Shown: one piece after another, positions 1 through 64,000 of the stretch
Numbering within the stretch: the first letter of the stretch is position 1
Layout of the letters: each line of letters opens with the position of its first letter
Assembly (NCBI GenBank): GCA_003599025.1
Contig: QZIL01000093.1
Location: 24,512-88,511 of the forward strand
Source of the DNA: Nitrospiraceae bacterium
GTDB lineage: Bacteria > Nitrospirota > Thermodesulfovibrionia > UBA6902
DNA length: 64,000 bases
Direction of reading: 5' to 3'
Translations under genes and position numbers: made by a program
Notes under the pieces: model-generated
Database searches by the model: none
What the model saw: only the letters and a program-made list of their open reading frames with translations
What the model was told of the DNA's origin: nothing

Positions 1-225
1 ATAGCAAGGTCAGCTGTAAGCGATCTGTTTTTTGGCAGCCTTCGTCTGTAAATGCGTTCCAGCAGCCTGATATCACTTTTTTTCAGGCCGGATGTATTGC
101 CGTATACTGATGGAATGGTTTGCTCCTTTAATAAAGTAGATAGCAGCTTGCAGTTAGCAGTTAGGGAAGCTGTGTGCCTCAATGATACTCAACTACTGAC
201 TGCCAACTTCTGACTACAGTTTTTT

Positions 226-2883
226 TTAGTGTGCTTCACCCCAGTTCTTTCCAATTCCCATATCAACCTTGAGCGGGACAAGGAGACGTATTGCGTTCTC
301 CATCTCATCTTTCACTAACTTCATGACCGCATCTTTTTCCCCTTCAGGGACTTCAAAGAGCAGTTCATCATGAACCTGAAGGAGCATCCGGGTCCTTAAC
401 CCTTCCTTCCCGAGTCTCCTCCAGATATTAATCATCGATACTTTGATTATATCAGCTGCCGAGCCCTGAACCGGGGAGTTGATTGCGAGCCTTTCGCCGA
501 GCTGCCGGATGTTCCTGTTTGAGCTCTTCAGTTCAGGGATTGCGCGTTTTCTGTTGAACAGGGTTGTTACATAACCTGTTTCTGAGGCATCTTTAATAAG
601 CTTGTCCATATAATTTTTTATGCCGCTATGTCGCGCAAAATAAGTGTCGATATAATAGCGGGCCTCGTCAGCCGGAATACCAAGCTGCTGGCTCAATCCG
701 TACGGGCTTATCCCGTACACGATCCCGAAGTTCACGGTCTTTGCGCTGCGCCTCATCTCTGTGGTAACCGACTCAGGCTTTACCCCGAAAAGTTCGCAGG
801 CCGTCCTTGTATGTATATCTCCATCATGGTTAAATACCTCAATAAATCCCTCGTCCTGACTCAGGTGTGAGAGGACGCGAAGCTCGATCTGGGAATAATC
901 CGATGAAAGAAGCAGATGTCCTTCCTCAGCGATAAACGCTTCGCGGATCTTCTTTCCCCATTCGCCTCTGATGGGGATGTTCTGCAAGTTCGGGTCGGAG
1001 CTGCTGAGCCTTCCGGTTGCTGTTATCGTCTGATTAAATGACGTATGTATCCTTCCGGTTTTATTGTTGACGAGCCTTGGCAGTGCGTCGACGTATGTGC
1101 TTTTCAGTTTCGCCAGCCCCCTGTACTCTATGATCTCCCTGGGCAGTTCGTGTACATTGGCAAGCTGTTCGAGCACGTCGATGTTGGTAGAGTATCCTGT
1201 CTTTGTCTTCTTTGTGGGTCTCAGGCCGAGTTTTTCAAACAGGATCTCCTGGAGCTGTTTGGGTGAATTGATATTGAATTCCTCTCCGGCTATAAAATAT
1301 ATCCTCTGCTCTATGCTCGAAAGTTCCTTCTCCAGTTTATTTGAAAAGGTATCCATTAAGGGCAGGTCGATCTTTACCCCTGCCATTTCCATCTCTGCAA
1401 GCACCTCGATCAGTGGCATCTCAAGGCTCTGAAAAAGATCGGTGAGACCTTCATTTTCCATTAGAGGCAGAAAGCGGTTTTTTAATTTCAGGGTGACCGC
1501 TGCGTCTTCTCCGGAATATGAGGAAGCATCTTCAACCGGGACCTCGCTGAAGTCCTTAACGCCTTTTCCGGCAACTTCGCTGTATGAAAGCTTTTTGATC
1601 CCGAGATGTTCCATGGCTGCATCGGTCAGGTTATGGTTGGATTTATTGGGGTTTAACAGGTACGAAGCGAGCATGGTGTCAAAGGCTATGCCTCTTACAT
1701 GCAGCCCTTCATTTTTCAGTACGATTACATCATACTTGATATTGTGGCCGGTCTTTTTGATCTTCTCATCTTCAAGGATCTCTTTTATCCGGTCAATTAC
1801 AAAGGCCTTGGGCAACTGGACGGGTACTCCAAGGTATGAGTGTCCGACAGGGATGTAATAAGCCCTGGCCGGGTCTGCTGAAAGAGAAATACCTACAAGG
1901 TCCGCATTCATTGGTGAGGGGGACGTTGTTTCGGTATCAATAGTAATCTCGTTTTTAACATCTGCAAGGGCCTCTTCAAGCGTCTTCCGGTCGAAGACAG
2001 TGATAAATTCGGTTGTTTCAGCAGCCGTGGAAGCCTGAGCAGGGACGAGCTTTATCAGGCTGCTGAACCCGTATTTTCTGAAGTGCTCAAGCAGCTTCGG
2101 CCATTCAGGTTCTTTTAAGGCGAGGTTACTGACCGGGACATCAACCGGTACCTCCGGATGTACCGTGGCCAATTCCTTACTGAGCCTGATATTGTCGATG
2201 TTTTCGGACACGGCATTACGGGCCTTGGCATTTTTTATCCTGTCCCGGTTTACGATGAGGTTGTCAAGGGTCTCAAATTCCTTTAAGAGCTTTACGGCTG
2301 TTTTTTCTCCGATACCGCGCGCCCCCGGGATATTATCTGATGAGTCTCCCATGAGCGCGATGATTTCCGGGAATTGGGAAGGCCCGACCCCGAACCGCTC
2401 GATGACGTCCTTCTCGTCTGTTATTTTTTCCTTCATCGTGTCATACAGCTTTATCTTTGGACTCACTACCTGGCACATGTCTTTGTCGCCTGTGACAATG
2501 TATACCTCAAGCCCTTCTCCTTCAGCTTCTCTCGCAATATGGGCAAGTATATCGTCGGCCTCATAACCTGTCAGCTCAATGGTCTGAATTCTGAATGCGT
2601 CTATTATTTCCTTGATAAGGGGCACCTGCGGTTTCAGTTCATCCGGCATCCCGGGACGGTTGGCCTTATATTCCTTGAATGCCTCATGTCTGTGAGTGGG
2701 AGAGGGAGTATCAAAAACAACCGCAAAATAGTCCGGCTTTTTCTCTTTTAAAATCTTCAGGATCATGTTGGTAAAACCAAAGATCGCATTAGTAGGTGTC
2801 CCGTCGGATGAAGTGAGACCTCTTATTGCATAGAAGGCGCGATATAAATACGAGTTTCCGTCTATAAGATACAGTGTTGGCAT
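226..2883 (-). CDS. polA: DNA polymerase I
   Basis: 885 aa; 5'-3' exonuclease N-terminus (YLIDGNSYLYRAFYA), 3'-5' exo and family-A polymerase domain (RRSAKTVNFGIVYG, QVHDELLFE). Confidence 0.95.
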   Translation of the reverse strand: MPTLYLIDGNSYLYRAFYAIRGLTSSDGTPTNAIFGFTNMILKILKEKKPDYFAVVFDTPSPTHRHEAFKEYKANRPGMPDELKPQVPLIKEIIDAFRIQTIELTGYEADDILAHIAREAEGEGLEVYIVTGDKDMCQVVSPKIKLYDTMKEKITDEKDVIERFGVGPSQFPEIIALMGDSSDNIPGARGIGEKTAVKLLKEFETLDNLIVNRDRIKNAKARNAVSENIDNIRLSKELATVHPEVPVDVPVSNLALKEPEWPKLLEHFRKYGFSSLIKLVPAQASTAAETTEFITVFDRKTLEEALADVKNEITIDTETTSPSPMNADLVGISLSADPARAYYIPVGHSYLGVPVQLPKAFVIDRIKEILEDEKIKKTGHNIKYDVIVLKNEGLHVRGIAFDTMLASYLLNPNKSNHNLTDAAMEHLGIKKLSYSEVAGKGVKDFSEVPVEDASSYSGEDAAVTLKLKNRFLPLMENEGLTDLFQSLEMPLIEVLAEMEMAGVKIDLPLMDTFSNKLEKELSSIEQRIYFIAGEEFNINSPKQLQEILFEKLGLRPTKKTKTGYSTNIDVLEQLANVHELPREIIEYRGLAKLKSTYVDALPRLVNNKTGRIHTSFNQTITATGRLSSSDPNLQNIPIRGEWGKKIREAFIAEEGHLLLSSDYSQIELRVLSHLSQDEGFIEVFNHDGDIHTRTACELFGVKPESVTTEMRRSAKTVNFGIVYGISPYGLSQQLGIPADEARYYIDTYFARHSGIKNYMDKLIKDASETGYVTTLFNRKRAIPELKSSNRNIRQLGERLAINSPVQGSAADIIKVSMINIWRRLGKEGLRTRMLLQVHDELLFEVPEGEKDAVMKLVKDEMENAIRLLVPLKVDMGIGKNWGEAH

Positions 2884-2960
2884 AGGCTATTATACACTAA
2901 GAGACTACATGAGCCGTCTTAAAGACAGGTGTTAAATGGAGATGTTATAGCGGTGTTAAA

Positions 2961-3434
2961 TTAACGGCCATATTTAGCGCACATATCTTCCAGAAAAAGC
3001 TGAAGTTCGTCCGGTTGTAACAGTTCCTGAGGCAGTGTTGCTCCGAGGATAATGGCTTTGTCGATTTTTTTCAGGAGATTTATGACGCTATAGCTGATTA
3101 TCTGGTCCGGGAGGGAGGCCGGTACATTTTTTATCAGCATATGCTCTGTGGACCAGCTGTCTTTCGGCGGGATCACTGCTGCACATTCATTGCCTCGAAG
3201 TGTTTCTGGCGTTGCTCCATGCTCCAGTGCAAGGGCCCTGACGTCGAGATTTACAAGCTGCAGCCCTCGTATGGCAGGGTTTGACATTGGACGGTGCCGC
3301 CCCTTTGTGATAGGGAGAAAACGGTCTATGTTTATTCCCGAACAGTAAAGATAGGAACTGCCACCGCTGGTGATGGGCTTTAATATGAAATATAGAAAAT
3401 CATTTATATATTCACATGGTCTACTGTCACTCAT
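2961..3434 (-). CDS. hypothetical protein
   Basis: 157-aa ORF between polA and the ytxH-like gene; no family recognised confidently. Confidence 0.4.
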   Translation of the reverse strand: MSDSRPCEYINDFLYFILKPITSGGSSYLYCSGINIDRFLPITKGRHRPMSNPAIRGLQLVNLDVRALALEHGATPETLRGNECAAVIPPKDSWSTEHMLIKNVPASLPDQIISYSVINLLKKIDKAIILGATLPQELLQPDELQLFLEDMCAKYGR

Positions 3435-3512
3435 GGGCGGCTGTTCTGACGCAAGTCTGTCTGGATGAGACTTATCATCTTTTGCACGATATCAGTCTGT
3501 TGATGCCCTATG

Positions 3513-3830
3513 CTAAGATGAATGAGTGTGCTTCTCTTTTTCTTTAGTGTATGCGTCCTTGCCGGCTTCGATGGCAGAGGAGATCAATGATTTCTTCTCT
3601 GATATAAATTCCTTGCCGTGCTCAACAGCAGATGATAGTTTTTCCTTTGCATGTTCTGTATATTCTGAAGCCTTCTTTCTCGATTCGTCACTAAATTCCC
3701 TTATTCTTTCTCTGGTTTCGCGTCCTGAGCGTGGAGCGGTAAGCAAAGCTATACCTGCACCTACGAGACCGCCTAAAACAAATGCAAGAACGACATGGCC
3801 TGAAGCTGAACATCCTCTTTCGTCACTCAT
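3513..3830 (-). CDS. YtxH domain-containing protein
   Basis: 105 aa; N-terminal TM helix (VLAFVLGGLVGAGIALLTAP) followed by a charged Lys/Glu-rich helix, typical YtxH. Confidence 0.6.
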   Translation of the reverse strand: MSDERGCSASGHVVLAFVLGGLVGAGIALLTAPRSGRETRERIREFSDESRKKASEYTEHAKEKLSSAVEHGKEFISEKKSLISSAIEAGKDAYTKEKEKHTHSS

Positions 3831-4222
3831 TTTTCAATCTCCTTTTTTGTAATGCCCTGGGTTAAGACACTCAGAGCGGTTTTTATGCCTGCACCAAAAC
3901 TGCTTATCGTCCCTGATATAAATCTGCTTGTCTGCTTTAACAGAATATTTATTTCATCAATGATAATCCCTGTTTCTCCTACTGCATTAGTAAGGTTTCG
4001 GACACTGCTGATTGATTCATCCAGCTTTTCTGCAACCTGATTTGTCTTCTCAACTGTTTCCTGAAGTTGTATTAAAAGCGGATTCAGCGTTGAATGAGTG
4101 TTCTTCAGGAAGTCTTCAGCAACCTTTGCAGTTCTCTTTATCTGCAGAATAGTGGGAATCAAAAATGCTACTAATATTATAAATGCCCCGGCAATAATCC
4201 CCCAGAAAAACTGAGTGTCCAT
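3827..4222 (-). CDS. DUF948 (YtxG-like) membrane protein
   Basis: 131 aa; N-terminal TM then coiled-coil; overlaps the downstream ytxH-like gene by 4 nt, a usual pairing. Confidence 0.55.
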   Translation of the reverse strand: MDTQFFWGIIAGAFIILVAFLIPTILQIKRTAKVAEDFLKNTHSTLNPLLIQLQETVEKTNQVAEKLDESISSVRNLTNAVGETGIIIDEINILLKQTSRFISGTISSFGAGIKTALSVLTQGITKKEIEK

Positions 4223-4433
4223 AATTGCTCCTTTATAAAAAATATATCATTAAATAAGGTGGTTTGCAAACAAACAATATGATACATGATTAAGGAGCAG
4301 CATGCAATTAATATTATTGAATTGAGTATTATTAAATTACTGAATAAAGAAATTGGCAGTATAATCTATTAAAATCAAATAGATGAAGAAATGTGCGCTC
4401 ATAAGGTCATTAAAGACTATTTTCCATCAGAGG

Positions 4434-5636
4434 CTACCATACCCTGCATAAAAGCCCTTTTAAATAGCTACCTTCCGGGAAGTTCAGAGATGTAGGGTGG
4501 TCGGTGGCCTGGTGAAGCCATCGGATGATTTGTGACTCACGGCCTGCATCCAGAGCGGCATCAGCAACAATTTTTTGAAAAAGATCTTTATCCACAAGCC
4601 CGGAACATGAAAATGTAAACAGGATGCCTCCTGGTCTGAGCAGTTTAATTGCAAGTAAATTTATATCTTTGTATCCACGACATGCACGCATCAACTGGCC
4701 CCTTGAAGCAGCAAATTTGGGGGGATCCAGAATGATGGAGTCAAACCTCCGGTTAGAATCTCGATACTGTCGCATTACAGTGAATACATCACCCTCCATG
4801 TTTATAACCTTTGCATCATCAAGACCATTCAGGATGATGTTCTGAAGGCCAATCTTCAGAGCGTCCGCTGATGAATCGATATTTGTTATACCGGCTGAGC
4901 CTCCCTTTAATGCGGCCACAGCAAAGCCACCTGTATAAGAGAAGCAGTTCAATATCTCAGAGTTACCAGCATATTCAGTTACAATGGTACGGTTGTCCCT
5001 CTGGTCCAGATAAAACCCTGTCTTGTGTCCATATCTGATGTCGACCAGGAAACGGTTTAGTCCCTCCCGGATTTCAACAAGTTCGGGTGGTTCCTGGCCG
5101 CAGAGTAATCCTGTATGTTCCGGAAGCCCTTCTTTCTCACGGGCATTGACATCGGAACGTTCATATATTCCCTTATTAGGTATCAATGCTGATAATTGTC
5201 CTACGATGGTCTGTTTCCAGTATTCAGCACCTGCAGACAGGAACTGACAGACGAGAAAATCACTATATTGGTCTACAATAAGACCAGGCAAGAAGTCTGA
5301 TTCACTGTTTACCAGGCGACATGCATTTGTGGCATATTTTTCCAGAAGATGTAATCTGGATTTTACAGCCCGCTGAAGGCGGGAACGGAACAGGGAAGGG
5401 GAGACTTCTTCATCTCTGTCAAAAGTCCAGATCCGGACCGTAATCTGTGAATGTGGAGAAAAAGCACCGCTACCGCACCATTTACCATCTGAGGCAACTA
5501 TGTCGACGGTTTCTCCTGGCTGAGGTGAACCATGAATTTTTGCAATGGCCCCTGAAAATACCCACGGATGCCGGCGAAGCAGCGATTTTTCACGTTGGGG
5601 TTTGAGGACAACTGATATCATATGTTTTCGAGTCAA
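4434..5636 (-). CDS. rlmI: 23S rRNA (cytosine1962-C5)-methyltransferase RlmI-like, class I SAM MTase
   Basis: 400 aa; PUA-like N-terminus, SAM motif (LNCFSYTGGFAVAA) and DPPKF motif. Confidence 0.8.
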   Translation of the reverse strand: MTRKHMISVVLKPQREKSLLRRHPWVFSGAIAKIHGSPQPGETVDIVASDGKWCGSGAFSPHSQITVRIWTFDRDEEVSPSLFRSRLQRAVKSRLHLLEKYATNACRLVNSESDFLPGLIVDQYSDFLVCQFLSAGAEYWKQTIVGQLSALIPNKGIYERSDVNAREKEGLPEHTGLLCGQEPPELVEIREGLNRFLVDIRYGHKTGFYLDQRDNRTIVTEYAGNSEILNCFSYTGGFAVAALKGGSAGITNIDSSADALKIGLQNIILNGLDDAKVINMEGDVFTVMRQYRDSNRRFDSIILDPPKFAASRGQLMRACRGYKDINLLAIKLLRPGGILFTFSCSGLVDKDLFQKIVADAALDAGRESQIIRWLHQATDHPTSLNFPEGSYLKGLLCRVW

Positions 5637-5886
5637 TATTTTATTTGTTTCACTATAGTTCGATCCAGGGTATATGCCTGCCCTTATGATGTTTCTTGCC
5701 TGAATTTAAGAGAACATGACATGCAACTTATCTAAATAAAAAGTTGCGGGTGAATTTGAGAACACTAATCTTAATATTAAGATAAAAGCTAAAAAGAATT
5801 TTAAGTATATCAAAAATGAAAATTATTTTATGCCTTTATTTATTTATTGAGTTATGCATAATAGTTGCAGCCTTTTCTAATAAAAA

Positions 5887-6282
5887 ATGTTTCAGGAGAC
5901 AGACCGTAATAACGTGTTTATAAGAAAAGAAATTTATGTAATTTATATTATTATGTTGGGCATATTAAATCTTTTCGGATGTGGCATCGAAAAAGATGGT
6001 GGCAGTTCAGCGTCTTCCACCGGAACCGAGGGCGGGTCTGTAACTCTTTCATGGCAAGCCCCGGCAACTGATGAAAATGGATCAGCTTTGAATAATTTAG
6101 CCGGATATAAAATATATTACGGGATGTCTTCCAACAATTATACTCGCTCAATAGATGTTGGTAGTTCTACGAGTATTGTCATTAGTAACCTGTCTCAAGG
6201 GAAATGGTGCTTTGCTGTCACTGCTTATAATGCATCAGGTTTTGAAAGTAAATATTCTAATGAGATGTGTAAAACCATATAA
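5887..6282 (+). CDS. fibronectin type III-like lipoprotein
   Basis: signal peptide with lipobox LFGC; the C-terminal roughly 80 aa (VTLSWQAPA...LAGYKIYYG...WCFAVTAYNASG) is Fn3-like and paralogous to the next gene. Confidence 0.55.
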   Translation: MFQETDRNNVFIRKEIYVIYIIMLGILNLFGCGIEKDGGSSASSTGTEGGSVTLSWQAPATDENGSALNNLAGYKIYYGMSSNNYTRSIDVGSSTSIVISNLSQGKWCFAVTAYNASGFESKYSNEMCKTI

Positions 6283-6599
6283 TTAAATTCTCTCTAAGTC
6301 GACATTTATATATATCATCAAAGTCATCTTCTTAATTCCACATTGAAGATATATGTTCCTCTATGTCTTCTCATCTTAAATTTACTGAAAAACGTTCTGT
6401 AGAAATAATGTTGATGGACAATAAGGAATTATATCCAGATAAATCCGGGAATAGTATGCCGTAATTCTATTGGTAGTTTAAAGAGGGATATTATCACAGC
6501 AATAAGCCGTAACCTGTTTTGTGTTTTTTATTGCACATTTCAAGAGGTGAATCTGTTGGAAATGTACTAAATGTAATTTGAGTGACCTGAATCACATCT

Positions 6600-7118
6600 T
6601 TGATTCTTGATTCCTTTTACCATAAGATCGTGAGGACAAGAAAAAAAGACAGCATTTTTAAGAGGCCCTTTTTAATAACGATCCTTCTTTTTTTAACACT
6701 TTGGGGATGCGGCAGCGGAGGTGGTGGCAGCAGAAGCGGTGCCAGTGAATTTGTAGGGAGTGGGAGTAGCGGAAGCGGGGGGAGTGAATTTGGAGATAAT
6801 GGGAGTGGCGGCAACAGTCAAGACGGAGATGCTGAAGGAAGCGACCCTGGTACCGGCCCGACCCCGGACAATTCTGTAACGCTTGTGTGGGATAACCCTG
6901 ATGGAAACAGCGACGGCTCTGACTTAAATGATTTGGCTGGATATAAAATTTATTATGGTACATCTTCAGGAAACTATACACAATCGATAGATGTTGGAAA
7001 TATAACTAGTGCTGCGATCAGCAATTTGTCCTCAGGGACCTGGTGTTTTGCTACAACTGCCTATGACACATCCGGGAATGAAAGCGATTATTCAAATGAA
7101 GCATGTAAAACAATATAA
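6600..7118 (+). CDS. fibronectin type III-like lipoprotein (paralog, Gly/Ser-rich linker)
   Basis: TTG start; lipobox LTLWGC; G/S-rich linker; C-terminus about 60% identical to the 5887..6282 product. Confidence 0.55.
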   Translation: MILDSFYHKIVRTRKKDSIFKRPFLITILLFLTLWGCGSGGGGSRSGASEFVGSGSSGSGGSEFGDNGSGGNSQDGDAEGSDPGTGPTPDNSVTLVWDNPDGNSDGSDLNDLAGYKIYYGTSSGNYTQSIDVGNITSAAISNLSSGTWCFATTAYDTSGNESDYSNEACKTI

Positions 7119-7153
7119 GAAATTAAATCAGCGCTGATGTTATCTTCTGTCTT

Positions 7154-8605
7154 TTAATAACTGCTTTTTCTATCTTCGTGATATTCCTTTTCTTCGTTTA
7201 CACTCCATAAGTCATGATTGGCACCGTGAATGTTTTCGACTGCCAGCATGGCAGTTAACATGGAGTGGTCCTGATTATTATATCTGTGTAATCCATTTCG
7301 ACCTGCGAGTTGAAGGTTTTTGATCCCTTTTAAATATTGCTGAATAATATTAAGCATTTCCCTGTACTTTGAATCATAAGCCGGGTATGCCTTTGGCATA
7401 CGCACAACGCTTCCGTCTTCTACGTAAGACGACTTGACGAGCCCTATTGCTTCCAGCTCTTTTTTACCAAGCTCTATTAAAGCCTCGTCCGTCATATTCC
7501 AGAGATCATCTCCTTCGAAACAGAAGTACTCAAGTCCAAGGCAAGATTTATTCTGGTCAGCTACCATATCAGGACTCCAGTTCTTAAAGTTCTGGACTCT
7601 ACCGAGCCTGACGAGAGGATCATGAATGTATATCCAGTTGTCAGGGAACAGATCGGGATGGTTAACAATCAATGCAACTGTAAGAAAGTCTCTATAATTG
7701 AGATTGTTTGCAGCTTCAAGTACTTCGCCGGGAACAGTGGGCTGTAATTTCTGTATCAGCTCCCGGATAGGCATAGTGCTTATGAACTCCTTGCCATGAA
7801 ACAGTGTTTTTTGTCCATTTGCCCGGACTTCTATTGCATCTACTCTATTCTTTTTACTGTCCCATACAATACTCTCGACTTCACTGCCGAGATGGACATT
7901 AGAGCCATTTTTCTGAATTATATTTGATACTGTTTGCCACATCATGCCAGGTCCCAGTTTAGGATAATCAAAAGAATTGATCAGTGTCTTGGCAATATGC
8001 CCGTTGTTTTTTTTATGTGGTTTTATAAGAGCATTTTTTAAGGCACTTTTCAGCGATAGCCCCTTTATACGCTGAGCTGCCCATTCAGCCCTTATTTCAT
8101 TGCATGGTAAGCCCCAGACTTTTTCTGTATAAGATTTGAAAAAAATATTGTACAGACGTTTCCCAAATCGATTTGTTACCCACTGCTCGAATGTCTCCTC
8201 GTTTTTATAGGGGAAGATGTGAGCATGTATATAACTTAATACGATCATAGAGCTGTTCCAGATACCAAGCCCTGATAATGCATTAAATAAGCGAATAGGA
8301 TAATAAAAAAATTTCTTGTTGTAGTATATCCTTGACAATCTATTGCGATGAAGAAAGTCTTCCTGAAGCACTTCCTGCCACATATGCTTTGCATCATCTA
8401 TTTTAGTGAAAAAACGATGGCCTCCAATATCAAACAGATAATTTTTGTAATTAACAGTTTTTGCTATTCCACCGACAAGATAGTCTTTTTCCAGGACAAT
8501 GGATTTCCTGCCCAGCTTGCATAATTGATATGCTGCAGTGAGTCCTGCCGGGCCGGCGCCAATTATAATGACTTCACCGTTTTGGTCTTTAGAATAAGTA
8601 TTCAT
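7154..8605 (-). CDS. FAD/NAD(P)-dependent oxidoreductase (amine oxidase/UGM-like superfamily)
   Basis: 483 aa; N-terminal dinucleotide fold (IIGAGPAGLTAAYQL...LEKDYLVGG). Confidence 0.7.
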   Translation of the reverse strand: MNTYSKDQNGEVIIIGAGPAGLTAAYQLCKLGRKSIVLEKDYLVGGIAKTVNYKNYLFDIGGHRFFTKIDDAKHMWQEVLQEDFLHRNRLSRIYYNKKFFYYPIRLFNALSGLGIWNSSMIVLSYIHAHIFPYKNEETFEQWVTNRFGKRLYNIFFKSYTEKVWGLPCNEIRAEWAAQRIKGLSLKSALKNALIKPHKKNNGHIAKTLINSFDYPKLGPGMMWQTVSNIIQKNGSNVHLGSEVESIVWDSKKNRVDAIEVRANGQKTLFHGKEFISTMPIRELIQKLQPTVPGEVLEAANNLNYRDFLTVALIVNHPDLFPDNWIYIHDPLVRLGRVQNFKNWSPDMVADQNKSCLGLEYFCFEGDDLWNMTDEALIELGKKELEAIGLVKSSYVEDGSVVRMPKAYPAYDSKYREMLNIIQQYLKGIKNLQLAGRNGLHRYNNQDHSMLTAMLAVENIHGANHDLWSVNEEKEYHEDRKSSY

Positions 8606-8810
8606 GCTATATACTGGATATTAGAAAAAGTAGACTGAGACATACGAGTAACTGCACATGATACCTTATCATCCTAACTTAATAATATCATTGATATTTA
8701 ATTGAACTGGTTATATCTTATACGAATAAAAAAAATTCAGCAGAAATTGGTGAGTTTATCAGATCGAATGATGATGGTTTATTGCTAATGACTGCCGATC
8801 ATATCCCTGC

Positions 8811-9998
8811 TTATATTTTCTTTAATTTATTATTAACATTGCTTAAAATATTTTTTAATGACTCAGCCTGCTCAGCCAGAGACCTGTCGCTTACAGCATC
8901 ATGATTGTCAGGTGTATTTTCTTCACTTGAGGTGGTCTTTTTTTCGAGGGAGGTCACTCGTTCTGAAAGAGCATTTAACTGATTGTCCGAATCAATGTTT
9001 TTAATCTCTGATACTTCAGATTCTAACTGTGTGAATCTTTCTGATAAAGCAGTAAGTTCTACGATACTCTTCTTGACAGTTTCCTCAAGTTCGATGATCC
9101 TGATTGCGATATCTCCAGTCAATGCCCTGTACTCATGCTCTCCATCTTTACTTTTTTCTGCGGACAGATTGTCCTCAGAAATATGTGAATAAATACGTGA
9201 TTCAAGATCTTTTATTACTTCCCTGACAATATCAGTGCTGACCTCTTTTTTCCCTTCGACAAAGGTGGCCAGCAGCGCAAAATCGCATAATATATTGATA
9301 AGTCGCGGGATGCCTCTGCTGAACCTGTAAATCAGTTCTGACATGTCACCCTGAAACCTGATGACACTTGTGTTGCCTGCGATAGTAAGACGATGAGTGA
9401 TATATTTAATAGTTTCGTCGATTGTCAGTGGACTGATATGGTAGTTAATATTAATACGCTGACGTAACTGCATCATTTCCTGGAGCATAAGCGTCTTATT
9501 CAACTCGGGCTGCCCTACCAGTATTATTTGAAGCAGCTTCGCCCTGTCTGTTTCAAGATTTGAAAGTAACCTTATCTCTTCCAATAAGTTTGGGGAAAGA
9601 TTTTGTGCTTCATCAATGAGTAAAATCGGCTGTGTCTTCTTGGCATACTGATCTATAAGAAAGTCATTTAACTCGCTCAATAATTTGGTTTTACTTTTTC
9701 CTTCAACATCCAGACCGAAGTCTTCATTTATCATGGATATGAGCTGTTGAGAAGATACCTTGGTATTGTTAATTCTGGAAAGTTTGACTGAACTGCTGAG
9801 ATTCTTTATGAAATTCCGGATTATTGTGGTCTTGCCTGAACCTATCTCCCCTGTGATAAGAATAAATCCGACTTTCTCTTTTATTCCATACTCAAGATAG
9901 GTGATTGCTTTCTTGTGCGTGCTGCTCTGGAAAAGAAAATCGGGATTAGGTAATAATTCAAATGGCTTACACCTGAATGAAAAATGTTGTTCGTACAT
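8811..9998 (-). CDS. ExeA-like AAA ATPase, PEP-CTERM locus secretion ATPase subfamily
   Basis: 395 aa; Walker A (GEIGSGKTT), Walker B (LLIDEAQNL), C-terminal coiled coil; adjacent to PEP-CTERM-associated genes. Confidence 0.7.
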   Translation of the reverse strand: MYEQHFSFRCKPFELLPNPDFLFQSSTHKKAITYLEYGIKEKVGFILITGEIGSGKTTIIRNFIKNLSSSVKLSRINNTKVSSQQLISMINEDFGLDVEGKSKTKLLSELNDFLIDQYAKKTQPILLIDEAQNLSPNLLEEIRLLSNLETDRAKLLQIILVGQPELNKTLMLQEMMQLRQRININYHISPLTIDETIKYITHRLTIAGNTSVIRFQGDMSELIYRFSRGIPRLINILCDFALLATFVEGKKEVSTDIVREVIKDLESRIYSHISEDNLSAEKSKDGEHEYRALTGDIAIRIIELEETVKKSIVELTALSERFTQLESEVSEIKNIDSDNQLNALSERVTSLEKKTTSSEENTPDNHDAVSDRSLAEQAESLKNILSNVNNKLKKI

Positions 9999-10438
9999 AT
10001 TAACAACCTGGAAAACTGCCTTTGAAGGCAGTGAAATAGTCTTAATAAAATTTATCTGTTATTGTGTTACAGTCGTTACCGTTGTTGCCTCAGGTCAGGC
10101 ACGAAATAATGTGCCTGTCCAGATTTGTATGGTCCTGTGTTCTATGCCATACATATAAGCATATTCTATTTGGTATCTATAATAATAGCCGGTACTGAAC
10201 TCCGTCAAGACTTCTCGCATATTCAATAAGTAAGCCTTTTACGGTGTCTTGTCATAATAGGTGCGGTGGTGAGCATACTAAATCCGGGAAGCTGGTATAT
10301 CCACGCAGGGAAGATAAGAAATAAACGTATCCTGGTTATTCTCATAAAGGTGTGATTCCTGCATCAGATAAATTATATTGCCCCATTAAAACAGACAGGT
10401 ATAAGCAGGCAATAATTTCAACCGGTGATGGGATTTGA

Positions 10439-11197
10439 TTATAAACCTTTAGTCAGTTCTTCGTATAATTCAGGATATTCCTGCATTATTTCCTGTTCTA
10501 CTTGTCCGAGATCCGCCATGTAAGGAGTTCTGATACCATGATAATCAACGGGATCACCTATTTCCTTAAATATAAAACCGAATTTGTTTAATAAAATAAC
10601 GACCCCTTTTGTCATTACTGCATACCAGTGAGTTATCTTCCTTCGCCTGCTTTCCTGGTACATGGCTTTATATAAACTGATCACCACTTCGTGTCTCTTC
10701 CTTCTCTCGCTGTATGTTTCAATGGACCGCCTGGATCCTTTATGTTTATACTTATCATCGGCTCTTCTGATATAGGACCGGTTATTTGAATAGTTTGATG
10801 AAAAATTGAAGCTGCCGATACTCCGTCTTTCCTCATCAGGGCCATATATGTATTTATCTTCAGCTCTCCTTCTGTAATCTCTGTGGATTACCAGCCTCGA
10901 AACTTCCGCAATTGAGTCCCTTGGTATTTCATCCTTATTGATAGTCAATTCGCAGTATTTTTCAGTCGGGAACCCCTCTGGAGAATTAAGTATTAAACTT
11001 ACTGCCCCCACTATCTTCTGTGTATCATCCTTTACTGCAAAGTGTAACGCATTGCTGTCAAAGACATCTGATACTATTTCATCAGGATGGTTCTCAGGTT
11101 TTTCAAAACACCACTCATAGCAGTATATTTTATAACGCAATTTGTAAATGTCTTTCAGGTCTTTTTCATCTGAAATATGTTTAATTCTTAATGACAT
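10439..11197 (-). CDS. PEP-CTERM/exosortase system-associated N-acyltransferase (FeeM/LuxI-like GNAT)
   Basis: 252 aa; LRYKIYCYEW...FEKP autoinducer-synthase/FeeM-like N-terminus; large basic low-complexity insertion (RRRAEDKY...RRKRHE). Confidence 0.5.
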   Translation of the reverse strand: MSLRIKHISDEKDLKDIYKLRYKIYCYEWCFEKPENHPDEIVSDVFDSNALHFAVKDDTQKIVGAVSLILNSPEGFPTEKYCELTINKDEIPRDSIAEVSRLVIHRDYRRRAEDKYIYGPDEERRSIGSFNFSSNYSNNRSYIRRADDKYKHKGSRRSIETYSERRKRHEVVISLYKAMYQESRRRKITHWYAVMTKGVVILLNKFGFIFKEIGDPVDYHGIRTPYMADLGQVEQEIMQEYPELYEELTKGL

Positions 11198-11890
11198 TTA
11201 ATTTTCTTTTATGAACTTATCTGTTTTAGAGTACAAGGCTGTTTGATGTAAATGACTCATATTGTTTTAAAGTAGCAAGAATTAATTTGTATCTGAAGAC
11301 TAATACTGTAACATGGATTGCTGCATCGTATCAAAGCAGAATGTCTGCAAAATCATATTTGTGTGACATGGCAAAATTGGCACACCTGGTTACAGTGTCA
11401 TCTGTTATATTTATATATTTCGGAAACAAAGCCTGAAAACTTTAAGCATACTTGCAAGCAGGTTTATATGTTATTTAATTTCTTTTAATATTGAAATGTT
11501 ATGCCAAAATATATAAAACATGCTTTATGTACTCTGCCAATATAAAAAATGCACATGTGATTTGGAACAGATTTTGCATTGATAGCAATAAAGTGCTGGT
11601 TGTATGGTCATAAGCTTTAAGTGCTTGACAAAAAGATAGTCATAATTTATAAATATATGTCATCGGGGACATGGGAAATATAATTTGGGCACACAGTTAA
11701 GTGACGTCCTCTCTTTAATTTCCTGACAAATCAGTACAAAGCAAAATTTTGCAGATTTACCTATAGGTAGCGCGAGTGATATTTAGGAATCAGGCACACT
11801 AATACCTGCCTGTTTTCTGAGGGATCTTTGCGGCAACAGCGCTATGGCTTCTTAACATCAAGAAAAAATAATTTAAAGGAGAGTAATAAC

Positions 11891-12463
11891 ATGAAGACAA
11901 TTTTAATCGTTTTTATTGTAGTGGTTAATATATGTACCTGTATACCGGTAGTCAATGCAGCGTTATATGACAGGGGGGGAGGCCTCATATATGATAGTGT
12001 CCTGAATATTACCTGGCTGCAGAACGCAAATTATTCAGGAGGTACTATGACATGGGATAATGCAGTCGACTGGGCTGACAATCTTGTTTTTCAGAATTAT
12101 AATGACTGGCGGTTGCCGTACTCGGATGTTTTTTGCTCAGGTAATAATTGCAGAGAAAGTGAGATGGGCCATCTTTTTTATAATGAGAGTATTACATCAA
12201 CAAATCCGGGCGGGTTTACAGATGTAAAACCTTCCATGTACTGGTCCAGCACTGAAGATGCTGGGAATTCTTCAAATGCCTGGCGGTTCAGTTTTAAGTA
12301 TGGGACACAGGATGTCAGTCTCAAGACATCAACCCGCTATGCGTGGGCGGTGCGTGATGGCGATTCCAATTCTCCTGTGGCTCCGGAACCTGTAAGCTCA
12401 ATACTGTTTATTGCAGGAGGTGTGACTATGGCTGTCAGATCTCTTAAAAAACAGAGCAAGTAG
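11891..12463 (+). CDS. PEP-CTERM sorting domain protein with DUF1566 (Lcl C-terminal-like) domain
   Basis: RBS aaggagag before ATG 11891; signal peptide; DUF1566-like core (NITWLQ...DWRLPY...EMGHLFYN); C-terminal PEP motif (VAPEP) plus TM and basic tail (RSLKKQSK). Confidence 0.75.
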   Translation: MKTILIVFIVVVNICTCIPVVNAALYDRGGGLIYDSVLNITWLQNANYSGGTMTWDNAVDWADNLVFQNYNDWRLPYSDVFCSGNNCRESEMGHLFYNESITSTNPGGFTDVKPSMYWSSTEDAGNSSNAWRFSFKYGTQDVSLKTSTRYAWAVRDGDSNSPVAPEPVSSILFIAGGVTMAVRSLKKQSK

Positions 12464-13056
12464 GATCAGTTTGCAAAACTCCTGAAATTATTCCCTGCAA
12501 TCTGACCAAAGGGAACACTCTTAATGTCCCCTTCTGTTACAGGAGGGGACATGACTATAAGATTATCCATAGAGAAGGAGTATATGTTGATTTAAAGGTA
12601 TCTGAAAAGTAACGCCAAGTGATGTTGTCTTTCCGGGTTTCAGCCGTGCACTGTAAATATCAGCTGAATCTCTGAAGATTAATATGAATATATATTGAAT
12701 TAGCTTGCTTGACTATTAACTTACTCTTGTGTCAATCTTTCTTTATAACTGTAAAGGAGCATAAGTCCGTCAACGTACACTTATCAATTTAAGGAATTCG
12801 CTTCCAGCGTGAATAGCGGAAGGCCCCTGTTCATAGACGACAATTTAATCCCGAGAAGATTTCAGGGTAATTAATAATACTAAGGGTTTGTTTTATTCCA
12901 CTTTCGATAGTATCCTCAGGGTTTTCCTTTTTGATTTTCAGTCGATACGTTTTTAGTTGACTTTCCCTTGTCGATTGAAATCCCGCTTTGAGAGTGGATT
13001 GCCGGGCTGTATGTAAATTGACTTGCAACTCAGGACAATATAAAGGAGGTTTGATT

Positions 13057-13485
13057 ATGAAATCAGCCGAAAGCGGCAATACAGTAAGGGTGCATTATAC
13101 CGGTACATTGAATGACGGGGATGTCTTTGATTCGTCTGTAGACCGTGACCCGCTTGAATTCAGAATAGGTGACGGACAGATGATCCCCGGGTTTGAAAAG
13201 GCTGTTACAGGGATGAATGTTGGAGACACCAAGACAGTGAAAATCCCCGCAAGTGAAGCCTATGGGGCACGCAGGGAGGATCTTGTTGTTAAGTTGACCA
13301 GGAGTCATTTCCCCGATAATATCGTACCGGTGACCGGACTTCAGCTAAGTCTTAAAAGCCCCGAAGGTCAGATCATTAATGCGATTATAACGTCAGTGGA
13401 AGAAGAGAATGTATTCCTGGATGCCAACCATCCGCTTGCAGGAAAAGATCTAACCTTTGAGATTGAACTTATGGAAATATTTTAA
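13057..13485 (+). CDS. FKBP-type peptidyl-prolyl cis-trans isomerase (SlyD-like)
   Basis: RBS aaggagg; VRVHYTGTLNDGDVFDSS...GDGQMIPGFEKAV FKBP core with IF-domain insert. Confidence 0.85.
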   Translation: MKSAESGNTVRVHYTGTLNDGDVFDSSVDRDPLEFRIGDGQMIPGFEKAVTGMNVGDTKTVKIPASEAYGARREDLVVKLTRSHFPDNIVPVTGLQLSLKSPEGQIINAIITSVEEENVFLDANHPLAGKDLTFEIELMEIF

Positions 13486-13546
13486 GCTTTTATTGTAAAG
13501 AGATACTGCTTACAGATCAGTTGTTGCCTGGCATTTTTTTGTAGGG

Positions 13547-14374
13547 CTACAAACCCAGGTATTCCTTCAGCGCTTCTTTCCAGGGTCTGGCTTCGCTGAT
13601 CCCTTCAAGTCTCAGCATGGTGTTATTGAGAACAGAAAAGGCCGGTCTTCTGGCAGGGAGATTAAATATGTCTGAAGTTGTTTTTCTGATTTCAGAACTG
13701 CTTGATCGCAGCCTCGCTATTTCAACTGCGAAATCGTACCATGAACAATATGAAGAATTGGTTATATGATATGTACCGTATCCCCTGCCAATAAGCTCCT
13801 TCAGTTTTATCGCAAGATCAAGGGTATAAGTTGGTGATCCTACCTGATCTGTCACAACGTCTATTTCATTTCTTTCCATAAGCAGTCTGCTGATCGTATC
13901 AACAAAGTTTTTCCCTTTTTTACCGTAGAGCCAGGAAGTCCGTACAATATAAAACCTGTTTGTAAGAGATGTTACGTATCTTTCTCCGAGCAGTTTAGAG
14001 AGCCCGTAATGACTTATCGGGTTAGGTATGTCCCATTCATTATAGGGTTCATTCTTTGTACCGTCAAATACATAGTCAGAACTGATATAGATTATCGGGC
14101 AGCCGGTCTCCTCACATGCCATGGTTACGTTTCTTGTCCCGATACCATTAACAAGATATGCTGTGTCAGGGTCCTTTTCACTTCCATCAACGTTTGTATA
14201 AGCTGCCGCATGAATTACGTAGTCAGGTTTGACATCTCTTATAGCTGCAACTGATGCATCAAGGTTGGTGATATCAAAATCCTTTAAAGTAAATGCAGTC
14301 ATTTTGACATCTGAAAAAACACGGCATAAGTCACTGCCGAGCATCCCGTCTGATCCGGTCAAAGCGATTTTCAA
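13547..14374 (-). CDS. rfbD: dTDP-4-dehydrorhamnose reductase
   Basis: 275 aa; MKIALTGSDGMLG Rossmann fold; last gene of the rml operon. Confidence 0.85.
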   Translation of the reverse strand: MKIALTGSDGMLGSDLCRVFSDVKMTAFTLKDFDITNLDASVAAIRDVKPDYVIHAAAYTNVDGSEKDPDTAYLVNGIGTRNVTMACEETGCPIIYISSDYVFDGTKNEPYNEWDIPNPISHYGLSKLLGERYVTSLTNRFYIVRTSWLYGKKGKNFVDTISRLLMERNEIDVVTDQVGSPTYTLDLAIKLKELIGRGYGTYHITNSSYCSWYDFAVEIARLRSSSSEIRKTTSDIFNLPARRPAFSVLNNTMLRLEGISEARPWKEALKEYLGL

Positions 14375-15396
14375 GTCTTCAGCCTTTCCCCGTACTGGGT
14401 GTTATAGTATGTCATATAATCACCGGATAGAATTCTTTGCCACCACTGTTTGTTAGATATGTACCATTCAATTGTTTTTTCGATCCCGTCCTCAAAATTA
14501 ATATCCGGTTTCCAACCGATTTCCTGCTCGATCCTGGAAGGATCGATTGCATATCTCCGGTCATGACCTTTCCGGTCCCTGACATAGGAGATGAGATTCG
14601 TCAGTACCTTTTCTTCAACGTGGAATTTTTCAGCAACTATACTCAATATCAGATTCACAATCTCAATATTTTGCCGCTCGTTTCTGGAACCGATATTGTA
14701 TATTCCACCGGTTGTCCCGTTATGGAAGACCGCATCAACAGCCCTGCAATGGTCGGTTACGTGGATCCAATCTCTGACGTTCATTCCATCCCCGTATACA
14801 GGGATCGGATTTCTGTTTAACGCATTTATAATAACGAGTGGAATAAGCTTCTCAGGAAACTGATAGGGTCCGTAATTATTTGAACACCTGGTGATCATTG
14901 CCTTAAGATTGTGGGTTTCAACATAGGACCTTACCAGGAGGTCTGATGAGGCCTTACTTGCTGCGTAAGGGCTGTTGGGTAATAACGGGGAGGCCTCATT
15001 AAATGCCCCCTCTGTGGTGGAGCCGTATACCTCATCAGTTGATACATGCAAGAATGTGCACCCTCTCTGTCTGGCAATTTCAAGAAGGCTGCATGTGCCC
15101 ATGACATTTGTCTGTAAAAAAGGCTGAGCATCGAGGATACTTCTGTCCACATGACTCTCTGCGGCAAAATTAATAATTGCATCGAATTCTGTTTCCCGCA
15201 GAAGCTCTCCGTCGCAGATATCTCCTTTAATAAATGTGTATCTGTCGGATGTTTCAATATCCTTAAGATTTTCAAGGTTGCCGGCATAGGTAAGCTTGTC
15301 GAGATTAATAATGTGGTAATCAGGATATGTAGAGAGGATATGTCTGATGTAATTTGATGCTATGAAGCCTGCACCGCCTGTAACTAACAGTTTCAT
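14371..15396 (-). CDS. rfbB: dTDP-glucose 4,6-dehydratase
   Basis: 341 aa; MKLLVTGGAGFIASNY and YAASKASSD catalytic motif. Confidence 0.9.
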   Translation of the reverse strand: MKLLVTGGAGFIASNYIRHILSTYPDYHIINLDKLTYAGNLENLKDIETSDRYTFIKGDICDGELLRETEFDAIINFAAESHVDRSILDAQPFLQTNVMGTCSLLEIARQRGCTFLHVSTDEVYGSTTEGAFNEASPLLPNSPYAASKASSDLLVRSYVETHNLKAMITRCSNNYGPYQFPEKLIPLVIINALNRNPIPVYGDGMNVRDWIHVTDHCRAVDAVFHNGTTGGIYNIGSRNERQNIEIVNLILSIVAEKFHVEEKVLTNLISYVRDRKGHDRRYAIDPSRIEQEIGWKPDINFEDGIEKTIEWYISNKQWWQRILSGDYMTYYNTQYGERLKT

Positions 15397-15398
15397 TC

Positions 15399-15842
15399 TT
15401 AATCCCCTATCCTGAATGGAGATTCGGGATCATCTTCATACCTTATTTCATCTATATCTTCAGTTTTCCCCCACCCCCCATAAAGCTTGTCAGGCAGATT
15501 TATTACAAGACCCTGCACGCTGCCAATATTTCTGTACGCATGTACTATCCCCGGAGGTACGATTGCCATTGTTGGAATGTCTGATGTGTCTATAATTTTA
15601 TGTTCCCCGTACGTGGAAGAATTGTCCCTGTTGTCCCACAGGTAAATCCTGAACCTGCCGACAAAACAGAAGCAGTCTGTCTGCTCTTTGTGCTCATGGG
15701 GACCTCTGGAATAACCGAGGTTCGTCATTGACAGATATGACATGACAGGCCTGAACGGGTTTTGATCGTCTCTGAGTATCTCCGCAAGCCAGCCCCGCTG
15801 GTCTTTGTGAAGACCTAACTCCTTTACCTCAAGTCCTTCCAT
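15399..15842 (-). CDS. rfbC: dTDP-4-dehydrorhamnose 3,5-epimerase family (short cupin type)
   Basis: 147 aa; HKDQRGWLAEI motif; sits between rmlA and rmlB. Confidence 0.6.
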   Translation of the reverse strand: MEGLEVKELGLHKDQRGWLAEILRDDQNPFRPVMSYLSMTNLGYSRGPHEHKEQTDCFCFVGRFRIYLWDNRDNSSTYGEHKIIDTSDIPTMAIVPPGIVHAYRNIGSVQGLVINLPDKLYGGWGKTEDIDEIRYEDDPESPFRIGD

Positions 15843-16910
15843 CTACACCTCCACCACTGAATCATCGCCTATCATAAGCCTGAGTGCCTTATGCAGTTTA
15901 TTGTTCCTGAAGATCCTGACATTCCGGCCGATAAGGCTTTCTTCCAGTCGTTCAATCTCATTCAGTTCGCTACCATCCATTATGACGGAATGCTCTACGG
16001 AAGATCTGACGATTTTTACACTATTGCCTATGCTGGTATATGGACCGATAAAAGAATTCTCGACAACTGTATTTTCACCTATAACAACAGGCCCGCGTAT
16101 CTTGCTTTCTCTGACAACAGAACCCTTGCCGATAGAAACACGGCCGAGTATGTTGCTTTTATCATCTACTTTGGCATCAATGCCTGCTTTAAGCCATTCA
16201 TCAAGCACTATTACGTTTGCAGTAAGCATGTCATCTTTTTTCCCTGTATCTAGCCACCACATTTCAAGGATAAAACTCTCCACTTTGCATCCCATGTCGA
16301 TCAATTCCTGAATGGCATCGGTTATTTCCAGTTCTCCTCTTTTGGAAGGTCGTATCCTGTCAATGGCTTCGTGTATCTTCGGAGAAAAGATATATATTCC
16401 TACAAGTGCCAGATTTGATGGAGGCACCTCCGGTTTTTCGATCAGTCTGAGTACCTTGCCCTCTTTTGTAACATCAGCGACACCGAACTGCTTCGGGTTA
16501 TCCACTTCTTTAAGTAGAATCAGTGCCTCAGGAGAATTATCGTTGAATTCCCTGACAAAGGTGTCAATCCTGGTCCCGATAAGATTGTCTCCCAGATACA
16601 TGATGAATGAAGAACCAGCCAGAAAATTTCTGGCTGTCTTAATGGCATGTGCAAGTCCGCCGGGGACATCCTGCTGTATATATTCTATGGAGATGCCCCA
16701 TCGGCTTCCGTCACCGACTGCTCTCTTTATCTCTTCTCCTGTTTCAGGTGATATGATGATTCCGACATCAGTTATCCCAGCCTGCACTATATTGTCTATG
16801 CAATAAAATAAAATCGGTTTATTGGCCACTGGTACAAGCTGTTTTGCGCCTGAATAGGTCAACGGCCTCAGACGTGTACCTTTACCGCCGCTTAATATGA
16901 TAGCTTTCAT
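15843..16910 (-). CDS. rfbA: glucose-1-phosphate thymidylyltransferase (long form with LbH C-terminus)
   Basis: 355 aa; MKAIILSGGKGTRLRPLT; C-terminal hexapeptide-repeat region. Confidence 0.85.
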   Translation of the reverse strand: MKAIILSGGKGTRLRPLTYSGAKQLVPVANKPILFYCIDNIVQAGITDVGIIISPETGEEIKRAVGDGSRWGISIEYIQQDVPGGLAHAIKTARNFLAGSSFIMYLGDNLIGTRIDTFVREFNDNSPEALILLKEVDNPKQFGVADVTKEGKVLRLIEKPEVPPSNLALVGIYIFSPKIHEAIDRIRPSKRGELEITDAIQELIDMGCKVESFILEMWWLDTGKKDDMLTANVIVLDEWLKAGIDAKVDDKSNILGRVSIGKGSVVRESKIRGPVVIGENTVVENSFIGPYTSIGNSVKIVRSSVEHSVIMDGSELNEIERLEESLIGRNVRIFRNNKLHKALRLMIGDDSVVEV

Positions 16911-16943
16911 GCAATCTATGTTATCCCAAATACCTCAAGAACT

Positions 16944-18428
16944 TCAAACCTGCCGCTTTCTTAATTCCGTCTTCTTTATTTTACCTGTAGCAGTCTTTGG
17001 AAATTCATCAATGAAAATTATTTTTCTGGGGATCTTAAATGGAGCTATGCGCCCTTTAAGGGAGTCCATTATATCCGTTTCCTTAATGACAGCGTCTTCT
17101 TTCTTTTTTATATAAAGCAGCGGCGTCTCTGATCCCCTGCCGTCAGGGACTCCTACCATAGCGCATTCTTCCACTGGCTCAAGTCTCATAATTATATCTT
17201 CAATTTCACGCGGATAAATATTCATTCCATCGACGATGATCAGGTCTTTCTTCCTGTCGACTATATAGATATAACCTTCATCATCAATTTTCCCCATATC
17301 ACCTGTATAAAGCCAGCCGTCCCTTAATACTGCCCAGGTTTCTTCTTCCTTGTTAAAGTATCCCTTCATAATATTGGGGCCTTTTACAACAATTTCCCCA
17401 ACAACGCCTGACGGAGCTTTATTACCGTCCTCGTCGATTACCCTGACCTCAACTCCCGGCACAGGAAGCCCGACAGAAGCAGGTTTGCGAGTCCCCTGTA
17501 ACGGATTCACGGCCACAACAGGGGAAGCCTCAGTAAGTCCGTAGCCTTCAATCAATGGGACTTTAAAGCGTGACTCAAACGCACTTAATGTATCTGCGGG
17601 CAGGGCTGCTGCCCCTGATATACAGGCCCTGATGTTCAGAAGAAGCTTCAGCATAAATCTCATAAGCACAGGTATCCTCTTGCCGGCAAGAATGTTATAT
17701 ATTGTGGGGACCCCGGCTAATAATGTTATCCTGTGACGGATAATGCTTTTTAACACGATTGAAAAGGGCTTCACTGATTTAAGCAGGATAATGCTCGAGC
17801 CGGAATAGACCGGAACAAGAACGCAGGCAGTAAATGCAAATGAATGAAATAAAGGGAGAAACAGCAGGAACCTGTCCAGCCTGGAAACCTGCAGCGCCTT
17901 TACAGAGGCCTCCGCATTAGAAACAAGATTTGTATGAGTGAGCATTGCCCCTTTGGGAAATCCAGTTGTGCCGGAAGTATAAAGGAACACAGCAATATCA
18001 CTGTCAAAGATGTGTACCGGACCTGTTTCTTCGCGGGGGATCTCATTGAACTGTAATGCAGTCAGCCCTGGCACAGAGACTGTTATCTTTTCAATATGAG
18101 ATAAGAAACCGTCACTGTAAATGAGAATTTTTGCGCCTGAGTCCCTGAGAATGTAAGAGATCTCATCAGGGGTCAGAAAAGTATTAATGGGGACCGTAAT
18201 GCCGCCGGCCCTGAGAATCGCAAAATATGAAATAATGTATTCAGGGCAGTTATCCATCAGAATGGCAACGCGACCCTGGTCCTGCAACCCGATGGCCCTG
18301 AGTCCACCTGCACAGAGGGTTACGAGATGGTCAGCCTCAGAATAAGACAGCTTTCTCTTTTCGAACTTTATAAAGGTCCTGTTTTTGTTCTGCTGCGCAC
18401 TTTCGGACAGTAAATTATCGAGTGTCAA
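16944..18428 (-). CDS. long-chain acyl-CoA synthetase (AMP-binding)
   Basis: 494 aa; LYTSGTTGFPKG AMP-binding motif, YGLTE, and GWLYTGD..DRKKD. Confidence 0.8.
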   Translation of the reverse strand: MTLDNLLSESAQQNKNRTFIKFEKRKLSYSEADHLVTLCAGGLRAIGLQDQGRVAILMDNCPEYIISYFAILRAGGITVPINTFLTPDEISYILRDSGAKILIYSDGFLSHIEKITVSVPGLTALQFNEIPREETGPVHIFDSDIAVFLYTSGTTGFPKGAMLTHTNLVSNAEASVKALQVSRLDRFLLFLPLFHSFAFTACVLVPVYSGSSIILLKSVKPFSIVLKSIIRHRITLLAGVPTIYNILAGKRIPVLMRFMLKLLLNIRACISGAAALPADTLSAFESRFKVPLIEGYGLTEASPVVAVNPLQGTRKPASVGLPVPGVEVRVIDEDGNKAPSGVVGEIVVKGPNIMKGYFNKEEETWAVLRDGWLYTGDMGKIDDEGYIYIVDRKKDLIIVDGMNIYPREIEDIIMRLEPVEECAMVGVPDGRGSETPLLYIKKKEDAVIKETDIMDSLKGRIAPFKIPRKIIFIDEFPKTATGKIKKTELRKRQV

Positions 18429-18644
18429 CTGGCGCTGTCCTTTCTTGCATATTTCTGGATGTTGTTGGAGTGTTCCATGTTTTGTCTAGGAAATGGCGAA
18501 GTCCTGTTTTTTTACTGCCATAATATATCATTTTCAAGTACGTTCCTGCTCTGAGCATCACAAAGAAGGGAATATTTTGTATACTATAATGCGATTAATT
18601 TTTTACATTCAGTCATTCATTTAATCCCGGACAAATAAATCGTT

Positions 18645-19532
18645 ATGGACCTTAAACTTTATTTAAGCAGGAAAAAAAAGATAATAGATGATTTCCTTGG
18701 AAATTATATTACGTCTAAAAAGAAAAATAAGGACTGTCCTGCGAAGTTGGCTGAGGCTATGGGTTATGCTCTCTTGGCCGGAGGAAAAAGGGTAAGGCCC
18801 ATACTCGCGATTGCAGCGTTCGAGGCTGCGGGTGGCAGATCTAAAGGTATCGTCCCTGTTGCAGCATCTCTTGAACTCATTCACACTTACTCTCTCATAC
18901 ACGATGACCTTCCTGCCATGGACGATGATGACTTCAGGAGGAACAAGCCGACCACGCACAAGGTGTTTGGAGAGGGTACGGCTATACTGGCAGGGGACGC
19001 GCTTCTTACTGACGCCTTCAATATTATATCAAAGACAAAAACCGATCCTGCAATATTAATAAAGGTAGTCAGCGAGTTGTCCCATGGAGCAGGCCCGGAC
19101 GGAATGGTCGGAGGACAGACAGTGGACCTGATGCTTGAAGGGACAAAGGCCGGGAAAAAGGACCTTCTCTATATCCATACTCACAAGACAGGGGCCCTTA
19201 TCAGGGCCTCGATCAGGATCGGCGCTATAATGGCCGGGTGCTCGCCAGCTGCATTAAGGGCACTGACGGGATATGGGGATAAAATAGGACTTGCATTTCA
19301 GATAGCTGATGATATCCTTGATATAACAGGAACTAAAGAAGAGATGGGCAAGACTACAGGGGCGGATGATGCCAGAGGCAAAAACACCTATCCTTCAACA
19401 TTTGGCCTCGAGGAATCGCAGAAAATGGCGGAGAAACTTGTAAATGACTCCCTTAAGGCAATACAATATCTAGACAAGAAGGCAGAACCGCTGGCAGAGA
19501 TCGCCAGATACATAATAGCAAGGCGCAATTAG
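18645..19532 (+). CDS. ispA: polyprenyl (farnesyl/geranylgeranyl) diphosphate synthase
   Basis: 295 aa; FARM motif (LIHDDLPAMDDDDFRR) and second D-rich motif (IADDILD); directly upstream of dxs. Confidence 0.85.
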   Translation: MDLKLYLSRKKKIIDDFLGNYITSKKKNKDCPAKLAEAMGYALLAGGKRVRPILAIAAFEAAGGRSKGIVPVAASLELIHTYSLIHDDLPAMDDDDFRRNKPTTHKVFGEGTAILAGDALLTDAFNIISKTKTDPAILIKVVSELSHGAGPDGMVGGQTVDLMLEGTKAGKKDLLYIHTHKTGALIRASIRIGAIMAGCSPAALRALTGYGDKIGLAFQIADDILDITGTKEEMGKTTGADDARGKNTYPSTFGLEESQKMAEKLVNDSLKAIQYLDKKAEPLAEIARYIIARRN

Positions 19533-19542
19533 AGTCCGTTGC

Positions 19543-19612
19543 GTCATTCCCGCAAGCGAAGCGCGTCGGGAATCCTTCTTGAAAAAGATTCTGGACAAGC
19601 CGGAATGACAGA
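19543..19612 (+). repeat. family-A palindromic interspersed element (GTCATTCCCGC..CGGGAATC..CCGGAATGAC)
   Basis: about 70 nt with terminal and internal inverted repeats; near-identical inverted copy at 54727..54800. Confidence 0.7.
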
Positions 19613-19658
19613 CAAACAGTAATTAGTCGGCTTTATAAACACTAAACAGAGAACAGAC

Positions 19659-21557
19659 ATGTATTTGGAAAAAATAAAAAGCCCGGCAGACATAAAGAAA
19701 CTTTCAATTACTGACCTGAAAGAACTTGCACAGGAATTGAGGGAGATAATCATTCAGACCGTTGCTACCAACGGGGGGCATCTCGCTTCGAATCTCGGAA
19801 CAGTGGACCTGACTATCGCACTTCATTATGTGTTTAATTCCCCGGAGGACAAGATAATCTGGGACGTAGGCCACCAGGCTTATACTCACAAATTACTTAC
19901 CGGCAGATTTGATTTGTTTCCTACTATCAGAAAGTATAAAGGCCTTTCCGGATTTCCGAAAATGACTGAAAGCCCCCATGATTCCTTTGGCACGGGCCAC
20001 AGTTCTACTTCAATATCCGCAGCGCTCGGTATTCTGGAGGGACGGGACCATAACAGGAAAAAATTCAAGGTCATCCCGGTAATAGGTGACGGTGCACTTA
20101 CTGCAGGACTCGCCTTTGAAGGGCTTAACCATGCCGGACATTTAAAGAAGGACATTATTGTCATTCTTAATGATAATGAGATGTCGATTTCTCCCAATGT
20201 TGGCGCACTGTCCGCATATCTTCGGAGATTGATGATGGGGGACCTGTATACAAAATTTAAAAAAGAGACCAAGCTGTTCCTCGAAAGAATCCCCGGTGTA
20301 GGCGAGCCGGTCCTCAAGATTGCCCAGAAGGCCGAGGATACAGTAAAGGGGCTTTTTGTACCGGGCCTGCTTTTTGAAGAACTCGGATTTGAATATGTCG
20401 GACCTGTGGACGGACATAAAATAGATGCCCTGATAGAGACTCTGAACACCTTTAAGGACTTTCCGGGGCCTGTCCTTATTCATACAATTACAAAGAAGGG
20501 TAAGGGATATGAGCCTGCTGAGAAAAACCCCTGGAACTTTCACGGGGTCGGGCCTTTTGATATTGAGACAGGTGAGTCTCAGCCTTCATCCAGAAAATCA
20601 TACAGCGAAATATTCGGCAACTGTCTTACCAGACTCGCTGCAGAAGACAATCGTATAATTGCTATAACCGCAGCAATGACAGAGGGTACAGGCCTTTCTG
20701 AATTCGTAAGGTCCTACCCTAAAAGATTTTACGATGTGGGAATAGCCGAACCTCATGCTGCTACCTTTGCGGCAGGTCTTGCCAGTCAGGGGCTGAAACC
20801 TGTGGTAGCAATTTATTCTACATTTCTCCAGAGGTCATATGATGAGATCATCCATGACATCTGTCTGCAGGACCTGCCGGTCGTTTTTGCCATTGACAGG
20901 GCCGGGATAGTCGGAGATGACGGGCCTACCCATAACGGGACCTTTGACCTTTCCTATCTCAGGCATATACCTAACCTTATCGTCATGGCACCTAAAGATG
21001 GGTATGAACTCAGATGCATGCTTAAGACAGCGTTGTCACTGAATAAACCTGCGGCCATAAGATATCCGAGAGGATCTGTAATCGATAGTAAGGAGGATTC
21101 AGAATTAAAAAGTATCACGTTAGGGACGGCCGAGGTAGCAAGAGAAGGAAAGGACATCCTGATCCTGGCTGTCGGAAATACTGTTGAGCCGGCTATTGCT
21201 GCTTCTGAACTTCTTGCAGGTGCTGATATTGATGCATGCATTGTAAATGCAAGATTTGTTAAACCGCTTGATATCGAACTGATCTCCCGCTATGCAAAAG
21301 AAATCGGACATGTACTCACAGTCGAGGAAAATGCGGTTTCCGGCGGTTTTGGCAGTGCAGTTCTGGAGGAACTCACTGCATATGGGGTATCGGGGCTGAA
21401 CTTCAGGATGCTCGGGCTTCCGGACAGATTTATTGAACATGGCACGCAAAGTCTCCTGAGACAGCAGTTGGGCCTTGATGCAGAAGGTATTGCACGGGAG
21501 GCTTTGGCCCTGGTCGGTAAAAAGCATAATGCCTTGAGCAGCCGTCCAGCCACTTAG
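19659..21557 (+). CDS. dxs: 1-deoxy-D-xylulose-5-phosphate synthase
   Basis: 632 aa; GGHLASNLGTVDLTIALHYVF, the TPP-binding motif (GDGALTAG) and transketolase-like C-terminus. Confidence 0.95.
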   Translation: MYLEKIKSPADIKKLSITDLKELAQELREIIIQTVATNGGHLASNLGTVDLTIALHYVFNSPEDKIIWDVGHQAYTHKLLTGRFDLFPTIRKYKGLSGFPKMTESPHDSFGTGHSSTSISAALGILEGRDHNRKKFKVIPVIGDGALTAGLAFEGLNHAGHLKKDIIVILNDNEMSISPNVGALSAYLRRLMMGDLYTKFKKETKLFLERIPGVGEPVLKIAQKAEDTVKGLFVPGLLFEELGFEYVGPVDGHKIDALIETLNTFKDFPGPVLIHTITKKGKGYEPAEKNPWNFHGVGPFDIETGESQPSSRKSYSEIFGNCLTRLAAEDNRIIAITAAMTEGTGLSEFVRSYPKRFYDVGIAEPHAATFAAGLASQGLKPVVAIYSTFLQRSYDEIIHDICLQDLPVVFAIDRAGIVGDDGPTHNGTFDLSYLRHIPNLIVMAPKDGYELRCMLKTALSLNKPAAIRYPRGSVIDSKEDSELKSITLGTAEVAREGKDILILAVGNTVEPAIAASELLAGADIDACIVNARFVKPLDIELISRYAKEIGHVLTVEENAVSGGFGSAVLEELTAYGVSGLNFRMLGLPDRFIEHGTQSLLRQQLGLDAEGIAREALALVGKKHNALSSRPAT

Positions 21558-21649
21558 AACAAATAATGCAGCCATTGAAAAATAAATTAATTAATTTTCC
21601 AACATCTGCTTTATTTGAAATGCATTTTCTTGGTTGAAATTACTTTTCT

Positions 21650-22396
21650 ATGGGTTCCAGCGCTTTAAAAAAATCCCGCCTTGACATTATATTGGTTGAA
21701 AAAGGTCTTGTGGAAAGCAGAGAAAGGGCAAAGGCCCTGATCCTTGAGGGCAGTGTCCTTGTAAACGGAATTGTTGTAGACAAGGCCGGAGCGCTCGTGC
21801 GGCTGGACGACGAAATGACAGTGGTAAATAAAATGCCTTATGTCAGCCGGGGCGGTCTTAAGCTTGAACATGCGATCCGGGAATTTAATATTGACGTAAA
21901 AGGCAAAACAGCAATGGATGTGGGCGCTTCCACCGGCGGCTTTACAGACTGCCTGTTGCAGAACGGCGTGAGGAAGGTCTTTGCGATTGATGTGGGATAC
22001 GGGCAGTTCAGCTGGATATTGAGGACTGATGAAAGAGTAGTGCTATTTGAAAAGACAAACATCAGGTATCTTGATAACGACTTGATATACGATGAAATAG
22101 ATATTGCTGTCATAGATGTATCTTTTATCTCTCTTCTTAAAGTCATCCCCAATGTCCTGGGATTTCTGGGACACTCAGGGGTCATTGTCGCATTGATCAA
22201 ACCTCAGTTTGAGGCAGGCAGAAAAGACGTTGGAAAAGGAGGGGTTGTCAAAAGCGAAGACAAGCGGCTTGAGATTATTCAAAATATCAAAAACGAAACA
22301 GCAAAAATGGGCCTTGATATTTTAGGTGTAACACCGTCTCCAATCAAGGGCCCAAAAGGAAATGTAGAGTACCTGCTTTATTTACGAAAACCCTGA
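21650..22396 (+). CDS. tlyA: TlyA family rRNA (cytidine-2'-O)-methyltransferase
   Basis: 248 aa; S4 domain (RLDIILVEKGL) plus FtsJ-like MTase (DVGASTGGFTDCLL). Confidence 0.85.
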   Translation: MGSSALKKSRLDIILVEKGLVESRERAKALILEGSVLVNGIVVDKAGALVRLDDEMTVVNKMPYVSRGGLKLEHAIREFNIDVKGKTAMDVGASTGGFTDCLLQNGVRKVFAIDVGYGQFSWILRTDERVVLFEKTNIRYLDNDLIYDEIDIAVIDVSFISLLKVIPNVLGFLGHSGVIVALIKPQFEAGRKDVGKGGVVKSEDKRLEIIQNIKNETAKMGLDILGVTPSPIKGPKGNVEYLLYLRKP

Positions 22397-22411
22397 CCGG
22401 GGCATCCGTAA

Positions 22412-22657
22412 TTACGATAAGACCAGTTCGTCCTCATTTTCAGGAGCATGTTCCTCTTCTACCTCAATTTCCTTTATCTTTCTTCTTTTTTTGGCAAGGC
22501 TGTCTTCCTTGATTTTCATCAGTAACTGTTCTACGCTCTCACAATATTTTTCTATTTCATCGTCGGTATATGGTTTGTTTTTGCTATGTTTTTGTTTTAG
22601 TACCATTTTTCTCTCCTTTATCAGGGCCATCTTCCCTGATAAAGACAGATGGCACAT
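22412..22657 (-). CDS. small Lys/Glu-rich hypothetical protein
   Basis: 81-aa ORF (or 72 aa from MALIKERK); no similarity recognised. Confidence 0.3.
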   Translation of the reverse strand: MCHLSLSGKMALIKERKMVLKQKHSKNKPYTDDEIEKYCESVEQLLMKIKEDSLAKKRRKIKEIEVEEEHAPENEDELVLS

Positions 22658-22795
22658 CCGGTATTACCCGGCCTCCAATCTGCCTATAAAAATAATATAG
22701 TGCTTCTTGGCAAAACATAACATGATATTTATCATATCGGACGACACGTTAATAATTAGATTCCGCTGTGGAAAGTGATTTCCACTTACCTGAAT

Positions 22796-22865
22796 GTCAT
22801 TTCGAACGGAGTGAGAAATCCAAACATGCTGCGAATGCAAGATTTCTCCCGTTGGTCGAAATGAC
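22796..22865. repeat. family-B palindromic element (GTCATTTCGA..GAGAAATC..GATTTCTC..TCGAAATGAC)
   Basis: nested inverted repeats; second copy at 27334..27405. Confidence 0.65.
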
Positions 22866-22950
22866 AATGTTCCCTGAATATTCTTATTTCAGGTTTCCGC
22901 AAGAGTTCTAACATAAGGAGTTGAGAAGGTAAGACGTTATCAAGTCGACT

Positions 22951-23451
22951 CTATATTGTTCTGGTAAATGCGTGGAGATAGTCTATCTCTTCAGCGCAGG
23001 AGCCTACCCCGTATTCTGAAGTCCCGTATAATATTTTCGTGATATGCAGCTGTGAAGACTTATCTAACTGGCGGATTTTCCGGAATGAGTACGTGCCGGC
23101 CAGAATCAATCCTGTCAGTCCGGATGCTACGTCTAAGGAATTGACTCCTGTATACTGGGAAAGGACCTGTCCTGCGTATGCAGCAAGAAACAGGACAATT
23201 ACCGGGAGTATGAAAGCCAGAAAATATCCTTTTATATGTATGGTCTTATCAAGCCCCAGCTCCACGGTATCACCTCTCTCAGCGCCGAGCTGATTACCTA
23301 CTTTGAGCACCATGCCCGCCCCGCTCTTCCCGCATATCCCGGCCTGTGCCTTTCCGCATTCCCGGCAGGACTTGCTCTTGTTTGTTATTACGAGCGCACT
23401 GGTACCCTCGGCCTTGAGGACTGTACCTGTTTCGATGTCTGAGCTTTGCAT
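22951..23451 (-). CDS. RseC/MucC family (SoxR-reducing system) Fe-S membrane protein
   Basis: 166 aa; N-terminal SCRECGKAQAGICG cysteine cluster, then two TM helices. Confidence 0.55.
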   Translation of the reverse strand: MQSSDIETGTVLKAEGTSALVITNKSKSCRECGKAQAGICGKSGAGMVLKVGNQLGAERGDTVELGLDKTIHIKGYFLAFILPVIVLFLAAYAGQVLSQYTGVNSLDVASGLTGLILAGTYSFRKIRQLDKSSQLHITKILYGTSEYGVGSCAEEIDYLHAFTRTI

Positions 23452-23666
23452 GGTTATATTTTATTAGAATGGGATGAGCTTTGGTATGATGTATATCATC
23501 CTGGAAAAGCATTTATCTGCAGATTATCACAGATGAAAGAAAGAAGCGGAGAGCATACCTGTAAATTACATTTAACAGAATTCACTAAATGTACAATGCA
23601 GCCTTGACCTGCGCATCTTGTGAGTATGTGGGGCAATTCAGCTGAAAGCTGACGCCTGGCCACTTC

Positions 23667-24293
23667 CTATAAAAAATCATTAACAAAATAATTTGTCTTT
23701 TTCTCCATTCCAACAGTGCTCTCAGGGCCATGGCCTGAATATACTTTTGTGTTTTCGGGTAAACTGAGAAGGCGTCTGAAGGATTTCTTGAGCGCTTCCA
23801 TACTGCCTCCGGGAAAGTCGGTCCTTCCGACAGAGCCCTTAAAAAGGGTGTCCCCGGTTATCAATATACCATTGCCATGCAGACATATCCCTCCGGGGCT
23901 GTGGCCGGGGGTGTGCATGACCTTTAAGCTGAAACTGCCGACCTGGATATTATCTCCTTCATCAATAAAGCCGTCAGGCTGCGGAATATCGTCAAAGTCA
24001 TACCCCCAGAAAGCGGCCTGGTCCTTGGCTGTCTCATATACCTGCTGGTCCTCCCTGTGGATCAGTATTCTGGCCCCGGTCGCTTTCTTGATATCGCCTA
24101 CCGCTCCCACGTGATCAAAGTGGGTATGAGTGCATATTATGGAATGCACCTGCAGGCCCTTGTCTTTAATTATTTCGATAATCCTGTCGGGTTCGTCTCC
24201 GGGATCTACGATAATGGCCTGTTTTGTCACTTCATCTCCGATGATATAAGTGTTTTCCTCAAGCGGACCAACAATAAGCCTTTCAAGAATCAT
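23667..24293 (-). CDS. MBL-fold metallo-hydrolase (glyoxalase II-like)
   Basis: 208 aa; CTHTHFDHVGAVGD metal-binding motif. Confidence 0.8.
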   Translation of the reverse strand: MILERLIVGPLEENTYIIGDEVTKQAIIVDPGDEPDRIIEIIKDKGLQVHSIICTHTHFDHVGAVGDIKKATGARILIHREDQQVYETAKDQAAFWGYDFDDIPQPDGFIDEGDNIQVGSFSLKVMHTPGHSPGGICLHGNGILITGDTLFKGSVGRTDFPGGSMEALKKSFRRLLSLPENTKVYSGHGPESTVGMEKKTNYFVNDFL

Positions 24294-24488
24294 GCACTTT
24301 CTCCTTTGTTATGTAGGGTCTGTATATTATAATAAAAACCCGGAACTAGTGAAACAGGCCACGATGGATACAGGGTTTATTTTCTGACTGCGTTAGCAGT
24401 TCCCTGATCATTACACTTGAATCCCCGGCCCTCAAATTGTTTACATCCATTTAAACTTTCAGGCTAAGGAACTATAATTATAAATACC

Positions 24489-25298
24489 ATGAAATATCTT
24501 GACCTCTATAAACTCCTTAATAAATCAAACTGCCGTGCCTGCGGGCTGCCGACCTGCATGGCGTTTGCTCATGCTGTTATCAACAGCGGGAAGAAAATCG
24601 GGGATTGTCCTCATCTTAATAAGCACGTTGTAGAAGGCCTGAATGCAAAAATTGTAAGGAGAGACCAGGGCAGGGAATATGAGTTGGCAATCCGGAATCT
24701 CAAAAAAGCGGTATCCGGTATGAATTTCAGTATTATGGCAGATGCCTTAGGGGCCAGGATTGTCGGGGGCAGGCTCTGCATTAAATGTCTGGGCAGGGAT
24801 TTTTATATAGATACTAATGGTAATGTTGAATCTGACTGCCACATAATCACGTGGGTCACATTGCCGCTGCTCAGCTATATAAAATCAGGAGGAGGCCCCG
24901 GACTGTCAGGCAGGTGGGTATCGTTTGAGGAGCTGAAAAACGGGCCTTCCATGCTCAATTTTTTCAACAGGAGATGCATAGAGCCCTTAAGGCAGATAGC
25001 AGAATCCCACACAGACATCTTCTTTGACCTGCTTGATATTTTTGGAGGGCAGGAAATAGAGGGATTTACTTCTGATTACTCACGCATTATTTATCCGCTT
25101 CCCAGGGTGCCTTTCCTTGTCCTGTACTCGAGGCCTGAAGGGGAATTTCAATCGCGCATCAATATACTCTTTGACAGCACAGCAGATGCATTCCTTGAGA
25201 TTGACCCTTTATGTATACTTAGCAGGGGAATAGTGGAAATGTTCAAGAAGCTCATTGATAAACATGAGGAACTGCTGCCGGGACTTCGGGCCATGTGA
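24489..25298 (+). CDS. DUF3786 protein with N-terminal (Fe-S)-binding domain
   Basis: 269 aa; N-terminal CRACGLPTCMAFA...GDCP motif as in the corrinoid Fe-S protein N-terminal domain. Confidence 0.5.
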   Translation: MKYLDLYKLLNKSNCRACGLPTCMAFAHAVINSGKKIGDCPHLNKHVVEGLNAKIVRRDQGREYELAIRNLKKAVSGMNFSIMADALGARIVGGRLCIKCLGRDFYIDTNGNVESDCHIITWVTLPLLSYIKSGGGPGLSGRWVSFEELKNGPSMLNFFNRRCIEPLRQIAESHTDIFFDLLDIFGGQEIEGFTSDYSRIIYPLPRVPFLVLYSRPEGEFQSRINILFDSTADAFLEIDPLCILSRGIVEMFKKLIDKHEELLPGLRAM

Positions 25299-25528
25299 TT
25301 TTATGGTGCATTTACCAGATATATGGACAATGCTGTCTATATGAATAATATTTACTGAAATTCAGGCAGGCACCTGATTTCCTGAACTAACTGATGCTAA
25401 AAGGAATACAGGCTAACGCCTTGACTTTAATTGCTCTTTAAGGTTTAATAATACTCTGTTTTTGACATCCAGAGTCCTGACTCAGATCAAAAGGGACTTT
25501 AAATTATTAAGTATACGGAGGTATCACA

Positions 25529-25825
25529 TTGCCAGCAAAAGCAGCACCAAAGAAAAGCAAATCAGGCATTAAAAGAGCACGTCAGACCGTAGCGATTACC
25601 GTGGAAAACAAGTCTGCAAAGAACATGCTGAAGACACTGTCAAAGAAGGTTGAAAAGGCGGTGGCCGAAAAAAATAAGGACACTGCAGGGACAGCCCTGA
25701 AAGAAATTATTTCCGCGGTTGACAAGGCAGCCAGAAAAGGACTTATTCACAGGAACACAGCATCCAGAAAGGTCTCCCGGCTCACAAAGCTCGTCAATTC
25801 CATACTCCCTTCTGAAGCAGCCTGA
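25529..25825 (+). CDS. rpsT: 30S ribosomal protein S20
   Basis: 98 aa, basic; SGIKRARQ...KNMLKT...AARKGLIHRNTASRK; TTG start. Confidence 0.9.
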   Translation: MPAKAAPKKSKSGIKRARQTVAITVENKSAKNMLKTLSKKVEKAVAEKNKDTAGTALKEIISAVDKAARKGLIHRNTASRKVSRLTKLVNSILPSEAA

Positions 25826-26747
25826 TCAGCAGGACCTCAAGCACAAGCCCCGGTCTCCCCGTTGTCTTGATCCCGAGGTCCGCTTCATGCAGGCTCCGGA
25901 AAATACGGTAAAAGTCGTCTTCTTTATATGAAGGCAGGTATTTGACGAGTGTCCTGTATGTCTTTTCCCGCATCTTGGCAGGCCTCTGTCCGTTGTTTCT
26001 CCAGAGAGTATAAAACTGTTTGAAATGCCAGTTCAGCGTCCCGAGAATGACAGGTGCATCAAAGGCATTTCCTGAAAGCATTGTGTTCAGAATCCTGAAG
26101 GCCCTTGTATTCTGGCCTGCAATCAACGTATCTAACAGGTCAAAAGATGTATATTTTCTCATAGTGCTTGTCGAGGAAATAATGTCTTTGCCTGTTACTG
26201 TCCCGCTCCCCGAAAGTGCGAGTTTTTCGACCTCTGAAATTAACAAACCAACGTCATGTCCCACAAATTCAATCAGCATCTCTACCGCATCAGCAGACAT
26301 TTTTACGCCTTTGCCTGCTGCATAGTTTCTCAGCCATGCAGGGATGTCCCATTCTTTTATATTAAGTGAATAGACCTTCCAGTTGAATTTGAGGGCCGCC
26401 CTGGGTGCATTTTTTGAAAGGACCACCATGCAGGTAGTTGCGGAAGGTCCGTCCAGATATGGCGTCAGCACCTGGACAGCTGAGGCATTAAGCTCGTGAA
26501 AGTCCTTCAGAACAACCAGACGCCGCATTGCCATTACCGGCAGTGTCAATGCAGCATCTACAATTTCCTGCGGTCTTGAAGATGAATCAAACACATCATA
26601 ATTGAAGTCTGCCGGCCCAGAGGCCATAACGGTCTTAACAATCCCGGCGAGCGCTTCATCAAGAAAACAGCTTTCGTCACTCCAGAGAAAATAAAGGGGA
26701 GAGGACACGCCGCTTTCGATCTCTTTCTGGAGGGCCTTATTTAGCAT
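25794..26747 (-). CDS. holA: DNA polymerase III subunit delta
   Basis: 317 aa; LYFLWSDE N-terminus; the holA-lptE-leuS block is conserved. Confidence 0.8.
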   Translation of the reverse strand: MLNKALQKEIESGVSSPLYFLWSDESCFLDEALAGIVKTVMASGPADFNYDVFDSSSRPQEIVDAALTLPVMAMRRLVVLKDFHELNASAVQVLTPYLDGPSATTCMVVLSKNAPRAALKFNWKVYSLNIKEWDIPAWLRNYAAGKGVKMSADAVEMLIEFVGHDVGLLISEVEKLALSGSGTVTGKDIISSTSTMRKYTSFDLLDTLIAGQNTRAFRILNTMLSGNAFDAPVILGTLNWHFKQFYTLWRNNGQRPAKMREKTYRTLVKYLPSYKEDDFYRIFRSLHEADLGIKTTGRPGLVLEVLLIRLLQKGVWN

Positions 26748-27264
26748 ATTCGATAATGATTTTGCTTACTATTTCCTTGGCTATCTCTCTGCAGGCCTTG
26801 TCTGCTGCGGACTCTTTGCGGGCCACGCTTTCATTTACAGTACCGGTGGACTGAAAGGTGATTTTGATAGGCGATGCGACAGAATTGAATTCAGTTATCT
26901 TTCCGTTACTGATCAACCTGAGGTCTACATTCATTATTATCTCCTGCTCCTTCACCGTCTCGTCAACAGCTGCCACGGCCCCCAGCGCGAATGTAATAAT
27001 GGTCGTTTCGAGGACCGCATCAGTGCCTGCTGACCTGACCTCCATCCCCTGGTTTATGAATTCATTGGAGAGGGCCATGTGCATCCTCTCCTCAAGCTTG
27101 GGTTCATAGGTGTTGTTTATGACGGGCTTGATGGTTATTGCATCAAAGGGGAGGGACCCAGAACCGATAAATCTGTATCCGCAGGAGCTGACTAAAATAG
27201 CTAAAATAAAAAAGAGAGGAGTAAAAATAAGAAGATCCTGAAATTTAATTTTTGAATGCTCCAT
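26737..27264 (-). CDS. lptE: LPS-assembly lipoprotein LptE
   Basis: 175 aa; lipobox LVSSCGY; located between leuS and holA. Confidence 0.7.
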   Translation of the reverse strand: MEHSKIKFQDLLIFTPLFFILAILVSSCGYRFIGSGSLPFDAITIKPVINNTYEPKLEERMHMALSNEFINQGMEVRSAGTDAVLETTIITFALGAVAAVDETVKEQEIIMNVDLRLISNGKITEFNSVASPIKITFQSTGTVNESVARKESAADKACREIAKEIVSKIIIEYAK

Positions 27265-27333
27265 ATTATATTCCCTCTTTTCTGCTAACTAGTTCCTGTT
27301 GCGGAAACTATAAAATACTTATGTAGCTGGATG

Positions 27334-27405
27334 GTCATTTCGACCAGCGGGAGAAATCTTTCGGTATTGCAACGGGTTAAGATTTCTCGCTTCACTCGAA
27401 ATGAC
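27334..27405. repeat. family-B palindromic element
   Basis: gtcatttcgaccagcgggagaaatc...gatttctcgcttcactcgaaatgac between lptE and leuS. Confidence 0.65.
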
Positions 27406-27470
27406 ATGTTAATATCAGATTATCACTTTCCTCAACAGATACTGACTACTAACTCCTGACTACTTGCTAC

Positions 27471-29927
27471 TTAAATTACTATATTCACCAGCCGGCCCTG
27501 TACAACTATCACCTTTTTAGGGACACCGCCCTTTATGAGTTCCTGAATTTTCTCATCGCTGAAGGCCGTTTCCCTGACAGTCTCATCATCAAGGCCTGCG
27601 GCTATAGTTGTCCTGGCCCGGACCTTGCCGTTAATCTGAATGACAAGCTCTATCTCGTCATCTTTGGCAATATCATCATCCCAGGACGGCCATTTTTCAG
27701 TACACATTGAGCTGCTTTCCCCAAACTCCATCCAGAGTTCTTCAGAAAAGTGCGGGGCAAAAGGAGAGAGGAGCATAACTAACTGCCGGACGGTATATCT
27801 CAGCAGGTCCCTCTCATCTTCGTCTGAAGGATTGAAGGTCAGTGTCTCGTTGACAAGTTCCATTAATGCTGCAATTGCGGTGTTGAAATGATAGTCGCGT
27901 TCAATGCTGTTGGTGACCTTTTTGATTGTCTGGTGGGTCTTCCGCAGTAATTGAGAAGCGGATGCAGAAAAATGCGATACGTCCTTTAGCTGCCCGCCAG
28001 ACCTTTTGCTCAATATATCGTGGTTTTTGTAGACGAATGTCCATATGCGGTTTAAAAACCGCAGTGCGCCTTCTACCCCCTGGTCAGACCATTCCAGGTC
28101 CCTTTCCGGAGGGGCCGCAAACATGCTGAAAATCCTTACTGTGTCAGTGCCATACCTGTTCACAAGCATGTCGGGGTCCACTACATTGCCCTTTGATTTG
28201 GACATCTTGGCACCGTCTTTTATGACCATGCCCTGTGTAAGCAGGCTCTTGAATGGTTCGCTCACCATGACCAGCCCGAGGTCCCTGAGTACCTTTGTGA
28301 AAAATCTTGAATAAAGCAGGTGCAGCACTGCGTGCTCTATGCCGCCGATATATTGGTCAACCGGCATCCAGTACTGAAGAGGTGAGGTGTTCCCGCCCGT
28401 AAAATTGACCTTGTGATTTCCGCCAAGACAGTAAGCGATAAAATACCATGATGAATCCACAAAGGTGTCCATGGTGTCTGTCTCTCTGCGTGCATCTGCG
28501 CTGCACCGGGGGCACTTTATATTTACAAAGCTTTCAGTTTCTGCAAGCGGAGAAGCGCCTTTCCCTGAGATATGTACGTCTTCAGGAAGAATGACAGGCA
28601 GGTCATCCACCGGAACAGGAACAATACCACAGGACGGACAATAAATTATCGGTATTGGTGTTCCCCAGTATCTCTGACGTGATATACCCCAGTCCCTGAG
28701 CTTGTAATTCACTACCTTGCTGCCGAGACCTTCTTTCTCAATGAACCCTGCGATCTTTTCCCTTGCCTCTTCAGAGGTGAGCCCTGAATACGGCCCTGAA
28801 TCTACGAGGATGCCGTAAGCTTCAAATGCTTCACTCATTGTGGCTGGTTCCTCTGCGGCGTGTTCTTTGCCCCGTATTACGATCCTGATCGGAATGTTAT
28901 ACTTTTTCGCGAATTCAAAGTCCCTCTGATCATGGGCAGGTACGGCCATTACTGCCCCGGTCCCGTATTCCATAAGGACAAAGTTTGCGGCATAGATCGG
29001 TATGCTTTCTCCAGTAAGGGGATTTTCCGCATGGCAGCCGGTGAACACCCCCTGCTTTTCTTCAGGATCATCTGAAAGCGCCCTGATCTGCCTTAGTATA
29101 TCTTCATCTTTTACCAGTTCGTGTATGAGAGGATGTTTACGGGCAACGCTCATGAAGGTAGCGCCGTACAGCGTGTCCTGCCTTGTTGTGAATATCCTTA
29201 ATTTTTTGTCTGAGCCTGTTACCCTGAAATCAACCTCGACACCCTCGCTCCTGCCTATCCAGTTGCGCTGCATGGTCACGACCTTCTCAGGCCAGCCGCT
29301 GAGAGTATCAGCATCTTTCAGGAGTTCCTCTGCATAGTCGGTAATCTTGAAAAACCACTGCTCAAGGTCCTTTTGCACCACAACAGTGTCACAGCGCCAG
29401 CACCCCTCGTTAATTACCTGTTCGTTTGCCAGTACGGTCTCACATGCCGGGCACCAGTTAACAGAGGAGGCCTTTTTATAGGCAAGGCCGCGCTCCAGCA
29501 TCTTAAGGAAAAACCACTGGTTCCACCTGTAATATTCGGGACTGCATGTGGTCACTTCCCGCTGCCAGTCATACACAAGCCCCATCTTTTTAAGCTGGTC
29601 CTTCATGTAAGCGATATTTTCATGGGTCCACTTTGAAGGATGTACCCCGTGTTTTATAGCGGCATTTTCTGCAGGCATGCCGAAAGAGTCCCACCCCATC
29701 GGATGCATAACATTAAAGCCACGCATCTTTTTGTATCTTGTTATAACATCGCCGATAACATAATTCCTGACATGCCCCATGTGTATCCTGCCGGAGGGGT
29801 AGGGGAACATCTCAAGACAGTAGAATTTGGGAAGCCCGGGATCTTCTTTGACTGCAAACAGCTTTTCCCGGTCCCAGAACTCCTGCCACTTCTTTTCTAT
29901 ACTCTGCGCATTATATCTTTCGTCCAA
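27471..29927 (-). CDS. leuS: leucine--tRNA ligase
   Basis: 818 aa; HMGHVRNY (HIGH) and KMSKSKGN (KMSKS) motifs. Confidence 0.95.
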
Positions 29928-30211
29928 TCTGGCCTCCGCTGTTTATAATAGTACTTTATATCTATGGTCTTTACATCTTCAGGGCATCTGACCACTATCG
30001 TTAAAGTGTGTATTTTACCATAAACATTCACTCAAAAAACCAAATCGGGCGGGCTGATTACCCGTTGGATTTAAAAATTAATTTAGTGCTATACTACCTC
30101 TTGATTTTTACAGGAAGATCCAGAAAAAGTTGTCTCTGCATGCTCAAAGCCGGTGTCCAGATTTAATCCTGTAAGGCAATCATTCTGAAAGGTAAGCTCA
30201 GGTCTATTAAT

Positions 30212-32518
30212 TTGACACGTAAAGATTCAACAGAATTAAGTGCACGCGTTCTGCTTTCCGGTGCCGGTCATTTCCTTATTGCACTTGCACTGACAATATC
30301 ATTAGTTCTTGCCGGTATTTTAACCGCCTCAGCTGAAACTTCTCCCCTTATCAAGATGATTGATATAAAGGGAAACCGGAAAATCAGTACAGATACAATT
30401 TACTCAAAGATGATCAGTAAGGCAGGCGCCCCTTTTTCCAAGAATACAGTACAGGAAGACATTAAAAAATTATACGGGATAGGTTACTTTGATGATATCA
30501 GGGTCGAGATAGAGGCATTTGAAGGCGGGGTCCGACTTGTCTATATACTCATTGAAAAACCTTCGATTATCAGTCTGGATTTTCAGGGCAACAAGGAACT
30601 GGAGACCAACAACATCAGGGAAAAGATCACCCTGACTACGGGTGCTATAGCCAACCTGGCCCTCATAACTGATAATGCAAAAAAGATCGTCGTCTATTAT
30701 CAGTCAGAAGGATACTGGCTCGCAACCGTAGTCCCTGTCATCAATAAGGTCTCGGAAGACGGCATTGCCCTTACCTTTCAGATACAGGAGGGGCCGAAAG
30801 TAAGCATAGACACGATCACCTTTGACGGCAATGAGGCACTTTCTGACAGAGAGATCAAGCGTGTGATGAAAACAAAGGAATGGTGGATATTTTCTTTTCT
30901 TACAGGATCGGGGGTTTACAGTGAAGAACAGATGAGGGCGGATTTATCAGCAATAAAGGAGTTGTGTCAGAGTAAGGGGTACATTTACATTGCCGTCTCT
31001 GATCCGCGAGTTGTGCTGAGTGAGGACAAAAAAGACCTTGATATTACAATATCAATTTCTGAAGGCGACCAGTACAGGGTCGGGAGTATAAAAGTGAAGG
31101 ACAACACTGTTTTTTCTGACGCTGAACTTTATGAGCAGGTCAGGACGGCCCCGGGGCTGATATTTGACAGGACCGCACTCAAAAAGGACATTGATAAAAT
31201 CATAGACCTGTATATGGACCGGGGCTATGCCCGGGCTGATGTTGATCCTATTGTTGATGTAAATAAGGAAGAGAAGACCGCAGACATAACCCTGTCTGTA
31301 ATTGAAGGGGGAATATACAAGATCGGCAGGATTGATGTCACCGGCAATATCAAGACGCGCGACAAGGTCATACGCCGGGAGATGAGGCTTGATGAGGGGG
31401 ATACTTTCAGCAAGAAGCTCCTGATGAGAAGCTATCAGAGAATAAACAATCTTAACTATTTTGAAAGCGTGGATATCAGGCCGACTCCCAAGGTAGAGAC
31501 CCAGCTTATGGACCTTGATGTCAGGGTGGAGGAAAAGCTGACGGGCATGCTGAGCATTGGAGGCGGTTACAGTTCCGTAGACAAATTCATGGTCATGGGC
31601 GAGGTGACCCAGACAAACCTGTTCGGGAAGGGACTGCATTTAAAATTGAAAGCAGACTTCAGCTCAAGAAGAACAACCTACAATTTATCACTCCGGGACC
31701 CCTGGTTCATGGACAAACCTGTCTCCGCAGCCATAGGCGTATATAATGAAGTTATCGATTACCCTGACTATGACAAGAAGGCCACAGGCGGCAACATAAG
31801 CTTCGGTAAAGAATTGTCCGAATACGTTGGAGGCAACATCCATTATGAGATTGAACAGGTGGAGATAACAAATGTTTCGGATGATGCTTCATCACTCACG
31901 AGAGAACAGGAAGGGTCAAAGCTCACCAGCAGCATCAGCCCTTCGATATGGAGGGACACAAGGGACAATTATCTTGACCCGACAACAGGTTCAAGGAACG
32001 CGCTTTATTTAACCGTTGCCGGACTTGGAGGAGACAACCATTTCTGGAAGATGGTAGTTGATTCCGGATGGTTTTTCCCTGTAATATGGGATACGACATT
32101 CGGCATACACGGACGGTATGGGGCCGTAAGTGGCTATAACAGTCATGAGGTGCCACTGTATGAAAGATTTTACGTTGGCGGCATTAATACCATAAGGGGG
32201 CTTGGATTTGGTGAAGGCGGCCCCATTAATGAAGAGGGTGAAGAAATCGGAGGGGTCCAGCAGATGATAATCAATGCTGAATATATTTTCCCTCTGGTAA
32301 ATGAAATGAAACTAAAAGGGGTGCTGTTTTTTGACTACGGAGGCGCCTTTGATCAGAGTTACAGCGTGTCTGAACGCAATATGAGAAGGACAACCGGTGC
32401 CGGGGTGAGATGGATGTCTCCGCTGGGCCCGCTGAGACTTGAGTGGGGATATAATCTGGACAAGAGAGAAAACGAGGGCCAGCATAAATGGGAATTTTCA
32501 TTGGGAGGGTTCTTTTAG
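30212..32518 (+). CDS. bamA: outer membrane protein assembly factor BamA
   Basis: 768 aa; TTG start; signal peptide, five POTRA-like repeats, Omp85 barrel ending ...WEFSLGGFF. Confidence 0.9.
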   Translation: MTRKDSTELSARVLLSGAGHFLIALALTISLVLAGILTASAETSPLIKMIDIKGNRKISTDTIYSKMISKAGAPFSKNTVQEDIKKLYGIGYFDDIRVEIEAFEGGVRLVYILIEKPSIISLDFQGNKELETNNIREKITLTTGAIANLALITDNAKKIVVYYQSEGYWLATVVPVINKVSEDGIALTFQIQEGPKVSIDTITFDGNEALSDREIKRVMKTKEWWIFSFLTGSGVYSEEQMRADLSAIKELCQSKGYIYIAVSDPRVVLSEDKKDLDITISISEGDQYRVGSIKVKDNTVFSDAELYEQVRTAPGLIFDRTALKKDIDKIIDLYMDRGYARADVDPIVDVNKEEKTADITLSVIEGGIYKIGRIDVTGNIKTRDKVIRREMRLDEGDTFSKKLLMRSYQRINNLNYFESVDIRPTPKVETQLMDLDVRVEEKLTGMLSIGGGYSSVDKFMVMGEVTQTNLFGKGLHLKLKADFSSRRTTYNLSLRDPWFMDKPVSAAIGVYNEVIDYPDYDKKATGGNISFGKELSEYVGGNIHYEIEQVEITNVSDDASSLTREQEGSKLTSSISPSIWRDTRDNYLDPTTGSRNALYLTVAGLGGDNHFWKMVVDSGWFFPVIWDTTFGIHGRYGAVSGYNSHEVPLYERFYVGGINTIRGLGFGEGGPINEEGEEIGGVQQMIINAEYIFPLVNEMKLKGVLFFDYGGAFDQSYSVSERNMRRTTGAGVRWMSPLGPLRLEWGYNLDKRENEGQHKWEFSLGGFF

Positions 32519-32564
32519 ATGCGGGTGTTTTGCTGTCAGTGTACAGCTATATAAAATTTAATGT

Positions 32565-32795
32565 TTCATAAATCAGGCAAGCGGCCTCGGAATCAAGTCG
32601 GATCGACTCGCCGCAAAACCTTTACAATGCGATTGAATATTGAAATTAAACCATTACGGCAGGACTTAACACCTGGTGAAATCCGGAAAGACACCATTTA
32701 TGCTTTCATGAATTTCGCTAACGTAACGCAGGTAAAGCTTTTCCATCAAGTCCGCTTGCCTGGCATAAACAATCTAATGCAACTGCAATATAAAT
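32565..32795 (+). repeat. conserved ~225-nt noncoding element, copy 1 (candidate sRNA or 5' leader)
   Basis: about 75% identical to 51836..52055 along most of its length; carries a 27-nt family-A fragment insertion; the overlapping 78-aa ORF is not conserved in copy 2. Confidence 0.5.
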
Positions 32796-32805
32796 AGGAG
32801 GATTT

Positions 32806-33324
32806 ATGAGAAAGATATTTTTTCTGATTATTATCATTTCTGTGGCCGCATTCAGTGCTCAGGCAGCTGAGCTCAAGATTGGATACATAGATTTTCAAAA
32901 GATCGTATCGCAATCCGAGCAGGGCAAGCAGGCAATGAAGACACTGGATAGCATTGAGAATGCAAAAAATGCTCTTATTAATGATAAGATCGAACAGATC
33001 AAGAAGCTTGAAGAGGAGCTGACCAAGCAGGGGGCTGTCCTTAATCTTGAGACCAAAGAAAAGAAACAGGCAGACCATGAAAGACTGATGATGGAATATC
33101 AGAAGATGAGAAGAGACCGTGACGAAGAACTGAAAAAGAATGAGGCTGAATTAATCCAGAAGATAGTCCTGGATGTCAGAAAACTCCTGGCAAAGATATC
33201 TGAAGAGGAGGGCTATGCGGTAATTCTTAATGAGGCCGGCATTGCATATATCCGCCCTGAGTCTGACATGACTGACAGGGTGCTTAAATTGTTCAATGAA
33301 TCTTCTGTTAACGTTAAAAAATAG
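32806..33324 (+). CDS. skp: OmpH/Skp family periplasmic chaperone
   Basis: 172 aa; signal peptide, KIGYIDFQKI start of Skp fold, coiled-coil body. Confidence 0.8.
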   Translation: MRKIFFLIIIISVAAFSAQAAELKIGYIDFQKIVSQSEQGKQAMKTLDSIENAKNALINDKIEQIKKLEEELTKQGAVLNLETKEKKQADHERLMMEYQKMRRDRDEELKKNEAELIQKIVLDVRKLLAKISEEEGYAVILNEAGIAYIRPESDMTDRVLKLFNESSVNVKK

Positions 33325-33351
33325 AGTCTTGCGACTGACTATTAATCTGCT

Positions 33352-34377
33352 ATGAAATTAAGAGAACTGGCCGACCTCATCGGCGGCAGGATAGCGGGCG
33401 ATCCCGAGGTAGAAATAACCGGAGTAGCAGGCATTGAGAATGCCGGAGAAGGGGACATCACCTTTCTGCATGACATTAATAATGTCCCTGCGGTGTCAGC
33501 CTCGGCCCTGATAGTGAAAGAAGAAATCAGCGGACTGAAGGCAAGCCTGCTGATAGCCGGCAACCCTCACTATGCATTTGCAAGGGCACTGGAGGTTTTT
33601 TATGTTAAGCCGTACAGTCCATCGGGCATCAGCGACAGGGCCCTAATCGGTACCAATGTCAGGATGGGAGACAATGTATCAGTCCATTCGAATGTGTATA
33701 TAGGCAACGATGCTGAGCTGGGGGCAGGTGTAACTTTGTCTTCCGGGGTCTTTCTGGGCGAGGGGTCTGCAGTAGGGGAAGGCTCATTCATCTATCCGAA
33801 TGTGACAATAAGGGAGAAGGTGAAGATTGGCAGGAGAGTTATCGTGCATTCAGGTGCGGTCATCGGTTCTGATGGATTCGGTTATGTTCCTGAAAAAGGC
33901 AGCCACTACAAAATACCGCAGGTGGGAGGTGTAATTATTGAAGATGACGTGGAGATCGGGGCCAATGTATGTATTGACAGGGGTACTGTAGGTAATACCG
34001 TCATAGGCAGCGGGACCAAGATCGATAATCTGGTGCAGGTTGCCCATAATGTAAAAATCGGAAGGAATTGTATAATAGTGGCGCAGGTCGGCATAAGCGG
34101 CAGTGTGGAAATAGGCAACGGGGCGATTATAGCAGGGCAGGTCGGGATCAAAGACCATGTTAAGATAGGCGCCGGAGCAATTGTTGCCGCACAGGCGGGC
34201 GTGTCCGGCGATCTTTCAGGAGGCCAGATATATTCAGGGAGCCCGGCAATTCCTCATGGAATATCGCTGAGGGCCCAGAGCATTTATTCAAAACTGCCGG
34301 AATATATTAAACGCATACGGGAAATCGAAAAGAAACTGGGGATATCCGGAAAGGTCGACGAAAAAAAGGACAAGTGA
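33352..34377 (+). CDS. lpxD: UDP-3-O-acylglucosamine N-acyltransferase
   Basis: 341 aa; N-terminal LpxD domain plus hexapeptide LbH repeats. Confidence 0.9.
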
Positions 34378-34465
34378 TAAAACTGCAGCGGGCACTTTTT
34401 CCATAGCAGTGTTACCGTGGTCAAGTTTAGATAATACGAATAGCTGGACAAGGAGGAAAAGTCAG

Positions 34466-34906
34466 ATGATGAACATCCGTGAAATTCAAAAAATCCTGCC
34501 GCACCGTTATCCTTTTCTGCTGATCGACAGGATTATTGAAATGAACCCGAAGGAAAAGGCGGTGGGTCTTAAGAATGTAACTGCCAATGAGCAGTTTTTT
34601 CAGGGACACTTCCCGGGTTATCCAATAATGCCGGGCGTATTAATAATAGAAGCGATGGCCCAGGTGGCAGGTATACTCGCATTTCAATCCGGTGCCCAGG
34701 GGAATTCAGTATATTTTATGAGTGTTGAGAAGGCCAAATTCAGGAAACCGGTCGTCCCCGGAGACCAGCTCCGTTTCGAAGTGAACATAATTCAGAACAG
34801 AAGCAATGTCTGGAAATTTTCCGGGCAGGCCTTTGTCGACGAACAGGTTGTCGCAGAGGCTGATTTTACCGCTATGGTGACAGAACAGGAACTCGGAAAT
34901 GGCTAA
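34466..34906 (+). CDS. fabZ: 3-hydroxyacyl-ACP dehydratase
   Basis: RBS aggagg; LPHRYPFLLIDRI...GHFPGYPIMPGVLIIEAMAQ. Confidence 0.9.
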   Translation: MMNIREIQKILPHRYPFLLIDRIIEMNPKEKAVGLKNVTANEQFFQGHFPGYPIMPGVLIIEAMAQVAGILAFQSGAQGNSVYFMSVEKAKFRKPVVPGDQLRFEVNIIQNRSNVWKFSGQAFVDEQVVAEADFTAMVTEQELGNG

Positions 34907-35678
34907 ACAAAAAATTCATCCAACAGCAATAGTTGATTCAAAGGCGAAATTTTCAGAAGGAGTTGAGATCGGCCCTTACTGTATTGTCGGCGCCGGGGTA
35001 CATCTGGGTAAAAATACTAAACTGATTTCGAATGTTCATATAGAAGAGACGGAAATGGGCAGTGACTGCACAGTATACCCGTTTACAGTGATAGGCCTGC
35101 AGCCCCAGGACATGAAGTACAAAGGAGAGAAGACTAAAGTCCATATCGGCGATAACAATATTATCAGGGAGTACATTTCGATCCATCGCGGTTCAGTAGG
35201 CGGAGAGGGAATTACAAGAATAGGGAGCAATAATTTCCTGATGGCATATGTGCACATTGCCCACGACTGCCGTGTAGGAGACAACGTAATAATGGCCAAT
35301 GCCACGACACTTGCGGGCCATGTTACAGTAGAGGACTATGTTTTTATCGGAGGTCATGTTGCTGTGCACCAGTTTACAAATATAGGGGCATATGCCATGA
35401 TCGGTGGGTTCAGTGCCATACCGCAGGACATCCCGCCTTACACAACGGCGGCAGGCGACAGGGCCAAATTATACGGGTTGAACACAGTCGGTCTTAAGCG
35501 CCAGAATTTCAGCGACGCACAGATAAAGGAACTGAAACATGCATACAAGATACTGTTCCGCAGCAAACTTACACTGAAGGAGGCCCTTGCCCTCTTAAAG
35601 CAGGATGGAAAACTCTCAAAGGAAATAAAAAATCTGATCGAGTTTATTGAAAAGAACAAAAGAGGGATATGCCGGTAA
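34899..35678 (+). CDS. lpxA: acyl-ACP--UDP-GlcNAc O-acyltransferase
   Basis: 259 aa; IHPTAIVD start, hexapeptide repeats, C-terminal helical domain. Confidence 0.9.
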   Translation: MAKQKIHPTAIVDSKAKFSEGVEIGPYCIVGAGVHLGKNTKLISNVHIEETEMGSDCTVYPFTVIGLQPQDMKYKGEKTKVHIGDNNIIREYISIHRGSVGGEGITRIGSNNFLMAYVHIAHDCRVGDNVIMANATTLAGHVTVEDYVFIGGHVAVHQFTNIGAYAMIGGFSAIPQDIPPYTTAAGDRAKLYGLNTVGLKRQNFSDAQIKELKHAYKILFRSKLTLKEALALLKQDGKLSKEIKNLIEFIEKNKRGICR

Positions 35679-35690
35679 AGGCAGCGGCAA

Positions 35691-36560
35691 GTGGCAAGTA
35701 AAGAAAAGAACAGCTCACAGCCCGCGAACCCCGCCCCCCGCATTTTAGCCCTTATCGCCGGGATGGGGCAGCTGCCCCTCTCAATTGCAGTCGAGGCAAA
35801 GAAAATGGGGTATTATGTTGTAGGCATAGCCCTGCAGCCTCCTGCAGATGAGTCCCTGAGGCCTGTTGCGGATGAATTTCATAAGGTAAGAATAGGCAGC
35901 TTCGGCGGCCTGCTTGCATTACTGAAAAAACTGTCAGTGACAGAAGCTGTTATGGCCGGTAAAATCCCCAAAAAACTCCTTTACGAAAACAAAAAGAGTC
36001 TTATCCCTGATATCCAGGCCGTAAAACTTATCTTTTCCTTAAAGGACCGCGCTGATGATTCTATAATGAAGGCCGTTGTGAAGGAGCTTGAGAAAAATAA
36101 CGTTAAGGTCCACATGACGACCACATTTACCAGGGACCTCATGGCACCGGAAGGGGTTTTGACCCGGCAGAAACCTTCAAAGGATGACATGAAGGACATC
36201 GAGTTCGGATGGGCCATAGCCAGGGAAATAGGCAAGCTTGATATCGGCCAGACGGTCGTAGTAAAGAAGATGGCCGTGATGGCGGTTGAGGCGATTGAAG
36301 GCACTGATGAAGCTATTCTGAGAGGCGGGTCCCTCGCTCAGAAAGATGCCGTTGTAATAAAAGTAAGTAAACCCCAGCAGGACATGAGATTTGATGTGCC
36401 GGCAGTCGGGCACGATACGCTCGGCTCCATGAAAAAGGTCGGAGCAAAGGTGCTGGCGCTGGAAGCAGGGAAATGCATCATCGTTGATAAAGACCATTTC
36501 CTTAAAGAGGCGGACAAGGCAGGCATATCAGTCATTGGTATCAATCCTGAAAAGAGCTGA
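35691..36560 (+). CDS. lpxI: LpxI family UDP-2,3-diacylglucosamine hydrolase (DUF1009)
   Basis: 289 aa; GTG start; LALIAGMGQLP N-terminus; follows lpxA as in lpxI-type clusters. Confidence 0.7.
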   Translation: MASKEKNSSQPANPAPRILALIAGMGQLPLSIAVEAKKMGYYVVGIALQPPADESLRPVADEFHKVRIGSFGGLLALLKKLSVTEAVMAGKIPKKLLYENKKSLIPDIQAVKLIFSLKDRADDSIMKAVVKELEKNNVKVHMTTTFTRDLMAPEGVLTRQKPSKDDMKDIEFGWAIAREIGKLDIGQTVVVKKMAVMAVEAIEGTDEAILRGGSLAQKDAVVIKVSKPQQDMRFDVPAVGHDTLGSMKKVGAKVLALEAGKCIIVDKDHFLKEADKAGISVIGINPEKS

Positions 36561-36769
36561 GAGCTTCCTTATTTACAACTGACGAAAAGAATTCCTTGCC
36601 CTTTACTATAATAGCAATCGTAACCATTCACTAAAGGGTGGAAAGCTTCTGGTCCGTAATTTATCCGCAAGATAATCACTTCGGGAATCTGCCTTTTTAT
36701 TCCCCATTAAAAAAAGGGGGACACAGGGGGATATTGAAATAATACACACCCATAGTCCCTTTTACTGGT

Positions 36770-36803
36770 GAAGGGGATTCCGGACAAGCCGGAATGACAG
36801 GTT
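36770..36803. repeat. family-A element, partial (3' module ggattccggacaagccggaatgac)
   Basis: matches the right half of the 19543 copy. Confidence 0.5.
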
Positions 36804-36940
36804 ATCTCTACCCTTAAGTGAAGGGTTGCCGGCAACCTGAAATCTGAAATTTTCCCTACCCCTTTATCATTTGTTTTGTTATACTTATTTTATTTTTGTC
36901 CGGCTTTTCATTTAAATCAATCTTATATTGAGGCATAATA

Positions 36941-37333
36941 ATGTCCGATTTTGTAAAAGACGACATAGCACTTGCCAATGCTGTAGGCGCAGGCATTACT
37001 CATTCGTGTGAGTCGTTTGTGGAAGAATATACCGACCTTGTGCTGTCCAGGGTATGGAACCTTGCAAAGACTCACTGCGGACATCCTGCCAGAGAAAGAG
37101 TATGTTCTCTTGTCATACTTCAGAAACAGAGGAAAGGCTCTGATTATTACGTTGAAGACCAGTGTGATGACTGCCTGGACTCATACATATGGTTTTTTGA
37201 TTTCCTGAAAAGAAAGGTCAAGACATATAAAGGGACCAATAACTGCCGTCTCAAGACATATGTCTGGTCATTGGTCAACTCCAACTCTACATATATTGAA
37301 TGGTTAAGGTGGAAATATGGAAGGGCCTTTTAG
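36941..37333 (+). CDS. sigma-70 family region-2-like protein with Cys-rich insertion (possible split sigma factor, part 1)
   Basis: 130 aa; FVEEYTDLVLSRVW...TYVWSLVNSNSTYIEWLRWK resembles sigma70_r2; Cys cluster HSCES..HCGHP..C..DQCDDC. Confidence 0.45.
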   Translation: MSDFVKDDIALANAVGAGITHSCESFVEEYTDLVLSRVWNLAKTHCGHPARERVCSLVILQKQRKGSDYYVEDQCDDCLDSYIWFFDFLKRKVKTYKGTNNCRLKTYVWSLVNSNSTYIEWLRWKYGRAF

Positions 37334-37928
37334 CAAAACCGTCATAGAGAGGTTCCCGTCAGTAATTAAAGCCCTGAATGAAACCTGTCAGCAGGCTTTC
37401 ATATATCTGCGTTTAAGAAAAACAGAAACAGAAATATCAAGGCTGCTTAATCTGACTATTGATGATACTCGGGAAATGATAGAAACAGTCCGGAATGAAC
37501 TCATCAGGGCCGGTCTGCTCGACCTGATAGAAGATCCACGCTTTGTACCGATACACTCGGACGACCCTGACCTGCCTGACCTGCCGATTGAGGCAGGGGA
37601 ACTTGCTGCAGACAGCAGACTTATTGTCAGTGAATTCTTCTCACATCTCAAGGATGCAGTCACTAAGCTTCATGGTCATCAGACCAATCTGTTACGGCTG
37701 AGATACAAACACCAGCTTTCGGCCAAAGATATACTGGGGTTCTGCAAACATATTGGGACAAGCCTTGTCCCCGGCAGAGATGTTTCAGAACTGAAAGAAC
37801 AGGATGTCTTCTATGCACTCAATACAGCAGTAAAAGAGGTCCTTAAACAGCTGAAGTCCCGGTACAAGGGAGAAGAATCATTCAGTACGGAGAACCTCAA
37901 ATACATCTTTGAAGAGATTGGCTTGTGA
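37317..37928 (+). CDS. sigma-70 region-4-like protein with duplicated HTH (possible split sigma factor, part 2)
   Basis: 203 aa; +1 frame and 17-nt overlap with previous ORF; two region-4-like segments (QQAFIYLRLRKTETEISRLLNLTIDDTREM and NLLRLRYKHQLSAKDILGF). Confidence 0.45.
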   Translation: MEGPFSKTVIERFPSVIKALNETCQQAFIYLRLRKTETEISRLLNLTIDDTREMIETVRNELIRAGLLDLIEDPRFVPIHSDDPDLPDLPIEAGELAADSRLIVSEFFSHLKDAVTKLHGHQTNLLRLRYKHQLSAKDILGFCKHIGTSLVPGRDVSELKEQDVFYALNTAVKEVLKQLKSRYKGEESFSTENLKYIFEEIGL

Positions 37929-37981
37929 GAGGTTTAAATCTCCAGCATCCTGTCCGTCTAATTAAGAACGGGAGGTAATAT

Positions 37982-38875
37982 ATGGAACATATAAGTCTTG
38001 AAAAAATATTATCTTACACCGGGAAACGGCTCGATGACCGGGAGGCCCGTGAAGTTGAGGGGCATCTGGCAACATGTGAAAGGTGTCATGAGGTGTTTAT
38101 GGGCCTGAATTCAGCCGGAATTGCGGTGGGCAGGGCCTTTGATCCGGAACCTGCTACATCTTTATGCCCGGAAGACTGGGAGATGGCTGCACTGGTCCGG
38201 AAGGAACTTCCCTCCCAAACTGCAGAAAAGATAAAGACCCATTTGAAGGATTGCGGTTTCTGCGTTGACAGGGCTGCCGGATATTATAAGGCCTTGCATT
38301 TTGAAAGGCCTCCATTTATAACCCCTGAACAGTGGAAACATAAGGCCGTTCAGGGCATGGAAAACAGGCATGCAGTTATGGAGGAAGCAAAGGTTTCATT
38401 AATGCAACGCATTTTGTCTTCTTTCTCACAGATGACATCACCGCTGCCTGCTGTTGCCGGACTGGCTATAGCATTGCTCGCAATTGCCGTAATTACATGG
38501 ATCATCCTGCCGGGGAAAGGTACTCTGCAGGCCCTTGCATCAAATGAGACCCTGCTCATGAGGGATTCCGAAATCCCTTCATCGCTCGGTTTTTCCGGGA
38601 CTGATGATATAAGGGAAGTCAGCAAGATGGACATATCCCTTAACGGGAAGGAAATAATATTCATGTGGAAACCCATAGAAGGGGCGGTTGAATACAACTT
38701 CACGCTCATGGAAGGAAAACATCCTGTCTATGATGTGAAGACAGGCAACGGCGCACTGGTTGCTTTAAGCAATGAACTGATAGAGACACATACGACGTAT
38801 AACTGGCTTATTACCGGCAGGACAGCCGATAACAGATATTTTGAATATAAGGGCAACGTTGTACTGGTCAAGTAA
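37982..38875 (+). CDS. zf-HC2 anti-sigma factor, membrane-spanning
   Basis: RBS gggagg; HLATCERCHE and HLKDCGFCVD zinc-finger motifs; single TM (AVAGLAIALLAIAVITWIIL); periplasmic C-terminal domain. Confidence 0.6.
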   Translation: MEHISLEKILSYTGKRLDDREAREVEGHLATCERCHEVFMGLNSAGIAVGRAFDPEPATSLCPEDWEMAALVRKELPSQTAEKIKTHLKDCGFCVDRAAGYYKALHFERPPFITPEQWKHKAVQGMENRHAVMEEAKVSLMQRILSSFSQMTSPLPAVAGLAIALLAIAVITWIILPGKGTLQALASNETLLMRDSEIPSSLGFSGTDDIREVSKMDISLNGKEIIFMWKPIEGAVEYNFTLMEGKHPVYDVKTGNGALVALSNELIETHTTYNWLITGRTADNRYFEYKGNVVLVK

Positions 38876-38918
38876 CATGTCGATAGTCAGCAAGATAAGA
38901 AGTTGGGAAGTTAAGAAG

Positions 38919-40610
38919 ATGAGAAACAAAATTATTGTGGCCTTTGCTCGACAGCTAAACATCTTATGTTCTCATTTTCTATTTATTGCAATCTTCATGG
39001 CCTTTGCCTCTTCAGGGGCCTTTGCCGAAGACAGGGGAAGAAAGGAATTCTGGATAAACAAATACGGAATAACAAAAGAATACAGGTATACTGCGCGGGC
39101 ATACGCAGTGTTTGAGAGGGTCCTTGCTGCAGCCGACAGGCGGACCGGGATTGAACCTGCTTTATATATTGTGGATTATGATAAAACACCCTGGGCGCAG
39201 GCCCTTGCCGACGGTTCAATAATCCTGTCGAGAAAGGGCCTTGAATTTTGCTACAGCAGACAGGCCCCTGAAGACGGTGACTCGAGGCTGGCCTTTGTAA
39301 TAGGTCATGAGCTGGCCCACCAGTTTAACGGGGACTTCTGGCATTACAAATTCCTGAGAACAGCAGAAGACAGCGATGATAACATCCGGGCCTTTCAGGA
39401 CATAAAAGAACTCGCAAAGAGCACGGACATGCTTCTGGCCAAGGAACTGCAGGCAGACCAGTATGGCATTATTTTCGCCACAATGGCTGGTTACAACAGT
39501 GACAGGATCATTGCCGGTGACAGGAATTTTTTCCTTGAATGGGCTGAAAAAGAGACGCCTTCAGGCCGTCTGACCGAAAATCTCCGGTCCCTGTCCAGCA
39601 AAAGGGCAAAGGCTGTGTCAATGCGTCTCCAGGAAGTTTCGGACAGGATAGTCCTTTTTGATATGGGGGTCATCAGTTACCACCTTGGAAGGTTTGATGA
39701 GTCCCTGGTGCTTTTTAAAAGGTTTGCTTCCTTTTTCCCGGGCAGGGAGGTCTATACAAATGTCGGCACAATATACCTGCAGATGGCCTACAATAAATTC
39801 CGTATGGCAAGGAGTCCCGAGTCTTTTCCCTATGCACTCTCTTTCGGTATTGAAAAAAGGACGAGGGCCGAGTCTATTGATATTGCTTCAAAGGGCTTTA
39901 CAGAAACCGGGTACCGGGAATATAATGAGCTACTTCACATCGCGACCGATAATCTGAAAAAGGCGATTGAATATGATCCGTTTTACCACGAGGCAAAAAA
40001 CAATTTAGGATGCGCCTATATTATGGAAAACAGATATTATGACGCGGTATCTGTACTTGAGGATGCATTGAAGTCAGCACCTGATAGTGCTAAAATCCAG
40101 AATAATCTGGGGGTCGCCTATATTATGCTTGGACAATCAGTCGGCAGTAAGGGCCTTCTGGAAAAAGCGGAAAAAATGTTACTGGCTGCCCGGACCAGGG
40201 ACCGGAAGGCAGGCAGTAATTTCACTTCCTATCAGCGTATGTTTACGGATTTAAACAGCGGCCCTGAATCAGATAGTCCGATTGATGACCCGTTTGATGA
40301 TATTAATATTGAATTCAAGTCTTCTCCAAAATATAAACCTGAGATGAGTGTTTCTCCCGGGTACGGCCTTTCTTTGCTGGAAGTGATTTCTGACAGGGGG
40401 GATTCTGATCTGAAGGTTTTAAAGAAGGTCAGGGAAAATATATTCATCCTTGCCATGGGAGACAGAATTCGTCTGGTCTTATATAAAGAACCATCTCAAC
40501 TGATTACAAATATAAAAGGAGGTGAGCAGAGAAGCGTCTATGTGTCTGGCACGGGCAGGAACGGCGTTGTTATTTCAGTAAATACATCGCCTGATTATTT
40601 TGAATTTTAA
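38919..40610 (+). CDS. M48 family metallopeptidase with TPR repeats (BepA-like)
   Basis: signal peptide; HELAHQ zinc motif; C-terminal TPR-like repeats (NNLGCAYIMENRYYDA..., NNLGVAYIMLGQ). Confidence 0.7.
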   Translation: MRNKIIVAFARQLNILCSHFLFIAIFMAFASSGAFAEDRGRKEFWINKYGITKEYRYTARAYAVFERVLAAADRRTGIEPALYIVDYDKTPWAQALADGSIILSRKGLEFCYSRQAPEDGDSRLAFVIGHELAHQFNGDFWHYKFLRTAEDSDDNIRAFQDIKELAKSTDMLLAKELQADQYGIIFATMAGYNSDRIIAGDRNFFLEWAEKETPSGRLTENLRSLSSKRAKAVSMRLQEVSDRIVLFDMGVISYHLGRFDESLVLFKRFASFFPGREVYTNVGTIYLQMAYNKFRMARSPESFPYALSFGIEKRTRAESIDIASKGFTETGYREYNELLHIATDNLKKAIEYDPFYHEAKNNLGCAYIMENRYYDAVSVLEDALKSAPDSAKIQNNLGVAYIMLGQSVGSKGLLEKAEKMLLAARTRDRKAGSNFTSYQRMFTDLNSGPESDSPIDDPFDDINIEFKSSPKYKPEMSVSPGYGLSLLEVISDRGDSDLKVLKKVRENIFILAMGDRIRLVLYKEPSQLITNIKGGEQRSVYVSGTGRNGVVISVNTSPDYFEF

Positions 40611-40720
40611 TCGGGATAACTCTGTCCGTCCAATAATAATTACAATGATACTTTCCCTCACCCGGACCGGTTCTGAGAGCAGGAGGGCGATATTAAGGGA
40701 ACAAAAAAAGGAGGTCAGTA

Positions 40721-41311
40721 ATGAAAAAAGCTGTGAGGTTATGGTTTGTCTTATTATCAGCAATGGTATTGATTTCAGGATGTGCAGGCAGCAAGAAAGT
40801 GACCGATATGACACCGATACAGGAACTTAAGGCCCCTGAATGGGTAATGAAGGGAAGCGGTGCATTTGGCGGGGAAAAGGGCAAGGTGTTTTACGGGGTG
40901 GCGTCAGCCTCAAGGATGCAGAACATTTCCCTTATGCGTACTGCCGCAGACAACCGGGCGAGGAATGAAGTCGCAAAGGTCTTTCAGTTTTACACAGCGT
41001 CTCTGATGAAAGATTACGCTGCATCTACCGTTGCAGGAGACCCTGATGTCAGCTCTGAGGAACAGCATGTTGAGCAGGCCATAAAGACAGTCACGTCAAT
41101 GACTCTGTCCGGTGTTGAAGTTGTAGACCACTGGCAGAACCCTGCCACTCAGGAATTCTTCGCCCTTGCCAGGCTGGACCTCAATTCATTCAAGGACAAC
41201 TTTGACAAGATGCAGACCCTGGACAAGAAGGTAAGAGATTACATCAGAGAAAACGCGGACCGCATGCACGAGGAACTCGAAAAAGAAGAGGCAAAAAAGG
41301 CGGGCCAGTAA
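40721..41311 (+). CDS. LPP20/FlgP-like lipoprotein
   Basis: RBS aaggagg; lipobox LISGC; PEWVMKGSG...GVASA...AADNRARNEVAKV LPP20-type core. Confidence 0.55.
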   Translation: MKKAVRLWFVLLSAMVLISGCAGSKKVTDMTPIQELKAPEWVMKGSGAFGGEKGKVFYGVASASRMQNISLMRTAADNRARNEVAKVFQFYTASLMKDYAASTVAGDPDVSSEEQHVEQAIKTVTSMTLSGVEVVDHWQNPATQEFFALARLDLNSFKDNFDKMQTLDKKVRDYIRENADRMHEELEKEEAKKAGQ

Positions 41312-41411
41312 CAGGTAAATTGACGGGTTGCAGGGGGTGACATTTGCTCTGCAGCCCGGACATAAATTCGAAGTTGCTGAGAAGGCCATAAGTATGATTA
41401 CAACTTGGTTC

Positions 41412-41487
41412 GTCATTCCCGCAATACGTTGAGCGGGAATCCATTTAAGGAACTGGATACCTGATTAAGGACTTTGGGTATGACAGT
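41412..41487. repeat. family-A element
   Basis: GTCATTCCCGCaatacgttgaGCGGGAATCC...GGGTATGACAG; related to the 52375 copy. Confidence 0.65.
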
Positions 41488-41545
41488 CAATAACGGATCA
41501 TACATATAAGCTTATTGATAGGTAATTAGGATATGTGAGGTTGCC

Positions 41546-41995
41546 ATGAAAAAACTTTTTCTGACATTAACAATAATTCTGTCTATGACCGGCACGGTCT
41601 TTGCCGGCCCTGAAAGAGTAACGCTGATTACAGAGGATGAAGGCGCCATGAAAGATGCCCCCCCAGGACTTTATGACGTGGGGAGGGTTCTTAACACCGG
41701 TCCTGAGATAAAGATTATTTCACCCGAAATTGCAGATGAATATCATCCCCCTGTTGACATTAACATTGTTTTTGAACCGACAGATGATGCGAAAGTCGAC
41801 ATGTCAAAGTTCAAGGTTGAGTATATTAAAATAATGTCTCTTGATATTACAGACAGGTTTTTGCAATACACAACTAAAGATGGGATAAGGATCAAGAATG
41901 CCGACTTCCCGAGAGGCAAACACAAATTGAAGGTCACTATCGGGGATGATCATGGCGGGATAACTGAGGAGATATTTACAGTCAAGCTGCTGTAG
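41546..41995 (+). CDS. secreted hypothetical protein
   Basis: 149 aa with signal peptide (TGTVFA/GPE); no family recognised. Confidence 0.45.
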   Translation: MKKLFLTLTIILSMTGTVFAGPERVTLITEDEGAMKDAPPGLYDVGRVLNTGPEIKIISPEIADEYHPPVDINIVFEPTDDAKVDMSKFKVEYIKIMSLDITDRFLQYTTKDGIRIKNADFPRGKHKLKVTIGDDHGGITEEIFTVKLL

Positions 41996-42191
41996 TTTTT
42001 TAGTGTTCCGGCGGTCTGCGGCGATCAGACAGAAGACTGCTGAAACCAATTGTCATTATTAGAAACTGTCATGCCCGTTCCGTGACAAAGCGCGGAACGG
42101 GTCTCCGGTTATTTAAAGAGCTGCTGCCTGTTCCATAAGTTATGACGCTGAGGACAGGTTTTACCGGAATTATAGAAAAAGGACACGAAGC

Positions 42192-42839
42192 ATGTTCAGA
42201 TTACAGTCTCTTTTTTCATTGCTGGTTTTTCTGATTGCATTGGCAGACGGTGCCTCTGCAGGGTCTGCTTATGACAATGTTTACGCGGAATACCCGAAAG
42301 ATAAATACCTTGTGGGTATAGGCGAGACCGGCAGGACCGGGAATTTCCTGAATGACAAAAGGGTTGCTGAGGTGCTTGCGAGGCTCGAAATTGCCAAGCA
42401 GATAAAGGTCAGGCTCAAAGAAGAAACCGTAGATATAATGTGTGAAGGCGGGGCAGCAAGGCTGTTCAAAGACATGCGCGAATGCAGAAATGAATTTGTC
42501 ATGGTAGTTGAAGTCACTGTCGATGAGTTTCTTTCGGGCTCAAAGATAGTCAGTCATTGGGAACAGGATGGAATTGTATATGCAGTAGCTGTACTGCCGA
42601 AGGCAGAGGCTGTCAAAGAACTTGATGACAGGTCAAAGGAGTCGGCAGACAGGACCAGGGAAAATATTGAAAAGGCCAAAAACGGAGACGACGGGGCTGC
42701 TGGCGAAGCACAAAGGGAATATATGAAAGCAGTGACATATGACAGGGAAAAAGAGATGCTTGACGGAGTCAGAAGCCGTTCATCGGACATGTTTGATGAG
42801 CTTGAGAAGGAGTTGGTGAAGCTGGGGGGTAAGGAATGA
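42192..42839 (+). CDS. LPP20-like secreted protein
   Basis: 215 aa; signal peptide; YLVGIGETG...AEVLARLEIAKQIKVRL core similar to 40721 and 45301 products. Confidence 0.5.
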   Translation: MFRLQSLFSLLVFLIALADGASAGSAYDNVYAEYPKDKYLVGIGETGRTGNFLNDKRVAEVLARLEIAKQIKVRLKEETVDIMCEGGAARLFKDMRECRNEFVMVVEVTVDEFLSGSKIVSHWEQDGIVYAVAVLPKAEAVKELDDRSKESADRTRENIEKAKNGDDGAAGEAQREYMKAVTYDREKEMLDGVRSRSSDMFDELEKELVKLGGKE

Positions 42840-45160
42840 AAACCATAAAGATGGCAATGCTGCTTTTGGTCCTTATTATGCCGGCATATGTTTATTCTGC
42901 CGACAACAAAAAAGATCCCTCTCAGAATGGGGAGAAAACTGACTTCAGGATATTTAAGGGCCATTCAGAGGAAGTTCTCACGATTGCCTTAAGTCCGGAC
43001 GGCCGGATGCTGGCATCGGGTGGTGAAGATGAAATTGTTATTCTCTGGAATGTATCCACCGGAGAAAAGATAAGGACGCTCAAGGGACACTCGGGCCATG
43101 TTACGGCACTGTCCTTCAGTCCTGCCAACCAGACACTGGCTTCTGGAAGCAAGGACAAGAAGATAATTATATGGGATGCAGCTACCGGTGAGAAGATAAA
43201 GGACTTCAGTGACGACAGCTTCGATGCTGTCCTGTCAATTGCCTTCAGTCCTGACGGCAAAAGCCTTGCGGTCGGAAGTGAGGAGGAAACCATTACCTTA
43301 TGGGACCCGGAATCTGGAAAGACAATAAGAACTCTGAAGGGACATTCAGATGAAGTCTGTTCCCTGGCCTTCAGCCCAGACGGAAAATTGCTCGCCTCAG
43401 GCAGCGGTGATAAAACAATTATTATATGGAACCCTGTGACCAGCGAAATCCGCAACACCCTGAAAGGCCACAAAGATACGGTAAACTCTGTGGCGTTCAG
43501 TCCCGATGGCCGGGTGTTGGCCTCTGGTAGTGAGGACAGGACAATCGCCCTCTGGAATATTGCTTCCGGGGAAAAAATAAATATGCTGACTGACAATAAA
43601 GACTCTGTGCAGTCTGTTGCCTTCAGTCCTGATGGAATGCTTCTCGTCTCAGGCAATGAGGACGAAACCGTTACCATATGGGACGCGCAGACCGGAGGTA
43701 AACTAAAAATTCTTTCAGGGCATAAGGACATGATTACATCAGTTATATTCAGTCTGGATGGAAGCTCCCTTATATCAGCCGGTGAGGACAGAAATATAAT
43801 TGTCTGGAATACCGGCTACAGGACCTCATTCGCAGGTCCGCCGGCATCTGTCCCCTCACCCGCTGCTCCCCTGTCGGCAACAAAGGCCCCGGCAAATAAA
43901 ATCCCGGAAGTCAAGGTCCCGACTGTTAAAACCCCGGCATTTGCCCCTAATCTCCCTGTTCTGGCTGCGCCTGAACTGATGTACGATGTCAGGGTGGATG
44001 ATGCGAATGGCAACGGGATTTTCGAGGGAGGAGAAACTATCAAAGTGACAGTGAATATTGAAAACAGGGGCAAGGGTGCTGCCGAGGCTGTTGAGATATT
44101 GGTGTCCGGCAATAATTCACTGATATACTGCCTTGGAAACAGCAGGGTTGTGGGCGATGTTGGCCCCGGCAGTAAAAAAGATGTAATCCTGCAATGCACT
44201 CTGCCCACTCGCCTTAAGGCTGAAACAGCCCACATTTCTCTGGAACTGGCAGAGCAGAGGGGTTATTCACCCGCGGAAATAAAGTCCTTTACTGTTGCCA
44301 TGAAACCAGCTGATATAATAAAGACCGAGCACATAATTTCCCGGCATATAGATGTGGATGTGGTCCCTGCAAAAAACAGTAATTTCAGGAGGGACAATTC
44401 ATATGCTCTTGTAATAGGGATCAGCAATTATCGTGACAAGGAAATTCCTCCGGTCAAATACGCAAAATCAGACGCGGAGAAATTTGCAAAGTACCTCGAA
44501 AATATCGGAGGGGTCCCGGCAAAGAACATCAAGCTGGTCACTGACGAGATGGTGACCAAGGGTGACATTGAAGCATATATCGAAGACTGGCTGCCGAGAA
44601 GGATAAAAAAAGATTCCGAGGTCTTTGTTTATTATGCCGGACACGGTACTCCTGACCCCCGTACCGGTGAGGCATATATTGTACCATATGACGGAAATCC
44701 TGATTACAAATCAAAGCTCTATCCCCTTAAAAGGATGTATGCCTCTTTAAACAAGCTGCCGTCAGAACAGGTTGTTGTTATGCTGGATTCCTGTTTCTCC
44801 GGAGGAGGGGAGAGGGGTGTAATGAGTCAGGGGACCAGGCCTGTAAGTCTGTCTGTTGAGAACCCTATCCTGGCCGGAGGGAAGGTTTTTGTACTTGCTT
44901 CAGCTTCAGGGACGCAGATAAGTTCAGATTTTGATAAGGTAAAACACGGATTATTTACTTATTATCTTCTTAAAGGGATGAAGGGCGATGCGGACGAAGA
45001 CATGAACGATAAAATAGAGCTTCAGGAACTCTATAAGTATGTAAAGCATAACGTCTCTGAGACCGCATCATCTGAACTGAACAGAGAACAGATGCCTGTG
45101 CTTCTGCCTGATATGGAGCAGCACAGACCTGCAGCGATCGAAATAACAAGGGTGAAGTAG
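42836..45160 (+). CDS. secreted WD40-repeat / CARDB-like / caspase (peptidase C14) fusion protein
   Basis: 774 aa; signal peptide; seven WD40 blades (LASGS.D..I.IWD); CARDB-like middle; C-terminal caspase fold with His (YYAGHG) and Cys (LDSCFSGG) dyad. Confidence 0.8.
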   Translation: MKTIKMAMLLLVLIMPAYVYSADNKKDPSQNGEKTDFRIFKGHSEEVLTIALSPDGRMLASGGEDEIVILWNVSTGEKIRTLKGHSGHVTALSFSPANQTLASGSKDKKIIIWDAATGEKIKDFSDDSFDAVLSIAFSPDGKSLAVGSEEETITLWDPESGKTIRTLKGHSDEVCSLAFSPDGKLLASGSGDKTIIIWNPVTSEIRNTLKGHKDTVNSVAFSPDGRVLASGSEDRTIALWNIASGEKINMLTDNKDSVQSVAFSPDGMLLVSGNEDETVTIWDAQTGGKLKILSGHKDMITSVIFSLDGSSLISAGEDRNIIVWNTGYRTSFAGPPASVPSPAAPLSATKAPANKIPEVKVPTVKTPAFAPNLPVLAAPELMYDVRVDDANGNGIFEGGETIKVTVNIENRGKGAAEAVEILVSGNNSLIYCLGNSRVVGDVGPGSKKDVILQCTLPTRLKAETAHISLELAEQRGYSPAEIKSFTVAMKPADIIKTEHIISRHIDVDVVPAKNSNFRRDNSYALVIGISNYRDKEIPPVKYAKSDAEKFAKYLENIGGVPAKNIKLVTDEMVTKGDIEAYIEDWLPRRIKKDSEVFVYYAGHGTPDPRTGEAYIVPYDGNPDYKSKLYPLKRMYASLNKLPSEQVVVMLDSCFSGGGERGVMSQGTRPVSLSVENPILAGGKVFVLASASGTQISSDFDKVKHGLFTYYLLKGMKGDADEDMNDKIELQELYKYVKHNVSETASSELNREQMPVLLPDMEQHRPAAIEITRVK

Positions 45161-45194
45161 AGGTACTAAGACATAACTTAACAAAGCCTCATGC

Positions 45195-45253
45195 CCGTCA
45201 TTCCGGGCTTGACCCGGTCGGATCGACTCGCCCCGACCTTCGCGGGAATGACA
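45195..45253. repeat. family-A element variant
   Basis: cGTCATTCCGGG...GGTCGGatcgactcgcCCCGACC...CGCGGGAATGAC. Confidence 0.6.
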
Positions 45254-45300
45254 AACAAGGTGGCTTTCAATATGTAGTTGTTAGTAAGGGGTAGGTTCAC

Positions 45301-45837
45301 ATGAAGTTATTTCTGACATCGATTTTTCTTTTTTCATTCTTGACAGCCTGCCAGTCAGCCTATGTCAAACCATCAGGCCCGCCGCCTGCCTGGGTGGTCA
45401 GGACGCCTGATATGAAAGGCATGATCTGTGCTGTCGGGGCAAGCGGTCCCACGTATTTCAGGGATGACGCGCAGTTGAATGCTGCTGAAAACGCGAGGGC
45501 GGAGCTCGCAAGGACGATAAGCGTCAGCATTAAGAACATAATGGTCGAGATGACTTCTGACAAAGGCAGCTATATTGATGACGCGACCGTAAGTGAGGTC
45601 TCGTCTTGGGCCACCTCGGCAGTTGTGGAAAATTCCAGCATAATGGAGTACTGGTATGACGCGGACGGTCAGGTGTCGAAAAAGGATTTCACCTATGCCC
45701 TTGGCTGCATGCCGCGCAAGTTTGACAGGAAGTCTCTTGAGGCGCACATGTCTGATTCACATTCTGCCGGCCAGGGGAGTCATAATGACATCAGCCGCGC
45801 GGCAGATGAGATACTCAGGCAGCTTGAGGGGGAGTGA
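45301..45837 (+). CDS. LPP20/FlgP-like lipoprotein
   Basis: 178 aa; lipobox LTAC; PPAWVVRTPD...AVGASG...AAENARAELARTISVSI. Confidence 0.55.
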   Translation: MKLFLTSIFLFSFLTACQSAYVKPSGPPPAWVVRTPDMKGMICAVGASGPTYFRDDAQLNAAENARAELARTISVSIKNIMVEMTSDKGSYIDDATVSEVSSWATSAVVENSSIMEYWYDADGQVSKKDFTYALGCMPRKFDRKSLEAHMSDSHSAGQGSHNDISRAADEILRQLEGE

Positions 45838-45925
45838 ATGCTTATGTTGGTTCAATCATTCTGATTGAACTATAAAGCTAAATTATATGGAGCATCTCCG
45901 AAAAAGTGCTAATAAGCAGATGGTT

Positions 45926-45998
45926 GTCATTCCCGCGCAGGCGGGAATCCAGAGCCTTTGAAAGGACCAGATTCCGGTTTAAGGACTGCCGGAATGAC
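45926..45998. repeat. family-A element
   Basis: GTCATTCCCGCgcagGCGGGAATCC...gccGGAATGACag; overlaps the 5' leader of the FGE-like gene. Confidence 0.7.
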
Positions 45999-46007
45999 AG
46001 GAAGGGC

Positions 46008-47054
46008 ATGAAAAATATAATCCTGGCCATCATTATCTCTATGGTATTATCCTCTTATGCATTCGCTGCCGAGGTCAAGAACGTTGTCTCCTCCCAGTCA
46101 GGCAACCGCGTGCTCTTTGAATATGACCTGACCGGAGAAGAGAAAGAGGCTGACGTTAATATCACGATCACCGTCAACGGCACGGCCTATAGCGCAGAAA
46201 AGCTCTACCTTGAGGGTGATTATGGGAAGGTCAGCTTAGGCAAGGGTAGGAAGATATACTGGAACGTGCTCCAGGACTTTCCGAGGGGACTTAATACGAC
46301 GTTTGAGTGGGAGATAACTGAGGGAGGCAAAGACTTCAAAGATCCGTTGACAGGAATGGAGTTTGTCTTTGTTAAAGGTGGGTGTTTTCAGATGGGGGAT
46401 ACGTTTGGCGATGGAGATGCGGATGCGAAGCCGGTACATGAGGTGTGCGTGGATGATTTTTATCTGGGGAAATATGAGGTGACTCAGAGGCAATGGAGAG
46501 AGGTTATGGGGAACAATCCTTCGTATTTCAAGAACTGTGGCGATGACTGCCCTGTGGAACAGGTGAGTTGGAACGATGTGCAGGAGTTCATTAATAAGCT
46601 GAATGAAAAGATAACCCCCCATAGTCCCCCCTTAGATAAGGGGGGAAGAAAAGGGGGGTACAGACTTCCTACAGAGGCGGAGTGGGAGTATGCCGTACGG
46701 AGCTGTGGGAAGAAGGAGGAGTACTCAGGTAGTGACAGTATTGACAGTGTGGCATGGTATGACAGTAATTCGGGAAGAAAGACACATCCTGTAGGGCAGA
46801 GAAGTCCTAATGGTCTCGGCATTTATGACATGAGCGGCAATGTATGGGAATGGGTACAGGACTGGTACGGGGAGAAATATTACGGTGAAAGTCCCAAGTA
46901 CAATCCTAATGGACCGAACAGTGGAACCGCTCGCGTGCTGCGCGGCGGGTCTTGGAGCAATATTACGAGGTATGCTCTCACATCCAATCGCGTCAGGTAC
47001 CATCCCGACTACAGATTCAACAACGTCGGGTACCGCCTTCTTTGGACTAAGTAG
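46008..47054 (+). CDS. secreted FGE-sulfatase (SUMF1/EgtB/PvdO) fold protein, apparently lacking the catalytic Cys pair
   Basis: signal peptide; N-terminal beta domain; FGE core (YRLPTEAEWEYA...NGLGIYDMSGNVWEW...RVLRGGSW...VGYRL). Confidence 0.8.
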   Translation: MKNIILAIIISMVLSSYAFAAEVKNVVSSQSGNRVLFEYDLTGEEKEADVNITITVNGTAYSAEKLYLEGDYGKVSLGKGRKIYWNVLQDFPRGLNTTFEWEITEGGKDFKDPLTGMEFVFVKGGCFQMGDTFGDGDADAKPVHEVCVDDFYLGKYEVTQRQWREVMGNNPSYFKNCGDDCPVEQVSWNDVQEFINKLNEKITPHSPPLDKGGRKGGYRLPTEAEWEYAVRSCGKKEEYSGSDSIDSVAWYDSNSGRKTHPVGQRSPNGLGIYDMSGNVWEWVQDWYGEKYYGESPKYNPNGPNSGTARVLRGGSWSNITRYALTSNRVRYHPDYRFNNVGYRLLWTK

Positions 47055-47276
47055 TTTATTAGTCTTTAGACTTTTTGCTTTTTTACACTTTGTTTTTTTG
47101 GGGTACAGGGGCATTGCCCCTGTAGAAAATAAATATGGAGGTAGGATAGGAGCACACTCCTCAGTCCCTTCTCGGAATCGAGTCAATACGACTTTATAGA
47201 GAAGAGATACAGTGAAACAACTTGAAATATGAAAAGTACATAAGTAATCTAATAAAAAATCATTAAATCGTTTATT

Positions 47277-47618
47277 ATGAAGAAGACAATAAAACCGCCT
47301 CTAAGAAAGTCTGTGCTGAACACCATATTAAAACGTCTGGTGGATAACCTTGACGTTGTCAAGATAATCCTATTTGGCTCCTATGCTTCAGGCAAGCCGA
47401 CAAAGGACAGCGACCTGGACCTTCTCATCATTCTGAATACCAAAGAAAAAGGGCTGAAACGCTATGCGATGGTCAGTGAGCTGCTTGAGCCGAGAAAAAT
47501 ACCGATGGACATCATTGTAAAGACGCCTGAAGAGATGAAGAGCAGGGCCAGGATGTTTGACCCATTTTTGAGAACGGTTCAGAAAACAGGGAAGATCCTC
47601 TATGAAAAACCAGCCTGA
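47277..47618 (+). CDS. nucleotidyltransferase (MNT-type antitoxin)
   Basis: 113 aa; LFGSYASGKPTKDSDLDLLIIL Pol-beta NTase motif. Confidence 0.8.
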   Translation: MKKTIKPPLRKSVLNTILKRLVDNLDVVKIILFGSYASGKPTKDSDLDLLIILNTKEKGLKRYAMVSELLEPRKIPMDIIVKTPEEMKSRARMFDPFLRTVQKTGKILYEKPA

Positions 47619-47988
47619 TGTCCTTGAATGGATATTGAAAGCAGAACAGGATTATGAGACTGCTGAAACAATGGCCCGCAGAAGGAAGAATCCTGTGCCT
47701 GATGTGGTCGGTTTCCACAGCCAGCAATGCATTGAAAAATATTTAAAGGCCTATCTCGTTTTGAAAAAGCTCGATTTTCACAAGACGCACGACCTGCTTG
47801 AACTCCTTGAAATAGCTCTCGCAAAAGATCCGCTCCTCGAAGGATACAGGGCCGACCTGCGACTGTTAAATCCATTCTCTGTTCAATTCCGTTATCCCGG
47901 TGAAAGCGCGACACTGGAAGAGTCAAAAACGGCATTGAAGGCCATGCGCAAGGTGCGGATGTTTATTAGAGAAAAGTTTAATCTGTAA
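47602..47988 (+). CDS. HEPN domain protein (toxin partner of MNT)
   Basis: 128 aa; overlaps MNT gene by 17 nt; HEPN fold with conserved ...FRYPG.. region. Confidence 0.75.
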   Translation: MKNQPDVLEWILKAEQDYETAETMARRRKNPVPDVVGFHSQQCIEKYLKAYLVLKKLDFHKTHDLLELLEIALAKDPLLEGYRADLRLLNPFSVQFRYPGESATLEESKTALKAMRKVRMFIREKFNL

Positions 47989-48005
47989 AGTCACAGGGAT
48001 GGGGC

Positions 48006-49397
48006 ATGTTTAAAAAATTATCTGCCGTTACATTAGCAATTATCCTTTCAGCCTCAATGGCTTTTGCCGAGAAAGGCTCTCTTAAGATCGGCATCCTTCC
48101 CGCGCCCCCAAACATTTCAGCGAGCGTGAAATTTACCGAGCCGTCAGGCAACAACATCCTCGACGCGGAGGAGACAGGCACGCTGACCATCATTATAAGC
48201 AATTCCGGGAAGGGGGACGCCTTTGACGTCACGGCTGAGCTAAAGGCGGACAAAAAGACCAGAGGCTTTACCTATAACAATACCGTATCTTTTGGCACGA
48301 TACCTGCCGGTAAGCAGTCATCGATGGACATTGAACTAAGGGCCGGGGAAGACATCCCCACCGATAATATAGCTTTCTCGATAACCGTAAAGGAGGCAAA
48401 CGGCTTTGACGCGGACCCGCTTAAGGTGGCGTTCAGGACAAAGTCCTTTGAGCCTCCAAGTCTCATTATCGCTGACATCGGCATAGACGACCAGAACGGC
48501 AATTCATCTGTCGAGCAGATGGAGATTGTGGTTGAGGGCGTAGACGCGCCGAAGGGAGAGATAAGGGTAGCAAAAGGTCTCAGCGTGGACATTGAACAGG
48601 GCCTGCCGGTCACAAAGACACAGAACAGGGACGCCTTTGCGGTGGTCATGGGCAACTCGGAGTACAAATACGCGAAGAACGTCGACTTTGCGGTAAATGA
48701 CGCTCAGATGGTAAAACGCTATTTGACCGAAGTCCTTGGCTTCAGGGAGGGCAATATCTTCATACTTGCCAACGCGACAAAAGGGGACCTTGAGCTCTAC
48801 TTCGGGACCAAAGACAATTTCAAAGGCAAACTCTTTAACCAGGTAAAGCCGGGCAGGTCGGACATTTTTATCTATTATTCAGGGCATGGCGCCCCGGGCC
48901 TGAAAGACAGGAAAGGCTACATCGTCCCTGTCGAGGCAGACCCGCAATATATCGAACTGAGCGGCTACCCGCTGGATGTCTTCTACAGCAACCTCTCGAA
49001 GCTTCCTGCAAAGTCCGTGACGGTAGTGACGGACGCGTGCTTTTCAGGCGCAGACATTTATGACAGCATCTCACCGATAGTCCTTGAGATAGACAACCCG
49101 GTCATAAACCTGAATAACGGAATCGTGCTTTCAAGTTCGACAGGAACTCAGGTCTCGACATGGTACAATGAGAAGAAGCACGGGATGTTCACGTACTTCT
49201 TTTTGAAAGCAATACACGACAGGAACGCGGATTATGATGGGAACAGGGAGCTTACATTTGATGAAATTTACCGGTATATTTCGGACAGGTCCGACGGCGT
49301 TCCCTATTACGCAAGAAGCATACATAATGTGGAGCAGACGCCTGTCATTCAGGGAAAGTATCAGGGCAGGGTGTTGGTGACGTATGAGGAGAAATGA
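48006..49397 (+). CDS. secreted caspase family protein (peptidase C14) with N-terminal CARDB-like domains
   Basis: 463 aa; signal peptide; His (IYYSGHG) and Cys (VTDACFSG) catalytic dyad. Confidence 0.8.
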   Translation: MFKKLSAVTLAIILSASMAFAEKGSLKIGILPAPPNISASVKFTEPSGNNILDAEETGTLTIIISNSGKGDAFDVTAELKADKKTRGFTYNNTVSFGTIPAGKQSSMDIELRAGEDIPTDNIAFSITVKEANGFDADPLKVAFRTKSFEPPSLIIADIGIDDQNGNSSVEQMEIVVEGVDAPKGEIRVAKGLSVDIEQGLPVTKTQNRDAFAVVMGNSEYKYAKNVDFAVNDAQMVKRYLTEVLGFREGNIFILANATKGDLELYFGTKDNFKGKLFNQVKPGRSDIFIYYSGHGAPGLKDRKGYIVPVEADPQYIELSGYPLDVFYSNLSKLPAKSVTVVTDACFSGADIYDSISPIVLEIDNPVINLNNGIVLSSSTGTQVSTWYNEKKHGMFTYFFLKAIHDRNADYDGNRELTFDEIYRYISDRSDGVPYYARSIHNVEQTPVIQGKYQGRVLVTYEEK

Positions 49398-49496
49398 AAA
49401 TAAACACACCCCTCTATCCCTTCTTTTTAGAGGGGATGAATTGGAATGGCCCAAAAAATGAAAACAGTGTCCGTCAAAATATTTAAACACATAAAT

Positions 49497-49528
49497 ACCT
49501 GGATTCCGGATCAAGTCCGGAATGACGC
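49497..49528. repeat. family-A element, partial (3' module)
   Basis: ggattccggatcaagtccggaatgacgcc. Confidence 0.5.
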
Positions 49529-49592
49529 CATTAAACTGAAGCATTGATTGTTTATTATTAGAATAATGAATTAACGATATTATGGAGGGCAT

Positions 49593-50930
49593 ATGAAAAA
49601 AATATTTCTGGTATCGGCCATATTATTCATTTTTACCTCGTCAGCCTTTGCCGAGTTCCCTGCTGTAAAGGTATACGAGAAGACGGCAAAGAATGTTGTG
49701 CTGATAATCGCCAAAAGCGAAGACACCAGCAGTATGATAGGCGCGGGATCCATTATTTCAGGCACTGGACTGGTCTCTACAAACGCACATGTAGTTGTTG
49801 ACAAGTCTACCTCAAAACCATATTCAAAGATCAGGGTATATCTTAAACCTGATAAGGTGACCGGGAAGTTCAGGAAGGACCTTGTCCATAGCCATAAGGC
49901 TGAAATAGTAGCATATGACATCGACCTGGACCTGGCCATTCTGAAAGCTGAAGAAATCCCGTCCGGGACAGGGACCATAGAACTTGCAAACCCGGATGAG
50001 ATAAAAGTCGGCGAAGAGGCAGTGGCTATCGGCCACCCTGAGCAGGGAGGCCTCTGGACCCTCACATACGGAAGAATAAGCGGAGAAATAGAAGACCAGA
50101 ACAGCATAAAGGGTAAAGACGTATTTCAGACAGACGCGAGCGTCAACCGCGGCAATTCCGGCGGCCCTCTCCTCGATAAAAGAGGGTACATGATAGGCAT
50201 AAACTCAAACATGGCGCGTCTGGGGGCAGGTGATATTCCGATAACAGGTGTTAATTTTGCTGTCAAGGCCTCGGTGCTGAAAAGCTGGCTTCAGAAGCAG
50301 GGGATTACACTTGCTTATGGAAAAGCGGACCTGTACAAAGAAGAACGGGTGAAGCCCGCAGGAGCAGAACTTGAGATGGAGAAAAAATCTGAACAACCGG
50401 AAGTACCAAGGGCAGAACCCTCTGTTGAGAAAGCAGAGCCTGTTATAGAGAAACCGGAACCGTCTGTTGAAAAGACTGAGCCGTCGGTAGAAAAAGCAGA
50501 ACCAGTCGCTGAGAAAGCGGAACCATCTGTTGAAAAGACTGAGCCGTCGGTAGAAAAAGCAGAACCAGTCGCTGAGAAAGCGGAACCATCTGTTGAAAAG
50601 ACTGAGCCATCAGTAGAAAAAGCCGAACCTGTCGTTGAGAAGGCGGAACCATCTGTTGAAAAGGCGGAAGCCCCTGTCGAGAAGGCGAAACCTGTAATAA
50701 GGCAGGCTGAACCACCTGTCAGGAAATCACATACTGTTGTTGAAAAAGCGGAACCCCGTGCTGAACAGAAAGACATGAAAGACGGGGACGGAGAGAAAAC
50801 GCCGGAGACTGAACAGACTGAAAAATACCAGCCTCATCGTAAGGCCTACAGCTATGACTCATTGTTGAAGGCAGCTGAAGAAGATCTTGAAGACATGATG
50901 GAGGAGATGAGGGGAAAGATCAGAAGGTGA
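49593..50930 (+). CDS. secreted trypsin-like serine protease with C-terminal EK/P-rich tandem-repeat linker
   Basis: signal peptide; TNAHVV (His), DLAIL (Asp), GNSGGPL (Ser) triad; C-terminal repeats (EKAEPSVEKTEPSVEKAEPVA)n. Confidence 0.7.
   Translation: MKKIFLVSAILFIFTSSAFAEFPAVKVYEKTAKNVVLIIAKSEDTSSMIGAGSIISGTGLVSTNAHVVVDKSTSKPYSKIRVYLKPDKVTGKFRKDLVHSHKAEIVAYDIDLDLAILKAEEIPSGTGTIELANPDEIKVGEEAVAIGHPEQGGLWTLTYGRISGEIEDQNSIKGKDVFQTDASVNRGNSGGPLLDKRGYMIGINSNMARLGAGDIPITGVNFAVKASVLKSWLQKQGITLAYGKADLYKEERVKPAGAELEMEKKSEQPEVPRAEPSVEKAEPVIEKPEPSVEKTEPSVEKAEPVAEKAEPSVEKTEPSVEKAEPVAEKAEPSVEKTEPSVEKAEPVVEKAEPSVEKAEAPVEKAKPVIRQAEPPVRKSHTVVEKAEPRAEQKDMKDGDGEKTPETEQTEKYQPHRKAYSYDSLLKAAEEDLEDMMEEMRGKIRR
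50448..50700 (+). repeat. in-frame 63-bp coding tandem repeat (about 3.5 units)
   Basis: the unit gagaaagcggaaccatctgttgaaaagactgagccgtcggtagaaaaagcagaaccagtcgct is repeated nearly perfectly inside the protease gene. Confidence 0.75.
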
Positions 50931-51817
50931 TGAAGATAGAGAGCATAAAAATAATCAAATGCCTGCTTTCATTTTTTATTGTTACATATGCTGTGGCGGT
51001 ATATTCTTCAAAGGCGCTTAGAGCTGAGGACACGGCCCCGCTTGTTCCGGACAATGATAACCTTAAGATAGTAGAAGCTGTTGGAGAAATTCTGCTTGGT
51101 GATGACACCACCCCTGCACAGGGCAGGGCAATGGCCCGTAATAACGCGAGGAGAAATGCTCTTGAACAGGCAGTAGGGGTAAAGGTCCACAGCTCGACAG
51201 TTTTATACAATAGCAGCCTTATAAGCGACCTTGTTGTAACAGCCACCAAGGGGCTGATAGTTGAAGAACAAATAATTGATGACGGGCCGGTCATAAAAGG
51301 AGACCAGATATATCATATTTGCAAGCTCAGGGCATATGTAAAGCCTGTCAATATAGAAAAGAGAGGGAACTTCAGGGTCCTTAAAGCTGAAGTCCTGAGG
51401 GCCGGGTCGGACAGAGGTCTTAAAAACCCTGTATTTCAGGACAATGATGAAATACAGGTGATAGTAAGTGTTAATGAAGCTTCACATATAAATATTTTCA
51501 GCGTGAGCCAGGACGGAATGGTTTCGCAGCTTTATCCGAATAAATTTTTTAAATCAGAGCAGCTGGCTGCCGACAAGACCATGATATTCCCGGATGATGC
51601 CCAGCGGGCACTTGGACTGAGACTCCGTGTAAGGACCCCGAAAAAACTGAGCTCGGCACTTGAATCGGTGCTCGTGGTAGCTTCAAAGGAAATGATCGAG
51701 TTGCATCCTGCAGACGGGATGAATGAGCTTATGCTTACGGACGTTCTGAAGAGTCTTTCTGGAATCGATCCGTCATTATGGGCTGATATGACAGTCGGGT
51801 ATGAGGTGAGGAAGTAG
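50927..51817 (+). CDS. LPP20-like plus DUF4384 domain protein
   Basis: 296 aa; signal peptide; N-terminal LPP20-like core (AVGEIL..AQGRAMARNNARRNALEQAVGVKV); C-terminal DUF4384-like (EIQVIVSVNEASHINIFSVSQDGMVSQLYPNKFF). Confidence 0.55.
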   Translation: MMKIESIKIIKCLLSFFIVTYAVAVYSSKALRAEDTAPLVPDNDNLKIVEAVGEILLGDDTTPAQGRAMARNNARRNALEQAVGVKVHSSTVLYNSSLISDLVVTATKGLIVEEQIIDDGPVIKGDQIYHICKLRAYVKPVNIEKRGNFRVLKAEVLRAGSDRGLKNPVFQDNDEIQVIVSVNEASHINIFSVSQDGMVSQLYPNKFFKSEQLAADKTMIFPDDAQRALGLRLRVRTPKKLSSALESVLVVASKEMIELHPADGMNELMLTDVLKSLSGIDPSLWADMTVGYEVRK

Positions 51818-51835
51818 CGGGTCAATTTTACCTTA

Positions 51836-52055
51836 ATGTTGCATAAAGCAGGCAAGCGGCCTTGCTGTAAAACCTTTACAATGCGATGGTAAATTGGGAT
51901 TAAACTTTGGCAGCAGGTCTTAATGCTAAGCGAAGTTCAGAATAATATACGTTATGCTTTTATGAATCTTGCTGAGGTATCGCAGGTAAAGCTTTTCCGT
52001 CAAGCCCGCTCACCTTATACGAGTAATTTAATGCAACTGGAAAGTTTATATATGA
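51836..52055 (+). repeat. conserved ~225-nt noncoding element, copy 2
   Basis: shares blocks with copy 1: taatgtt.cataaa.caggcaagcggcc, aaacctttacaatgcgat, gcaggtaaagcttttcc.tcaag.ccgct, taatgcaactg. Confidence 0.5.
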
Positions 52056-52066
52056 AGTGAGGTGAT

Positions 52067-52285
52067 ATGTCAGCAGTGAAATGTACATCTAAACTCATAA
52101 TCGGCCTTTTGATTGGTGCGATGCTCGGACTCTGGATCGGCGTCAATATCGGAAGGGAACGCCCCCTGTTCAGCAATCCCTTCAGGAAGGAAAGCGTATA
52201 TGAAAAATTCAGGAAAGCGGGCAGGGGATTAGGTGACGCTATAAAGGAAAGCGCTGATGAATTGCACGATAAATTGAAAGAATGA
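52067..52285 (+). CDS. small membrane protein, hypothetical
   Basis: 72 aa; one TM helix (LIIGLLIGAMLGLWIGVNI); downstream of the conserved noncoding element. Confidence 0.3.
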   Translation: MSAVKCTSKLIIGLLIGAMLGLWIGVNIGRERPLFSNPFRKESVYEKFRKAGRGLGDAIKESADELHDKLKE

Positions 52286-52374
52286 CGTGTACATGAATCA
52301 GGATAGACATAATTGTATTTATTAAGACGGTCATAAGTAAAGCGGCATAGCTTGACTTAAAGTACCTACTGTTG

Positions 52375-52443
52375 GCAGTCTGTTGAGCGGGAATCCGGAC
52401 AGCTAAAGAACTGGATGCCAGATTAAGAACTTCGGGCATGACG
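52375..52443. repeat. family-A element, 5'-truncated
   Basis: ...ttgaGCGGGAATCCggacagctaaagaactggat...ttcgGGCATGACg; similar to the 41412 copy. Confidence 0.55.
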
Positions 52444-52576
52444 CTAATTTATTTATCTTTACTTTTGACTTCATTAGTATATGCACTTTAAATCTTTCTG
52501 CGCTTTGATGTAAAATTAACGTCGGCTTAATTATTGGTTGAGCAATAAATATCATCTGACAGGAAACGATATATAA

Positions 52577-53497
52577 ATGATAAACGCAGGTGTTATCGGA
52601 ACAGGATCAATCGGGATGCATCATGCCAGGATTTATTCCGGCCTGGAAGGGGTGCATCTTGCCGGAATATTTGATGCAGATGCTGCACGGGCGCAGGAAA
52701 TTGCGGCGAAGTTTAACTGTAAGGTGTTCAGCAGTTATCAGGAGCTTATAGACTCTGTTGATGCTGTCAGCATTGCGGTCCCCACTACTTTGCATTATGA
52801 AATAGCTATGGCCTGTCTGAAAAATAACAGGCACATTCTGGTTGAAAAACCGGTCACCACTACACTGGATGAGGCTGACAGACTAATTGAGGAGGCAGAC
52901 AGCAGAAATCTGACATTCCAGGTCGGTCATCTGGAACGGTTCAATGCCGGGGTCTCCATGATAAGCGCCATGGTGAACAAGCCGAAATTCATCGAATCCC
53001 AGCGTCTTTCACCATTTCTGGGCAGGGGGACGGATGTTGATGTTACCCTTGACTTAATGATACATGACATAGATATAATACTGAGCCTGGTTGATTCGGA
53101 GATTGCCGATATCCGTGCAACAGGGGCAAGGGTGCTTACAGGAAATATAGACATTGCACATGCATGGATAGAGTTTGAAAACGGCTGCATTGCTGAAGCA
53201 GTGTCAAGCCGGATAGCAGAGGACAAAAAAAGAGAGCTCAAGGTCTTCCAGCATAATGCTTACCTGAATCTGGACTACCAGAAGCAGGAAGTGTCGAGTT
53301 ATATAAAACAAAACGGAAACGTGGAAAAGGAGACAAGGAACCCCGAGGTAAAAGAACCGTTAAAAGAGCAGCTGGTCTCTTTTATCGAATGTATCAGGAA
53401 CTCTACTGAGCCGCTGGTCTCAGGCAGGGAAGGGAAAGAGGCTCTGAAAGTGGTACTGAAAATATCAGGGCTGGTCAACCGGGGGTTTGCAAGCTAA
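52577..53497 (+). CDS. Gfo/Idh/MocA family sugar-nucleotide dehydrogenase
   Basis: 306 aa; MINAGVIGTGSIGMHHA Rossmann fold; paired with a DegT aminotransferase. Confidence 0.8.
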   Translation: MINAGVIGTGSIGMHHARIYSGLEGVHLAGIFDADAARAQEIAAKFNCKVFSSYQELIDSVDAVSIAVPTTLHYEIAMACLKNNRHILVEKPVTTTLDEADRLIEEADSRNLTFQVGHLERFNAGVSMISAMVNKPKFIESQRLSPFLGRGTDVDVTLDLMIHDIDIILSLVDSEIADIRATGARVLTGNIDIAHAWIEFENGCIAEAVSSRIAEDKKRELKVFQHNAYLNLDYQKQEVSSYIKQNGNVEKETRNPEVKEPLKEQLVSFIECIRNSTEPLVSGREGKEALKVVLKISGLVNRGFAS

Positions 53498-54632
53498 GAA
53501 AAAAGATATGCCAAAAATAACAGAAAACATAAAGACAATACCCATGCTTGATCTCAAGGCACAACATGAACCTCTCAATGAGGAAATTAAGACCGCTGTA
53601 AGAGAGATACTCGACAGCAGCCGCTTTATACTGGGTCCTAATGTGTCTTCATTTGAACAGGAAGTTGCTGCTTATCATAATGTAGCAGGCGCAGTCGGCC
53701 TTGGATCAGGCACAGATGCCCTCTACCTTGCTCTAAGGGCTCTTGATATTAAAGAAGGCGATGAGGTTATTACAACACCGTTTACTTTTTTTGCTACTGC
53801 TGAGGCGATAACCTATGTAGGTGCGACCCCGGTTTTTGTTGATATAGACCGGCAGACCCTGAATATCGACCCTTTAAAAATAGAAGAGAAAATTACTTCA
53901 AAAACAAAGGCCATCATTGTTGTACATCTCTTTGGTCAGCCTGCAGAGATGGATGAAATTATGTCCATAGCCGGCAAACACGGGCTGAAAGTCATTGAAG
54001 ATTCTGCACAGGCCTTCGGGGCAAAGTATAAGGGCAGGCCCGTAGCAGGTATCGGTGATGCGGGATGCTTCAGCTTTTACCCGAGCAAGAATCTGGGGGC
54101 TTACGGTGACGGCGGTATGCTGATAACTAATAATCCCGAAATATCCGAAAAGGTCAAACTGTTAAGAAATCACGGTACAACGGGCCCCTATCAGCACAGC
54201 TTTATCGGGTACAACAGCAGGCTTGATGAAATACAGGCAGCTATACTGAGAATAAAATTTAAACACATAGATACTTATAACAGTAAAAGGCGTGATATTG
54301 CCGCGCTCTACACCTCGTTGATCGGTAATGCCGTTGCATGTCCGGTAGAAAAACAGGACAGGGTGCATGTTTACCACCAGTATACATTCAGGACCCCTGT
54401 AAGGGCAGCAGTGGAAAAGGCCCTGCACGACAACCATATATCAGCGGTTGTGTACTACCCCATTCCACTCCATTTGCAGGTGGCCTTTAACTATCTCGGT
54501 TACAAACCTGGTGATCTGCCGGAAGCAGAGGCAGCAGCCGGGGAAGTGCTCTCAATACCCATCTACCCGGAGCTTGAACCGGAAGACGTAAAGATGATTG
54601 CAGGGGTCATTCTTAAGGCTCTGCAAAAATAG
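53487..54632 (+). CDS. DegT/DnrJ/EryC1/StrS family aminotransferase
   Basis: 381 aa; PLP-dependent fold (VHLFGQPAEMDEI...FSFYPSKNLGAYGDGG); start ambiguous (TTG 53487 or ATG 53508). Confidence 0.85.
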   Translation: MQAKKKDMPKITENIKTIPMLDLKAQHEPLNEEIKTAVREILDSSRFILGPNVSSFEQEVAAYHNVAGAVGLGSGTDALYLALRALDIKEGDEVITTPFTFFATAEAITYVGATPVFVDIDRQTLNIDPLKIEEKITSKTKAIIVVHLFGQPAEMDEIMSIAGKHGLKVIEDSAQAFGAKYKGRPVAGIGDAGCFSFYPSKNLGAYGDGGMLITNNPEISEKVKLLRNHGTTGPYQHSFIGYNSRLDEIQAAILRIKFKHIDTYNSKRRDIAALYTSLIGNAVACPVEKQDRVHVYHQYTFRTPVRAAVEKALHDNHISAVVYYPIPLHLQVAFNYLGYKPGDLPEAEAAAGEVLSIPIYPELEPEDVKMIAGVILKALQK

Positions 54633-54726
54633 CCGGAAAAATTTCTGTGATAATCTGCGTCCATCTGTGAATGAAATATTTCTAAAACCTATCTCAAAAT
54701 CAAAAACAGAACATTATTGAATAGCT

Positions 54727-54800
54727 TGTCATTCCGGCTTGTCCGGAATCTTTCTTTGTTTTCAGTAAGATTCCCGACGCGCTTCGCTTGCGGGAATGAC
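54727..54800 (-). repeat. family-A element (inverted copy of the 19543 element)
   Basis: reverse complement of 19543..19612 matches 54727..54800 with only a few substitutions. Confidence 0.7.
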
Positions 54801-54834
54801 ATTCTAATCAGAAGAACCTATTTTGAGATAGGTT

Positions 54835-56589
54835 CTACTCCGTCACCAGAAGTACCTGACCGGCTTTCAGGTTTGTTGACCGCAGGTTATTAATCTGCTG
54901 CAGGGTTCTTGTATCAGTGTTGAATTTCCTGGCTATGAGCCAGAGAGTATCACCTCTTTTGACCAGGTATTTCCCGTTAGATGGAACGCTCGCCTTTGCG
55001 GTATAAGTATTGTCTCCTGAACTTCCGCGCAGTGGTATCTTCAGTTTCTGACCGGCCCTGATAAAATACTTTCTGTTCAGATTGTTTGCATTGGCAATTT
55101 TCTGTGGTGAGGTGTGATATTTTCTTGCGATTGCGGCCAGTGTTTCGCCGCTCCGGACGCGGTGATATACATAGGCGCTGCTCGAAAGCATAATATCATT
55201 TTTCGACGACGCCCACTCCTGCATAGTGTCTTTGCAGGCCAGGAATGCTTCATTCTTTCCGGCAGGGATTTTAAGCGAGTACCTCGTCGGCGGTGTCACC
55301 TGTAAACGAAGTTCGGGATTTAATGCCGTGAGCTCCTCCAGTGTTATACCCAGAGACTCTGCCACTGTTTTCAGGTGGACCTGTTTCTCAATACTCACTG
55401 TTTCATAAGAAACAGGCTGATCAATTTCATCGAAAGTAAAACCGTATTTCTCAGGGTCTTTCATTATATGCAGCGTGGCAAGGAACCTTGGGACGTAGCG
55501 GGCGGTTTCACGGGGAAGCTGACTGTACAGGTCCCAGAAATTATCAAGATAGTTGATCTTCTGATTGCGAATCTTTCTCAATACCGCGCCCTCGCCGCAG
55601 TTGTAAGCAGCAAGAACAGTGGTCCAGTCCCCGAACATCTGGTGAAGTTCCTTTAAATATGCTATGGCAGCTGCTGTGGCTTTTTCAGGGTCCATCCGCT
55701 CGTCTATCCATGTGTCCCTCTTCAGACCGAATTTATACCCGGTTGAGGGGATGAACTGCCAGATGCCGAGCGCGCGGGCCGGAGACAGCGCCTTTACCTT
55801 AAACCAGCTCTCAATATGAGGCATCCACGCGAGTTCTTCTGGCAGGCCGGCATCTCTGAGAGAGGCCCTTATTTTATCAATATAAAGACCTGAACGCTTG
55901 TAAGATTCTATAAAAAACTGGCGTTCATACCCCTGGAATGATTTGATCTCCATCTGAACATGCTCGTTCATTATCAGGGGTATTTCAAGATGATTGCCAT
56001 TGACTGCTTTATATCTTGAGGCATAAATCTCAAGGATACGCTTTGCAGTCATGAAACGCAGATCATCCTGCTGCTGGATCAGGTCAGGCCTGCTTTCAGT
56101 ATCAACGCTCAGGACCAGCTCATATGCACGGTCCAGTGTCTCGATAGCCTTTTCGAGATTGCCATCAGCCCAGAATTCCTGGGAGGCGTTAACAAAATCA
56201 AGGGCAGTATCAAGCATTTCCTCTTCAGTAGCAACTTCCTCAAGATTATCAACTACATCCTCAATCGCTTCTTTTGCCGGCCCTGCATCATCAACAGAGC
56301 TGGTGATCTGGATATTTGCACGGTTTTGTTCCGGGATGCTCAGAGCATCATTACTGATATTTTTTTTATTACAGCCATCAGCACCCGGGCATTTAATATC
56401 CCCGGAGTCAGCGGCTTTAATCTCTGATGCAGCGTTATTATTTCCCGCGTTATCTTCAACAACAATCGAAGGAATGATCCTGGGCAAATGAATGTCAGTA
56501 TTGCCCTGGACCCGGGGTTGACTGTAGCTGCAGCTGAACATCAGGAGAAAAACCAGCAGACCCGCAATTTTGAATTTATATGGTTTCAT
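54835..56589 (-). CDS. mltD: membrane-bound lytic murein transglycosylase D-like (SLT domain plus 2 LysM)
   Basis: 584 aa; signal peptide; SLT motifs (ESWFKVKALSPARALGIWQF, AAYNCGEG); two C-terminal LysM domains. Confidence 0.8.
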   Translation of the reverse strand: MKPYKFKIAGLLVFLLMFSCSYSQPRVQGNTDIHLPRIIPSIVVEDNAGNNNAASEIKAADSGDIKCPGADGCNKKNISNDALSIPEQNRANIQITSSVDDAGPAKEAIEDVVDNLEEVATEEEMLDTALDFVNASQEFWADGNLEKAIETLDRAYELVLSVDTESRPDLIQQQDDLRFMTAKRILEIYASRYKAVNGNHLEIPLIMNEHVQMEIKSFQGYERQFFIESYKRSGLYIDKIRASLRDAGLPEELAWMPHIESWFKVKALSPARALGIWQFIPSTGYKFGLKRDTWIDERMDPEKATAAAIAYLKELHQMFGDWTTVLAAYNCGEGAVLRKIRNQKINYLDNFWDLYSQLPRETARYVPRFLATLHIMKDPEKYGFTFDEIDQPVSYETVSIEKQVHLKTVAESLGITLEELTALNPELRLQVTPPTRYSLKIPAGKNEAFLACKDTMQEWASSKNDIMLSSSAYVYHRVRSGETLAAIARKYHTSPQKIANANNLNRKYFIRAGQKLKIPLRGSSGDNTYTAKASVPSNGKYLVKRGDTLWLIARKFNTDTRTLQQINNLRSTNLKAGQVLLVTE

Positions 56590-57082
56590 GTTAATTGATT
56601 TCCTCCTTGTATAACACCTTTACAGGCAGCATTGATAATATTATTTACTGTATTCGGACAAGAACACAAAGATATTCCTTATCGGAAACAAAATATAAAA
56701 GCTCCATTCATTTTACCTATCCATATAGGAATATGCAATTACAAAACAATGCAATATCTATTCCATTTATCTGGCTGTCTTATCAACAATAAAACATTTA
56801 AATATCGGCTTGTTACAAATCCCGTCATTAATATGCGAACGTCACGGACCTGACGAATGTCAATATTGCATGCATTATTGCTAATGTGACGGACTTATCA
56901 AGGGAAACAATTTATGACTGCTGTCCAAAACAGTTAAAACATCAGAGGCGTTTGGCCTCCCTAATATAGTTAAGCTGGACAAGTGTGTAATTTGATAATC
57001 TTAAAATGCCTGCCCCTGCTGTTTTCAGGTCATTTCCGATGCTGTTTACTTAACACCATGTTTTTTATAAAATAGACGGGTC

Positions 57083-57871
57083 ATGAATATCCTGAAAGAC
57101 AAGGTCGTACTTATAACAGGCAGTTCAAGGGGTATTGGGCGGGCCATAGCAAAAACATGCGCGCTTGCCGGTGCGGATATAGTTGTCAATTACCGGAAGG
57201 CCGGAGGCTCGTCGCAGGCCCAGGGAGAGGAGCTATGCGGGGAGATTGAAGCTATGGGACGCCGGGCAATAATAGTCCATGCTGACATTGCTTCAAAGGA
57301 TTCGGTCAGGGGCATGTTTAACGAAGTGATGGAAAAAATGGGGAGACTGGATTATCTCATACTGAATGCCGCAAAGGCCCCTTTTAAACCGCTCGAGAAA
57401 TTATTCGAGAGGGAACTGAGACAGCTGGTGGATACCAACTATATAGGCAATATATTCTGCATTCAGGCAGCAATGCCCATGCTCGAAAAAACCGGAGGAA
57501 GAATAATATTCATATCGAGCCTCGGAAGCCGTTTCTACAACCAGGCTTATCCTCTGGGCAGCATGAAGGCCGCAATGGAGTCAGTCGTAAGAGATTGCGC
57601 AGAGAGCCTTCGCTTAAAAAATATTTCTGTAAATGCTGTGTGCGGTGGTATTGTCAAGACTGATTCCTTCAAGGTGCTTCGCCAGTTCTGGGACAATATA
57701 GATATGCTTCCTGCTGAACTTTATGTTGAGCCGGAGGAAATAGCTGATGTGGTGCTTTTTCTGTGCAGTGATGCGAGCAGGGGAATAACCGGACAGACTA
57801 TTGTTGTTGACAAGGGGCTGAGCAATGCAATATGCCGGACACCGGTGAAAACAGTGAATAGTGAACAGTGA
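57083..57871 (+). CDS. SDR family oxidoreductase (FabG-like ketoreductase)
   Basis: 262 aa; TGSSRGIGRAIA cofactor motif and S/Y/K catalytic residues. Confidence 0.8.
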   Translation: MNILKDKVVLITGSSRGIGRAIAKTCALAGADIVVNYRKAGGSSQAQGEELCGEIEAMGRRAIIVHADIASKDSVRGMFNEVMEKMGRLDYLILNAAKAPFKPLEKLFERELRQLVDTNYIGNIFCIQAAMPMLEKTGGRIIFISSLGSRFYNQAYPLGSMKAAMESVVRDCAESLRLKNISVNAVCGGIVKTDSFKVLRQFWDNIDMLPAELYVEPEEIADVVLFLCSDASRGITGQTIVVDKGLSNAICRTPVKTVNSEQ

Positions 57872-57978
57872 ATAGTGAACAGTCAGTCGATGTATCGAAT
57901 GGTTTTCCCTTTTCAACTTCTATCTGCTTTAAACATACAACATATAAAATTATAAGTCATCAGACATAAGGAGGCGCA

Positions 57979-58542
57979 ATGAGTCAGAACCAGATTACTG
58001 AAGAGAAGGTATTTGAAGAGCTTAAAAAGGCCATAGTCGAGACACTGCGGGTTGATGAAGGCTCGATCACAAGGGAGAGTTCCCTGATAAACGACCTCGG
58101 GGCCGAGTCACTCGATTTCCTCGATATAAACTACAGACTGGAGCAGGCATTCGGCATGAAAATGGCCCGCCACTTTGTCCTTGAACACATTGAGGAAATG
58201 TTTGGTGAAGGCACTGCCATAGACGAGGACGGCCGCCTGACTGACAAGGCCATTGAATTGCTGAAGATCCGTTTTGGAAGCAACATGCCGGCATTGCAAT
58301 CAGGCATGGACATGGATGAAATTCCTGCCATGGTCACTGTCCAGTCAATGGTCCAGGGAGTAATGGACATACTTGGCAGCCTTCCCGAGAAGTGCTCAAA
58401 CTGCGGCAATTCAGCATGGCAGTCTGAGGACGGGACCAAAATCAAATGCGGCTCCTGCGGGGAAGGTGCAACATTCACAAATGGTGATGATTTAATAAAG
58501 GCCTGGCTCACAAAGGTACAGGACGAGAAAAAAATCTTCTGA
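57979..58542 (+). CDS. acyl carrier protein with about 100-aa C-terminal extension containing a Cys4 zinc-ribbon
   Basis: RBS aaggagg; phosphopantetheine site (DLGAESLDFLDI); C-terminal CSNCGNS...CGSCGEG. Confidence 0.65.
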   Translation: MSQNQITEEKVFEELKKAIVETLRVDEGSITRESSLINDLGAESLDFLDINYRLEQAFGMKMARHFVLEHIEEMFGEGTAIDEDGRLTDKAIELLKIRFGSNMPALQSGMDMDEIPAMVTVQSMVQGVMDILGSLPEKCSNCGNSAWQSEDGTKIKCGSCGEGATFTNGDDLIKAWLTKVQDEKKIF

Positions 58543-58543
58543 T

Positions 58544-59839
58544 ATGACCACGAAATCTTCCAGGCGAAGGGTGGTTGTTACGGGATACGGGATGATCACC
58601 ACTTCAGGAAAAAACACTGAGGAGACCTTTGCAAAGTGCAGTCAGGGGCTTTCCGGAATTGATTACATCAGGTCTTTTGATACGACAGGGCTTCCCTGTC
58701 AGATAGCCGGTGAAGTCAACAACTCCTGGATTGAAGAATTTGAGAGCAGGACCGACCAGAGGTTGAGAAAATTCTCATCACGCGGGCTCCGCCTCATGAG
58801 AATAGCTGTTTCAGAGGCAGCAGCACAGGCAGGTCTTGATAATGTCAGGGACCGTGAAAATATCGGGGTCTCGCTCGGCTCTCATGGAGACAATCCTGAT
58901 GTGGAAGACATCAAACTGATCCACAGGTTCTATGATGGGGACGGCCATTGGGACATGAAAAACCTGTTAAAGACAGGGGGGTATCCGTTCCTGCATTTTT
59001 TCAGGAGAAAACCGGACGCTGCGGCATCCATACTGTCAACCACATTTGACTGCAGAGGCCCTGTCCTGTCCCTTGTTTCCGCCTGCGCAGCAGGCTCTCA
59101 GGCCATTGGAGAGGCAGTGCGGCTGATTGAGGACAGAAAGTGCAATGTCATGATAGCAGGCGGCTGTGAGGCCACTATTGATTTTACCGGGATGATCGGG
59201 TTTATACTGCTTAAGGCGCTCTGTGAGAAATATACTGAACCCCAAAAGGCCTCAAGGCCGTTTGACAGAAAGCGCAGCGGCTTTGTCATGTCTGAGGGCG
59301 GAGGAGCCCTTGTCCTGGAAGAACTTGAACATGCCCGCGCACGAGGCGCTCAGATACTCGGGGAAATAAAGGGCTATGGTTCTTCTGCTGATGCCTATCG
59401 TATAACCGACACTCACCCTAAAGGACTGGGCGCAGTGATTGCGATGAAGGCAGCGCTGAATGATGCGGGAATAACTCCTGATGAGGTCGACTACATAAAT
59501 GCCCACGGGACATCTACATCACAGAACGACCTGACAGAGACACGGGCCATCAAAGAAGTGTTCGGAGCACGCGCAGGGGACGTGCCTGTAAGTTCCAACA
59601 AGTCCATGCTTGGCCATGCGATAGCAGCGGCAGGCCCTATTGAATGTATACTGACTCTGGTAGGCATCAGCCGTTCAATATTGCTCCCGACTATTAATTA
59701 TGAGTCCCGTGACCCCAAGTGCGACCTTGATTACGTGCCGAATGAAGCCAGGAACAAGGAGCACAGTATAGCGCTTTCAAACTCATTCGGCTTCGGAGGA
59801 CAGAACGCCTGTCTGTGCGTCGGCAGGTATGAAGGTTAA
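58544..59839 (+). CDS. beta-ketoacyl-ACP synthase (KAS I/II family)
   Basis: 431 aa; active-site Cys (LVSACAAGSQAIG), His motifs (NAHGTST, LGHAIAAAG). Confidence 0.85.
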   Translation: MTTKSSRRRVVVTGYGMITTSGKNTEETFAKCSQGLSGIDYIRSFDTTGLPCQIAGEVNNSWIEEFESRTDQRLRKFSSRGLRLMRIAVSEAAAQAGLDNVRDRENIGVSLGSHGDNPDVEDIKLIHRFYDGDGHWDMKNLLKTGGYPFLHFFRRKPDAAASILSTTFDCRGPVLSLVSACAAGSQAIGEAVRLIEDRKCNVMIAGGCEATIDFTGMIGFILLKALCEKYTEPQKASRPFDRKRSGFVMSEGGGALVLEELEHARARGAQILGEIKGYGSSADAYRITDTHPKGLGAVIAMKAALNDAGITPDEVDYINAHGTSTSQNDLTETRAIKEVFGARAGDVPVSSNKSMLGHAIAAAGPIECILTLVGISRSILLPTINYESRDPKCDLDYVPNEARNKEHSIALSNSFGFGGQNACLCVGRYEG

Positions 59840-59882
59840 AAGAACCGGTTGAATGGCCCATGGGGTCATAAGGGGGATTTTT

Positions 59883-60314
59883 ATGAGAATAGCACCGTTA
59901 GACATACAACAGAAGAAATTCCCTAAACGCTTTAAAGGCTATGATCCGGAGGATGTTCGTATATTTCTCGAGATAGTCAGCGGAGAAGTGGAAGAACTTC
60001 GCAGGGAAAATGCCGCTTTAAAGGAAGAGGCCAGGGCAACAGGGGACCAGTTAAAAGAGTTCGACGGGCTGGAAGTCGCACTAAGAGACACTGTCATAAA
60101 GGCACAGGAATTCGTAGAAACATACAGGGCAAATGTTCACAGAAGCGCGGAGCTTCTTCAGAAAGAAGCGGAAGCGCGGGCAGAGGAAATGCTGAAGGGA
60201 CTGCAGCATAAGGTCGTTGAAATACACAGGGAAATTACCGAGCTTAAGGGCATCAGGAAGCATTTTAAAGATGAGATGACAAGTTTAATTGAAAGCTCCC
60301 TTGAGAAGGTCTAG
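59883..60314 (+). CDS. DivIVA domain protein
   Basis: RBS aaggggg; MRIAPLDIQQKKFPKRFKGYDPEDV N-terminal DivIVA motif, then coiled coil. Confidence 0.7.
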   Translation: MRIAPLDIQQKKFPKRFKGYDPEDVRIFLEIVSGEVEELRRENAALKEEARATGDQLKEFDGLEVALRDTVIKAQEFVETYRANVHRSAELLQKEAEARAEEMLKGLQHKVVEIHREITELKGIRKHFKDEMTSLIESSLEKV

Positions 60315-60536
60315 GCCAGATTAGGCATATCTGACACAGATGTAGTTGATCCGGAAAAAGTATTTATCCGCAGTTTATCACTGATTTATTACAGGTTAAC
60401 CATCCTTATTGCCGGCCGGCCTGCAGGCTTGTCAACTCGCATGGCCTGTCGCATTTATATCTGTGCTTTATCTCTGAAACCTGCCCGTCCGGCAGGCAGG
60501 TCTGTGGAATTACGGACGTTCCTGGATGAATAAGAT

Positions 60537-62852
60537 TCAGGAGCGCCTTGGAATGATGTCGTGCAGCAGTTCACTCAGGGTCTCAATCTGATAAGGTTTT
60601 GTAATCACGCTGCAGAAACCGTGTGTTTTGTAATTTGCCATGACTGTATCAGTCGAATAACCGCTCGATACAATGACCCTCGCTTCCGGGTCTATCTCGA
60701 GCAGTTTGCCGACAGCCTCTTTACCGCCCATTCCTTCACGGATTGTTAAATCCATTATTACAACATTAAAAGGGTCAGAGTTCATAGCATTTTTATAGAG
60801 TTCGACTGCCTGGGCCCCGTCTCTGGCAAGTTCCACTTTATACCCGATCTTCACAAGCGTTTTCCGGACGGTCGTCAATATACTTTCATCATCATCCATG
60901 AGCAGGATTTTACCTTCGCCATTAATTAACGCAGGTTTTCTGTCAGGCTCAATTAAGCCATGTCTTCTGATTGCGGGGAGATAAAAGTGAAAGGTTGTGC
61001 CGGCATCAGGAGCTGAATCCACTTCGATATAGCCATCATGGTTCATAATGATTGCATATGTGCTTGAAAGCCCGAGGCCGTGCCCTTTCTGCTTTGTTGT
61101 GAAATACGGATCAAATATTTTCTGAATGTTCTCTTTTGGAATACCGACTCCCTGGTCTTTAACAGTCACCTTTACGTATTCCCTGTTCAGCAAAGGCAGG
61201 CCACACTGTTCATCAATTATTACATTCTCGGCGCTTATCCTGATAGTTCCGCCTTCAGGCATGGCCTGACGGGCGTTTATTATCAAATTGAAAAAAACCT
61301 GGTTAATCTGTCCCTCGTCGACTTCAACCGCCCATAAATCAGGTGGTATGAAAAATTCACAGTTAATGTCAGAGCCCCTTAACACAATGCGCGCTGAATT
61401 CTTTAACTGTTTTGCAATAGACACTATTTTCTTGACAGGCGCTCCGCCTTTGGAGAAAGTCAGCAGCTGCGCAGTCAGGTCCTTTGCGCGGAGGCATGCC
61501 TCTTCAGCGTCAGCCAGTATTTCATATGTGTTTTTCATGATACCGGATGACATCTTCGCCAGTGCAATATTGCCGATTATGGAAGTCATGATATTGTTAA
61601 AGTCATGGGCGATTCCTCCAGCCAGAACGCCGACTGATTCGAGCTTCTGGACCCTCAGCTGTTCTTCCTCGATTTTCTTGCGTTCTGTAATGTCCACCAG
61701 TATTGTCATGATATGAGAGGGTCTTCCCTGCGAATCCCTGAGTACAGTGGAATTAATATATCCCCAGATTATACTGCCATTTTTTGTGATATACCTTTTT
61801 TCCATTCTGTAGCCGTCGCTTTTATCTTCCAGCAGTTCCTTATACAGCGCAAGATTTTTTCCCATATCTTCAGGATGGGAAAGGTCAGATATCGACAAAC
61901 CGGATATTTCCTCTCTTGTGTAGCCGAAAATATTGTGAAATGCCGGATTGAATGTTGCGAATGAGAGGTCCCTGTCCAGGGGTGCTGATTCGATGGGGTA
62001 AATAATAATTCCTGTCGGGGACATTTCAAAAAAAGTCCTGAACTTTTCCTCGCTCTGGCGCAATGCCTCTTCAGTCTGTTTGCGTTCCGTGATTTCTCTT
62101 TGAATACTGTCATACGCATCTTTTATCCCGGTGCTCATGGCATTAAAATGGTTGGCGAGTTCCCCGAATTCTGTCTTGTCCTTATAGGAAATCGCAGCGC
62201 CATACTCACCTGACGTTATCATTCTGGTAGCATTAACAAGGGCATTGACCGGCTTTGTGACCGATTTAATAAGCCTTATGGCGACCAGTATACTTAGCAG
62301 CAGGGTCACCAATACTGTTATGAAGAGAATAGTTTTTACATTGCTGATATTTGCCATGGCTGCCCCTGTCTTTTCATCAAGACTGGTCGTGGCACTGTGG
62401 GACATATGTTCTGTAACTTCGATAAGCCTGTCCCCCGTATTGACGGCATCTTTTTTCAATTGCAGTAATCTGGTTGTGTTCGCTCTCGATGTCAGGTAAT
62501 AGCTCAGGGCGACCTCGTAATCCTGCATAATGGACTGCATATTAATTATGCGGTCAGCGAGGTTTTGCGGATGGTGGCAGGAAGAGCATTTATTGGCGGA
62601 TTCCTCAAGCGACAGGACATTAAGCACGATCGAATCGAGGTCAGTGGCAAAAGGGGTGTCCACAGAAAGGAGGTTGGACTGGACAGTTTGAATATTGATG
62701 ATTAGTGAGCGTCGCAGCTCTTCTACCTGATACAGTTCAATGAGCCGCTTCAGCTCAGCGGTAGTGCTGGTCATGTAAAGTACGCCAAGCCCTGTACCTA
62801 CTGAAAAAAAGAGCAAGAGTGCGAACAGTGATAAGATAATTTTTTTCTTCAT
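60537..62852 (-). CDS. hybrid sensor histidine kinase (TM/HAMP/PAS/HisKA/HATPase/REC)
   Basis: 771 aa; N-terminal TM, HAMP, PAS, H-box (AGGIAHDFNNIMT), ATPase G-boxes, C-terminal receiver (IMDLTIREGMGG). Confidence 0.85.
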   Translation of the reverse strand: MKKKIILSLFALLLFFSVGTGLGVLYMTSTTAELKRLIELYQVEELRRSLIINIQTVQSNLLSVDTPFATDLDSIVLNVLSLEESANKCSSCHHPQNLADRIINMQSIMQDYEVALSYYLTSRANTTRLLQLKKDAVNTGDRLIEVTEHMSHSATTSLDEKTGAAMANISNVKTILFITVLVTLLLSILVAIRLIKSVTKPVNALVNATRMITSGEYGAAISYKDKTEFGELANHFNAMSTGIKDAYDSIQREITERKQTEEALRQSEEKFRTFFEMSPTGIIIYPIESAPLDRDLSFATFNPAFHNIFGYTREEISGLSISDLSHPEDMGKNLALYKELLEDKSDGYRMEKRYITKNGSIIWGYINSTVLRDSQGRPSHIMTILVDITERKKIEEEQLRVQKLESVGVLAGGIAHDFNNIMTSIIGNIALAKMSSGIMKNTYEILADAEEACLRAKDLTAQLLTFSKGGAPVKKIVSIAKQLKNSARIVLRGSDINCEFFIPPDLWAVEVDEGQINQVFFNLIINARQAMPEGGTIRISAENVIIDEQCGLPLLNREYVKVTVKDQGVGIPKENIQKIFDPYFTTKQKGHGLGLSSTYAIIMNHDGYIEVDSAPDAGTTFHFYLPAIRRHGLIEPDRKPALINGEGKILLMDDDESILTTVRKTLVKIGYKVELARDGAQAVELYKNAMNSDPFNVVIMDLTIREGMGGKEAVGKLLEIDPEARVIVSSGYSTDTVMANYKTHGFCSVITKPYQIETLSELLHDIIPRRS

Positions 62853-62948
62853 TTGCCGTCCGTTATTTATCCATTATTCCGTACCGATGGTCCGGGTCTG
62901 CTGCCCTGGGTACTCAGTGATTCCAGCTTTGCATACAGTTAAGCGAAT

Positions 62949-64000
62949 CTATACGGAATAATATATTATCCTGCGTAACAGTGCGCTGAGGTCTTCTATT
63001 TCATACGGTTTGGGGATGACACCGCAAAAGCCGTATTTTTTATAATCAGACATTATCGGGTCATTAAAATATCCGCTTGATACTATGGCCTTTACATCAG
63101 GGTCTATTTTAAGGAGGTTCAGTATTGTTTCCTGCCCTCCCATGCCTCCGCGTATTGTAAGATCCATAATGACAGCATTAAAGGGCCTTCCGGATTTTAA
63201 CGCTTTCTCGTAAGACGCGATGGCTTCATCACCGTTGGAAGCGACTTCCACATCATAACCTAAATGGTTCAGCATCTTACGGACAGTCGTTCTTACAGAA
63301 TGTTCGTCGTCCATCAGAAGGACCCTCCCCTCACCCTTATGGGCCTTGAATCTTTCATGGACGTTGACCGGATAAGCCTCTTTTGAGGCGTGCAGGTATA
63401 TAGTGAATGTGGTCCCCTTACCGACCTCGGAATTAACGTCAATAAATCCATTGTGGTTTTTAATAATCGAAAAGGTGGTCGCAAGTCCTAATCCGCTTCC
63501 TTCACTTTTTGTCGTGAAGTACGGATCAAATATTTTTTTTACATGGTCCTCAGGTATGCCAACACCCTCATCTCTTACCGAGATTTTAATGTAATCACCA
63601 TGTTCGAGGGACAGGACGTTTTCAACGGAAACCATCATGTTTTCAGCTGTGATGTTTATAGAGCCGCCTTCCGGCATCGCCTGCACAGCATTAATAACGA
63701 GATTATAAATGACCTGTGCAATCTGGCCTTCATCGACCTCTACAGGCCAGAGGTCATCCGGAATGGAAAAAAAGCAGTTGACGTGGGACCCTCTTGACGC
63801 GAAATTGGCTGAATTTATTATAAGCTCCTCAATCCTGGTGACCTTCTTTATGGGAGCCCCGCCCTTGGAAAATGTGAGCAGCTGGTTAGTCAGGTTTTTT
63901 GCCTGGAAACAAGCCTTTTCAGCATCGATTAAAATCTCGGACAGCCTGCTGCCGGAATCCACTGATACCTTTGCAAGTGAGATGCTTCCTGCAATGGTCG
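62949..64000 (-). CDS. hybrid sensor histidine kinase, paralog (N-terminus beyond window edge)
   Basis: partial; HisKA C-part/HATPase/REC about 55% identical to the C-terminal half of the 60537..62852 product. Confidence 0.8.
   Translation of the reverse strand, partial: TIAGSISLAKVSVDSGSRLSEILIDAEKACFQAKNLTNQLLTFSKGGAPIKKVTRIEELIINSANFASRGSHVNCFFSIPDDLWPVEVDEGQIAQVIYNLVINAVQAMPEGGSINITAENMMVSVENVLSLEHGDYIKISVRDEGVGIPEDHVKKIFDPYFTTKSEGSGLGLATTFSIIKNHNGFIDVNSEVGKGTTFTIYLHASKEAYPVNVHERFKAHKGEGRVLLMDDEHSVRTTVRKMLNHLGYDVEVASNGDEAIASYEKALKSGRPFNAVIMDLTIRGGMGGQETILNLLKIDPDVKAIVSSGYFNDPIMSDYKKYGFCGVIPKPYEIEDLSALLRRIIYYSV

Follow-up and report, generated by a model that had tools for sequence, protein, structure and literature searches.

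A conserved exported protease cassette, apparently undescribed, in a Nitrospiraceae bacterium

A plus-strand gene island at 40721-51817 of a 64,000-nucleotide stretch of Nitrospiraceae DNA (hereafter the window) looks, from sequence comparison, like a conserved extracytoplasmic protease cassette. It comprises genes for two C14 caspases, an FGE-fold protein, a trypsin-like protease, a DUF4384 protein, three LPP20 proteins recognized at the Pfam level and an MNT/HEPN pair (Table 1). The cassette is apparently undescribed, as the original prediction had held, since no description of it was found in the literature searched, including the papers on DUF4384. We tentatively read it as a system for receptor-guided periplasmic proteolysis, whose role would most likely be envelope surveillance or defense.

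Results

Gene content and export

Families were assigned by Pfam profile searches with the family cut-offs, NCBIfam being used additionally for the upstream proteins, and export was called heuristically from an N-terminal hydrophobic region plus a motif. By this heuristic, all island products except MNT and HEPN carry a signal-like N-terminus or a lipobox, in line with the predicted export of nearly every product. Intergenic gaps of 110-234 nt hold REP-like repeats; GTCATTCCCGC is matched 10 times across the window, where 0.89 matches would be expected, with copies also at 36788, 41412, 45242 and outside the island. The interspersed repeats noticed earlier are thus real but belong to the whole window rather than to the island. 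In the window and in a related locus, L167, the island is set in an envelope-biogenesis neighborhood, between bamA-skp-lpxD-fabZ-lpxA-lpxI and SLT/LysM genes. PADLOC recognized no defense system. Both points count against the surveillance/defense reading.

Table 1 Features of the island and of the block upstream of it.
Feature	Position	Strand	Basis
p130, 130 aa, possibly sigma-70 region-2-like	36941-37333	+	sub-threshold NCBIfam match
p203, 203 aa, possibly sigma-70 region 3/4-like	37317-37928	+	sub-threshold NCBIfam matches
zf-HC2 (ZAS-type) anti-sigma-like membrane protein	37982-38875	+	zf-HC2 35.1 bits (Pfam)
M48-like (HELAH) metalloprotease with TPR, exported	38919-40610	+	TPR above cut-off, signal peptide
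LPP_A, LPP20/FlgP-family (SHS2) lipoprotein	40721-41311	+	LPP20 31.2 bits, lipobox ISGC
p149, exported 149-aa protein	41546-41995	+	signal peptide by heuristic
LPP_B, exported LPP20-family protein	42192-42839	+	LPP20 31.5 bits, type-I signal peptide
Caspase 1	42836-45160	+	signal peptide, seven WD40 blades, CARDB-like Ig domain, C14 domain
LPP_C, LPP20-family lipoprotein	45301-45837	+	LPP20 26.0 bits, lipobox LTAC
REP-like hairpin repeat GTCATTCCCGC...GCCGGAATGAC	45926-45998	.	sequence match
Receptor-like FGE-fold protein, exported	46008-47054	+	FGE-sulfatase 165.7 bits (Pfam)
MNT	47277-47618	+	NTP_transf_2 57 bits (Pfam)
HEPN	47602-47988	+	HEPN 85 bits (Pfam)
Caspase 2	48006-49397	+	signal peptide, one CARDB-like Ig domain, disordered linker, C14 domain
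Trypsin-like S1 protease, exported	49593-50930	+	Trypsin_2 93 bits (Pfam)
SHS2-DUF4384 protein	50927-51817	+	DUF4384 46.6 bits (Pfam)

Proteases

Both caspases have the intact His/Cys dyads that had been proposed (H603/C653 in caspase 1, H294/C345 in caspase 2), with Peptidase_C14 scores of 77.9 bits (C-terminal half scanned alone) and 51.9 bits, respectively. Caspase 1 is indeed joined to seven WD40 stretches, and its orthologues in L001, L167 and L168 have the same architecture. The AF2 model of caspase 2 (pLDDT 80.6, >90 in the caspase domain) resembles the MALT1 paracaspase (Foldseek E 3e-11) and also metacaspases, and profile alignment places its dyad on those of AtMC4 and AtMC9. A search for CARDB, suggested with the original prediction, gave only sub-threshold Pfam matches (E 0.006 and 0.035) for the window proteins, but PF07705 (CARDB) is present in most homologues, and an Ig-like sandwich is seen in the model. 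In support of export, family members also occur as fusions with cytochrome c, S41/PDZ and BamD-like YfiO domains. Enzymes of the C14 caspase family are usually processing proteases of narrow specificity.

The trypsin-like protease has an intact triad (H66/D113/S189) and no PDZ domain, and its repeat linker, rightly noticed before, is an EP-rich 7-aa (21-nt) tandem repeat at 50408-50764. Its orthologue lies 3' of LPP_C in L090, L094, L106, L154, L167 and L168.

LPP20-like proteins and the DUF4384 protein

Where four LPP20-like lipoproteins had been proposed, three are found at the Pfam level, and a lipobox is present in only two of the four units, LPP_A (ISGC) and LPP_C (LTAC); the heuristic signal scan found none in LPP_B. 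The match of LPP_C is borderline (cut-off 25.9 bits), and hhalign relates it to the LPP_A family at 99.9%. The fourth unit is predicted to be the FlgP/LPP20-like N-domain of the DUF4384 protein. This domain gave no Pfam LPP20 match at E<=1; its profile matches Campylobacter jejuni FlgP (9HMF chain C, E 8.7e-4), hhalign supports the assignment at 65%, and its model has an SHS2-like beta-alpha-alpha-beta-beta topology (AF2 pLDDT 87.5). The SHS2 fold is common to FlgP and LPP20, and FlgP assembles into rings in the periplasm that are associated with the outer membrane (PMC12222027).

In the DUF4384 protein, the family assignment of which stood, a signal or anchor helix precedes the N-domain, and the DUF4384 beta-sandwich that follows it resembles MG domains and glycan- or lipid-binding modules. 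Identity is 45-77% across lineages; such strong conservation is not what is typical of immunity components, which evolve fast, and would suit a housekeeping function. The start of this gene overlaps the trypsin gene stop, and the LPP_B stop overlaps the caspase 1 start by 4 nt. The position of LPP_A is kept in L002, L167, L168 and L154; p149, which has no family match in Pfam or NCBIfam, always lies between LPP_A and LPP_B (orthologues in L002/L003, L106, L154, L167 and L168).

The FGE-fold protein and its retroelement link

The FGE-fold ORF spans 45906-47054; the gene itself begins with the ATG at 46008, and the portion of the ORF before it is a REP-like repeat. The product consists of a signal peptide, an N-terminal beta module of ~95 aa (FGE_N, 46068-46346) and a TvpA-like FGE/C-type-lectin fold. 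The FGE-sulfatase fold had thus been correctly called, but alignment to FGE 2Q17 rules out an FGE enzyme, both catalytic Cys being missing. The best solved match is TvpA, the variable protein of a DGR (diversity-generating retroelement; 2Y3C, E 2e-41), and the product is predicted to be a non-catalytic TvpA-like binding protein of the C-type-lectin fold.

Counterparts of this protein are active, hypermutated DGR targets in six independent related loci (L051, L053, L057, L063, L070 and L097), in which 90-100% of the VR/TR mismatches fall at TR adenines; the DGR domains bAvd and RVT_1 were confirmed in the DGR-bearing relatives. A DGR occurs in only about 6/166 loci, which counts against the receptor-surveillance reading. 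The window protein is 69% identical to the L051 target, and the differences between the window VR and the L051 TR are enriched at TR Asn codons (9/13 vs 5/24, p=0.006). No TR, RT or Avd was found in the window. The window copy therefore appears to be a fossil, or frozen, receptor that no longer diversifies, with a fossil VR at its C-terminus.

A census of FGE_N yielded 1273 representatives. Among the 98 scanned for partner domains, FGE-sulfatase (31), Lcl_C (19), PDZ (8), Peptidase_C14 (4) and S41 (3) were found. FGE_N is joined to a ligand-binding domain (an FGE-type or Lcl_C/Fib_succ-type lectin fold, or PDZ) and more rarely directly to a caspase or S41 protease. It is also joined to outer-membrane-barrel-like C-termini or a C-terminal TM segment, in support of export, and occurs in 7-22 tandem copies within giant adhesin-like proteins. 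An hhalign score of 86% against CARDB, partly driven by signal peptides, is only suggestive of homology, which counts against the receptor-surveillance reading.

The MNT/HEPN pair, which interrupts the island as predicted, is probably an unrelated insertion of a cytoplasmic, toxin-antitoxin-type pair; its slot is the avd-RT-TR position of L051 and L070. The nine-gene island is older, and the FGE-MNT-HEPN-caspase 2 segment (46008-49397) was inserted into it; the receptor and caspase 2 probably came jointly with this secondary insertion in the window.

Gene-order conservation

Synteny was assessed from the caspase side, in 80 species-level loci, and in reverse, in 19 well-flanked DUF4384 loci. 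The DUF4384 protein is the commonest caspase neighbor (42/80 loci); all 45 DUF4384 ORFs lie on the caspase strand, as direct neighbors in 25 loci. FGE_N occurs in 22/80 and LPP in 9/80 of these loci. Conversely, 16/19 DUF4384 loci have a caspase, directly adjacent in 12. The caspase and SHS2-DUF4384 genes stand in either order, often with a stop/start overlap. About 44% of the caspase loci have no partner within 10 kb, which counts against the surveillance/defense reading.

The order LPP-p149-LPP-WD40caspase-LPP-trypsin-DUF4384 is repeated in two other Nitrospirae genomes, and the DUF4384 proteins of the three are 57-66% identical. L167 and L168 reproduce the seven- to nine-gene order, and L154, L106, L090 and L094 most of it. 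Synteny in both search directions extends over at least 10 phyla, many carriers being Bacteroidota, Ignavibacteriota or Cloacimonadota. These data uphold the earlier view of a conserved exported multi-gene system, and caspase+FGE and caspase+DUF4384 are, as had been stated, recurrent partnerships or fusions with no function assigned in the literature (PMC3501461, PMC7475262).

The upstream block

A sigma/anti-sigma/BepA-like module had been placed directly upstream. Its anti-sigma part stood: the zf-HC2 protein has two HxxxCxxC motifs, a TM segment near residue 151 and a periplasmic C-terminal domain of ~125 aa, with orthologues at the same position in L002/L003 and L167. The sigma part remained sub-threshold. 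The top NCBIfam match of p130, which has no Pfam match, is a type III-E CRISPR-associated RpoE-like sigma (E 0.0045, well short of the cut-off), and p203 matches FliA/WhiG and ECF sigma region 4 (E 0.0016-0.05). The two ORFs overlap by 17 nt in different frames and would represent either a split or a frameshifted sigma. Neither has a homologue in any fetched locus, the anti-sigma of L002 and that of L167 have no recognizable sigma beside them, and p130 appears to be accessory, not kept elsewhere. The M48-TPR protein has the HELAH motif, falls just short for Peptidase_M48 (19.3 bits vs cut-off 20.3) and is BepA-like in architecture only (NCBIfam BepA 13.6 vs 570 bits required); its orthologues are in L002/L003, L167 and L154. 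Beyond the window, the block occurs in L002/L003, L167 and, in part, L154; the great majority of cassettes lack it. The sigma link is weak and lineage-confined, which counts against the surveillance/defense reading.

Discussion

In the receptor-guided proteolysis that we favor, the lectin-fold protein would be the receptor, catching a variable ligand either within the periplasm or on the inner side of the outer membrane, and the Ig-like FGE_N, CARDB and WD40 modules would couple it to the caspases. The LPP20/FlgP-like proteins may serve the proteases as tethers or scaffolds at the outer membrane, and possibly restrain them, since two are lipoproteins and the translation of each protease gene would be coupled to that of one SHS2 gene. 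The bound target would then be destroyed or processed. In this Nitrospirae lineage, an inward signal might also pass via the zf-HC2 protein and the M48-TPR protease. The probable role would be defense at the envelope against incoming foreign proteins (phage, toxins, predators). The DGR link favors recognition of a variable ligand over the envelope-stress trigger or cell death proposed originally, both of which are speculation.

Chance juxtaposition of unrelated exported genes would fit the repeat-filled gaps and the unrelated MNT/HEPN pair, but is highly improbable, being refuted by the two-way synteny, the identical gene order in three Nitrospirae genomes and the direct FGE_N-caspase, caspase-FGE and caspase-DUF4384 fusions. 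Housekeeping quality control or remodeling of the envelope, with the caspases, trypsin-like and M48-TPR enzymes serving periplasmic proteostasis and the LPP20-like proteins as outer-membrane adaptors, is a rather doubtful alternative. The envelope-biogenesis neighborhood, the M48+TPR architecture, the DegP-like S1 protease, the S41/PDZ and YfiO fusions and the conserved DUF4384 protein speak for it; yet distribution is patchy and copy number variable, close relatives differ in gene content (window vs L167 and L168), toxin-antitoxin genes interrupt the island, the BepA equivalog score is not approached, and a lectin-fold partner that is a DGR target in six loci is hard to fit to a fixed self substrate.

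It is unlikely that the cassette is a signaling switch, in which a periplasmic caspase or trypsin-like protease would cut either the anti-sigma-like protein, in its periplasmic domain, or the DUF4384 protein, and so release sigma. The zf-HC2 gene directly upstream, the top match of p130 and the DUF4384 domain of some Csx30 proteins agree with such a switch, but the anti-sigma gene is present in only 4/~168 loci (window, L002, L003 and L167), two of these lack a recognizable sigma beside it, p130 and p203 are sub-threshold and homologue-free, and most cassettes have no regulator at all. Surface adhesion or feeding, by which a TvpA-like variable lectin binds prey, host or particles and secreted proteases degrade the bound proteins for nutrition or invasion, seems quite unlikely as well, even though TvpA, like other DGR targets in bacteria, is a lipoprotein or adhesin of the cell surface (PMC4891356). 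The tandem FGE_N copies in giant adhesin-like proteins and the phyla of many carriers would suit it. Against it, the window proteins show no transport signal beyond Sec or Lol, a periplasmic location is indicated both by FGE_N being N-terminal to barrel-like domains and by lipoproteins that lack a surface-export signature, and C14 enzymes tend to be narrow in specificity.

Among known systems, DegP, Prc-NlpI and BepA are the analogues of the proteostasis alternative, and DegS-RseA-sigmaE and the Craspase Csx29-Csx30-RpoE are the parallels of the signaling switch. Some Csx30 C-terminal domains are DUF4384, which sets a precedent for a system joining this domain, a caspase-like protease and a sigma factor (bioRxiv 10.1101/2022.08.17.504292).

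Domain content and layout of the island

The fifteen ORFs between 36941 and 51817 all lie on the + strand, and nearly all the domains that the original prediction had assigned were recovered with Pfam, among them the HEPN/MNT pair inside the island and the DUF4384 domain. Envelope-biogenesis genes (bamA, skp, lpxD, fabZ, lpxA, and lpxI) stand on one flank of the island, and GFO/DegT genes with an SLT-LysM transglycosylase gene on the other. No NTPase domain (STAND, MoxR-vWA, or GTPase) was matched by Pfam in any product of the 36941-51817 region. The Rfam scan of the window returned no RNA family, and the promoter and terminator scan gave no excess over shuffles and no usable operon boundaries. 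Stop/start overlaps link LPP_B with caspase 1 (4 nt) and the trypsin gene with the SHS2-DUF4384 gene (1 nt); each of these two protease genes overlaps one SHS2 gene. In most genomes other than this one, the coupling involves the caspase itself.

Coordinates and Pfam matches of the features discussed (positions in the window unless a related locus is named)
Feature	Position	Match or remark
bamA	30212-32518	
~180-nt element, first copy	32607-32788	bamA/skp gap
lpxI	ends at 36560	
p130 and p203, putative sigma ORFs	36941-37928	ORFs of 130 and 203 aa that overlap in different frames
Three small LPP20 proteins		LPP20, 31.2, 31.5, and 26.0 bits (last borderline; cut-off 25.9)
Caspase 1, 774 aa		seven WD40 repeats; Peptidase_C14 in the C-terminal half, 77.9 bits
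FGE-fold protein	starts at 46008	FGE-sulfatase, 165.7 bits
MNT/HEPN pair	47277-47988	NTP_transf_2 and HEPN domains
Caspase 2, 463 aa	48006-49397	Peptidase_C14, 51.9 bits
Trypsin-like protease		Trypsin_2, 93 bits
Tandem repeat of the trypsin-like protease	50408-50764	~17 copies of 21 nt
DUF4384 protein		DUF4384, 46.6 bits
~180-nt element, second copy	51861-52042	just after the last island gene
REP-like copies	19543-19609, 36788, 41412, 45242, 45926-45998, 54728-54800, 59465	
MNT/HepT, Syntrophorhabdaceae MAG	L004 11800-12656	
AbiEii/DUF6036-like gene, another Nitrospirae MAG	L168 9451-9954	
Caspase/DUF4384/LPP20 cluster with a CsgG/FlgO-family gene	L001 14018-15457	

Both caspases score above the Pfam Peptidase_C14 gathering cut-off (21.4 bits), and their predicted His/Cys dyads are in place (H603/C653 in caspase 1 and H294/C345 in caspase 2), invariant among 17 aligned sequences and aligned by the profile to those of the plant metacaspases AtMC4 and AtMC9. 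The AF2 model of caspase 2 (pLDDT 80.6, above 90 in the caspase domain) matched the MALT1 paracaspase in Foldseek (E 3e-11, TMt 0.68), as well as the metacaspases Yca1, AtMC9, and AtMC4. Score and dyad place both proteins in Peptidase C14, the model of caspase 2 shows the caspase-hemoglobinase fold, and both are predicted to be active. PDB searches with the single sequences of LPP_A and caspase 2 gave no match, but those with profiles did. The expected fusion of caspase 1 to seven WD40 blades was also found, and caspase 2 is identical to the NCBI entry "hypothetical protein C4581_11230"; the window stems from a MAG annotated as Nitrospiraceae bacterium.

Most family members of caspase 2 run to ~560 aa with two CARDB-like domains and exceed it by ~100 aa. 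Residues 151-192 of the caspase 2 model are disordered at the site of the missing second Ig domain, suggesting a deletion. CARDB itself, one of the domains that the original prediction listed for a check, stayed below threshold in the window proteins, yet it is annotated in most homologues.

The trypsin-like protease carries the triad H66/D113/S189 and ends, as predicted, in a repeat linker, an acidic, Pro-rich tandem array of a 7-aa (EPSVEKA-like) unit. It has no PDZ match in Pfam, unlike proteases of the HtrA/DegP type, which have C-terminal PDZ. Its orthologues in two other Nitrospirae genomes (loci L167 and L168) are 70-80 aa shorter, and the number of repeats is therefore probably variable.

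A heuristic check found an N-terminal signal-like sequence on all island products except MNT and HEPN, in line with the predicted export of nearly every product, and a heuristic motif search placed a lipobox in LPP_A and LPP_C and none in LPP_B or the DUF4384 protein. Of the four LPP20-like lipoproteins initially proposed, three stand at the Pfam level and a fourth is probable, but this search saw a lipobox in only two, and the DUF4384 protein is probably no lipoprotein. Elsewhere, members of the caspase family have cytochrome c, S41/PDZ, or BamD-like YfiO domains as fusion partners. Together with the signal peptides and the occurrence of FGE_N, the N-terminal module of the FGE-fold protein, before barrel-like domains, these fusions suggest that the cassette proteins are probably periplasmic and close to the outer membrane.

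The DUF4384 protein is well conserved, with 45-77% identity among the homologues listed. In its confident model (pLDDT 87.5), a helix at the N-terminus precedes a beta-alpha-alpha-beta-beta domain and a beta-sandwich. With modest scores, the sandwich is akin to macroglobulin domains and to modules that bind glycans or lipids (such as the Wzt O-antigen-binding domain and RhoGDI). The N-domain did not match Pfam LPP20, but the family profile matched Campylobacter jejuni FlgP over this domain (E 8.7e-4 to 9HMF chain C, taken as FlgP from chain length and description), and longer relatives have a further, genuine LPP20 domain at the front, which makes a fourth LPP20-like unit probable. An SHS2-like fold is common to FlgP, Lpp20, and FlgT, and FlgP assembles into periplasmic rings beneath the outer membrane (PMC12222027). 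The small protein p149, compared by hhalign with the FGE_N, CARDB, and DUF4384 profiles, gave nothing significant.

The interspersed repeats of the original prediction are real and proved to be a REP/MITE-like hairpin family (GTCATTCCCGC ... GCGGGAATGAC), spread through intergenic regions of the whole window (10 matches against 0.89 expected); a spurious 5′ extension of the FGE ORF is one such REP-like repeat. The window also has two copies of a noncoding-looking element of ~180 nt, whose mean column identity is 83% across an aligned stretch of 231 nt. Each copy has a short ORF for a similar peptide (YAFMN.A.V.QVKLF), with no Rfam match.

The cassette recurs in many phyla

The neighbourhoods of single homologues already held the same families together. 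In a forward survey, 80 loci, one per species and from at least ten phyla, were fetched with the caspase, and their six-frame ORFs were labelled by profiles grown from the window proteins. A DUF4384 protein was found in 42 of the 80 loci, with 45 of 45 ORFs on the caspase strand and a median distance of 142 nt to the caspase gene, its immediate neighbour in 25 loci. FGE_N occurred in 22 of these loci and LPP20-like genes in nine. In the reverse survey, 80 metagenome loci were fetched with the DUF4384 protein, and among the 19 whose flanks reached 2.5 kb or more on each side, 16 contained a caspase, in 12 cases immediately next to the DUF4384 gene. The clustering is thus more than chance, and caspase and DUF4384 genes are linked in both search directions; the original prediction had called for such a neighbourhood check.

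The order LPP_A-p149-LPP_B-WD40 caspase-LPP_C-trypsin-DUF4384 is shared with L167 and L168, whose DUF4384 proteins share 66% and 57% identity with that of the window. L167 also shares the upstream anti-sigma and M48-TPR genes and the GFO and SLT flanks, and most of the same order is carried by four metagenome contigs (L154, L106, L090, and L094). Both Nitrospirae loci lack the block from the FGE-fold gene through MNT and HEPN to caspase 2, indicating that in the window this stretch (46008-49397) was inserted secondarily between the LPP_C and trypsin genes.

Nucleotidyltransferase-type toxin-antitoxin genes were seen inside the cassette in three unrelated genomes (see table), which could be a coincidence in genomes rich in such pairs. 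In another related locus (L001), a gene of the CsgG/FlgO family, which comprises outer-membrane channel or ring lipoproteins, stands beside the LPP20-like genes; this gene, absent from the window, hints at an outer-membrane assembly.

A putative receptor module shared by binding domains and proteases

The first ~115 residues of the FGE-fold protein comprise a signal peptide and the ~95-aa beta domain FGE_N. In the fetched loci, FGE_N precedes FGE-type lectin folds, Fib_succ_major, PDZ domains, outer-membrane-barrel-like C-termini, or a C-terminal TM helix, and its gene often sits directly 5′ of the caspase gene. A word-indexed search with the 93-aa FGE_N gave four matches and was superseded by an exhaustive HMMER profile search, which found the module in 1273 cluster representatives. 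Among 98 of these that were scanned, the partners were FGE-sulfatase (31), Lcl_C (19), PDZ (8), Peptidase_C14 (4), S41 (3), and WD40 (3). The module thus links binding domains with proteases, at times in one polypeptide. Profile comparison related FGE_N to the CARDB-like domain of the caspases with 86% probability, partly owed to signal peptides, and the two may be related Ig-like sandwiches. Giant proteins of 1,400 to 5,700 aa (P0245, P0246, P0269, and P0294) contain 7-22 FGE_N copies in tandem. Besides serving as a receptor head, the module would therefore be an Ig-like building block used more generally in large proteins, presumably at the surface.

The FGE-sulfatase assignment held for the fold and not for the enzyme function. 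The best solved relative of the window protein is TvpA of Treponema denticola (PDB 2Y3C, E 2e-41). The catalytic, copper-binding Cys pair of FGE sits in the motif LCHDSYC of the Streptomyces coelicolor enzyme. Against the true FGE 2Q17, both catalytic Cys are gone from the window protein, replaced by a gap and "SNITRY". It is therefore no FGE enzyme and, judged from these residues, is predicted to be a binding domain.

In several related loci, a second short "FGE" ORF 2 kb downstream is the template repeat (TR) of a diversity-generating retroelement (DGR). In L051, L053, L063, and L070, the 3′ end of the target gene differs from the downstream copy by 20-25 mismatches, 90-100% of them at template adenines, and bAvd and RVT_1 genes stand between target and TR. 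A blind scan of all loci for pairs of variable region (VR) and TR added L057, where the target is an FGE_N-Fib_succ_major protein, and L097/L098. A VR/TR pair, adenine-specific mismatches, and a nearby reverse transcriptase (RT) gene were all found in L051, L053, L057, L063, L070, and L097, and bAvd as well in L051, L053, L063, L070, and L097. This hypermutation of the lectin-fold partner provides an independent functional clue for the cassette.

The window has no TR, as judged by the blind scan and a dedicated search, and neither RT nor Avd. Its putative receptor is 69% identical to the DGR target of L051. Where it aligns with the L051 template, differences fall on 9 of 13 Asn (AAC) positions versus 5 of the 24 others (p=0.006), and all 13 window codons at template-Asn positions end in a pyrimidine. 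From this pattern, its C-terminus is predicted to be the footprint of a former variable region. In L051 and L070, the avd-RT-TR unit separates the receptor gene from that of the caspase; MNT-HEPN occupies that slot in the window.

The upstream block

The sigma/anti-sigma/BepA-like module of the original prediction was only partly retained. The anti-sigma-like protein is solid, with a zf-HC2 match (35.1 bits), two HxxxCxxC motifs, and a TM segment at about residue 151. The M48-TPR protein is marginal (Pfam M48 19.3 against a cut-off of 20.3, with a HELAH motif) and scores far below the NCBIfam BepA equivalog cut-off (13.6 against 570). The ORFs p130 and p203, which resemble the halves of a very divergent sigma-70-family protein, gave only sub-threshold matches to sigma-70-family models, the best for p130 being the RpoE-like sigma of type III-E CRISPR systems. 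They may be the parts of a split sigma or the product of a frameshift in the assembly. Neither has a homologue in any fetched locus, and neither is present beside the orthologous anti-sigma gene in L002 and L167.

Proposed function

What bacterial caspase homologues do has, to our knowledge, long been an open question, and those that are exported have hardly been studied. The original observation holds, and the interpretation given in the original prediction is partly supported; the cassette is genuine, conserved, and more specific than could first be seen. The island best fits a receptor-guided extracytoplasmic protease system, in which a lectin-fold or PDZ receptor would be coupled to caspases through Ig-like and WD40 modules, SHS2 proteins would tether or restrain the proteases, and, in the Nitrospirae lineage, the anti-sigma-like protein and the M48-TPR protease would provide an optional inward link.

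DGR targeting of the receptor points to a variable, probably foreign ligand and hence surveillance or defence, although the step from a conserved exported cassette to defence is one that we infer. Weighed beside it, a role in housekeeping proteostasis of the envelope is improbable. Like DegS-RseA, Prc-NlpI, and BepA, the window has exported S1 and M48/TPR proteases beside an anti-sigma-like membrane protein, but its S1 protease is without PDZ and the BepA cut-off is far off. A sigma switch, with a firm zf-HC2 protein and sub-threshold sigma ORFs, is distinctly unlikely, and so is adhesion or feeding. The housekeeping and sigma-switch explanations could coexist with a receptor-guided protease system.

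The most specific form of the receptor-guided reading, in which the cassette would be a programmable immune-like system outside the cytoplasm whose receptor catches foreign periplasmic proteins for caspase cleavage, is itself unlikely. The lectin-fold receptor, DGR-diversified in some lineages and frozen here, would capture foreign proteins entering the periplasm and bring in caspases, with Ig-like FGE_N/CARDB modules as the shared adaptors and outer-membrane-tethered FlgP/LPP20-like proteins as the platform, and the bound target would then be cut; in Nitrospirae, the alarm would also be passed on via the membrane anti-sigma factor. If true, exported bacterial caspases and DUF4384 would receive a function for the first time, and the cytoplasmic sensor-caspase conflict systems would have a counterpart in the periplasm.

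A single odd island has become a defined cassette in many phyla, in which three components recur, namely a caspase, an SHS2-DUF4384 protein, and FGE_N with a lectin-fold or PDZ binding domain. DUF4384 and a ~95-aa module that had no name before, with about 1,270 cluster representatives, gain a first structural and contextual annotation.

Comparison with known systems

The PADLOC-DB scan returned generic "caspase" and trypsin-domain matches only, and no known defence system. The claim that the system had not been described stands for the literature searched: no account of the cassette was found, whether as an exported, NTPase-free multi-gene form with SHS2/LPP20, as the FGE_N module, or as the caspase/SHS2-DUF4384 pair across phyla. 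Magnetosome (MamA-like TPR), T9SS (PorK/GldK-like), and flagellar (FlgP) readings were rejected as generic similarity, with cut-offs far off and companion genes absent. The window FGE-fold protein does match the FGE-fold ring lipoprotein PorK/GldK of the T9SS (PDB E 2e-15; NCBIfam 91.6 against 350), but no T9SS genes are present. With the FlgP/LPP20/FlgT proteins of the C. jejuni basal disk (PMC12222027) and Lpp20 of Helicobacter pylori, the cassette shares LPP20 in three products, a probable FlgP-like N-domain, two lipoboxes seen in the heuristic search, and, in the related locus L001, a CsgG/FlgO-like gene; it has no flagellar genes nearby, and the partners of its LPP20-like proteins are proteases and not a motor.

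The type III-E Craspase module consists of the caspase-like protease Csx29, Csx30, Csx31, and RpoE. Both systems pair a caspase-fold protease with a DUF4384 partner, as some Csx30 proteins, the substrates of Csx29, end in DUF4384 (bioRxiv 10.1101/2022.08.17.504292), and a putative sigma/anti-sigma-type regulator is present here too. The likeness is thematic only: the window has no Cas7-11, CRISPR array, or CHAT domain, and its proteases are predicted periplasmic C14 members.

Orthocaspase-CLec (lectin) proteins are DGR variable proteins in cyanobacteria (PMC7517822), and conflict systems that are built around NTPases and are mostly cytoplasmic pair DGR-diversified lectin "antigen sensors" with neighbouring caspase or trypsin effectors (PMC7159879, PMC10907252). 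As for TvpA and other DGR variable proteins, a putative lectin-fold sensor is found here, paired with a caspase-type protease, although the window is without TR, RT, and Avd. The NTPase-centred caspase/CLec conflict system (Kaur et al. 2020) was rejected for 36941-51817, where its STAND, MoxR-vWA, or GTPase core is absent. In contrast to the STAND or MoxR-vWA systems, the cassette is exported and NTPase-free, and it carries sensor and protease on separate polypeptides.

Among the closest known proteins are the prokaryotic metacaspases and orthocaspases (MEROPS C14; Asplund-Samuelsson 2012, PMC3501461; PMC7475262), which have the same fold, dyad, and WD40, FGE-sulfatase, and DUF4384 partners. 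Metacaspase-FGE, metacaspase-WD40, and orthocaspase-DUF4384 fusions are on record, as are N-terminal helices that could be signal peptides, and some of these proteins are likewise predicted to be extracellular (PMC3501461, PMC7475262). The surveys that describe them report no such gene-neighbourhood pattern (PMC3501461, PMC7475262). Compared with these fusions, the partners in the window are separate exported proteins of a conserved operon-like cassette, which adds LPP20/FlgP-like lipoproteins, a trypsin-like protease, and FGE_N to the known architectures.

What the first reader, a model, noticed from the sequence alone, without database searches (positions are those of the whole stretch)
40721..51817. 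Four dispersed paralogous LPP20/FlgP-like lipoproteins, one fused to DUF4384
The products of 40721, 42192, 45301 and 50927 share a core pattern: (P.WV)...G.G......A...A...AR.ELA..I.V.V. All are exported, and two have lipoboxes. The fourth adds a C-terminal DUF4384-like domain, which is known to co-occur with C14 caspases. Their alternation with the protease genes suggests cognate partners, for example inhibitors, anchors or chaperones for each protease.
Basis: inference. Interest (0 to 1): 0.6.

Follow-up and report, generated by a model that had tools for sequence, protein, structure and literature searches.

The report
LPP20-like partners of exported proteases
Three distantly related LPP20-family envelope proteins and a fourth FlgP/FlgT-like protein fused to DUF4384 sit in a conserved, undescribed operon with secreted caspase-like and HtrA-like proteases, and most likely act as the non-catalytic anchors or adaptors of those proteases under the outer membrane.

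Summary
The four ORFs exist exactly as listed. A (40721), B (42192) and C (45301) pass Pfam's LPP20 cut-off, and family profiles link them to each other (hhalign 95-99%). They are old paralogues, only 20-24% identical.

D (50927) carries a clear DUF4384 domain. Its N-terminal domain is not an LPP20 member by Pfam or hhalign. Its profile hits only C. jejuni FlgP in the PDB (E 5e-4). Relatives hit Pfam FlgT_N weakly. An AlphaFold model gives the same SHS2-like fold class, with dodecin and Tip-alpha as top matches.

A and C have lipoboxes. B and D have plain signal peptides.

The order anti-sigma, M48/TPR, A, X, B, WD40-caspase, C, HtrA-like protease, D recurs in several Nitrospirota MAGs. Reduced forms occur in other phyla: A-B-HtrA, A-B-C-HtrA and D-caspase. 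Natural B::D fusion proteins exist. D neighbours a caspase gene in 11 of 12 informative metagenome loci.

So a functional link to the proteases is supported, but it is not one-to-one. D pairs with caspases, and A/B/C as a group pair with the HtrA-like protease. Whether they act as anchor, inhibitor or substrate is unresolved. I favour an outer-membrane-tethered scaffold or adaptor. I found no published description.

The parts
40721..41311 (+). A: 196-aa LPP20-family outer-membrane lipoprotein (lipobox LISG|C21) with an acidic C-terminal helix.
   Evidence: Pfam LPP20 at 31.2 bits. There are 1060 homologues and the top 120 are >=63% identical; NCBI names several 'LPP20 family lipoprotein'. Lipobox in 52 of 59 family members.
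41546..41995 (+). X: 149-aa exported protein of unknown family that follows A in most full versions of the cluster (absent in L009, L013).
   Evidence: No Pfam or NCBIfam hit. Orthologues follow A in L001, L006-L008, L010, L012 and L063, and precede B in L003.
42192..42839 (+). B: 215-aa LPP20-family protein with a plain signal peptide (ASA|GS), two invariant Cys (84, 98) and a long helical tail.
   Evidence: Pfam LPP20 at 31.5 bits. 66 homologues. Invariant cysteines seen in alignment A3. hhalign to C is 97.9%. Fused to D in P0073, P0082, P0090, P0097 and P0103.
42836..45160 (+). Exported protein with a seven-bladed WD40 domain, a CARDB-like domain and a C14 caspase domain. The His (GHG, 599) and Cys (DSCFSG, 651) motifs are intact.
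   Evidence: WD40 at 255 bits. Peptidase_C14 at 78.3 bits on the C-terminal half. Catalytic motifs checked.
45301..45837 (+). C: 178-aa LPP20-family lipoprotein (lipobox LTA|C17).
   Evidence: Pfam LPP20 at 26.0 bits against a cut-off of 25.9. 270 cluster representatives at E<=1e-3, many of them tandem LPP20 repeats scoring 50-70 bits. The family profile hits H. pylori Lpp20 (5ok8) at E 0.0031. hhalign to A is 99.1%.
49593..50930 (+). Exported HtrA/DegP-type serine protease domain with no PDZ domain. It has a repeat linker and a conserved acidic C-terminal helix.
   Evidence: Trypsin_2 at 93 bits. DegP/HtrA subfamily at 1.2e-31, below that model's cut-off. His/Asp/Ser motifs are intact in the orthologues. 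Lies immediately downstream of C in 7 loci.
50927..51817 (+). D: 296-aa exported two-domain protein. N-domain is FlgP/FlgT_N-like with an SHS2-type fold (about residues 41-150, nt 51047-51376). A dibasic linker EKRG follows, then a DUF4384 beta-sandwich (residues 151-295, nt 51377-51811).
   Evidence: DUF4384 at 46.6 bits. 142 or more full-length homologues. AF2 model pLDDT 84.9. FlgP hit at E 5e-4. FlgT_N hits in 12 of 28 relatives. Fold matches. Linker conservation.
48006..49397 (+). Second exported C14 caspase (beta-sandwich N-terminal part plus caspase domain). It is a lineage-specific addition to the operon.
   Evidence: Peptidase_C14 at 51.9 bits. Absent at this position in L001, L006 and L008. 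Related caspases flank D elsewhere.
45906..47054 (+). Exported FGE-sulfatase-domain protein, an accessory and lineage-specific insertion. The real start is probably Met35 at nt 46008.
   Evidence: FGE-sulfatase at 165.7 bits. Absent at this position in L001, L006 and L008. Recurs in related clusters L012, L056 and L066.
38841..40610 (+). Exported M48-like metalloprotease (HELAH at 156) with TPR repeats, an architecture like BepA.
   Evidence: TPR_2 at 41 bits. Peptidase_M48 at 19.3 bits, just under its 20.3 cut-off. HExxH motif. Conserved upstream of A in L006-L010, L012 and L063.
37982..38875 (+). zf-HC2 anti-sigma factor with a transmembrane segment and a periplasmic C-terminal domain.
   Evidence: zf-HC2 at 35.1 bits. 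Conserved at the head of the cluster.
36941..37928 (+). Two overlapping ORFs (130 aa and 203 aa) with faint sigma-factor similarity. They may be the cognate sigma factor.
   Evidence: Only sub-threshold NCBIfam hits. The same two-ORF layout occurs in L007 and L063. No PDB hit.

Best explanation
A, B, C and the N-domain of D are non-catalytic SHS2-type (LPP20/FlgP/FlgT-like) subunits of a conserved cell-envelope module. Its enzymes are exported proteases: one or two C14 caspases, an HtrA-like serine protease and an M48/TPR metalloprotease. A dedicated anti-sigma factor lies at the head of the cluster and presumably controls it.

Proposed mechanism (inferred):
- A and C are lipid-anchored in the inner leaflet of the outer membrane.
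- B and D are soluble periplasmic subunits that join A and C through SHS2-SHS2 contacts, as FlgP does with itself, Lpp20 and HP1454.
- The resulting hetero-oligomeric platform positions the proteases under the outer membrane.
- D is the caspase-specific adaptor: its DUF4384 beta-sandwich binds the CARDB-caspase.
- The A/B/C set serves the HtrA-like protease, possibly through the acidic C-terminal helices that all of them share.

The module would thus confine and direct proteolysis at the outer membrane, for envelope quality control or remodelling.

Shown here: family and fold assignments, export signals, lipoboxes, intact catalytic motifs, conserved synteny, B::D fusions and D-caspase adjacency. 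Inferred: physical assembly, which subunit binds which protease, and the physiological role.
For: - A, B and C pass the LPP20 cut-off and are mutually homologous over their full length.
- D's N-domain matches FlgP and FlgT_N and has the SHS2-class fold.
- Lipoboxes occur only in the A and C families.
- The gene order is conserved in Nitrospirota MAGs L001, L006, L007, L008 and L010, at the same chromosomal site.
- Reduced modules occur in other lineages: A-B-HtrA (L065, L066), A-B-C-HtrA (L013), A-HtrA (L064), X-B-D (L003) and a D-like protein next to B (L011).
- Natural B::D fusion proteins exist.
- D lies next to a caspase in 11 of 12 informative loci, and those caspases carry CARDB/DUF11 repeats typical of extracytoplasmic proteins.
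- All protease catalytic motifs are intact.
- Precedent from the literature: FlgP self-assembles into rings and contacts an HtrA-derived protein, PflC; the fold is shared with Lpp20 and FlgT (PMC12222027). FlgP interacts with Lpp20 and HP1454 (PMC11756786).
- In L063 the operon runs on into CsgG/FlgO-, LPP20- and LpoB-like lipoproteins.
Against: - There is no direct evidence of any protein-protein contact. No multimer prediction was possible.
- A is far commoner than B or D (1060 homologues against 66 and 142 or more) and can occur with no protease nearby (L062). It may therefore have a protease-independent role.
- D's N-domain is not linked to A/B/C by profile comparison.
- The fold matches are weak (E>=0.02), and the insert that would be the ring-forming hairpin is modelled with pLDDT<50.
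- Synteny alone fits inhibitor or substrate roles equally well.
Confidence: 0.4

Rival explanations
1. Substrate or pro-form model. D, and perhaps the LPP20 proteins, are what the proteases cut. The adjacent Arg/Lys-specific caspase would cleave D at its conserved dibasic inter-domain linker. This would separate the SHS2 domain from DUF4384 as a regulated switch, feeding into the sigma/anti-sigma pair or releasing an assembly-competent fragment.
For: - The linker E-[KR]-[RK]-G is conserved in 31-34 of 40 D relatives and lies between two well-folded domains, with lower pLDDT there.
- Orthocaspases cut after basic residues (abstract of PMC6426788).
- DUF4384 forms the C-terminal domain of some Csx30 proteins. 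Csx30 is the substrate of the caspase-like Csx29 and is bound to a sigma factor.
- D-caspase is the most widespread two-gene unit.
Against: - A conserved basic linker could be purely structural.
- In the studied Csx30, the cut site is after Met and lies inside the beta-barrel.
- D has no Csx30-like N-domain and is exported.
- The B::D fusions and the A/B/C set are not explained by this model.
Confidence: 0.2
2. Inhibitor or immunity model. The small SHS2 proteins bind and silence the exported proteases until a signal arrives, protecting the cell's own envelope. This would resemble periplasmic protease inhibitors such as ecotin.
For: - Tight adjacency of a small exported protein with each active protease (C-HtrA and D-caspase).
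- The proteases keep their catalytic residues, so they would need restraint.
Against: - No LPP20/FlgP/FlgT family member is known to be a protease inhibitor (my knowledge, and no such paper found).
- A occurs with no protease nearby.
- Lipid anchoring and multiple paralogues suit a scaffold better than a 1:1 inhibitor.
Confidence: 0.15
3. Independent structural role. The LPP20-type proteins build an outer-membrane-associated structure of their own, such as a disk, tether or CsgG-linked assembly. The proteases are only co-regulated envelope enzymes with no direct contact.
For: - The LPP20 genes co-occur with each other more constantly than with any one protease.
- The L063 cluster continues into CsgG/FlgO/LpoB-like lipoproteins.
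- The cluster is embedded between bamA-skp-lpxD-fabZ-lpxA-lpxI and gfo/degT.
Against: - The HtrA-like protease accompanies A/B/C in 11 of the 12 loci with enough sequence.
- D accompanies a caspase in 11 of 12 loci.
- That degree of linkage across phyla is hard to explain by co-regulation alone.
Confidence: 0.15
4. They are flagellar basal-disk or H-ring components, that is, true FlgP/FlgT orthologues.
For: D's only PDB sequence hit is FlgP, and its only recurrent Pfam hit is FlgT_N.
Against: - There are no flagellar genes in or beside the cluster in the window or in any related locus examined.
- The scores are far below family cut-offs.
- D has no lipobox.
Confidence: 0.02

Closest known systems
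LPP20 family (Pfam PF02169; H. pylori Lpp20/HP1456, PDB 5OK8)
   Same: A, B and C pass the family cut-off. They share the P-x-W-V start, the G-x-G strand and the A...A..AR.ELA helix motif. A and C are lipoproteins like Lpp20. The C-family profile hits 5OK8 at E 0.0031.
   Different: Three paralogues sit in one operon together with proteases. B has lost the lipid anchor. All three carry long acidic C-terminal helices. Lpp20's own function is unknown.
FlgP (C. jejuni basal disk, PDB 9HMF) and FlgT N-domain (Vibrio H-ring, PF16548)
   Same: D's N-domain is closest to these. It has the same beta-alpha-insert-beta-beta layout, and its roughly 25-residue insert aligns with FlgP's ring-forming hairpin region. 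In the Campylobacter motor, FlgP contacts an HtrA-derived protein (PMC12222027).
   Different: The context is not flagellar. D has no lipobox and is fused to DUF4384. Scores are sub-threshold, and ring formation was not tested.
DUF4384 (PF14326) as an accessory domain of caspases, orthocaspases and Csx30
   Same: D has a bona fide DUF4384 domain and is genomically tied to C14 caspases. The literature notes DUF4384 on orthocaspases and 'often fused to protease domains'.
   Different: Here DUF4384 is on a separate exported protein, joined to an SHS2 domain. It is encoded beside the caspase rather than fused to it.
Outer-membrane lipoprotein adaptors of periplasmic proteases (NlpI-Prc in E. coli, LbcA-CtpA in Pseudomonas); cited from my own knowledge
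   Same: The proposed logic is the same: a lipoprotein tethers a soluble periplasmic protease and directs it to substrates.
   Different: Those adaptors are TPR proteins and their proteases are C-terminal processing peptidases. There is no sequence or fold relationship, so this is an analogy only.

Membership tests
LPP20 (PF02169) | Whole-protein score at or above Pfam's gathering cut-off (25.9 bits) | tested here: met
   A scores 31.2, B 31.5 and C 26.0 bits. This holds for A, B and C only.
LPP20 (PF02169), applied to D | Whole-protein score at or above the cut-off, or a profile-profile link to members | tested here: not met
   No LPP20 hit at E<=10 for D, for 40 full-length relatives or for 28 isolated N-domains. 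hhalign to the A, B and C families gives <6% probability.
LPP20 (PF02169) | Signal peptide with a lipobox cysteine (lipoprotein) | tested here: met
   Met for A (52/59 in family) and C (51/80). Not met for B (3/31) or D (1/40).
SHS2-like fold class of Lpp20/FlgP/FlgT/dodecin | Three-stranded sheet with one helix across it (beta-alpha-beta-beta), recovered by structure search | tested here: inconclusive
FlgP (flagellar basal disk) | Encoded with, and acting at, the flagellar motor (flgO/flgQ/flgT/pfl neighbours) | tested here: not met
   No flagellar genes in the window cluster or in any related locus examined.
FlgP (flagellar basal disk) | [quoted passage not shown] | tested here: inconclusive
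   D has an insert of similar length that aligns to FlgP residues about 110-135. AF2 models it at pLDDT<50 as loop plus short helix.
DUF4384 (PF14326) | Score at or above the gathering cut-off (27 bits) | tested here: met
   D scores 46.6 bits. All 40 aligned relatives hit the family.
Csx30-type caspase substrate (type III-E CRISPR) | Cytoplasmic protein with a sigma-binding helical N-domain, cleaved by the TPR-CHAT protease | tested here: not met
   D is exported, and its N-domain is SHS2-like, not the helical Csx30 NTD. Cleavage was not testable.
Lipoprotein adaptor of a periplasmic protease (NlpI/LbcA type) | Direct binding of the lipoprotein to the protease and substrate delivery | not testable with these tools
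   Only gene linkage is available. This needs multimer modelling or biochemistry.

The most novel reading that the evidence does not exclude
The SHS2 proteins form an outer-membrane-anchored ring or lattice that works as a periplasmic activation platform for exported caspases, a periplasmic counterpart of an apoptosome or inflammasome. WD40 and DUF4384 would serve as docking modules, and the conserved EKRG linker of D as the first cut. Outer-membrane damage or attack would trigger it, with read-out through the operon's own sigma/anti-sigma pair.
Probability: 0.1. Interest if true: 0.85.

Novelty: new variant of a known kind. Interest (0 to 1): 0.55.

Why it matters
Bacterial caspase homologues are widespread, but their partners, substrates and cellular location are largely unknown. 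This analysis adds several concrete points.
- A whole class of these caspases is exported.
- They are encoded with a dedicated two-domain partner (an SHS2 domain plus DUF4384).
- In Nitrospirota they sit in a conserved operon with three LPP20-family proteins, an HtrA-like protease, a BepA-like protease and an anti-sigma factor, beside the bamA/lpx genes.

This gives DUF4384 and the poorly understood LPP20 family a testable role. It also names specific protein pairs to test: D with the caspase, A/B/C with the HtrA-like protease, and B with D. If the scaffold idea holds, the fold that builds flagellar disks would also organise envelope proteolysis.

Tried and rejected
- Exact-sequence look-up of D found nothing, because the deposited protein starts one residue later. 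P0001 identified the source as a Nitrospiraceae MAG.
- Foldseek with the full-length D model returned only generic beta-sandwich matches (Wzt CBD, RhoGDI) for the DUF4384 half. I therefore modelled the N-domain alone.
- hhalign of D against the B, A and C families gave no significant link. I do not call D an LPP20 member.
- The B-family profile against the PDB found nothing.
- NCBIfam gave no family for A, X, B, C or D.
- PADLOC gave no defence-system assignment beyond generic caspase and protease models, so I rejected a known anti-phage system.
- A flagellar role was rejected on gene context.
- I looked for an outer-membrane beta-barrel gene downstream of D, as seen in L001 and L064. None is present in the window at 51817-52577.
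- The split-sigma idea for 36941-37928 has only sub-threshold support.
- Literature searches linking LPP20 to prokaryotic caspases or orthocaspases found nothing relevant.


Full report
WHAT IS THERE

The window carries a single-strand run of genes from 36941 to 51817. In order:
- two small ORFs with faint sigma-factor similarity (36941, 37317);
- a zf-HC2 anti-sigma factor (37982);
- an M48-like/TPR protease (38841);
- A (40721-41311, 196 aa);
- X (41546-41995, 149 aa, no family);
- B (42192-42839, 215 aa);
- a WD40 plus C14-caspase protein (42836-45160);
- C (45301-45837, 178 aa);
- an FGE-sulfatase-domain protein (45906);
- a nucleotidyltransferase/HEPN toxin-antitoxin pair (47277, 47602);
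- a second C14 caspase (48006);
- an HtrA-type serine protease with no PDZ domain (49593);
- D (50927-51817, 296 aa).

The run lies between lptE-leuS, bamA-skp-lpxD-fabZ-lpxA-lpxI on one side and gfo/degT plus an SLT-LysM transglycosylase on the other. Identical deposited proteins place the window in a Nitrospiraceae MAG.

ARE THE FOUR PROTEINS ONE FAMILY?

A, B and C each pass Pfam's LPP20 gathering cut-off: 31.2, 31.5 and 26.0 bits against 25.9. They are only 20-24% identical, and pairwise BLASTP is weak or not significant. Profiles built from each protein's own homologues do join them over their full length, including the C-terminal helix: A-C 99.1% (E 6.5e-19), B-C 97.9%, A-B 94.9%. A C-family HMM scanned over every ORF of the window finds A (1.9e-14), B (2.4e-11) and nothing else. 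Longer relatives of C are tandem LPP20 repeats scoring 50-70 bits. The C profile hits H. pylori Lpp20 (5OK8) at E 0.0031. A, B and C are therefore ancient paralogues within the LPP20 family.

D is different. Its C-terminal half is a clear DUF4384 domain (46.6 bits). An AlphaFold model (pLDDT 84.9) shows it as a beta-sandwich.

Its N-terminal domain (about residues 41-150) gets no LPP20 hit, whether in D itself, in 40 relatives or in 28 isolated domains.

Other evidence places it in the same fold class:
- Its profile hits exactly one meaningful PDB sequence, chain C of 9HMF, at E 5e-4. The 9HMF paper models FlgP in that scaffold, and the 171-aa chain 'Lipoprotein, putative' matches Cj1026c/FlgP from my own knowledge.
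- 12 of 28 relatives give sub-threshold hits to Pfam FlgT_N, best 2.4e-4.
- The domain-only model has beta-alpha-insert-beta-beta topology.
- Its best Foldseek matches are dodecins, the FtsA SHS2 domain, Tip-alpha and RcsF, at probability up to 0.9 but E>=0.02.

Dodecin and Tip-alpha (a reported structural homologue of Lpp20) belong to the fold group that the FlgP structure paper lists as shared by FlgP, Lpp20 and FlgT (PMC12222027). I therefore call D's N-domain FlgP/FlgT-like at the fold-class level, not an LPP20 family member.

EXPORT

All four proteins start with a basic n-region and a hydrophobic core, read directly from the sequence.
- A has LISG|C and C has LTA|C. Lipoboxes are the rule in their families (52/59 and 51/80).
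- B (ASA|GS) and D have no lipobox (3/31 and 1/40).
- B has two invariant cysteines, which fits a periplasmic location.

Every protease in the cluster also has a signal peptide and intact catalytic motifs.

CONSERVATION

The order anti-sigma, M48/TPR, A, X, B, WD40-caspase, C, HtrA, D recurs in Nitrospirota MAGs (L001, L006, L007, L008, L010). It sits at the same chromosomal site: lpxI lies upstream in L007 and gfo/degT downstream in L008. Compared with these relatives, the FGE-sulfatase gene, the toxin-antitoxin pair and the second caspase are insertions in the window.

Reduced or rearranged versions occur elsewhere:
- A-B-C-HtrA in a Thermodesulfobacteriota MAG (L013);
- A-B-HtrA, with or without FGE-sulfatase (L065, L066);
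- A-HtrA-OMP at the same lpxI/gfo site (L064);
- X-B-D (L003);
- a divergent D next to B in Nitrospinales (L011);
- HtrA next to an A-like protein in Myxococcota (L014);
- A-X-C-HtrA running on into CsgG/FlgO-, LPP20- and LpoB-like lipoproteins (L063);
- A alone (L062).

D is the broadest element with a clear partner. Among 12 non-redundant metagenome loci with at least 1.5 kb on both sides, 11 have a same-strand C14 caspase within 800 nt. Those caspases carry CARDB/DUF11 repeats. Five deposited proteins (P0073, P0082, P0090, P0097, P0103) are natural fusions of a B-like LPP20 domain to a complete D. A sixth (P0025) fuses D to the 190-aa protein that follows HtrA in L063.

HOW IT MOST LIKELY WORKS

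The shown facts are these:
- several divergent SHS2-type proteins, two lipid-anchored and two soluble;
- strong mutual gene linkage and a B::D fusion;
- D tied to caspases, and A/B/C tied to an HtrA-like protease;
- all partners exported and catalytically intact.

Established knowledge of the fold family says that these domains assemble with themselves and with each other under the outer membrane. FlgP forms rings, and it interacts with Lpp20 and HP1454 (PMC12222027, PMC11756786). In Campylobacter the FlgP disk contacts an HtrA-derived protein.

My best explanation (confidence 0.4) is an outer-membrane-tethered hetero-oligomeric scaffold or adaptor set that positions the exported proteases. 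D would be the caspase adaptor through DUF4384, and A/B/C would serve the HtrA-like protease. Every assembly step is inferred.

Rivals:
- D is a caspase substrate, cut at its conserved E-[KR]-[RK]-G linker. Csx30 gives a loose precedent, since some of its C-terminal domains are DUF4384.
- The proteins are protease inhibitors.
- The proteins form an independent structure that is merely co-regulated with the proteases.
- The proteins have a flagellar role, which gene context effectively excludes.

COMPARISON WITH WHAT IS KNOWN, AND NOVELTY

A, B and C are new members of the LPP20 family. NCBI already names some A orthologues 'LPP20 family lipoprotein'. D's DUF4384 domain and its general association with caspases are already noted in the literature.

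In the libraries searched I found no description of the following:
- the FlgP/FlgT-like N-domain of the D family;
- the separate-gene D-caspase pair;
- the B::D fusion;
- the conserved LPP20/HtrA-like/caspase/M48-TPR/anti-sigma operon next to the outer-membrane biogenesis genes.

PADLOC does not know it as a defence system. Functionally, the nearest analogues are lipoprotein adaptors of periplasmic proteases such as NlpI-Prc and LbcA-CtpA (from my own knowledge). These use an unrelated fold. I rate it a new variant of a known kind, of moderate interest. It gives concrete and testable partners for bacterial caspases and for two poorly understood domain families, but the mechanism remains unproven.

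LIMITS

- Only two structure jobs were available, so A, B and C were not modelled and no complexes could be predicted.
- Signal peptides were judged by eye and by pattern counts, not with a dedicated predictor.
- All related loci come from MAGs and metagenomes.

Noticed in passing
window 36941-37928 (+): Two ORFs overlap by 17 nt: a Cys-rich 130-aa ORF and a 203-aa ORF. They have only faint sigma-factor similarity. The first resembles a type III-E RpoE-like sigma (E 0.0045) and the second resembles FliA/ECF region 4 (E 0.002-0.004). The same two-ORF split is kept in L007 and L063, so it is not a frameshift artefact. This may be a two-subunit sigma factor.
   Followed up: partly
window 47277-47988 (+): A nucleotidyltransferase/HEPN toxin-antitoxin pair is inserted inside the operon. 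Different toxin-antitoxin pairs sit at comparable positions in related clusters: DUF6036/AbiEii in L001, and HicA plus HepT/NTase in L003.
   Followed up: no
window 50415-50701 and 50790-50927 (+), within the HtrA-like protease gene: A tandem repeat of 21/63 nt encodes EKAEPSV-type repeats. Orthologues vary from 310 to 445 aa. After the repeat comes a very conserved acidic C-terminal tail (PYxYDxLLKxxEEDLEDMMEEMRGKIRR). It resembles the C-terminal helices of A (HEELEKEE) and B (FDELEKELVKL) and may be a shared docking helix.
   Followed up: partly
window 26737-36560 and 52577-56589; L064; L004: The cluster is embedded in outer-membrane biogenesis genes (lptE, leuS, bamA, skp, lpxD, fabZ, lpxA, lpxI upstream; gfo/degT downstream). 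L064 has a minimal A-HtrA-OMP set at the same site. In a Deltaproteobacterium (L004), the D-caspase pair is followed by leuS-lptE.
   Followed up: partly
L063 13478-18823: In one related contig the operon continues into a CsgG/FlgO-like lipoprotein, a 343-aa LPP20 protein and two LpoB/CsgG-like lipoproteins. This links the module to other outer-membrane ring-forming lipoprotein families.
   Followed up: no
window 51356-51367 (D residues 144-147): The inter-domain linker E-[KR]-[RK]-G is conserved in 31-34 of 40 D relatives. It is a candidate cleavage site for an Arg/Lys-specific orthocaspase.
   Followed up: partly
window 45906-47054 (+): The FGE-sulfatase ORF as listed starts at a GTG with a non-signal N-terminus. 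A Met 34 codons downstream (nt 46008) gives a normal signal peptide (MKNIILAIIISMVLSSYAFA). A strong promoter-like site lies at 45994-46021.
   Followed up: no
window 38841-40610 (+): The M48-like metalloprotease (HELAH) with C-terminal TPR repeats has the domain layout of BepA, the BAM-associated protease. It scores far below the BepA model cut-off (13.4 bits against 570).
   Followed up: no

Follow-up and report, generated by a model that had tools for sequence, protein, structure and literature searches.

Proteins in which WD40 repeats are fused to caspase domains were known by the early 2000s. In the Apaf-1 scheme a STAND NTPase (NB-ARC/NACHT) acts as the switch and a death-fold adaptor recruits a separate caspase. 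The paracaspase MALT1 is specific for arginine and its activation is driven by dimerisation on a scaffold. In the bacterial envelope, Prc-NlpI, CtpA-LbcA and BepA are periplasmic proteases guided by a TPR or lipoprotein adaptor, while DegS and AlgW of the HtrA family serve other bacteria as signalling proteases of the site-1 type.

Among prokaryotic caspase homologues no accessory domain occurs more often than WD40 (10.9% of 671 sequences), 'Metacaspase-NACHT-WD40' is a known architecture, and both N-terminal helices that are probably signal peptides and an extracellular localisation have already been noted (PMC3501461). Recurrent partners of the C14 domain in these proteins are FGE-sulfatase, TPR and DUF4384 (Asplund-Samuelsson et al. 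2012, PMC3501461; Klemencic & Funk 2017, PMC5756287). In the orthocaspases described so far the p20 domain is usually N-terminal and the accessory domains lie C-terminal to it (PMC5756287). Literature searches on orthocaspases combined with periplasm or signal peptide, and on LPP20 combined with caspase, returned no study of the architecture or operon described below.

The protein considered here is encoded in a 64,000-nucleotide stretch of Nitrospiraceae DNA, referred to as the window. Its ORF (42836-45160, + strand) starts with ATG and encodes 774 aa, and the identical protein on record is a hypothetical protein from a Nitrospiraceae MAG. It is one of many related caspase homologues of the bacterial envelope. 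We favour, with a probability of roughly 0.6, a reading of this protein as a regulated protease in the periplasm or close to the outer membrane, whose propeller would dock partners or substrates. The features of the protein are as follows:

42836-42898, + strand: signal peptide, residues 1-21, MKTIKMAMLLLVLIMPAYVYS followed by ADNKK, with a predicted SPase I site after Ser21
42944-43813, + strand: seven-bladed WD40 beta-propeller, residues 37-326 (PF00400, AlphaFold2)
43823-43960, + strand: disordered Pro/Ala-rich linker, residues 330-375, 43% Pro plus Ala, pLDDT about 32
43967-44311, + strand: Ig-like (CARDB-like) beta-sandwich, residues 378-492 (AlphaFold2 strands)
44393-45157, + strand: Peptidase_C14 caspase-like catalytic domain, residues 520-774 (Pfam, profile alignment, AlphaFold2, Foldseek)
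44642-44644, + strand: His603, in the motif YYAGHG
44792-44794, + strand: Cys653, in the motif LDSCFSG

Export signal and binding modules

The N-terminus has the layout of a Sec/SPase I substrate in a heuristic scan, with n-, h- and c-regions and small residues at -3 and -1. The n-region, MKTIK, carries a charge of +2, the h-region, MAMLLLVLIM, has a mean Kyte-Doolittle value of 3.14, and the scan finds one AXA-like cleavage site, between VYS and AD after residue 21. The AlphaFold2 model starts with a helix (residues 2-14) that runs into a disordered tail. The same signal-peptide layout is repeated in six orthologues, and in two further relatives a lipobox-like cysteine replaces the SPase I site (LPGC in P0010, LYGC in P0017). 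On these sequence heuristics, orthologue conservation and lipobox-like cysteines the protein is probably exported, and the signal peptide proposed in an earlier note made from the DNA alone is borne out.

The domains named in that note are likewise recovered. Pfam matches PF00400 to seven stretches (E=3.5e-78), and AlphaFold2 places 28 beta-strands (seven times four) across residues 37-325 with pLDDT above 94. The blades are 42-43 aa long and share an average pairwise identity of 44%. Tandem Repeats Finder detects no DNA-level repeat in the WD40 region, so the region bears no trace of repeats having recently expanded or evolved in concert. Between orthologues the propeller is 66-79% identical and diverges faster than the caspase part, and the fastest-evolving segment is the linker. 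The CARDB-like Ig domain, which had also been proposed, is present as a beta-sandwich modelled at residues 381-490; its match to CARDB is sub-threshold, with 17.2 bits where 22.7 are required (E=0.0059), and PF07705 or PF10633 is recorded on homologues, PF07705 on the close ones. The whole-model pTM is only 0.46 although pLDDT within the domains exceeds 90, which points to a modular 'beads on a string' form.

The caspase domain

PF00656 matches residues of about 522-755 with E=1.2e-21 and 78 bits against a cut-off of 21.4. The domain is modelled with pLDDT 87 and has the caspase/haemoglobinase fold. Its best Foldseek matches are MALT1 (3e-12), GSU0716, metacaspases and caspase-9, within a range of 3e-12 to 4e-08. 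A single-sequence phmmer search of the caspase domain against the PDB gave no match, so that a profile is needed to reach PDB structures; the caspase profile used was trimmed of WD40 columns, as the untrimmed one drew mostly WD40 structures. NCBIfam NF047832 ('caspase, EACC1-associated type') scores 96 bits, below its curated cut-off of 140.

The earlier note would have been refuted had the dyad residues missed the catalytic positions in a structure-based alignment or had no signal peptide been predicted, and neither is the case. In the profile alignment His603 and Cys653 fall on the YYAGHG and LLDMC motifs of MALT1, and His603 also on YSGHG of Yca1; the catalytic residues of these motifs are H415 and C464 in MALT1 and H220 in Yca1. 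Both residues of the dyad, together with the flanking Gly, Asp and Ser, are invariant in 47 diverse relatives. Two further residues invariant among relatives, Asp546 and Asp651, are acidic S1 candidates that align to Asp365 and Asp462 of MALT1 ('PLVDV' and 'LDMC') and to 'GCINDA' of Yca1, from which cleavage after Arg or Lys, not Asp, is predicted. The third acidic S1 residue of MALT1, Glu500, has no secure equivalent in the profile alignment. For the metacaspase p10 region and Ca2+ site, an insignificant second stretch (-0.4 bits) aligns 'QISSD' to 'QTSAD' of Yca1. A disordered loop at residues 655-670 holds the near-invariant Arg660 and Arg668. Taken with the export signal, these comparisons make the protein a probable exported cysteine protease of clan CD, family C14, of the bacterial metacaspase-like or orthocaspase kind.

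Homologues of the caspase module are numerous, forming 2,664 clusters at 50% identity (E<=1e-30) and, in species-representative genomes, occupying no fewer than 584 loci. Variable binding domains usually stand in front of the module, and in most of the best 150 representatives it is C-terminal. Elsewhere the module is fused to TPR, CARDB, PEGA, FGE-sulfatase, beta-helix, cyclophilin and ankyrin domains, and relatives with Ig/CARDB, PEGA and SLH domains are found. The layout of signal peptide, WD40 and distal caspase recurs in proteins recorded as Pyrinomonadaceae/Blastocatellia (Acidobacteria; P0024, P0049, P0117) and in Elusimicrobiota. FGE, searched for as a single domain, occurs with caspase in eight loci, three of which are fusions (L016, L019, L033), and P0218, P0229 and P0235 are also FGE-caspase fusions. 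Four loci (L003, L030, L059, L087) contain tandem arrays of 3-6 caspase paralogues with differing binding domains. Toxin-antitoxin pairs are interleaved in several of the caspase loci.

Comparison with described systems

The orthocaspases and metacaspase-like proteases share with the protein the C14 domain, the His-Cys dyad, the acidic S1 pocket and WD40 as an accessory domain. The usual orthocaspase layout is however reversed, as signal peptide, WD40, linker and Ig-like domain all precede the C-terminal catalytic domain, and export is predicted for the entire chain with its catalytic domain. MALT1, the best structural match, aligns at two acidic S1 residues as well as at the motifs of the His and the Cys and resembles the protein in domain order, with an Ig domain ahead of the caspase domain. 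Identity between the two is only 16-18%, and MALT1 differs in being cytosolic, in having a death domain and in its activation through the CARMA1-BCL10 scaffold. The caspase-fold protein GSU0716 of Geobacter sulfurreducens (PDB 3BIJ) is the third best structural match (1e-11, TM 0.62 on the protein) and is marginal in sequence to the profile of the family (E=0.82).

Prc-NlpI, CtpA-LbcA and BepA have no sequence relationship to the protein, and the likeness lies in the combination of an exported protease with repeat-type binding modules and outer-membrane lipoproteins in a context of envelope biogenesis. These proteases are serine or metallo enzymes with a separate binding module, whereas here the module is fused. 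Type III-E CRISPR Craspase (the TPR-CHAT protein Csx29 and its substrate Csx30) likewise joins a caspase-like protease of clan CD to a repeat domain, but is cytoplasmic and RNA-guided and has a CHAT rather than a C14 domain. No CRISPR components occur at the locus.

The earlier note had read the protein as an Apaf-1-like architecture of the apoptosome type, and this part of it finds no support. The WD40 propeller is the one Apaf-1-like trait that the protein does have, and the likeness to Apaf-1 and to STAND-WD40 proteins with metacaspase effectors is confined to the combination of such a propeller with a caspase-family protease. Pfam finds no NTPase family (NB-ARC and NACHT included) and no CARD or other death-fold domain, and a second propeller is also lacking. 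The sole Walker-A-like regex match, AFSPDGKS, is a WD40 motif within a blade. Despite its name, CARDB has no relation to CARD, being an Ig-like adhesion domain of bacteria. A nucleotide-driven switch would in any case be implausible in a periplasm devoid of ATP. The direct fusion of WD40 to caspase is no hallmark of apoptosomes; since such fusions have long been known and the NTPase switch is missing, the protein adds little on the origin of apoptosis. The idea of a propeller serving as a binding module joined to a caspase-type protease, in contrast, gains support.

Genomic neighbourhood

The gene lies in a conserved cluster, probably an operon, in which all products between 38919 and 51817, except an NTase/HEPN pair, carry a signal peptide or a lipobox:

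37982-38875, + strand: zf-HC2 anti-sigma factor (Pfam)
38919 (probable start)-40610, + strand: exported HExxH/TPR protein
40721-41311, + strand: LPP20-family lipoprotein, 196 aa, lipobox ISGC (Pfam, lipobox scan)
41546-41995, + strand: conserved exported 149-aa protein without a family match, with orthologues in L001, L002 and L010
42192-42839, + strand: LPP20-family exported protein, 215 aa (PF02169, 31.5 bits against a cut-off of 25.9)
45301-45837, + strand: LPP20-family lipoprotein, 178 aa, lipobox LTAC (Pfam, lipobox scan)
45906-47054, + strand: exported FGE-sulfatase-domain protein (2e-48), probable start ATG at 46008
48006-49397, + strand: second exported Ig-like and caspase paralogue, 463 aa, motifs SGHG and DACFSG
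49593-50930, + strand: exported HtrA/DegP-type serine protease domain without PDZ, with C-terminal low-complexity repeats
50927-51817, + strand: exported DUF4384 protein (Pfam)

Immediately upstream of the cluster lies bamA-skp-lpxD-fabZ-lpxA-lpxI; LpxI also precedes the locus in L003, and the bamA/lpx link is absent in L001. The stop codon of the upstream LPP20 gene overlaps the start of the WD40-caspase gene (ATGA), with the Shine-Dalgarno-like sequences GGGGGG/AAGGA. This LPP20 gene occupies the same position in L001, L003 and L010, and the caspase stop codon and the downstream LPP20 gene overlap in L001 and L003. The order LPP20, 150-aa protein, LPP20, WD40-caspase, LPP20, HtrA-like and DUF4384 is kept in L001, L003 and L010. 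The anti-sigma and HExxH/TPR genes stand in the same order in L003 and L010, and the HtrA-like gene is syntenic in L001, L003 and L009-L011. The cluster shows no excess of terminator-like sites. The HExxH/TPR protein was considered as BepA, but a PDB search did not retrieve BepA and the likeness is therefore one of architecture only. A 203-aa protein was not accepted as a sigma factor, its matches to sigma region 4 and RaiA being weak (E about 0.002-0.02).

The DUF4384 gene is the most widely conserved neighbour of the caspase family. It lies beside a caspase gene in 33 of 88 loci, on the same strand in 32 and within 30 bp in 19, and the pairing spans Nitrospirota, Desulfobacterota, WOR-3 and Geobacter. 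In the cultured relative Dissulfurispira thermophila (L004), CARDB-caspases and ankyrin-caspases neighbour DUF4384, CsgG and GNA1162-like genes. FlgT_N is matched by the N-domains of half of ten DUF4384 partners, one of them above the Pfam cut-off, and a comparison of these N-domains with the LPP20-like set by hhalign gave a probability of 22% with E of about 1e-3. Only a small Nitrospirota clade (6-8 loci) has the LPP20/HtrA-like set, and no DUF4384 partner accompanies the Elusimicrobiota relatives, so the operon partners may not be essential to the protease.

Proposed mechanism and alternatives

Following Sec export and cleavage after Ser21 the mature protein would consist of three flexibly joined modules in the periplasm, where it would probably be retained close to the outer membrane. 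Its catalytic module would use His603 and Cys653, and the acidic S1 pocket formed by Asp546 and Asp651 should direct cuts after Arg or Lys. The swapping of fusion domains in the family, the C-terminal position of the caspase and the faster divergence of the WD40 part suggest that the propeller, carried by the 46-residue disordered linker and the Ig-like spacer, may be a docking platform that chooses the partner or substrate. Synthesis of the enzyme as a zymogen is probable, and activation could come from cleavage in, or rearrangement of, the loop after Cys653 with its two near-invariant arginines. It may work with the presumably co-transcribed and translationally coupled LPP20-like lipoproteins, the HtrA-like protease and the FlgT_N/LPP20-like and DUF4384 protein as an envelope proteolysis module, for quality control, remodelling or signalling, adjoining the genes for outer-membrane biogenesis.

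The earlier note had further proposed that the exported WD40-caspase senses a ligand. Export stands as probable and the apoptosome logic does not, which leaves a weaker version in which a ligand, periplasmic or foreign, docks on the propeller and clustering dimerises and activates the caspases, resulting in envelope defence or cell death. The presence of WD40 and caspase in a single chain, the scaffold-driven dimerisation of MALT1 as nearest structural neighbour, the tandem paralogue arrays with their varied binding domains and the toxin-antitoxin pairs in several loci speak for it. This version is nonetheless unlikely, as NTPase and death-fold domains are absent from the protein, no effector such as gasdermin lies nearby, and the propeller, at its level of identity and with no homogenisation of the DNA, is unlike fast-evolving immune WD40 arrays. 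PADLOC moreover assigned no defence system, giving across the protein and its neighbours only generic 'caspase', WD40-type and protease-domain matches, and none for the LPP20, FGE, DUF4384 and HExxH/TPR proteins. The signal peptide would also suit a protease that is secreted or sits on the cell surface and serves to acquire nutrients or to attack other cells, with propeller and Ig-like domain binding external proteins or surfaces. The Ig/CARDB, PEGA and SLH domains of relatives are typical of surface proteins, and an extracellular role has been suggested for prokaryotic metacaspases (PMC3501461). We regard this as improbable, however, given the lipoboxes in relatives, the translational coupling to lipoprotein genes and the envelope-biogenesis neighbours, and no signal for outer-membrane translocation or sorting was recognised.

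The upstream anti-sigma gene raises another option, that the protein, alone or with the HtrA-like protease, cuts the periplasmic part of the zf-HC2 anti-sigma factor as a site-1 signalling protease and so switches on a regulon. The window, L003 and L010 all have the anti-sigma and HExxH/TPR genes directly upstream, and the HtrA-like neighbour matches both DegS and AlgW, which do such a job elsewhere. There is also a precedent in which a clan-CD protease controls a sigma factor via Csx30, which in some cases has DUF4384 as its C-terminal domain (preprint 10.1101/2022.08.17.504292). The anti-sigma module, however, is missing ahead of the L001 cluster, in other phyla most of the family has no such neighbour and the putative sigma partner is the poorly matching 203-aa protein, so we give this option little credence. 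A catalytically dead scaffold that merely builds envelope structure would have parallels in the pseudo-orthocaspases (PMC6426788), and the LPP20 and FlgT_N partners resemble ring or scaffold proteins, but the invariance of the dyad and its flanking residues in such diverse relatives makes this very improbable indeed.

A bolder proposal, which we put forward as doubtful, extends the regulated protease to an undescribed periplasmic surveillance or signalling system made up of exported caspases with interchangeable binding domains (WD40, TPR, ankyrin, Ig/CARDB, PEGA, FGE/lectin-like) and their conserved FlgT_N/LPP20-like and DUF4384 partner. Capture of a ligand by the propeller would activate the caspase at a scaffold close to the outer membrane, and an envelope defence or stress response would then follow once the DUF4384 partner or an anti-sigma factor is cleaved. 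If true, apoptosome or Craspase logic would have a counterpart outside the cytoplasm that needs no nucleotide.

Implications

In the literature searched no exported bacterial caspase homologue has been biochemically characterised, despite the size of the family. The pairing with DUF4384 and LPP20/FlgT_N-like proteins offers a testable handle on the envelope role of these enzymes, as does the position of the gene beside those for outer-membrane biogenesis.

Domain organisation and export signal

42836-45160, + strand, uninterrupted ORF with an ATG start encoding the 774-aa WD40-Ig-caspase-like target protein

The record identical to the target is labelled 'hypothetical protein' and comes from a Nitrospiraceae metagenome-assembled genome (MAG), while orthologues of 54-78% identity in Nitrospirota MAGs are annotated as 'caspase family protein'. 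The predicted signal peptide comprises a basic n-region (MKTIK), a hydrophobic core of 10 residues with a mean Kyte-Doolittle value of 3.14 and a sole small-residue site, VYS/AD, after residue 21. In the full-length AlphaFold2 model this N-terminus forms a helix (residues 2-14) followed by a disordered tail. Six orthologues retain the layout at a segment identity of merely 29-52%, and two relatives carry a lipobox-like L-x-G-C in place of the SPase-type layout.

Seven WD40 stretches are recognised by Pfam (E=3.5e-78), and residues 37-325 are modelled as 28 strands (7x4) with pLDDT >94. The blades share a mean identity of 44%, the WD40 region has no detectable tandem repeat at the DNA level, and the propeller, 66-79% identical among orthologues, is unlike the hypervariable WD40 array of STAND immune receptors. 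It is followed by a stretch of 43% Pro+Ala that the model leaves disordered (residues 330-375) and by an Ig-like β-sandwich (residues 381-490) whose CARDB match of 17.2 bits lies below the Pfam threshold of 22.7; PF07705/PF10633 are on record for close homologues. The C-terminus scores 78 bits with Peptidase_C14, whose cut-off is 21.4. The architecture is modular and flexible, and the signal peptide, seven blades, Pro/Ala-rich linker, CARDB-like Ig domain and C-terminal caspase domain proposed in the earlier note are borne out, the first of them as a prediction.

The same note saw an 'Apaf-1-like domain logic in the periplasm'. Pfam detects no NB-ARC, NACHT or other NTPase domain and no death-fold domain in the target, the sole string resembling a Walker A motif, AFSPDGKS, is a WD40 motif, and CARDB, an Ig-like adhesion domain of bacteria, is unrelated to CARD. 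The exported WD40-Ig-caspase interpretation is kept and the Apaf-1-like logic is dropped. The target is a bacterial C14 caspase homologue with a WD40 accessory domain, in a fully exported, catalytic-domain-last and less discussed arrangement, and it scores 96 against the NCBIfam 'EACC1-associated caspase' model, below the cut-off of 140.

The catalytic domain

Across 47 aligned, diverse relatives neither His603 (YYAGHG) nor Cys653 (LDSCFSG) varies. A profile restricted to the caspase domain picks up metacaspase-1 of yeast and Candida (E ~1.5e-6), MALT1 (1e-4) and plant metacaspases, and aligns the family GHG with Yca1 YSGHG and MALT1 YYAGHG and the family DsC with MALT1 LLDMC, where Yca1 H220 and MALT1 H415/C464 are the catalytic His and Cys. 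In Foldseek the AlphaFold2 model of residues 375-774 (pLDDT 87) matches MALT1 (3e-12), Geobacter GSU0716 (1e-11), metacaspases and caspase-9. The His and Cys that the earlier note saw in the expected motifs thus align to the catalytic positions, and the refuting test set out there does not overturn its reading of the domain.

Asp546 and Asp651, likewise invariant, align to the MALT1 'PLVDV' and 'LDMC' aspartates, which we take, counting from H415/C464, to be Asp365 and Asp462 of the acidic S1 pocket. By this alignment the S1 pocket of the target is also acidic, and from its two aspartates specificity for Arg/Lys at P1, not Asp, is predicted. Residues 655-670, the loop that directly follows the catalytic Cys, lack order in both models, and two arginines within it, Arg660 and Arg668, are near-invariant. 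Processing of caspases and of type II metacaspases takes place in this loop, so that autoprocessing of the target here may reasonably be supposed by analogy.

The gene cluster

Every gene between 36941 and 51817 is on the + strand, and the cluster reads in the order listed, the target lying between its two LPP20-type neighbours.

Genes of the cluster and its surroundings (L003, a related caspase locus from another genome)
8811-9998, - strand, AAA_22 ATPase gene in a low-GC stretch
10439-11197, - strand, GNAT/FeeM-like acyltransferase gene in the same stretch
30212-36560, + strand, outer-membrane biogenesis block bamA, skp(OmpH), lpxD, fabZ, lpxA, lpxI, directly upstream of the cluster
36941-37928, + strand, two overlapping small genes coding for 130 and 203 aa, kept together with the anti-sigma gene in L003
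after the 203-aa gene, + strand, zf-HC2 anti-sigma factor gene
38841 (listed start)-40610, + strand, exported HExxH/TPR protein gene, M48 match sub-threshold
between the HExxH/TPR and 149-aa genes, + strand, LPP20 lipoprotein gene
between two LPP20-type genes upstream of the target, + strand, exported 149-aa protein gene
directly upstream of the target, + strand, LPP20-family gene, its stop overlapping the target ATG (ATGA)
directly downstream of the target, + strand, LPP20 lipoprotein gene
45906-47054, + strand, exported FGE-sulfatase-domain protein gene
47277-47988, + strand, NTase/HEPN toxin-antitoxin pair
between this pair and the HtrA-like gene, + strand, second Ig-caspase gene
49593-50930, + strand, HtrA/DegP-type protease domain without PDZ
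50927-51817, + strand, DUF4384 protein gene
52577-54632, GFO/IDH/MocA and DegT-type sugar-modification genes
54835-56589, - strand, lytic transglycosylase (SLT domain, two LysM domains) just downstream of the cluster

The ATGA overlap is preceded by GGGGGG..AAGGA, and terminator-like sites are not enriched in the cluster. All products from the HExxH/TPR protein onward, bar the NTase/HEPN pair, carry a signal peptide or lipobox. The listed starts of the HExxH/TPR and FGE-sulfatase genes are probably too far upstream: ATG 38919 (MRNKIIVAF...SGAFA/ED) gives the former a proper signal peptide and clears its overlap with the anti-sigma gene, and ATG 46008 (MKNIILAIIISMVLSSYAFA) yields one for the latter. 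The 203-aa protein, with just weak matches to sigma-70 region 4 and RaiA/YfiA, may be a divergent sigma factor.

The C-terminal third of the HtrA-like protease is a long low-complexity repeat (EKAEPSVEKTEPSVEKAEPV...). NTase/HEPN, AbiEii/DUF6036 or ParE-type pairs occur at like positions in caspase clusters of three other genomes (L004 9209-9837 and 12469-13153; L001 14326-14829; L003 15462-17399). The stretch 8000-12000 has a GC content of 0.36-0.37 against ~0.45-0.48 elsewhere and may be an acquired island.

Conservation and DUF4384 partners

The gene order around the target is conserved, and the cluster is a predicted operon of exported proteins. Locus L010 has the same order as the window. 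L001, whose orthologue is 62% identical, reads DUF4384, LPP20, 150 aa, LPP20-like, WD40-caspase, LPP20, HtrA-like and, further on, DUF4384 and an outer-membrane β-barrel. L003 reads LpxI, 130, 203, anti-sigma, TPR, LPP20, LPP20-like, WD40-caspase, TPR-caspase, WD40-caspase, LPP20-like, HtrA-like, its caspase and LPP20-like genes being joined by start/stop overlaps.

ORFs called in 88 loci were searched with HMMs built from the neighbour genes of the window. The LPP20-like, 150-aa and HtrA-like genes are limited to the Nitrospirota clade of the target (4-8 of the 88 loci each). A DUF4384 protein lies beside caspase genes in 33/88 loci (32 on the same strand, 19 within 30 bp), a pairing that spans Nitrospirota, Desulfobacterota, WOR-3 and Geobacter and is missing from Elusimicrobiota. 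All these partners have a signal peptide and, across the 33 loci (e.g. L061 8228-9055), share the N-domain motif 'EKPVWVEAxGEA..GE.DTPKEVK.RA'. This domain matches FlgT_N in five of ten tested, one above the Pfam cut-off, and the partner is therefore a two-domain FlgT_N-like+DUF4384 protein. Set against the LPP20-like proteins in hhalign, the N-domain reaches a probability of 22% (E ~1e-3). The cultured Dissulfurispira thermophila has CARDB- and ankyrin-caspases alongside DUF4384, CsgG, FlgT_N-like, SLH and GNA1162-like genes. LPP20 itself (HP1456), a lipoprotein of the outer membrane, binds FlgP and FapH, flagellar proteins that form rings (PMC11756786).

The wider family

Used as a single-sequence query, the caspase domain recovers 2,664 clusters (50% identity) at E<=1e-30, a number that rises to 17,813 at E<=1e-10. 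Among the best 150 cluster representatives the domain is mostly C-terminal, after 150-750 residues of other sequence, and modules preceding it in relatives include TPR, CARDB repeats, PEGA, FGE-sulfatase, β-helix, cyclophilin and ankyrin. A pattern scan of species-representative genomes yields at least 584 relatives, the best 79 of them without exception MAGs (Nitrospirota, Syntrophales/Desulfobacterota, Elusimicrobiota, WOR-3, Nitrospinota, Geobacter). WD40 is fused to the target's own caspase family in the Elusimicrobiota loci L044, L045 and L070, and two propellers follow the signal peptide in caspase proteins named as Pyrinomonadaceae/Blastocatellia (P0024, P0049, P0117) and in metagenomic sequences (P0014, P0092). 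Tandem arrays of 3-6 paralogous exported caspase genes put differing N-terminal modules (WD40, TPR, others) next to each other (L003 5439-12598; L030 1335-13000; L059 1833-12100; L087 4947-10750; L006 8001-19180).

Among prokaryotic caspase homologues WD40 is the commonest accessory domain (10.9%) and FGE-sulfatase the fifth; many begin with a helix, 'likely a signal peptide', and a role outside the cell has been discussed (PMC3501461). Domains recorded for cyanobacterial orthocaspases include DUF4384 and WD40 (PMC7475262). The described orthocaspases differ from the target in domain order, usually carrying the p20 domain first and accessory domains behind it (PMC5756287), and in the target the catalytic domain itself is predicted to be exported.

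Proposed function

The mature target would act in the periplasm and probably stay close to the outer membrane via its lipoprotein partners, where the propeller, on its long flexible tether, would dock a partner or substrate and so confer selectivity on an Arg/Lys-specific protease. The enzyme would remain a zymogen until cleavage or rearrangement of the post-Cys loop, and would serve envelope protein quality control, remodelling or signalling. We give this mechanism as a whole a probability of roughly 0.6.

PADLOC returns generic domain matches alone for the target and none for its neighbours, and a proximity-induced defence or death sensor seems improbable, as does a surface or secreted protease with a digestive or antagonistic role. 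An anti-sigma factor is encoded in the same cluster; that the target acts on it as a site-1 protease is rather improbable. The C14 active site is intact as judged by alignment, and an inactive scaffold is very improbable.

The boldest reading, a caspase-based surveillance or signalling system of the periplasm, is tentative and rather unlikely. No description of a caspase operon association with DUF4384 and LPP20/FlgT_N-like proteins was found in the literature searched, and this operon-level link is the most useful by-product of the analysis.
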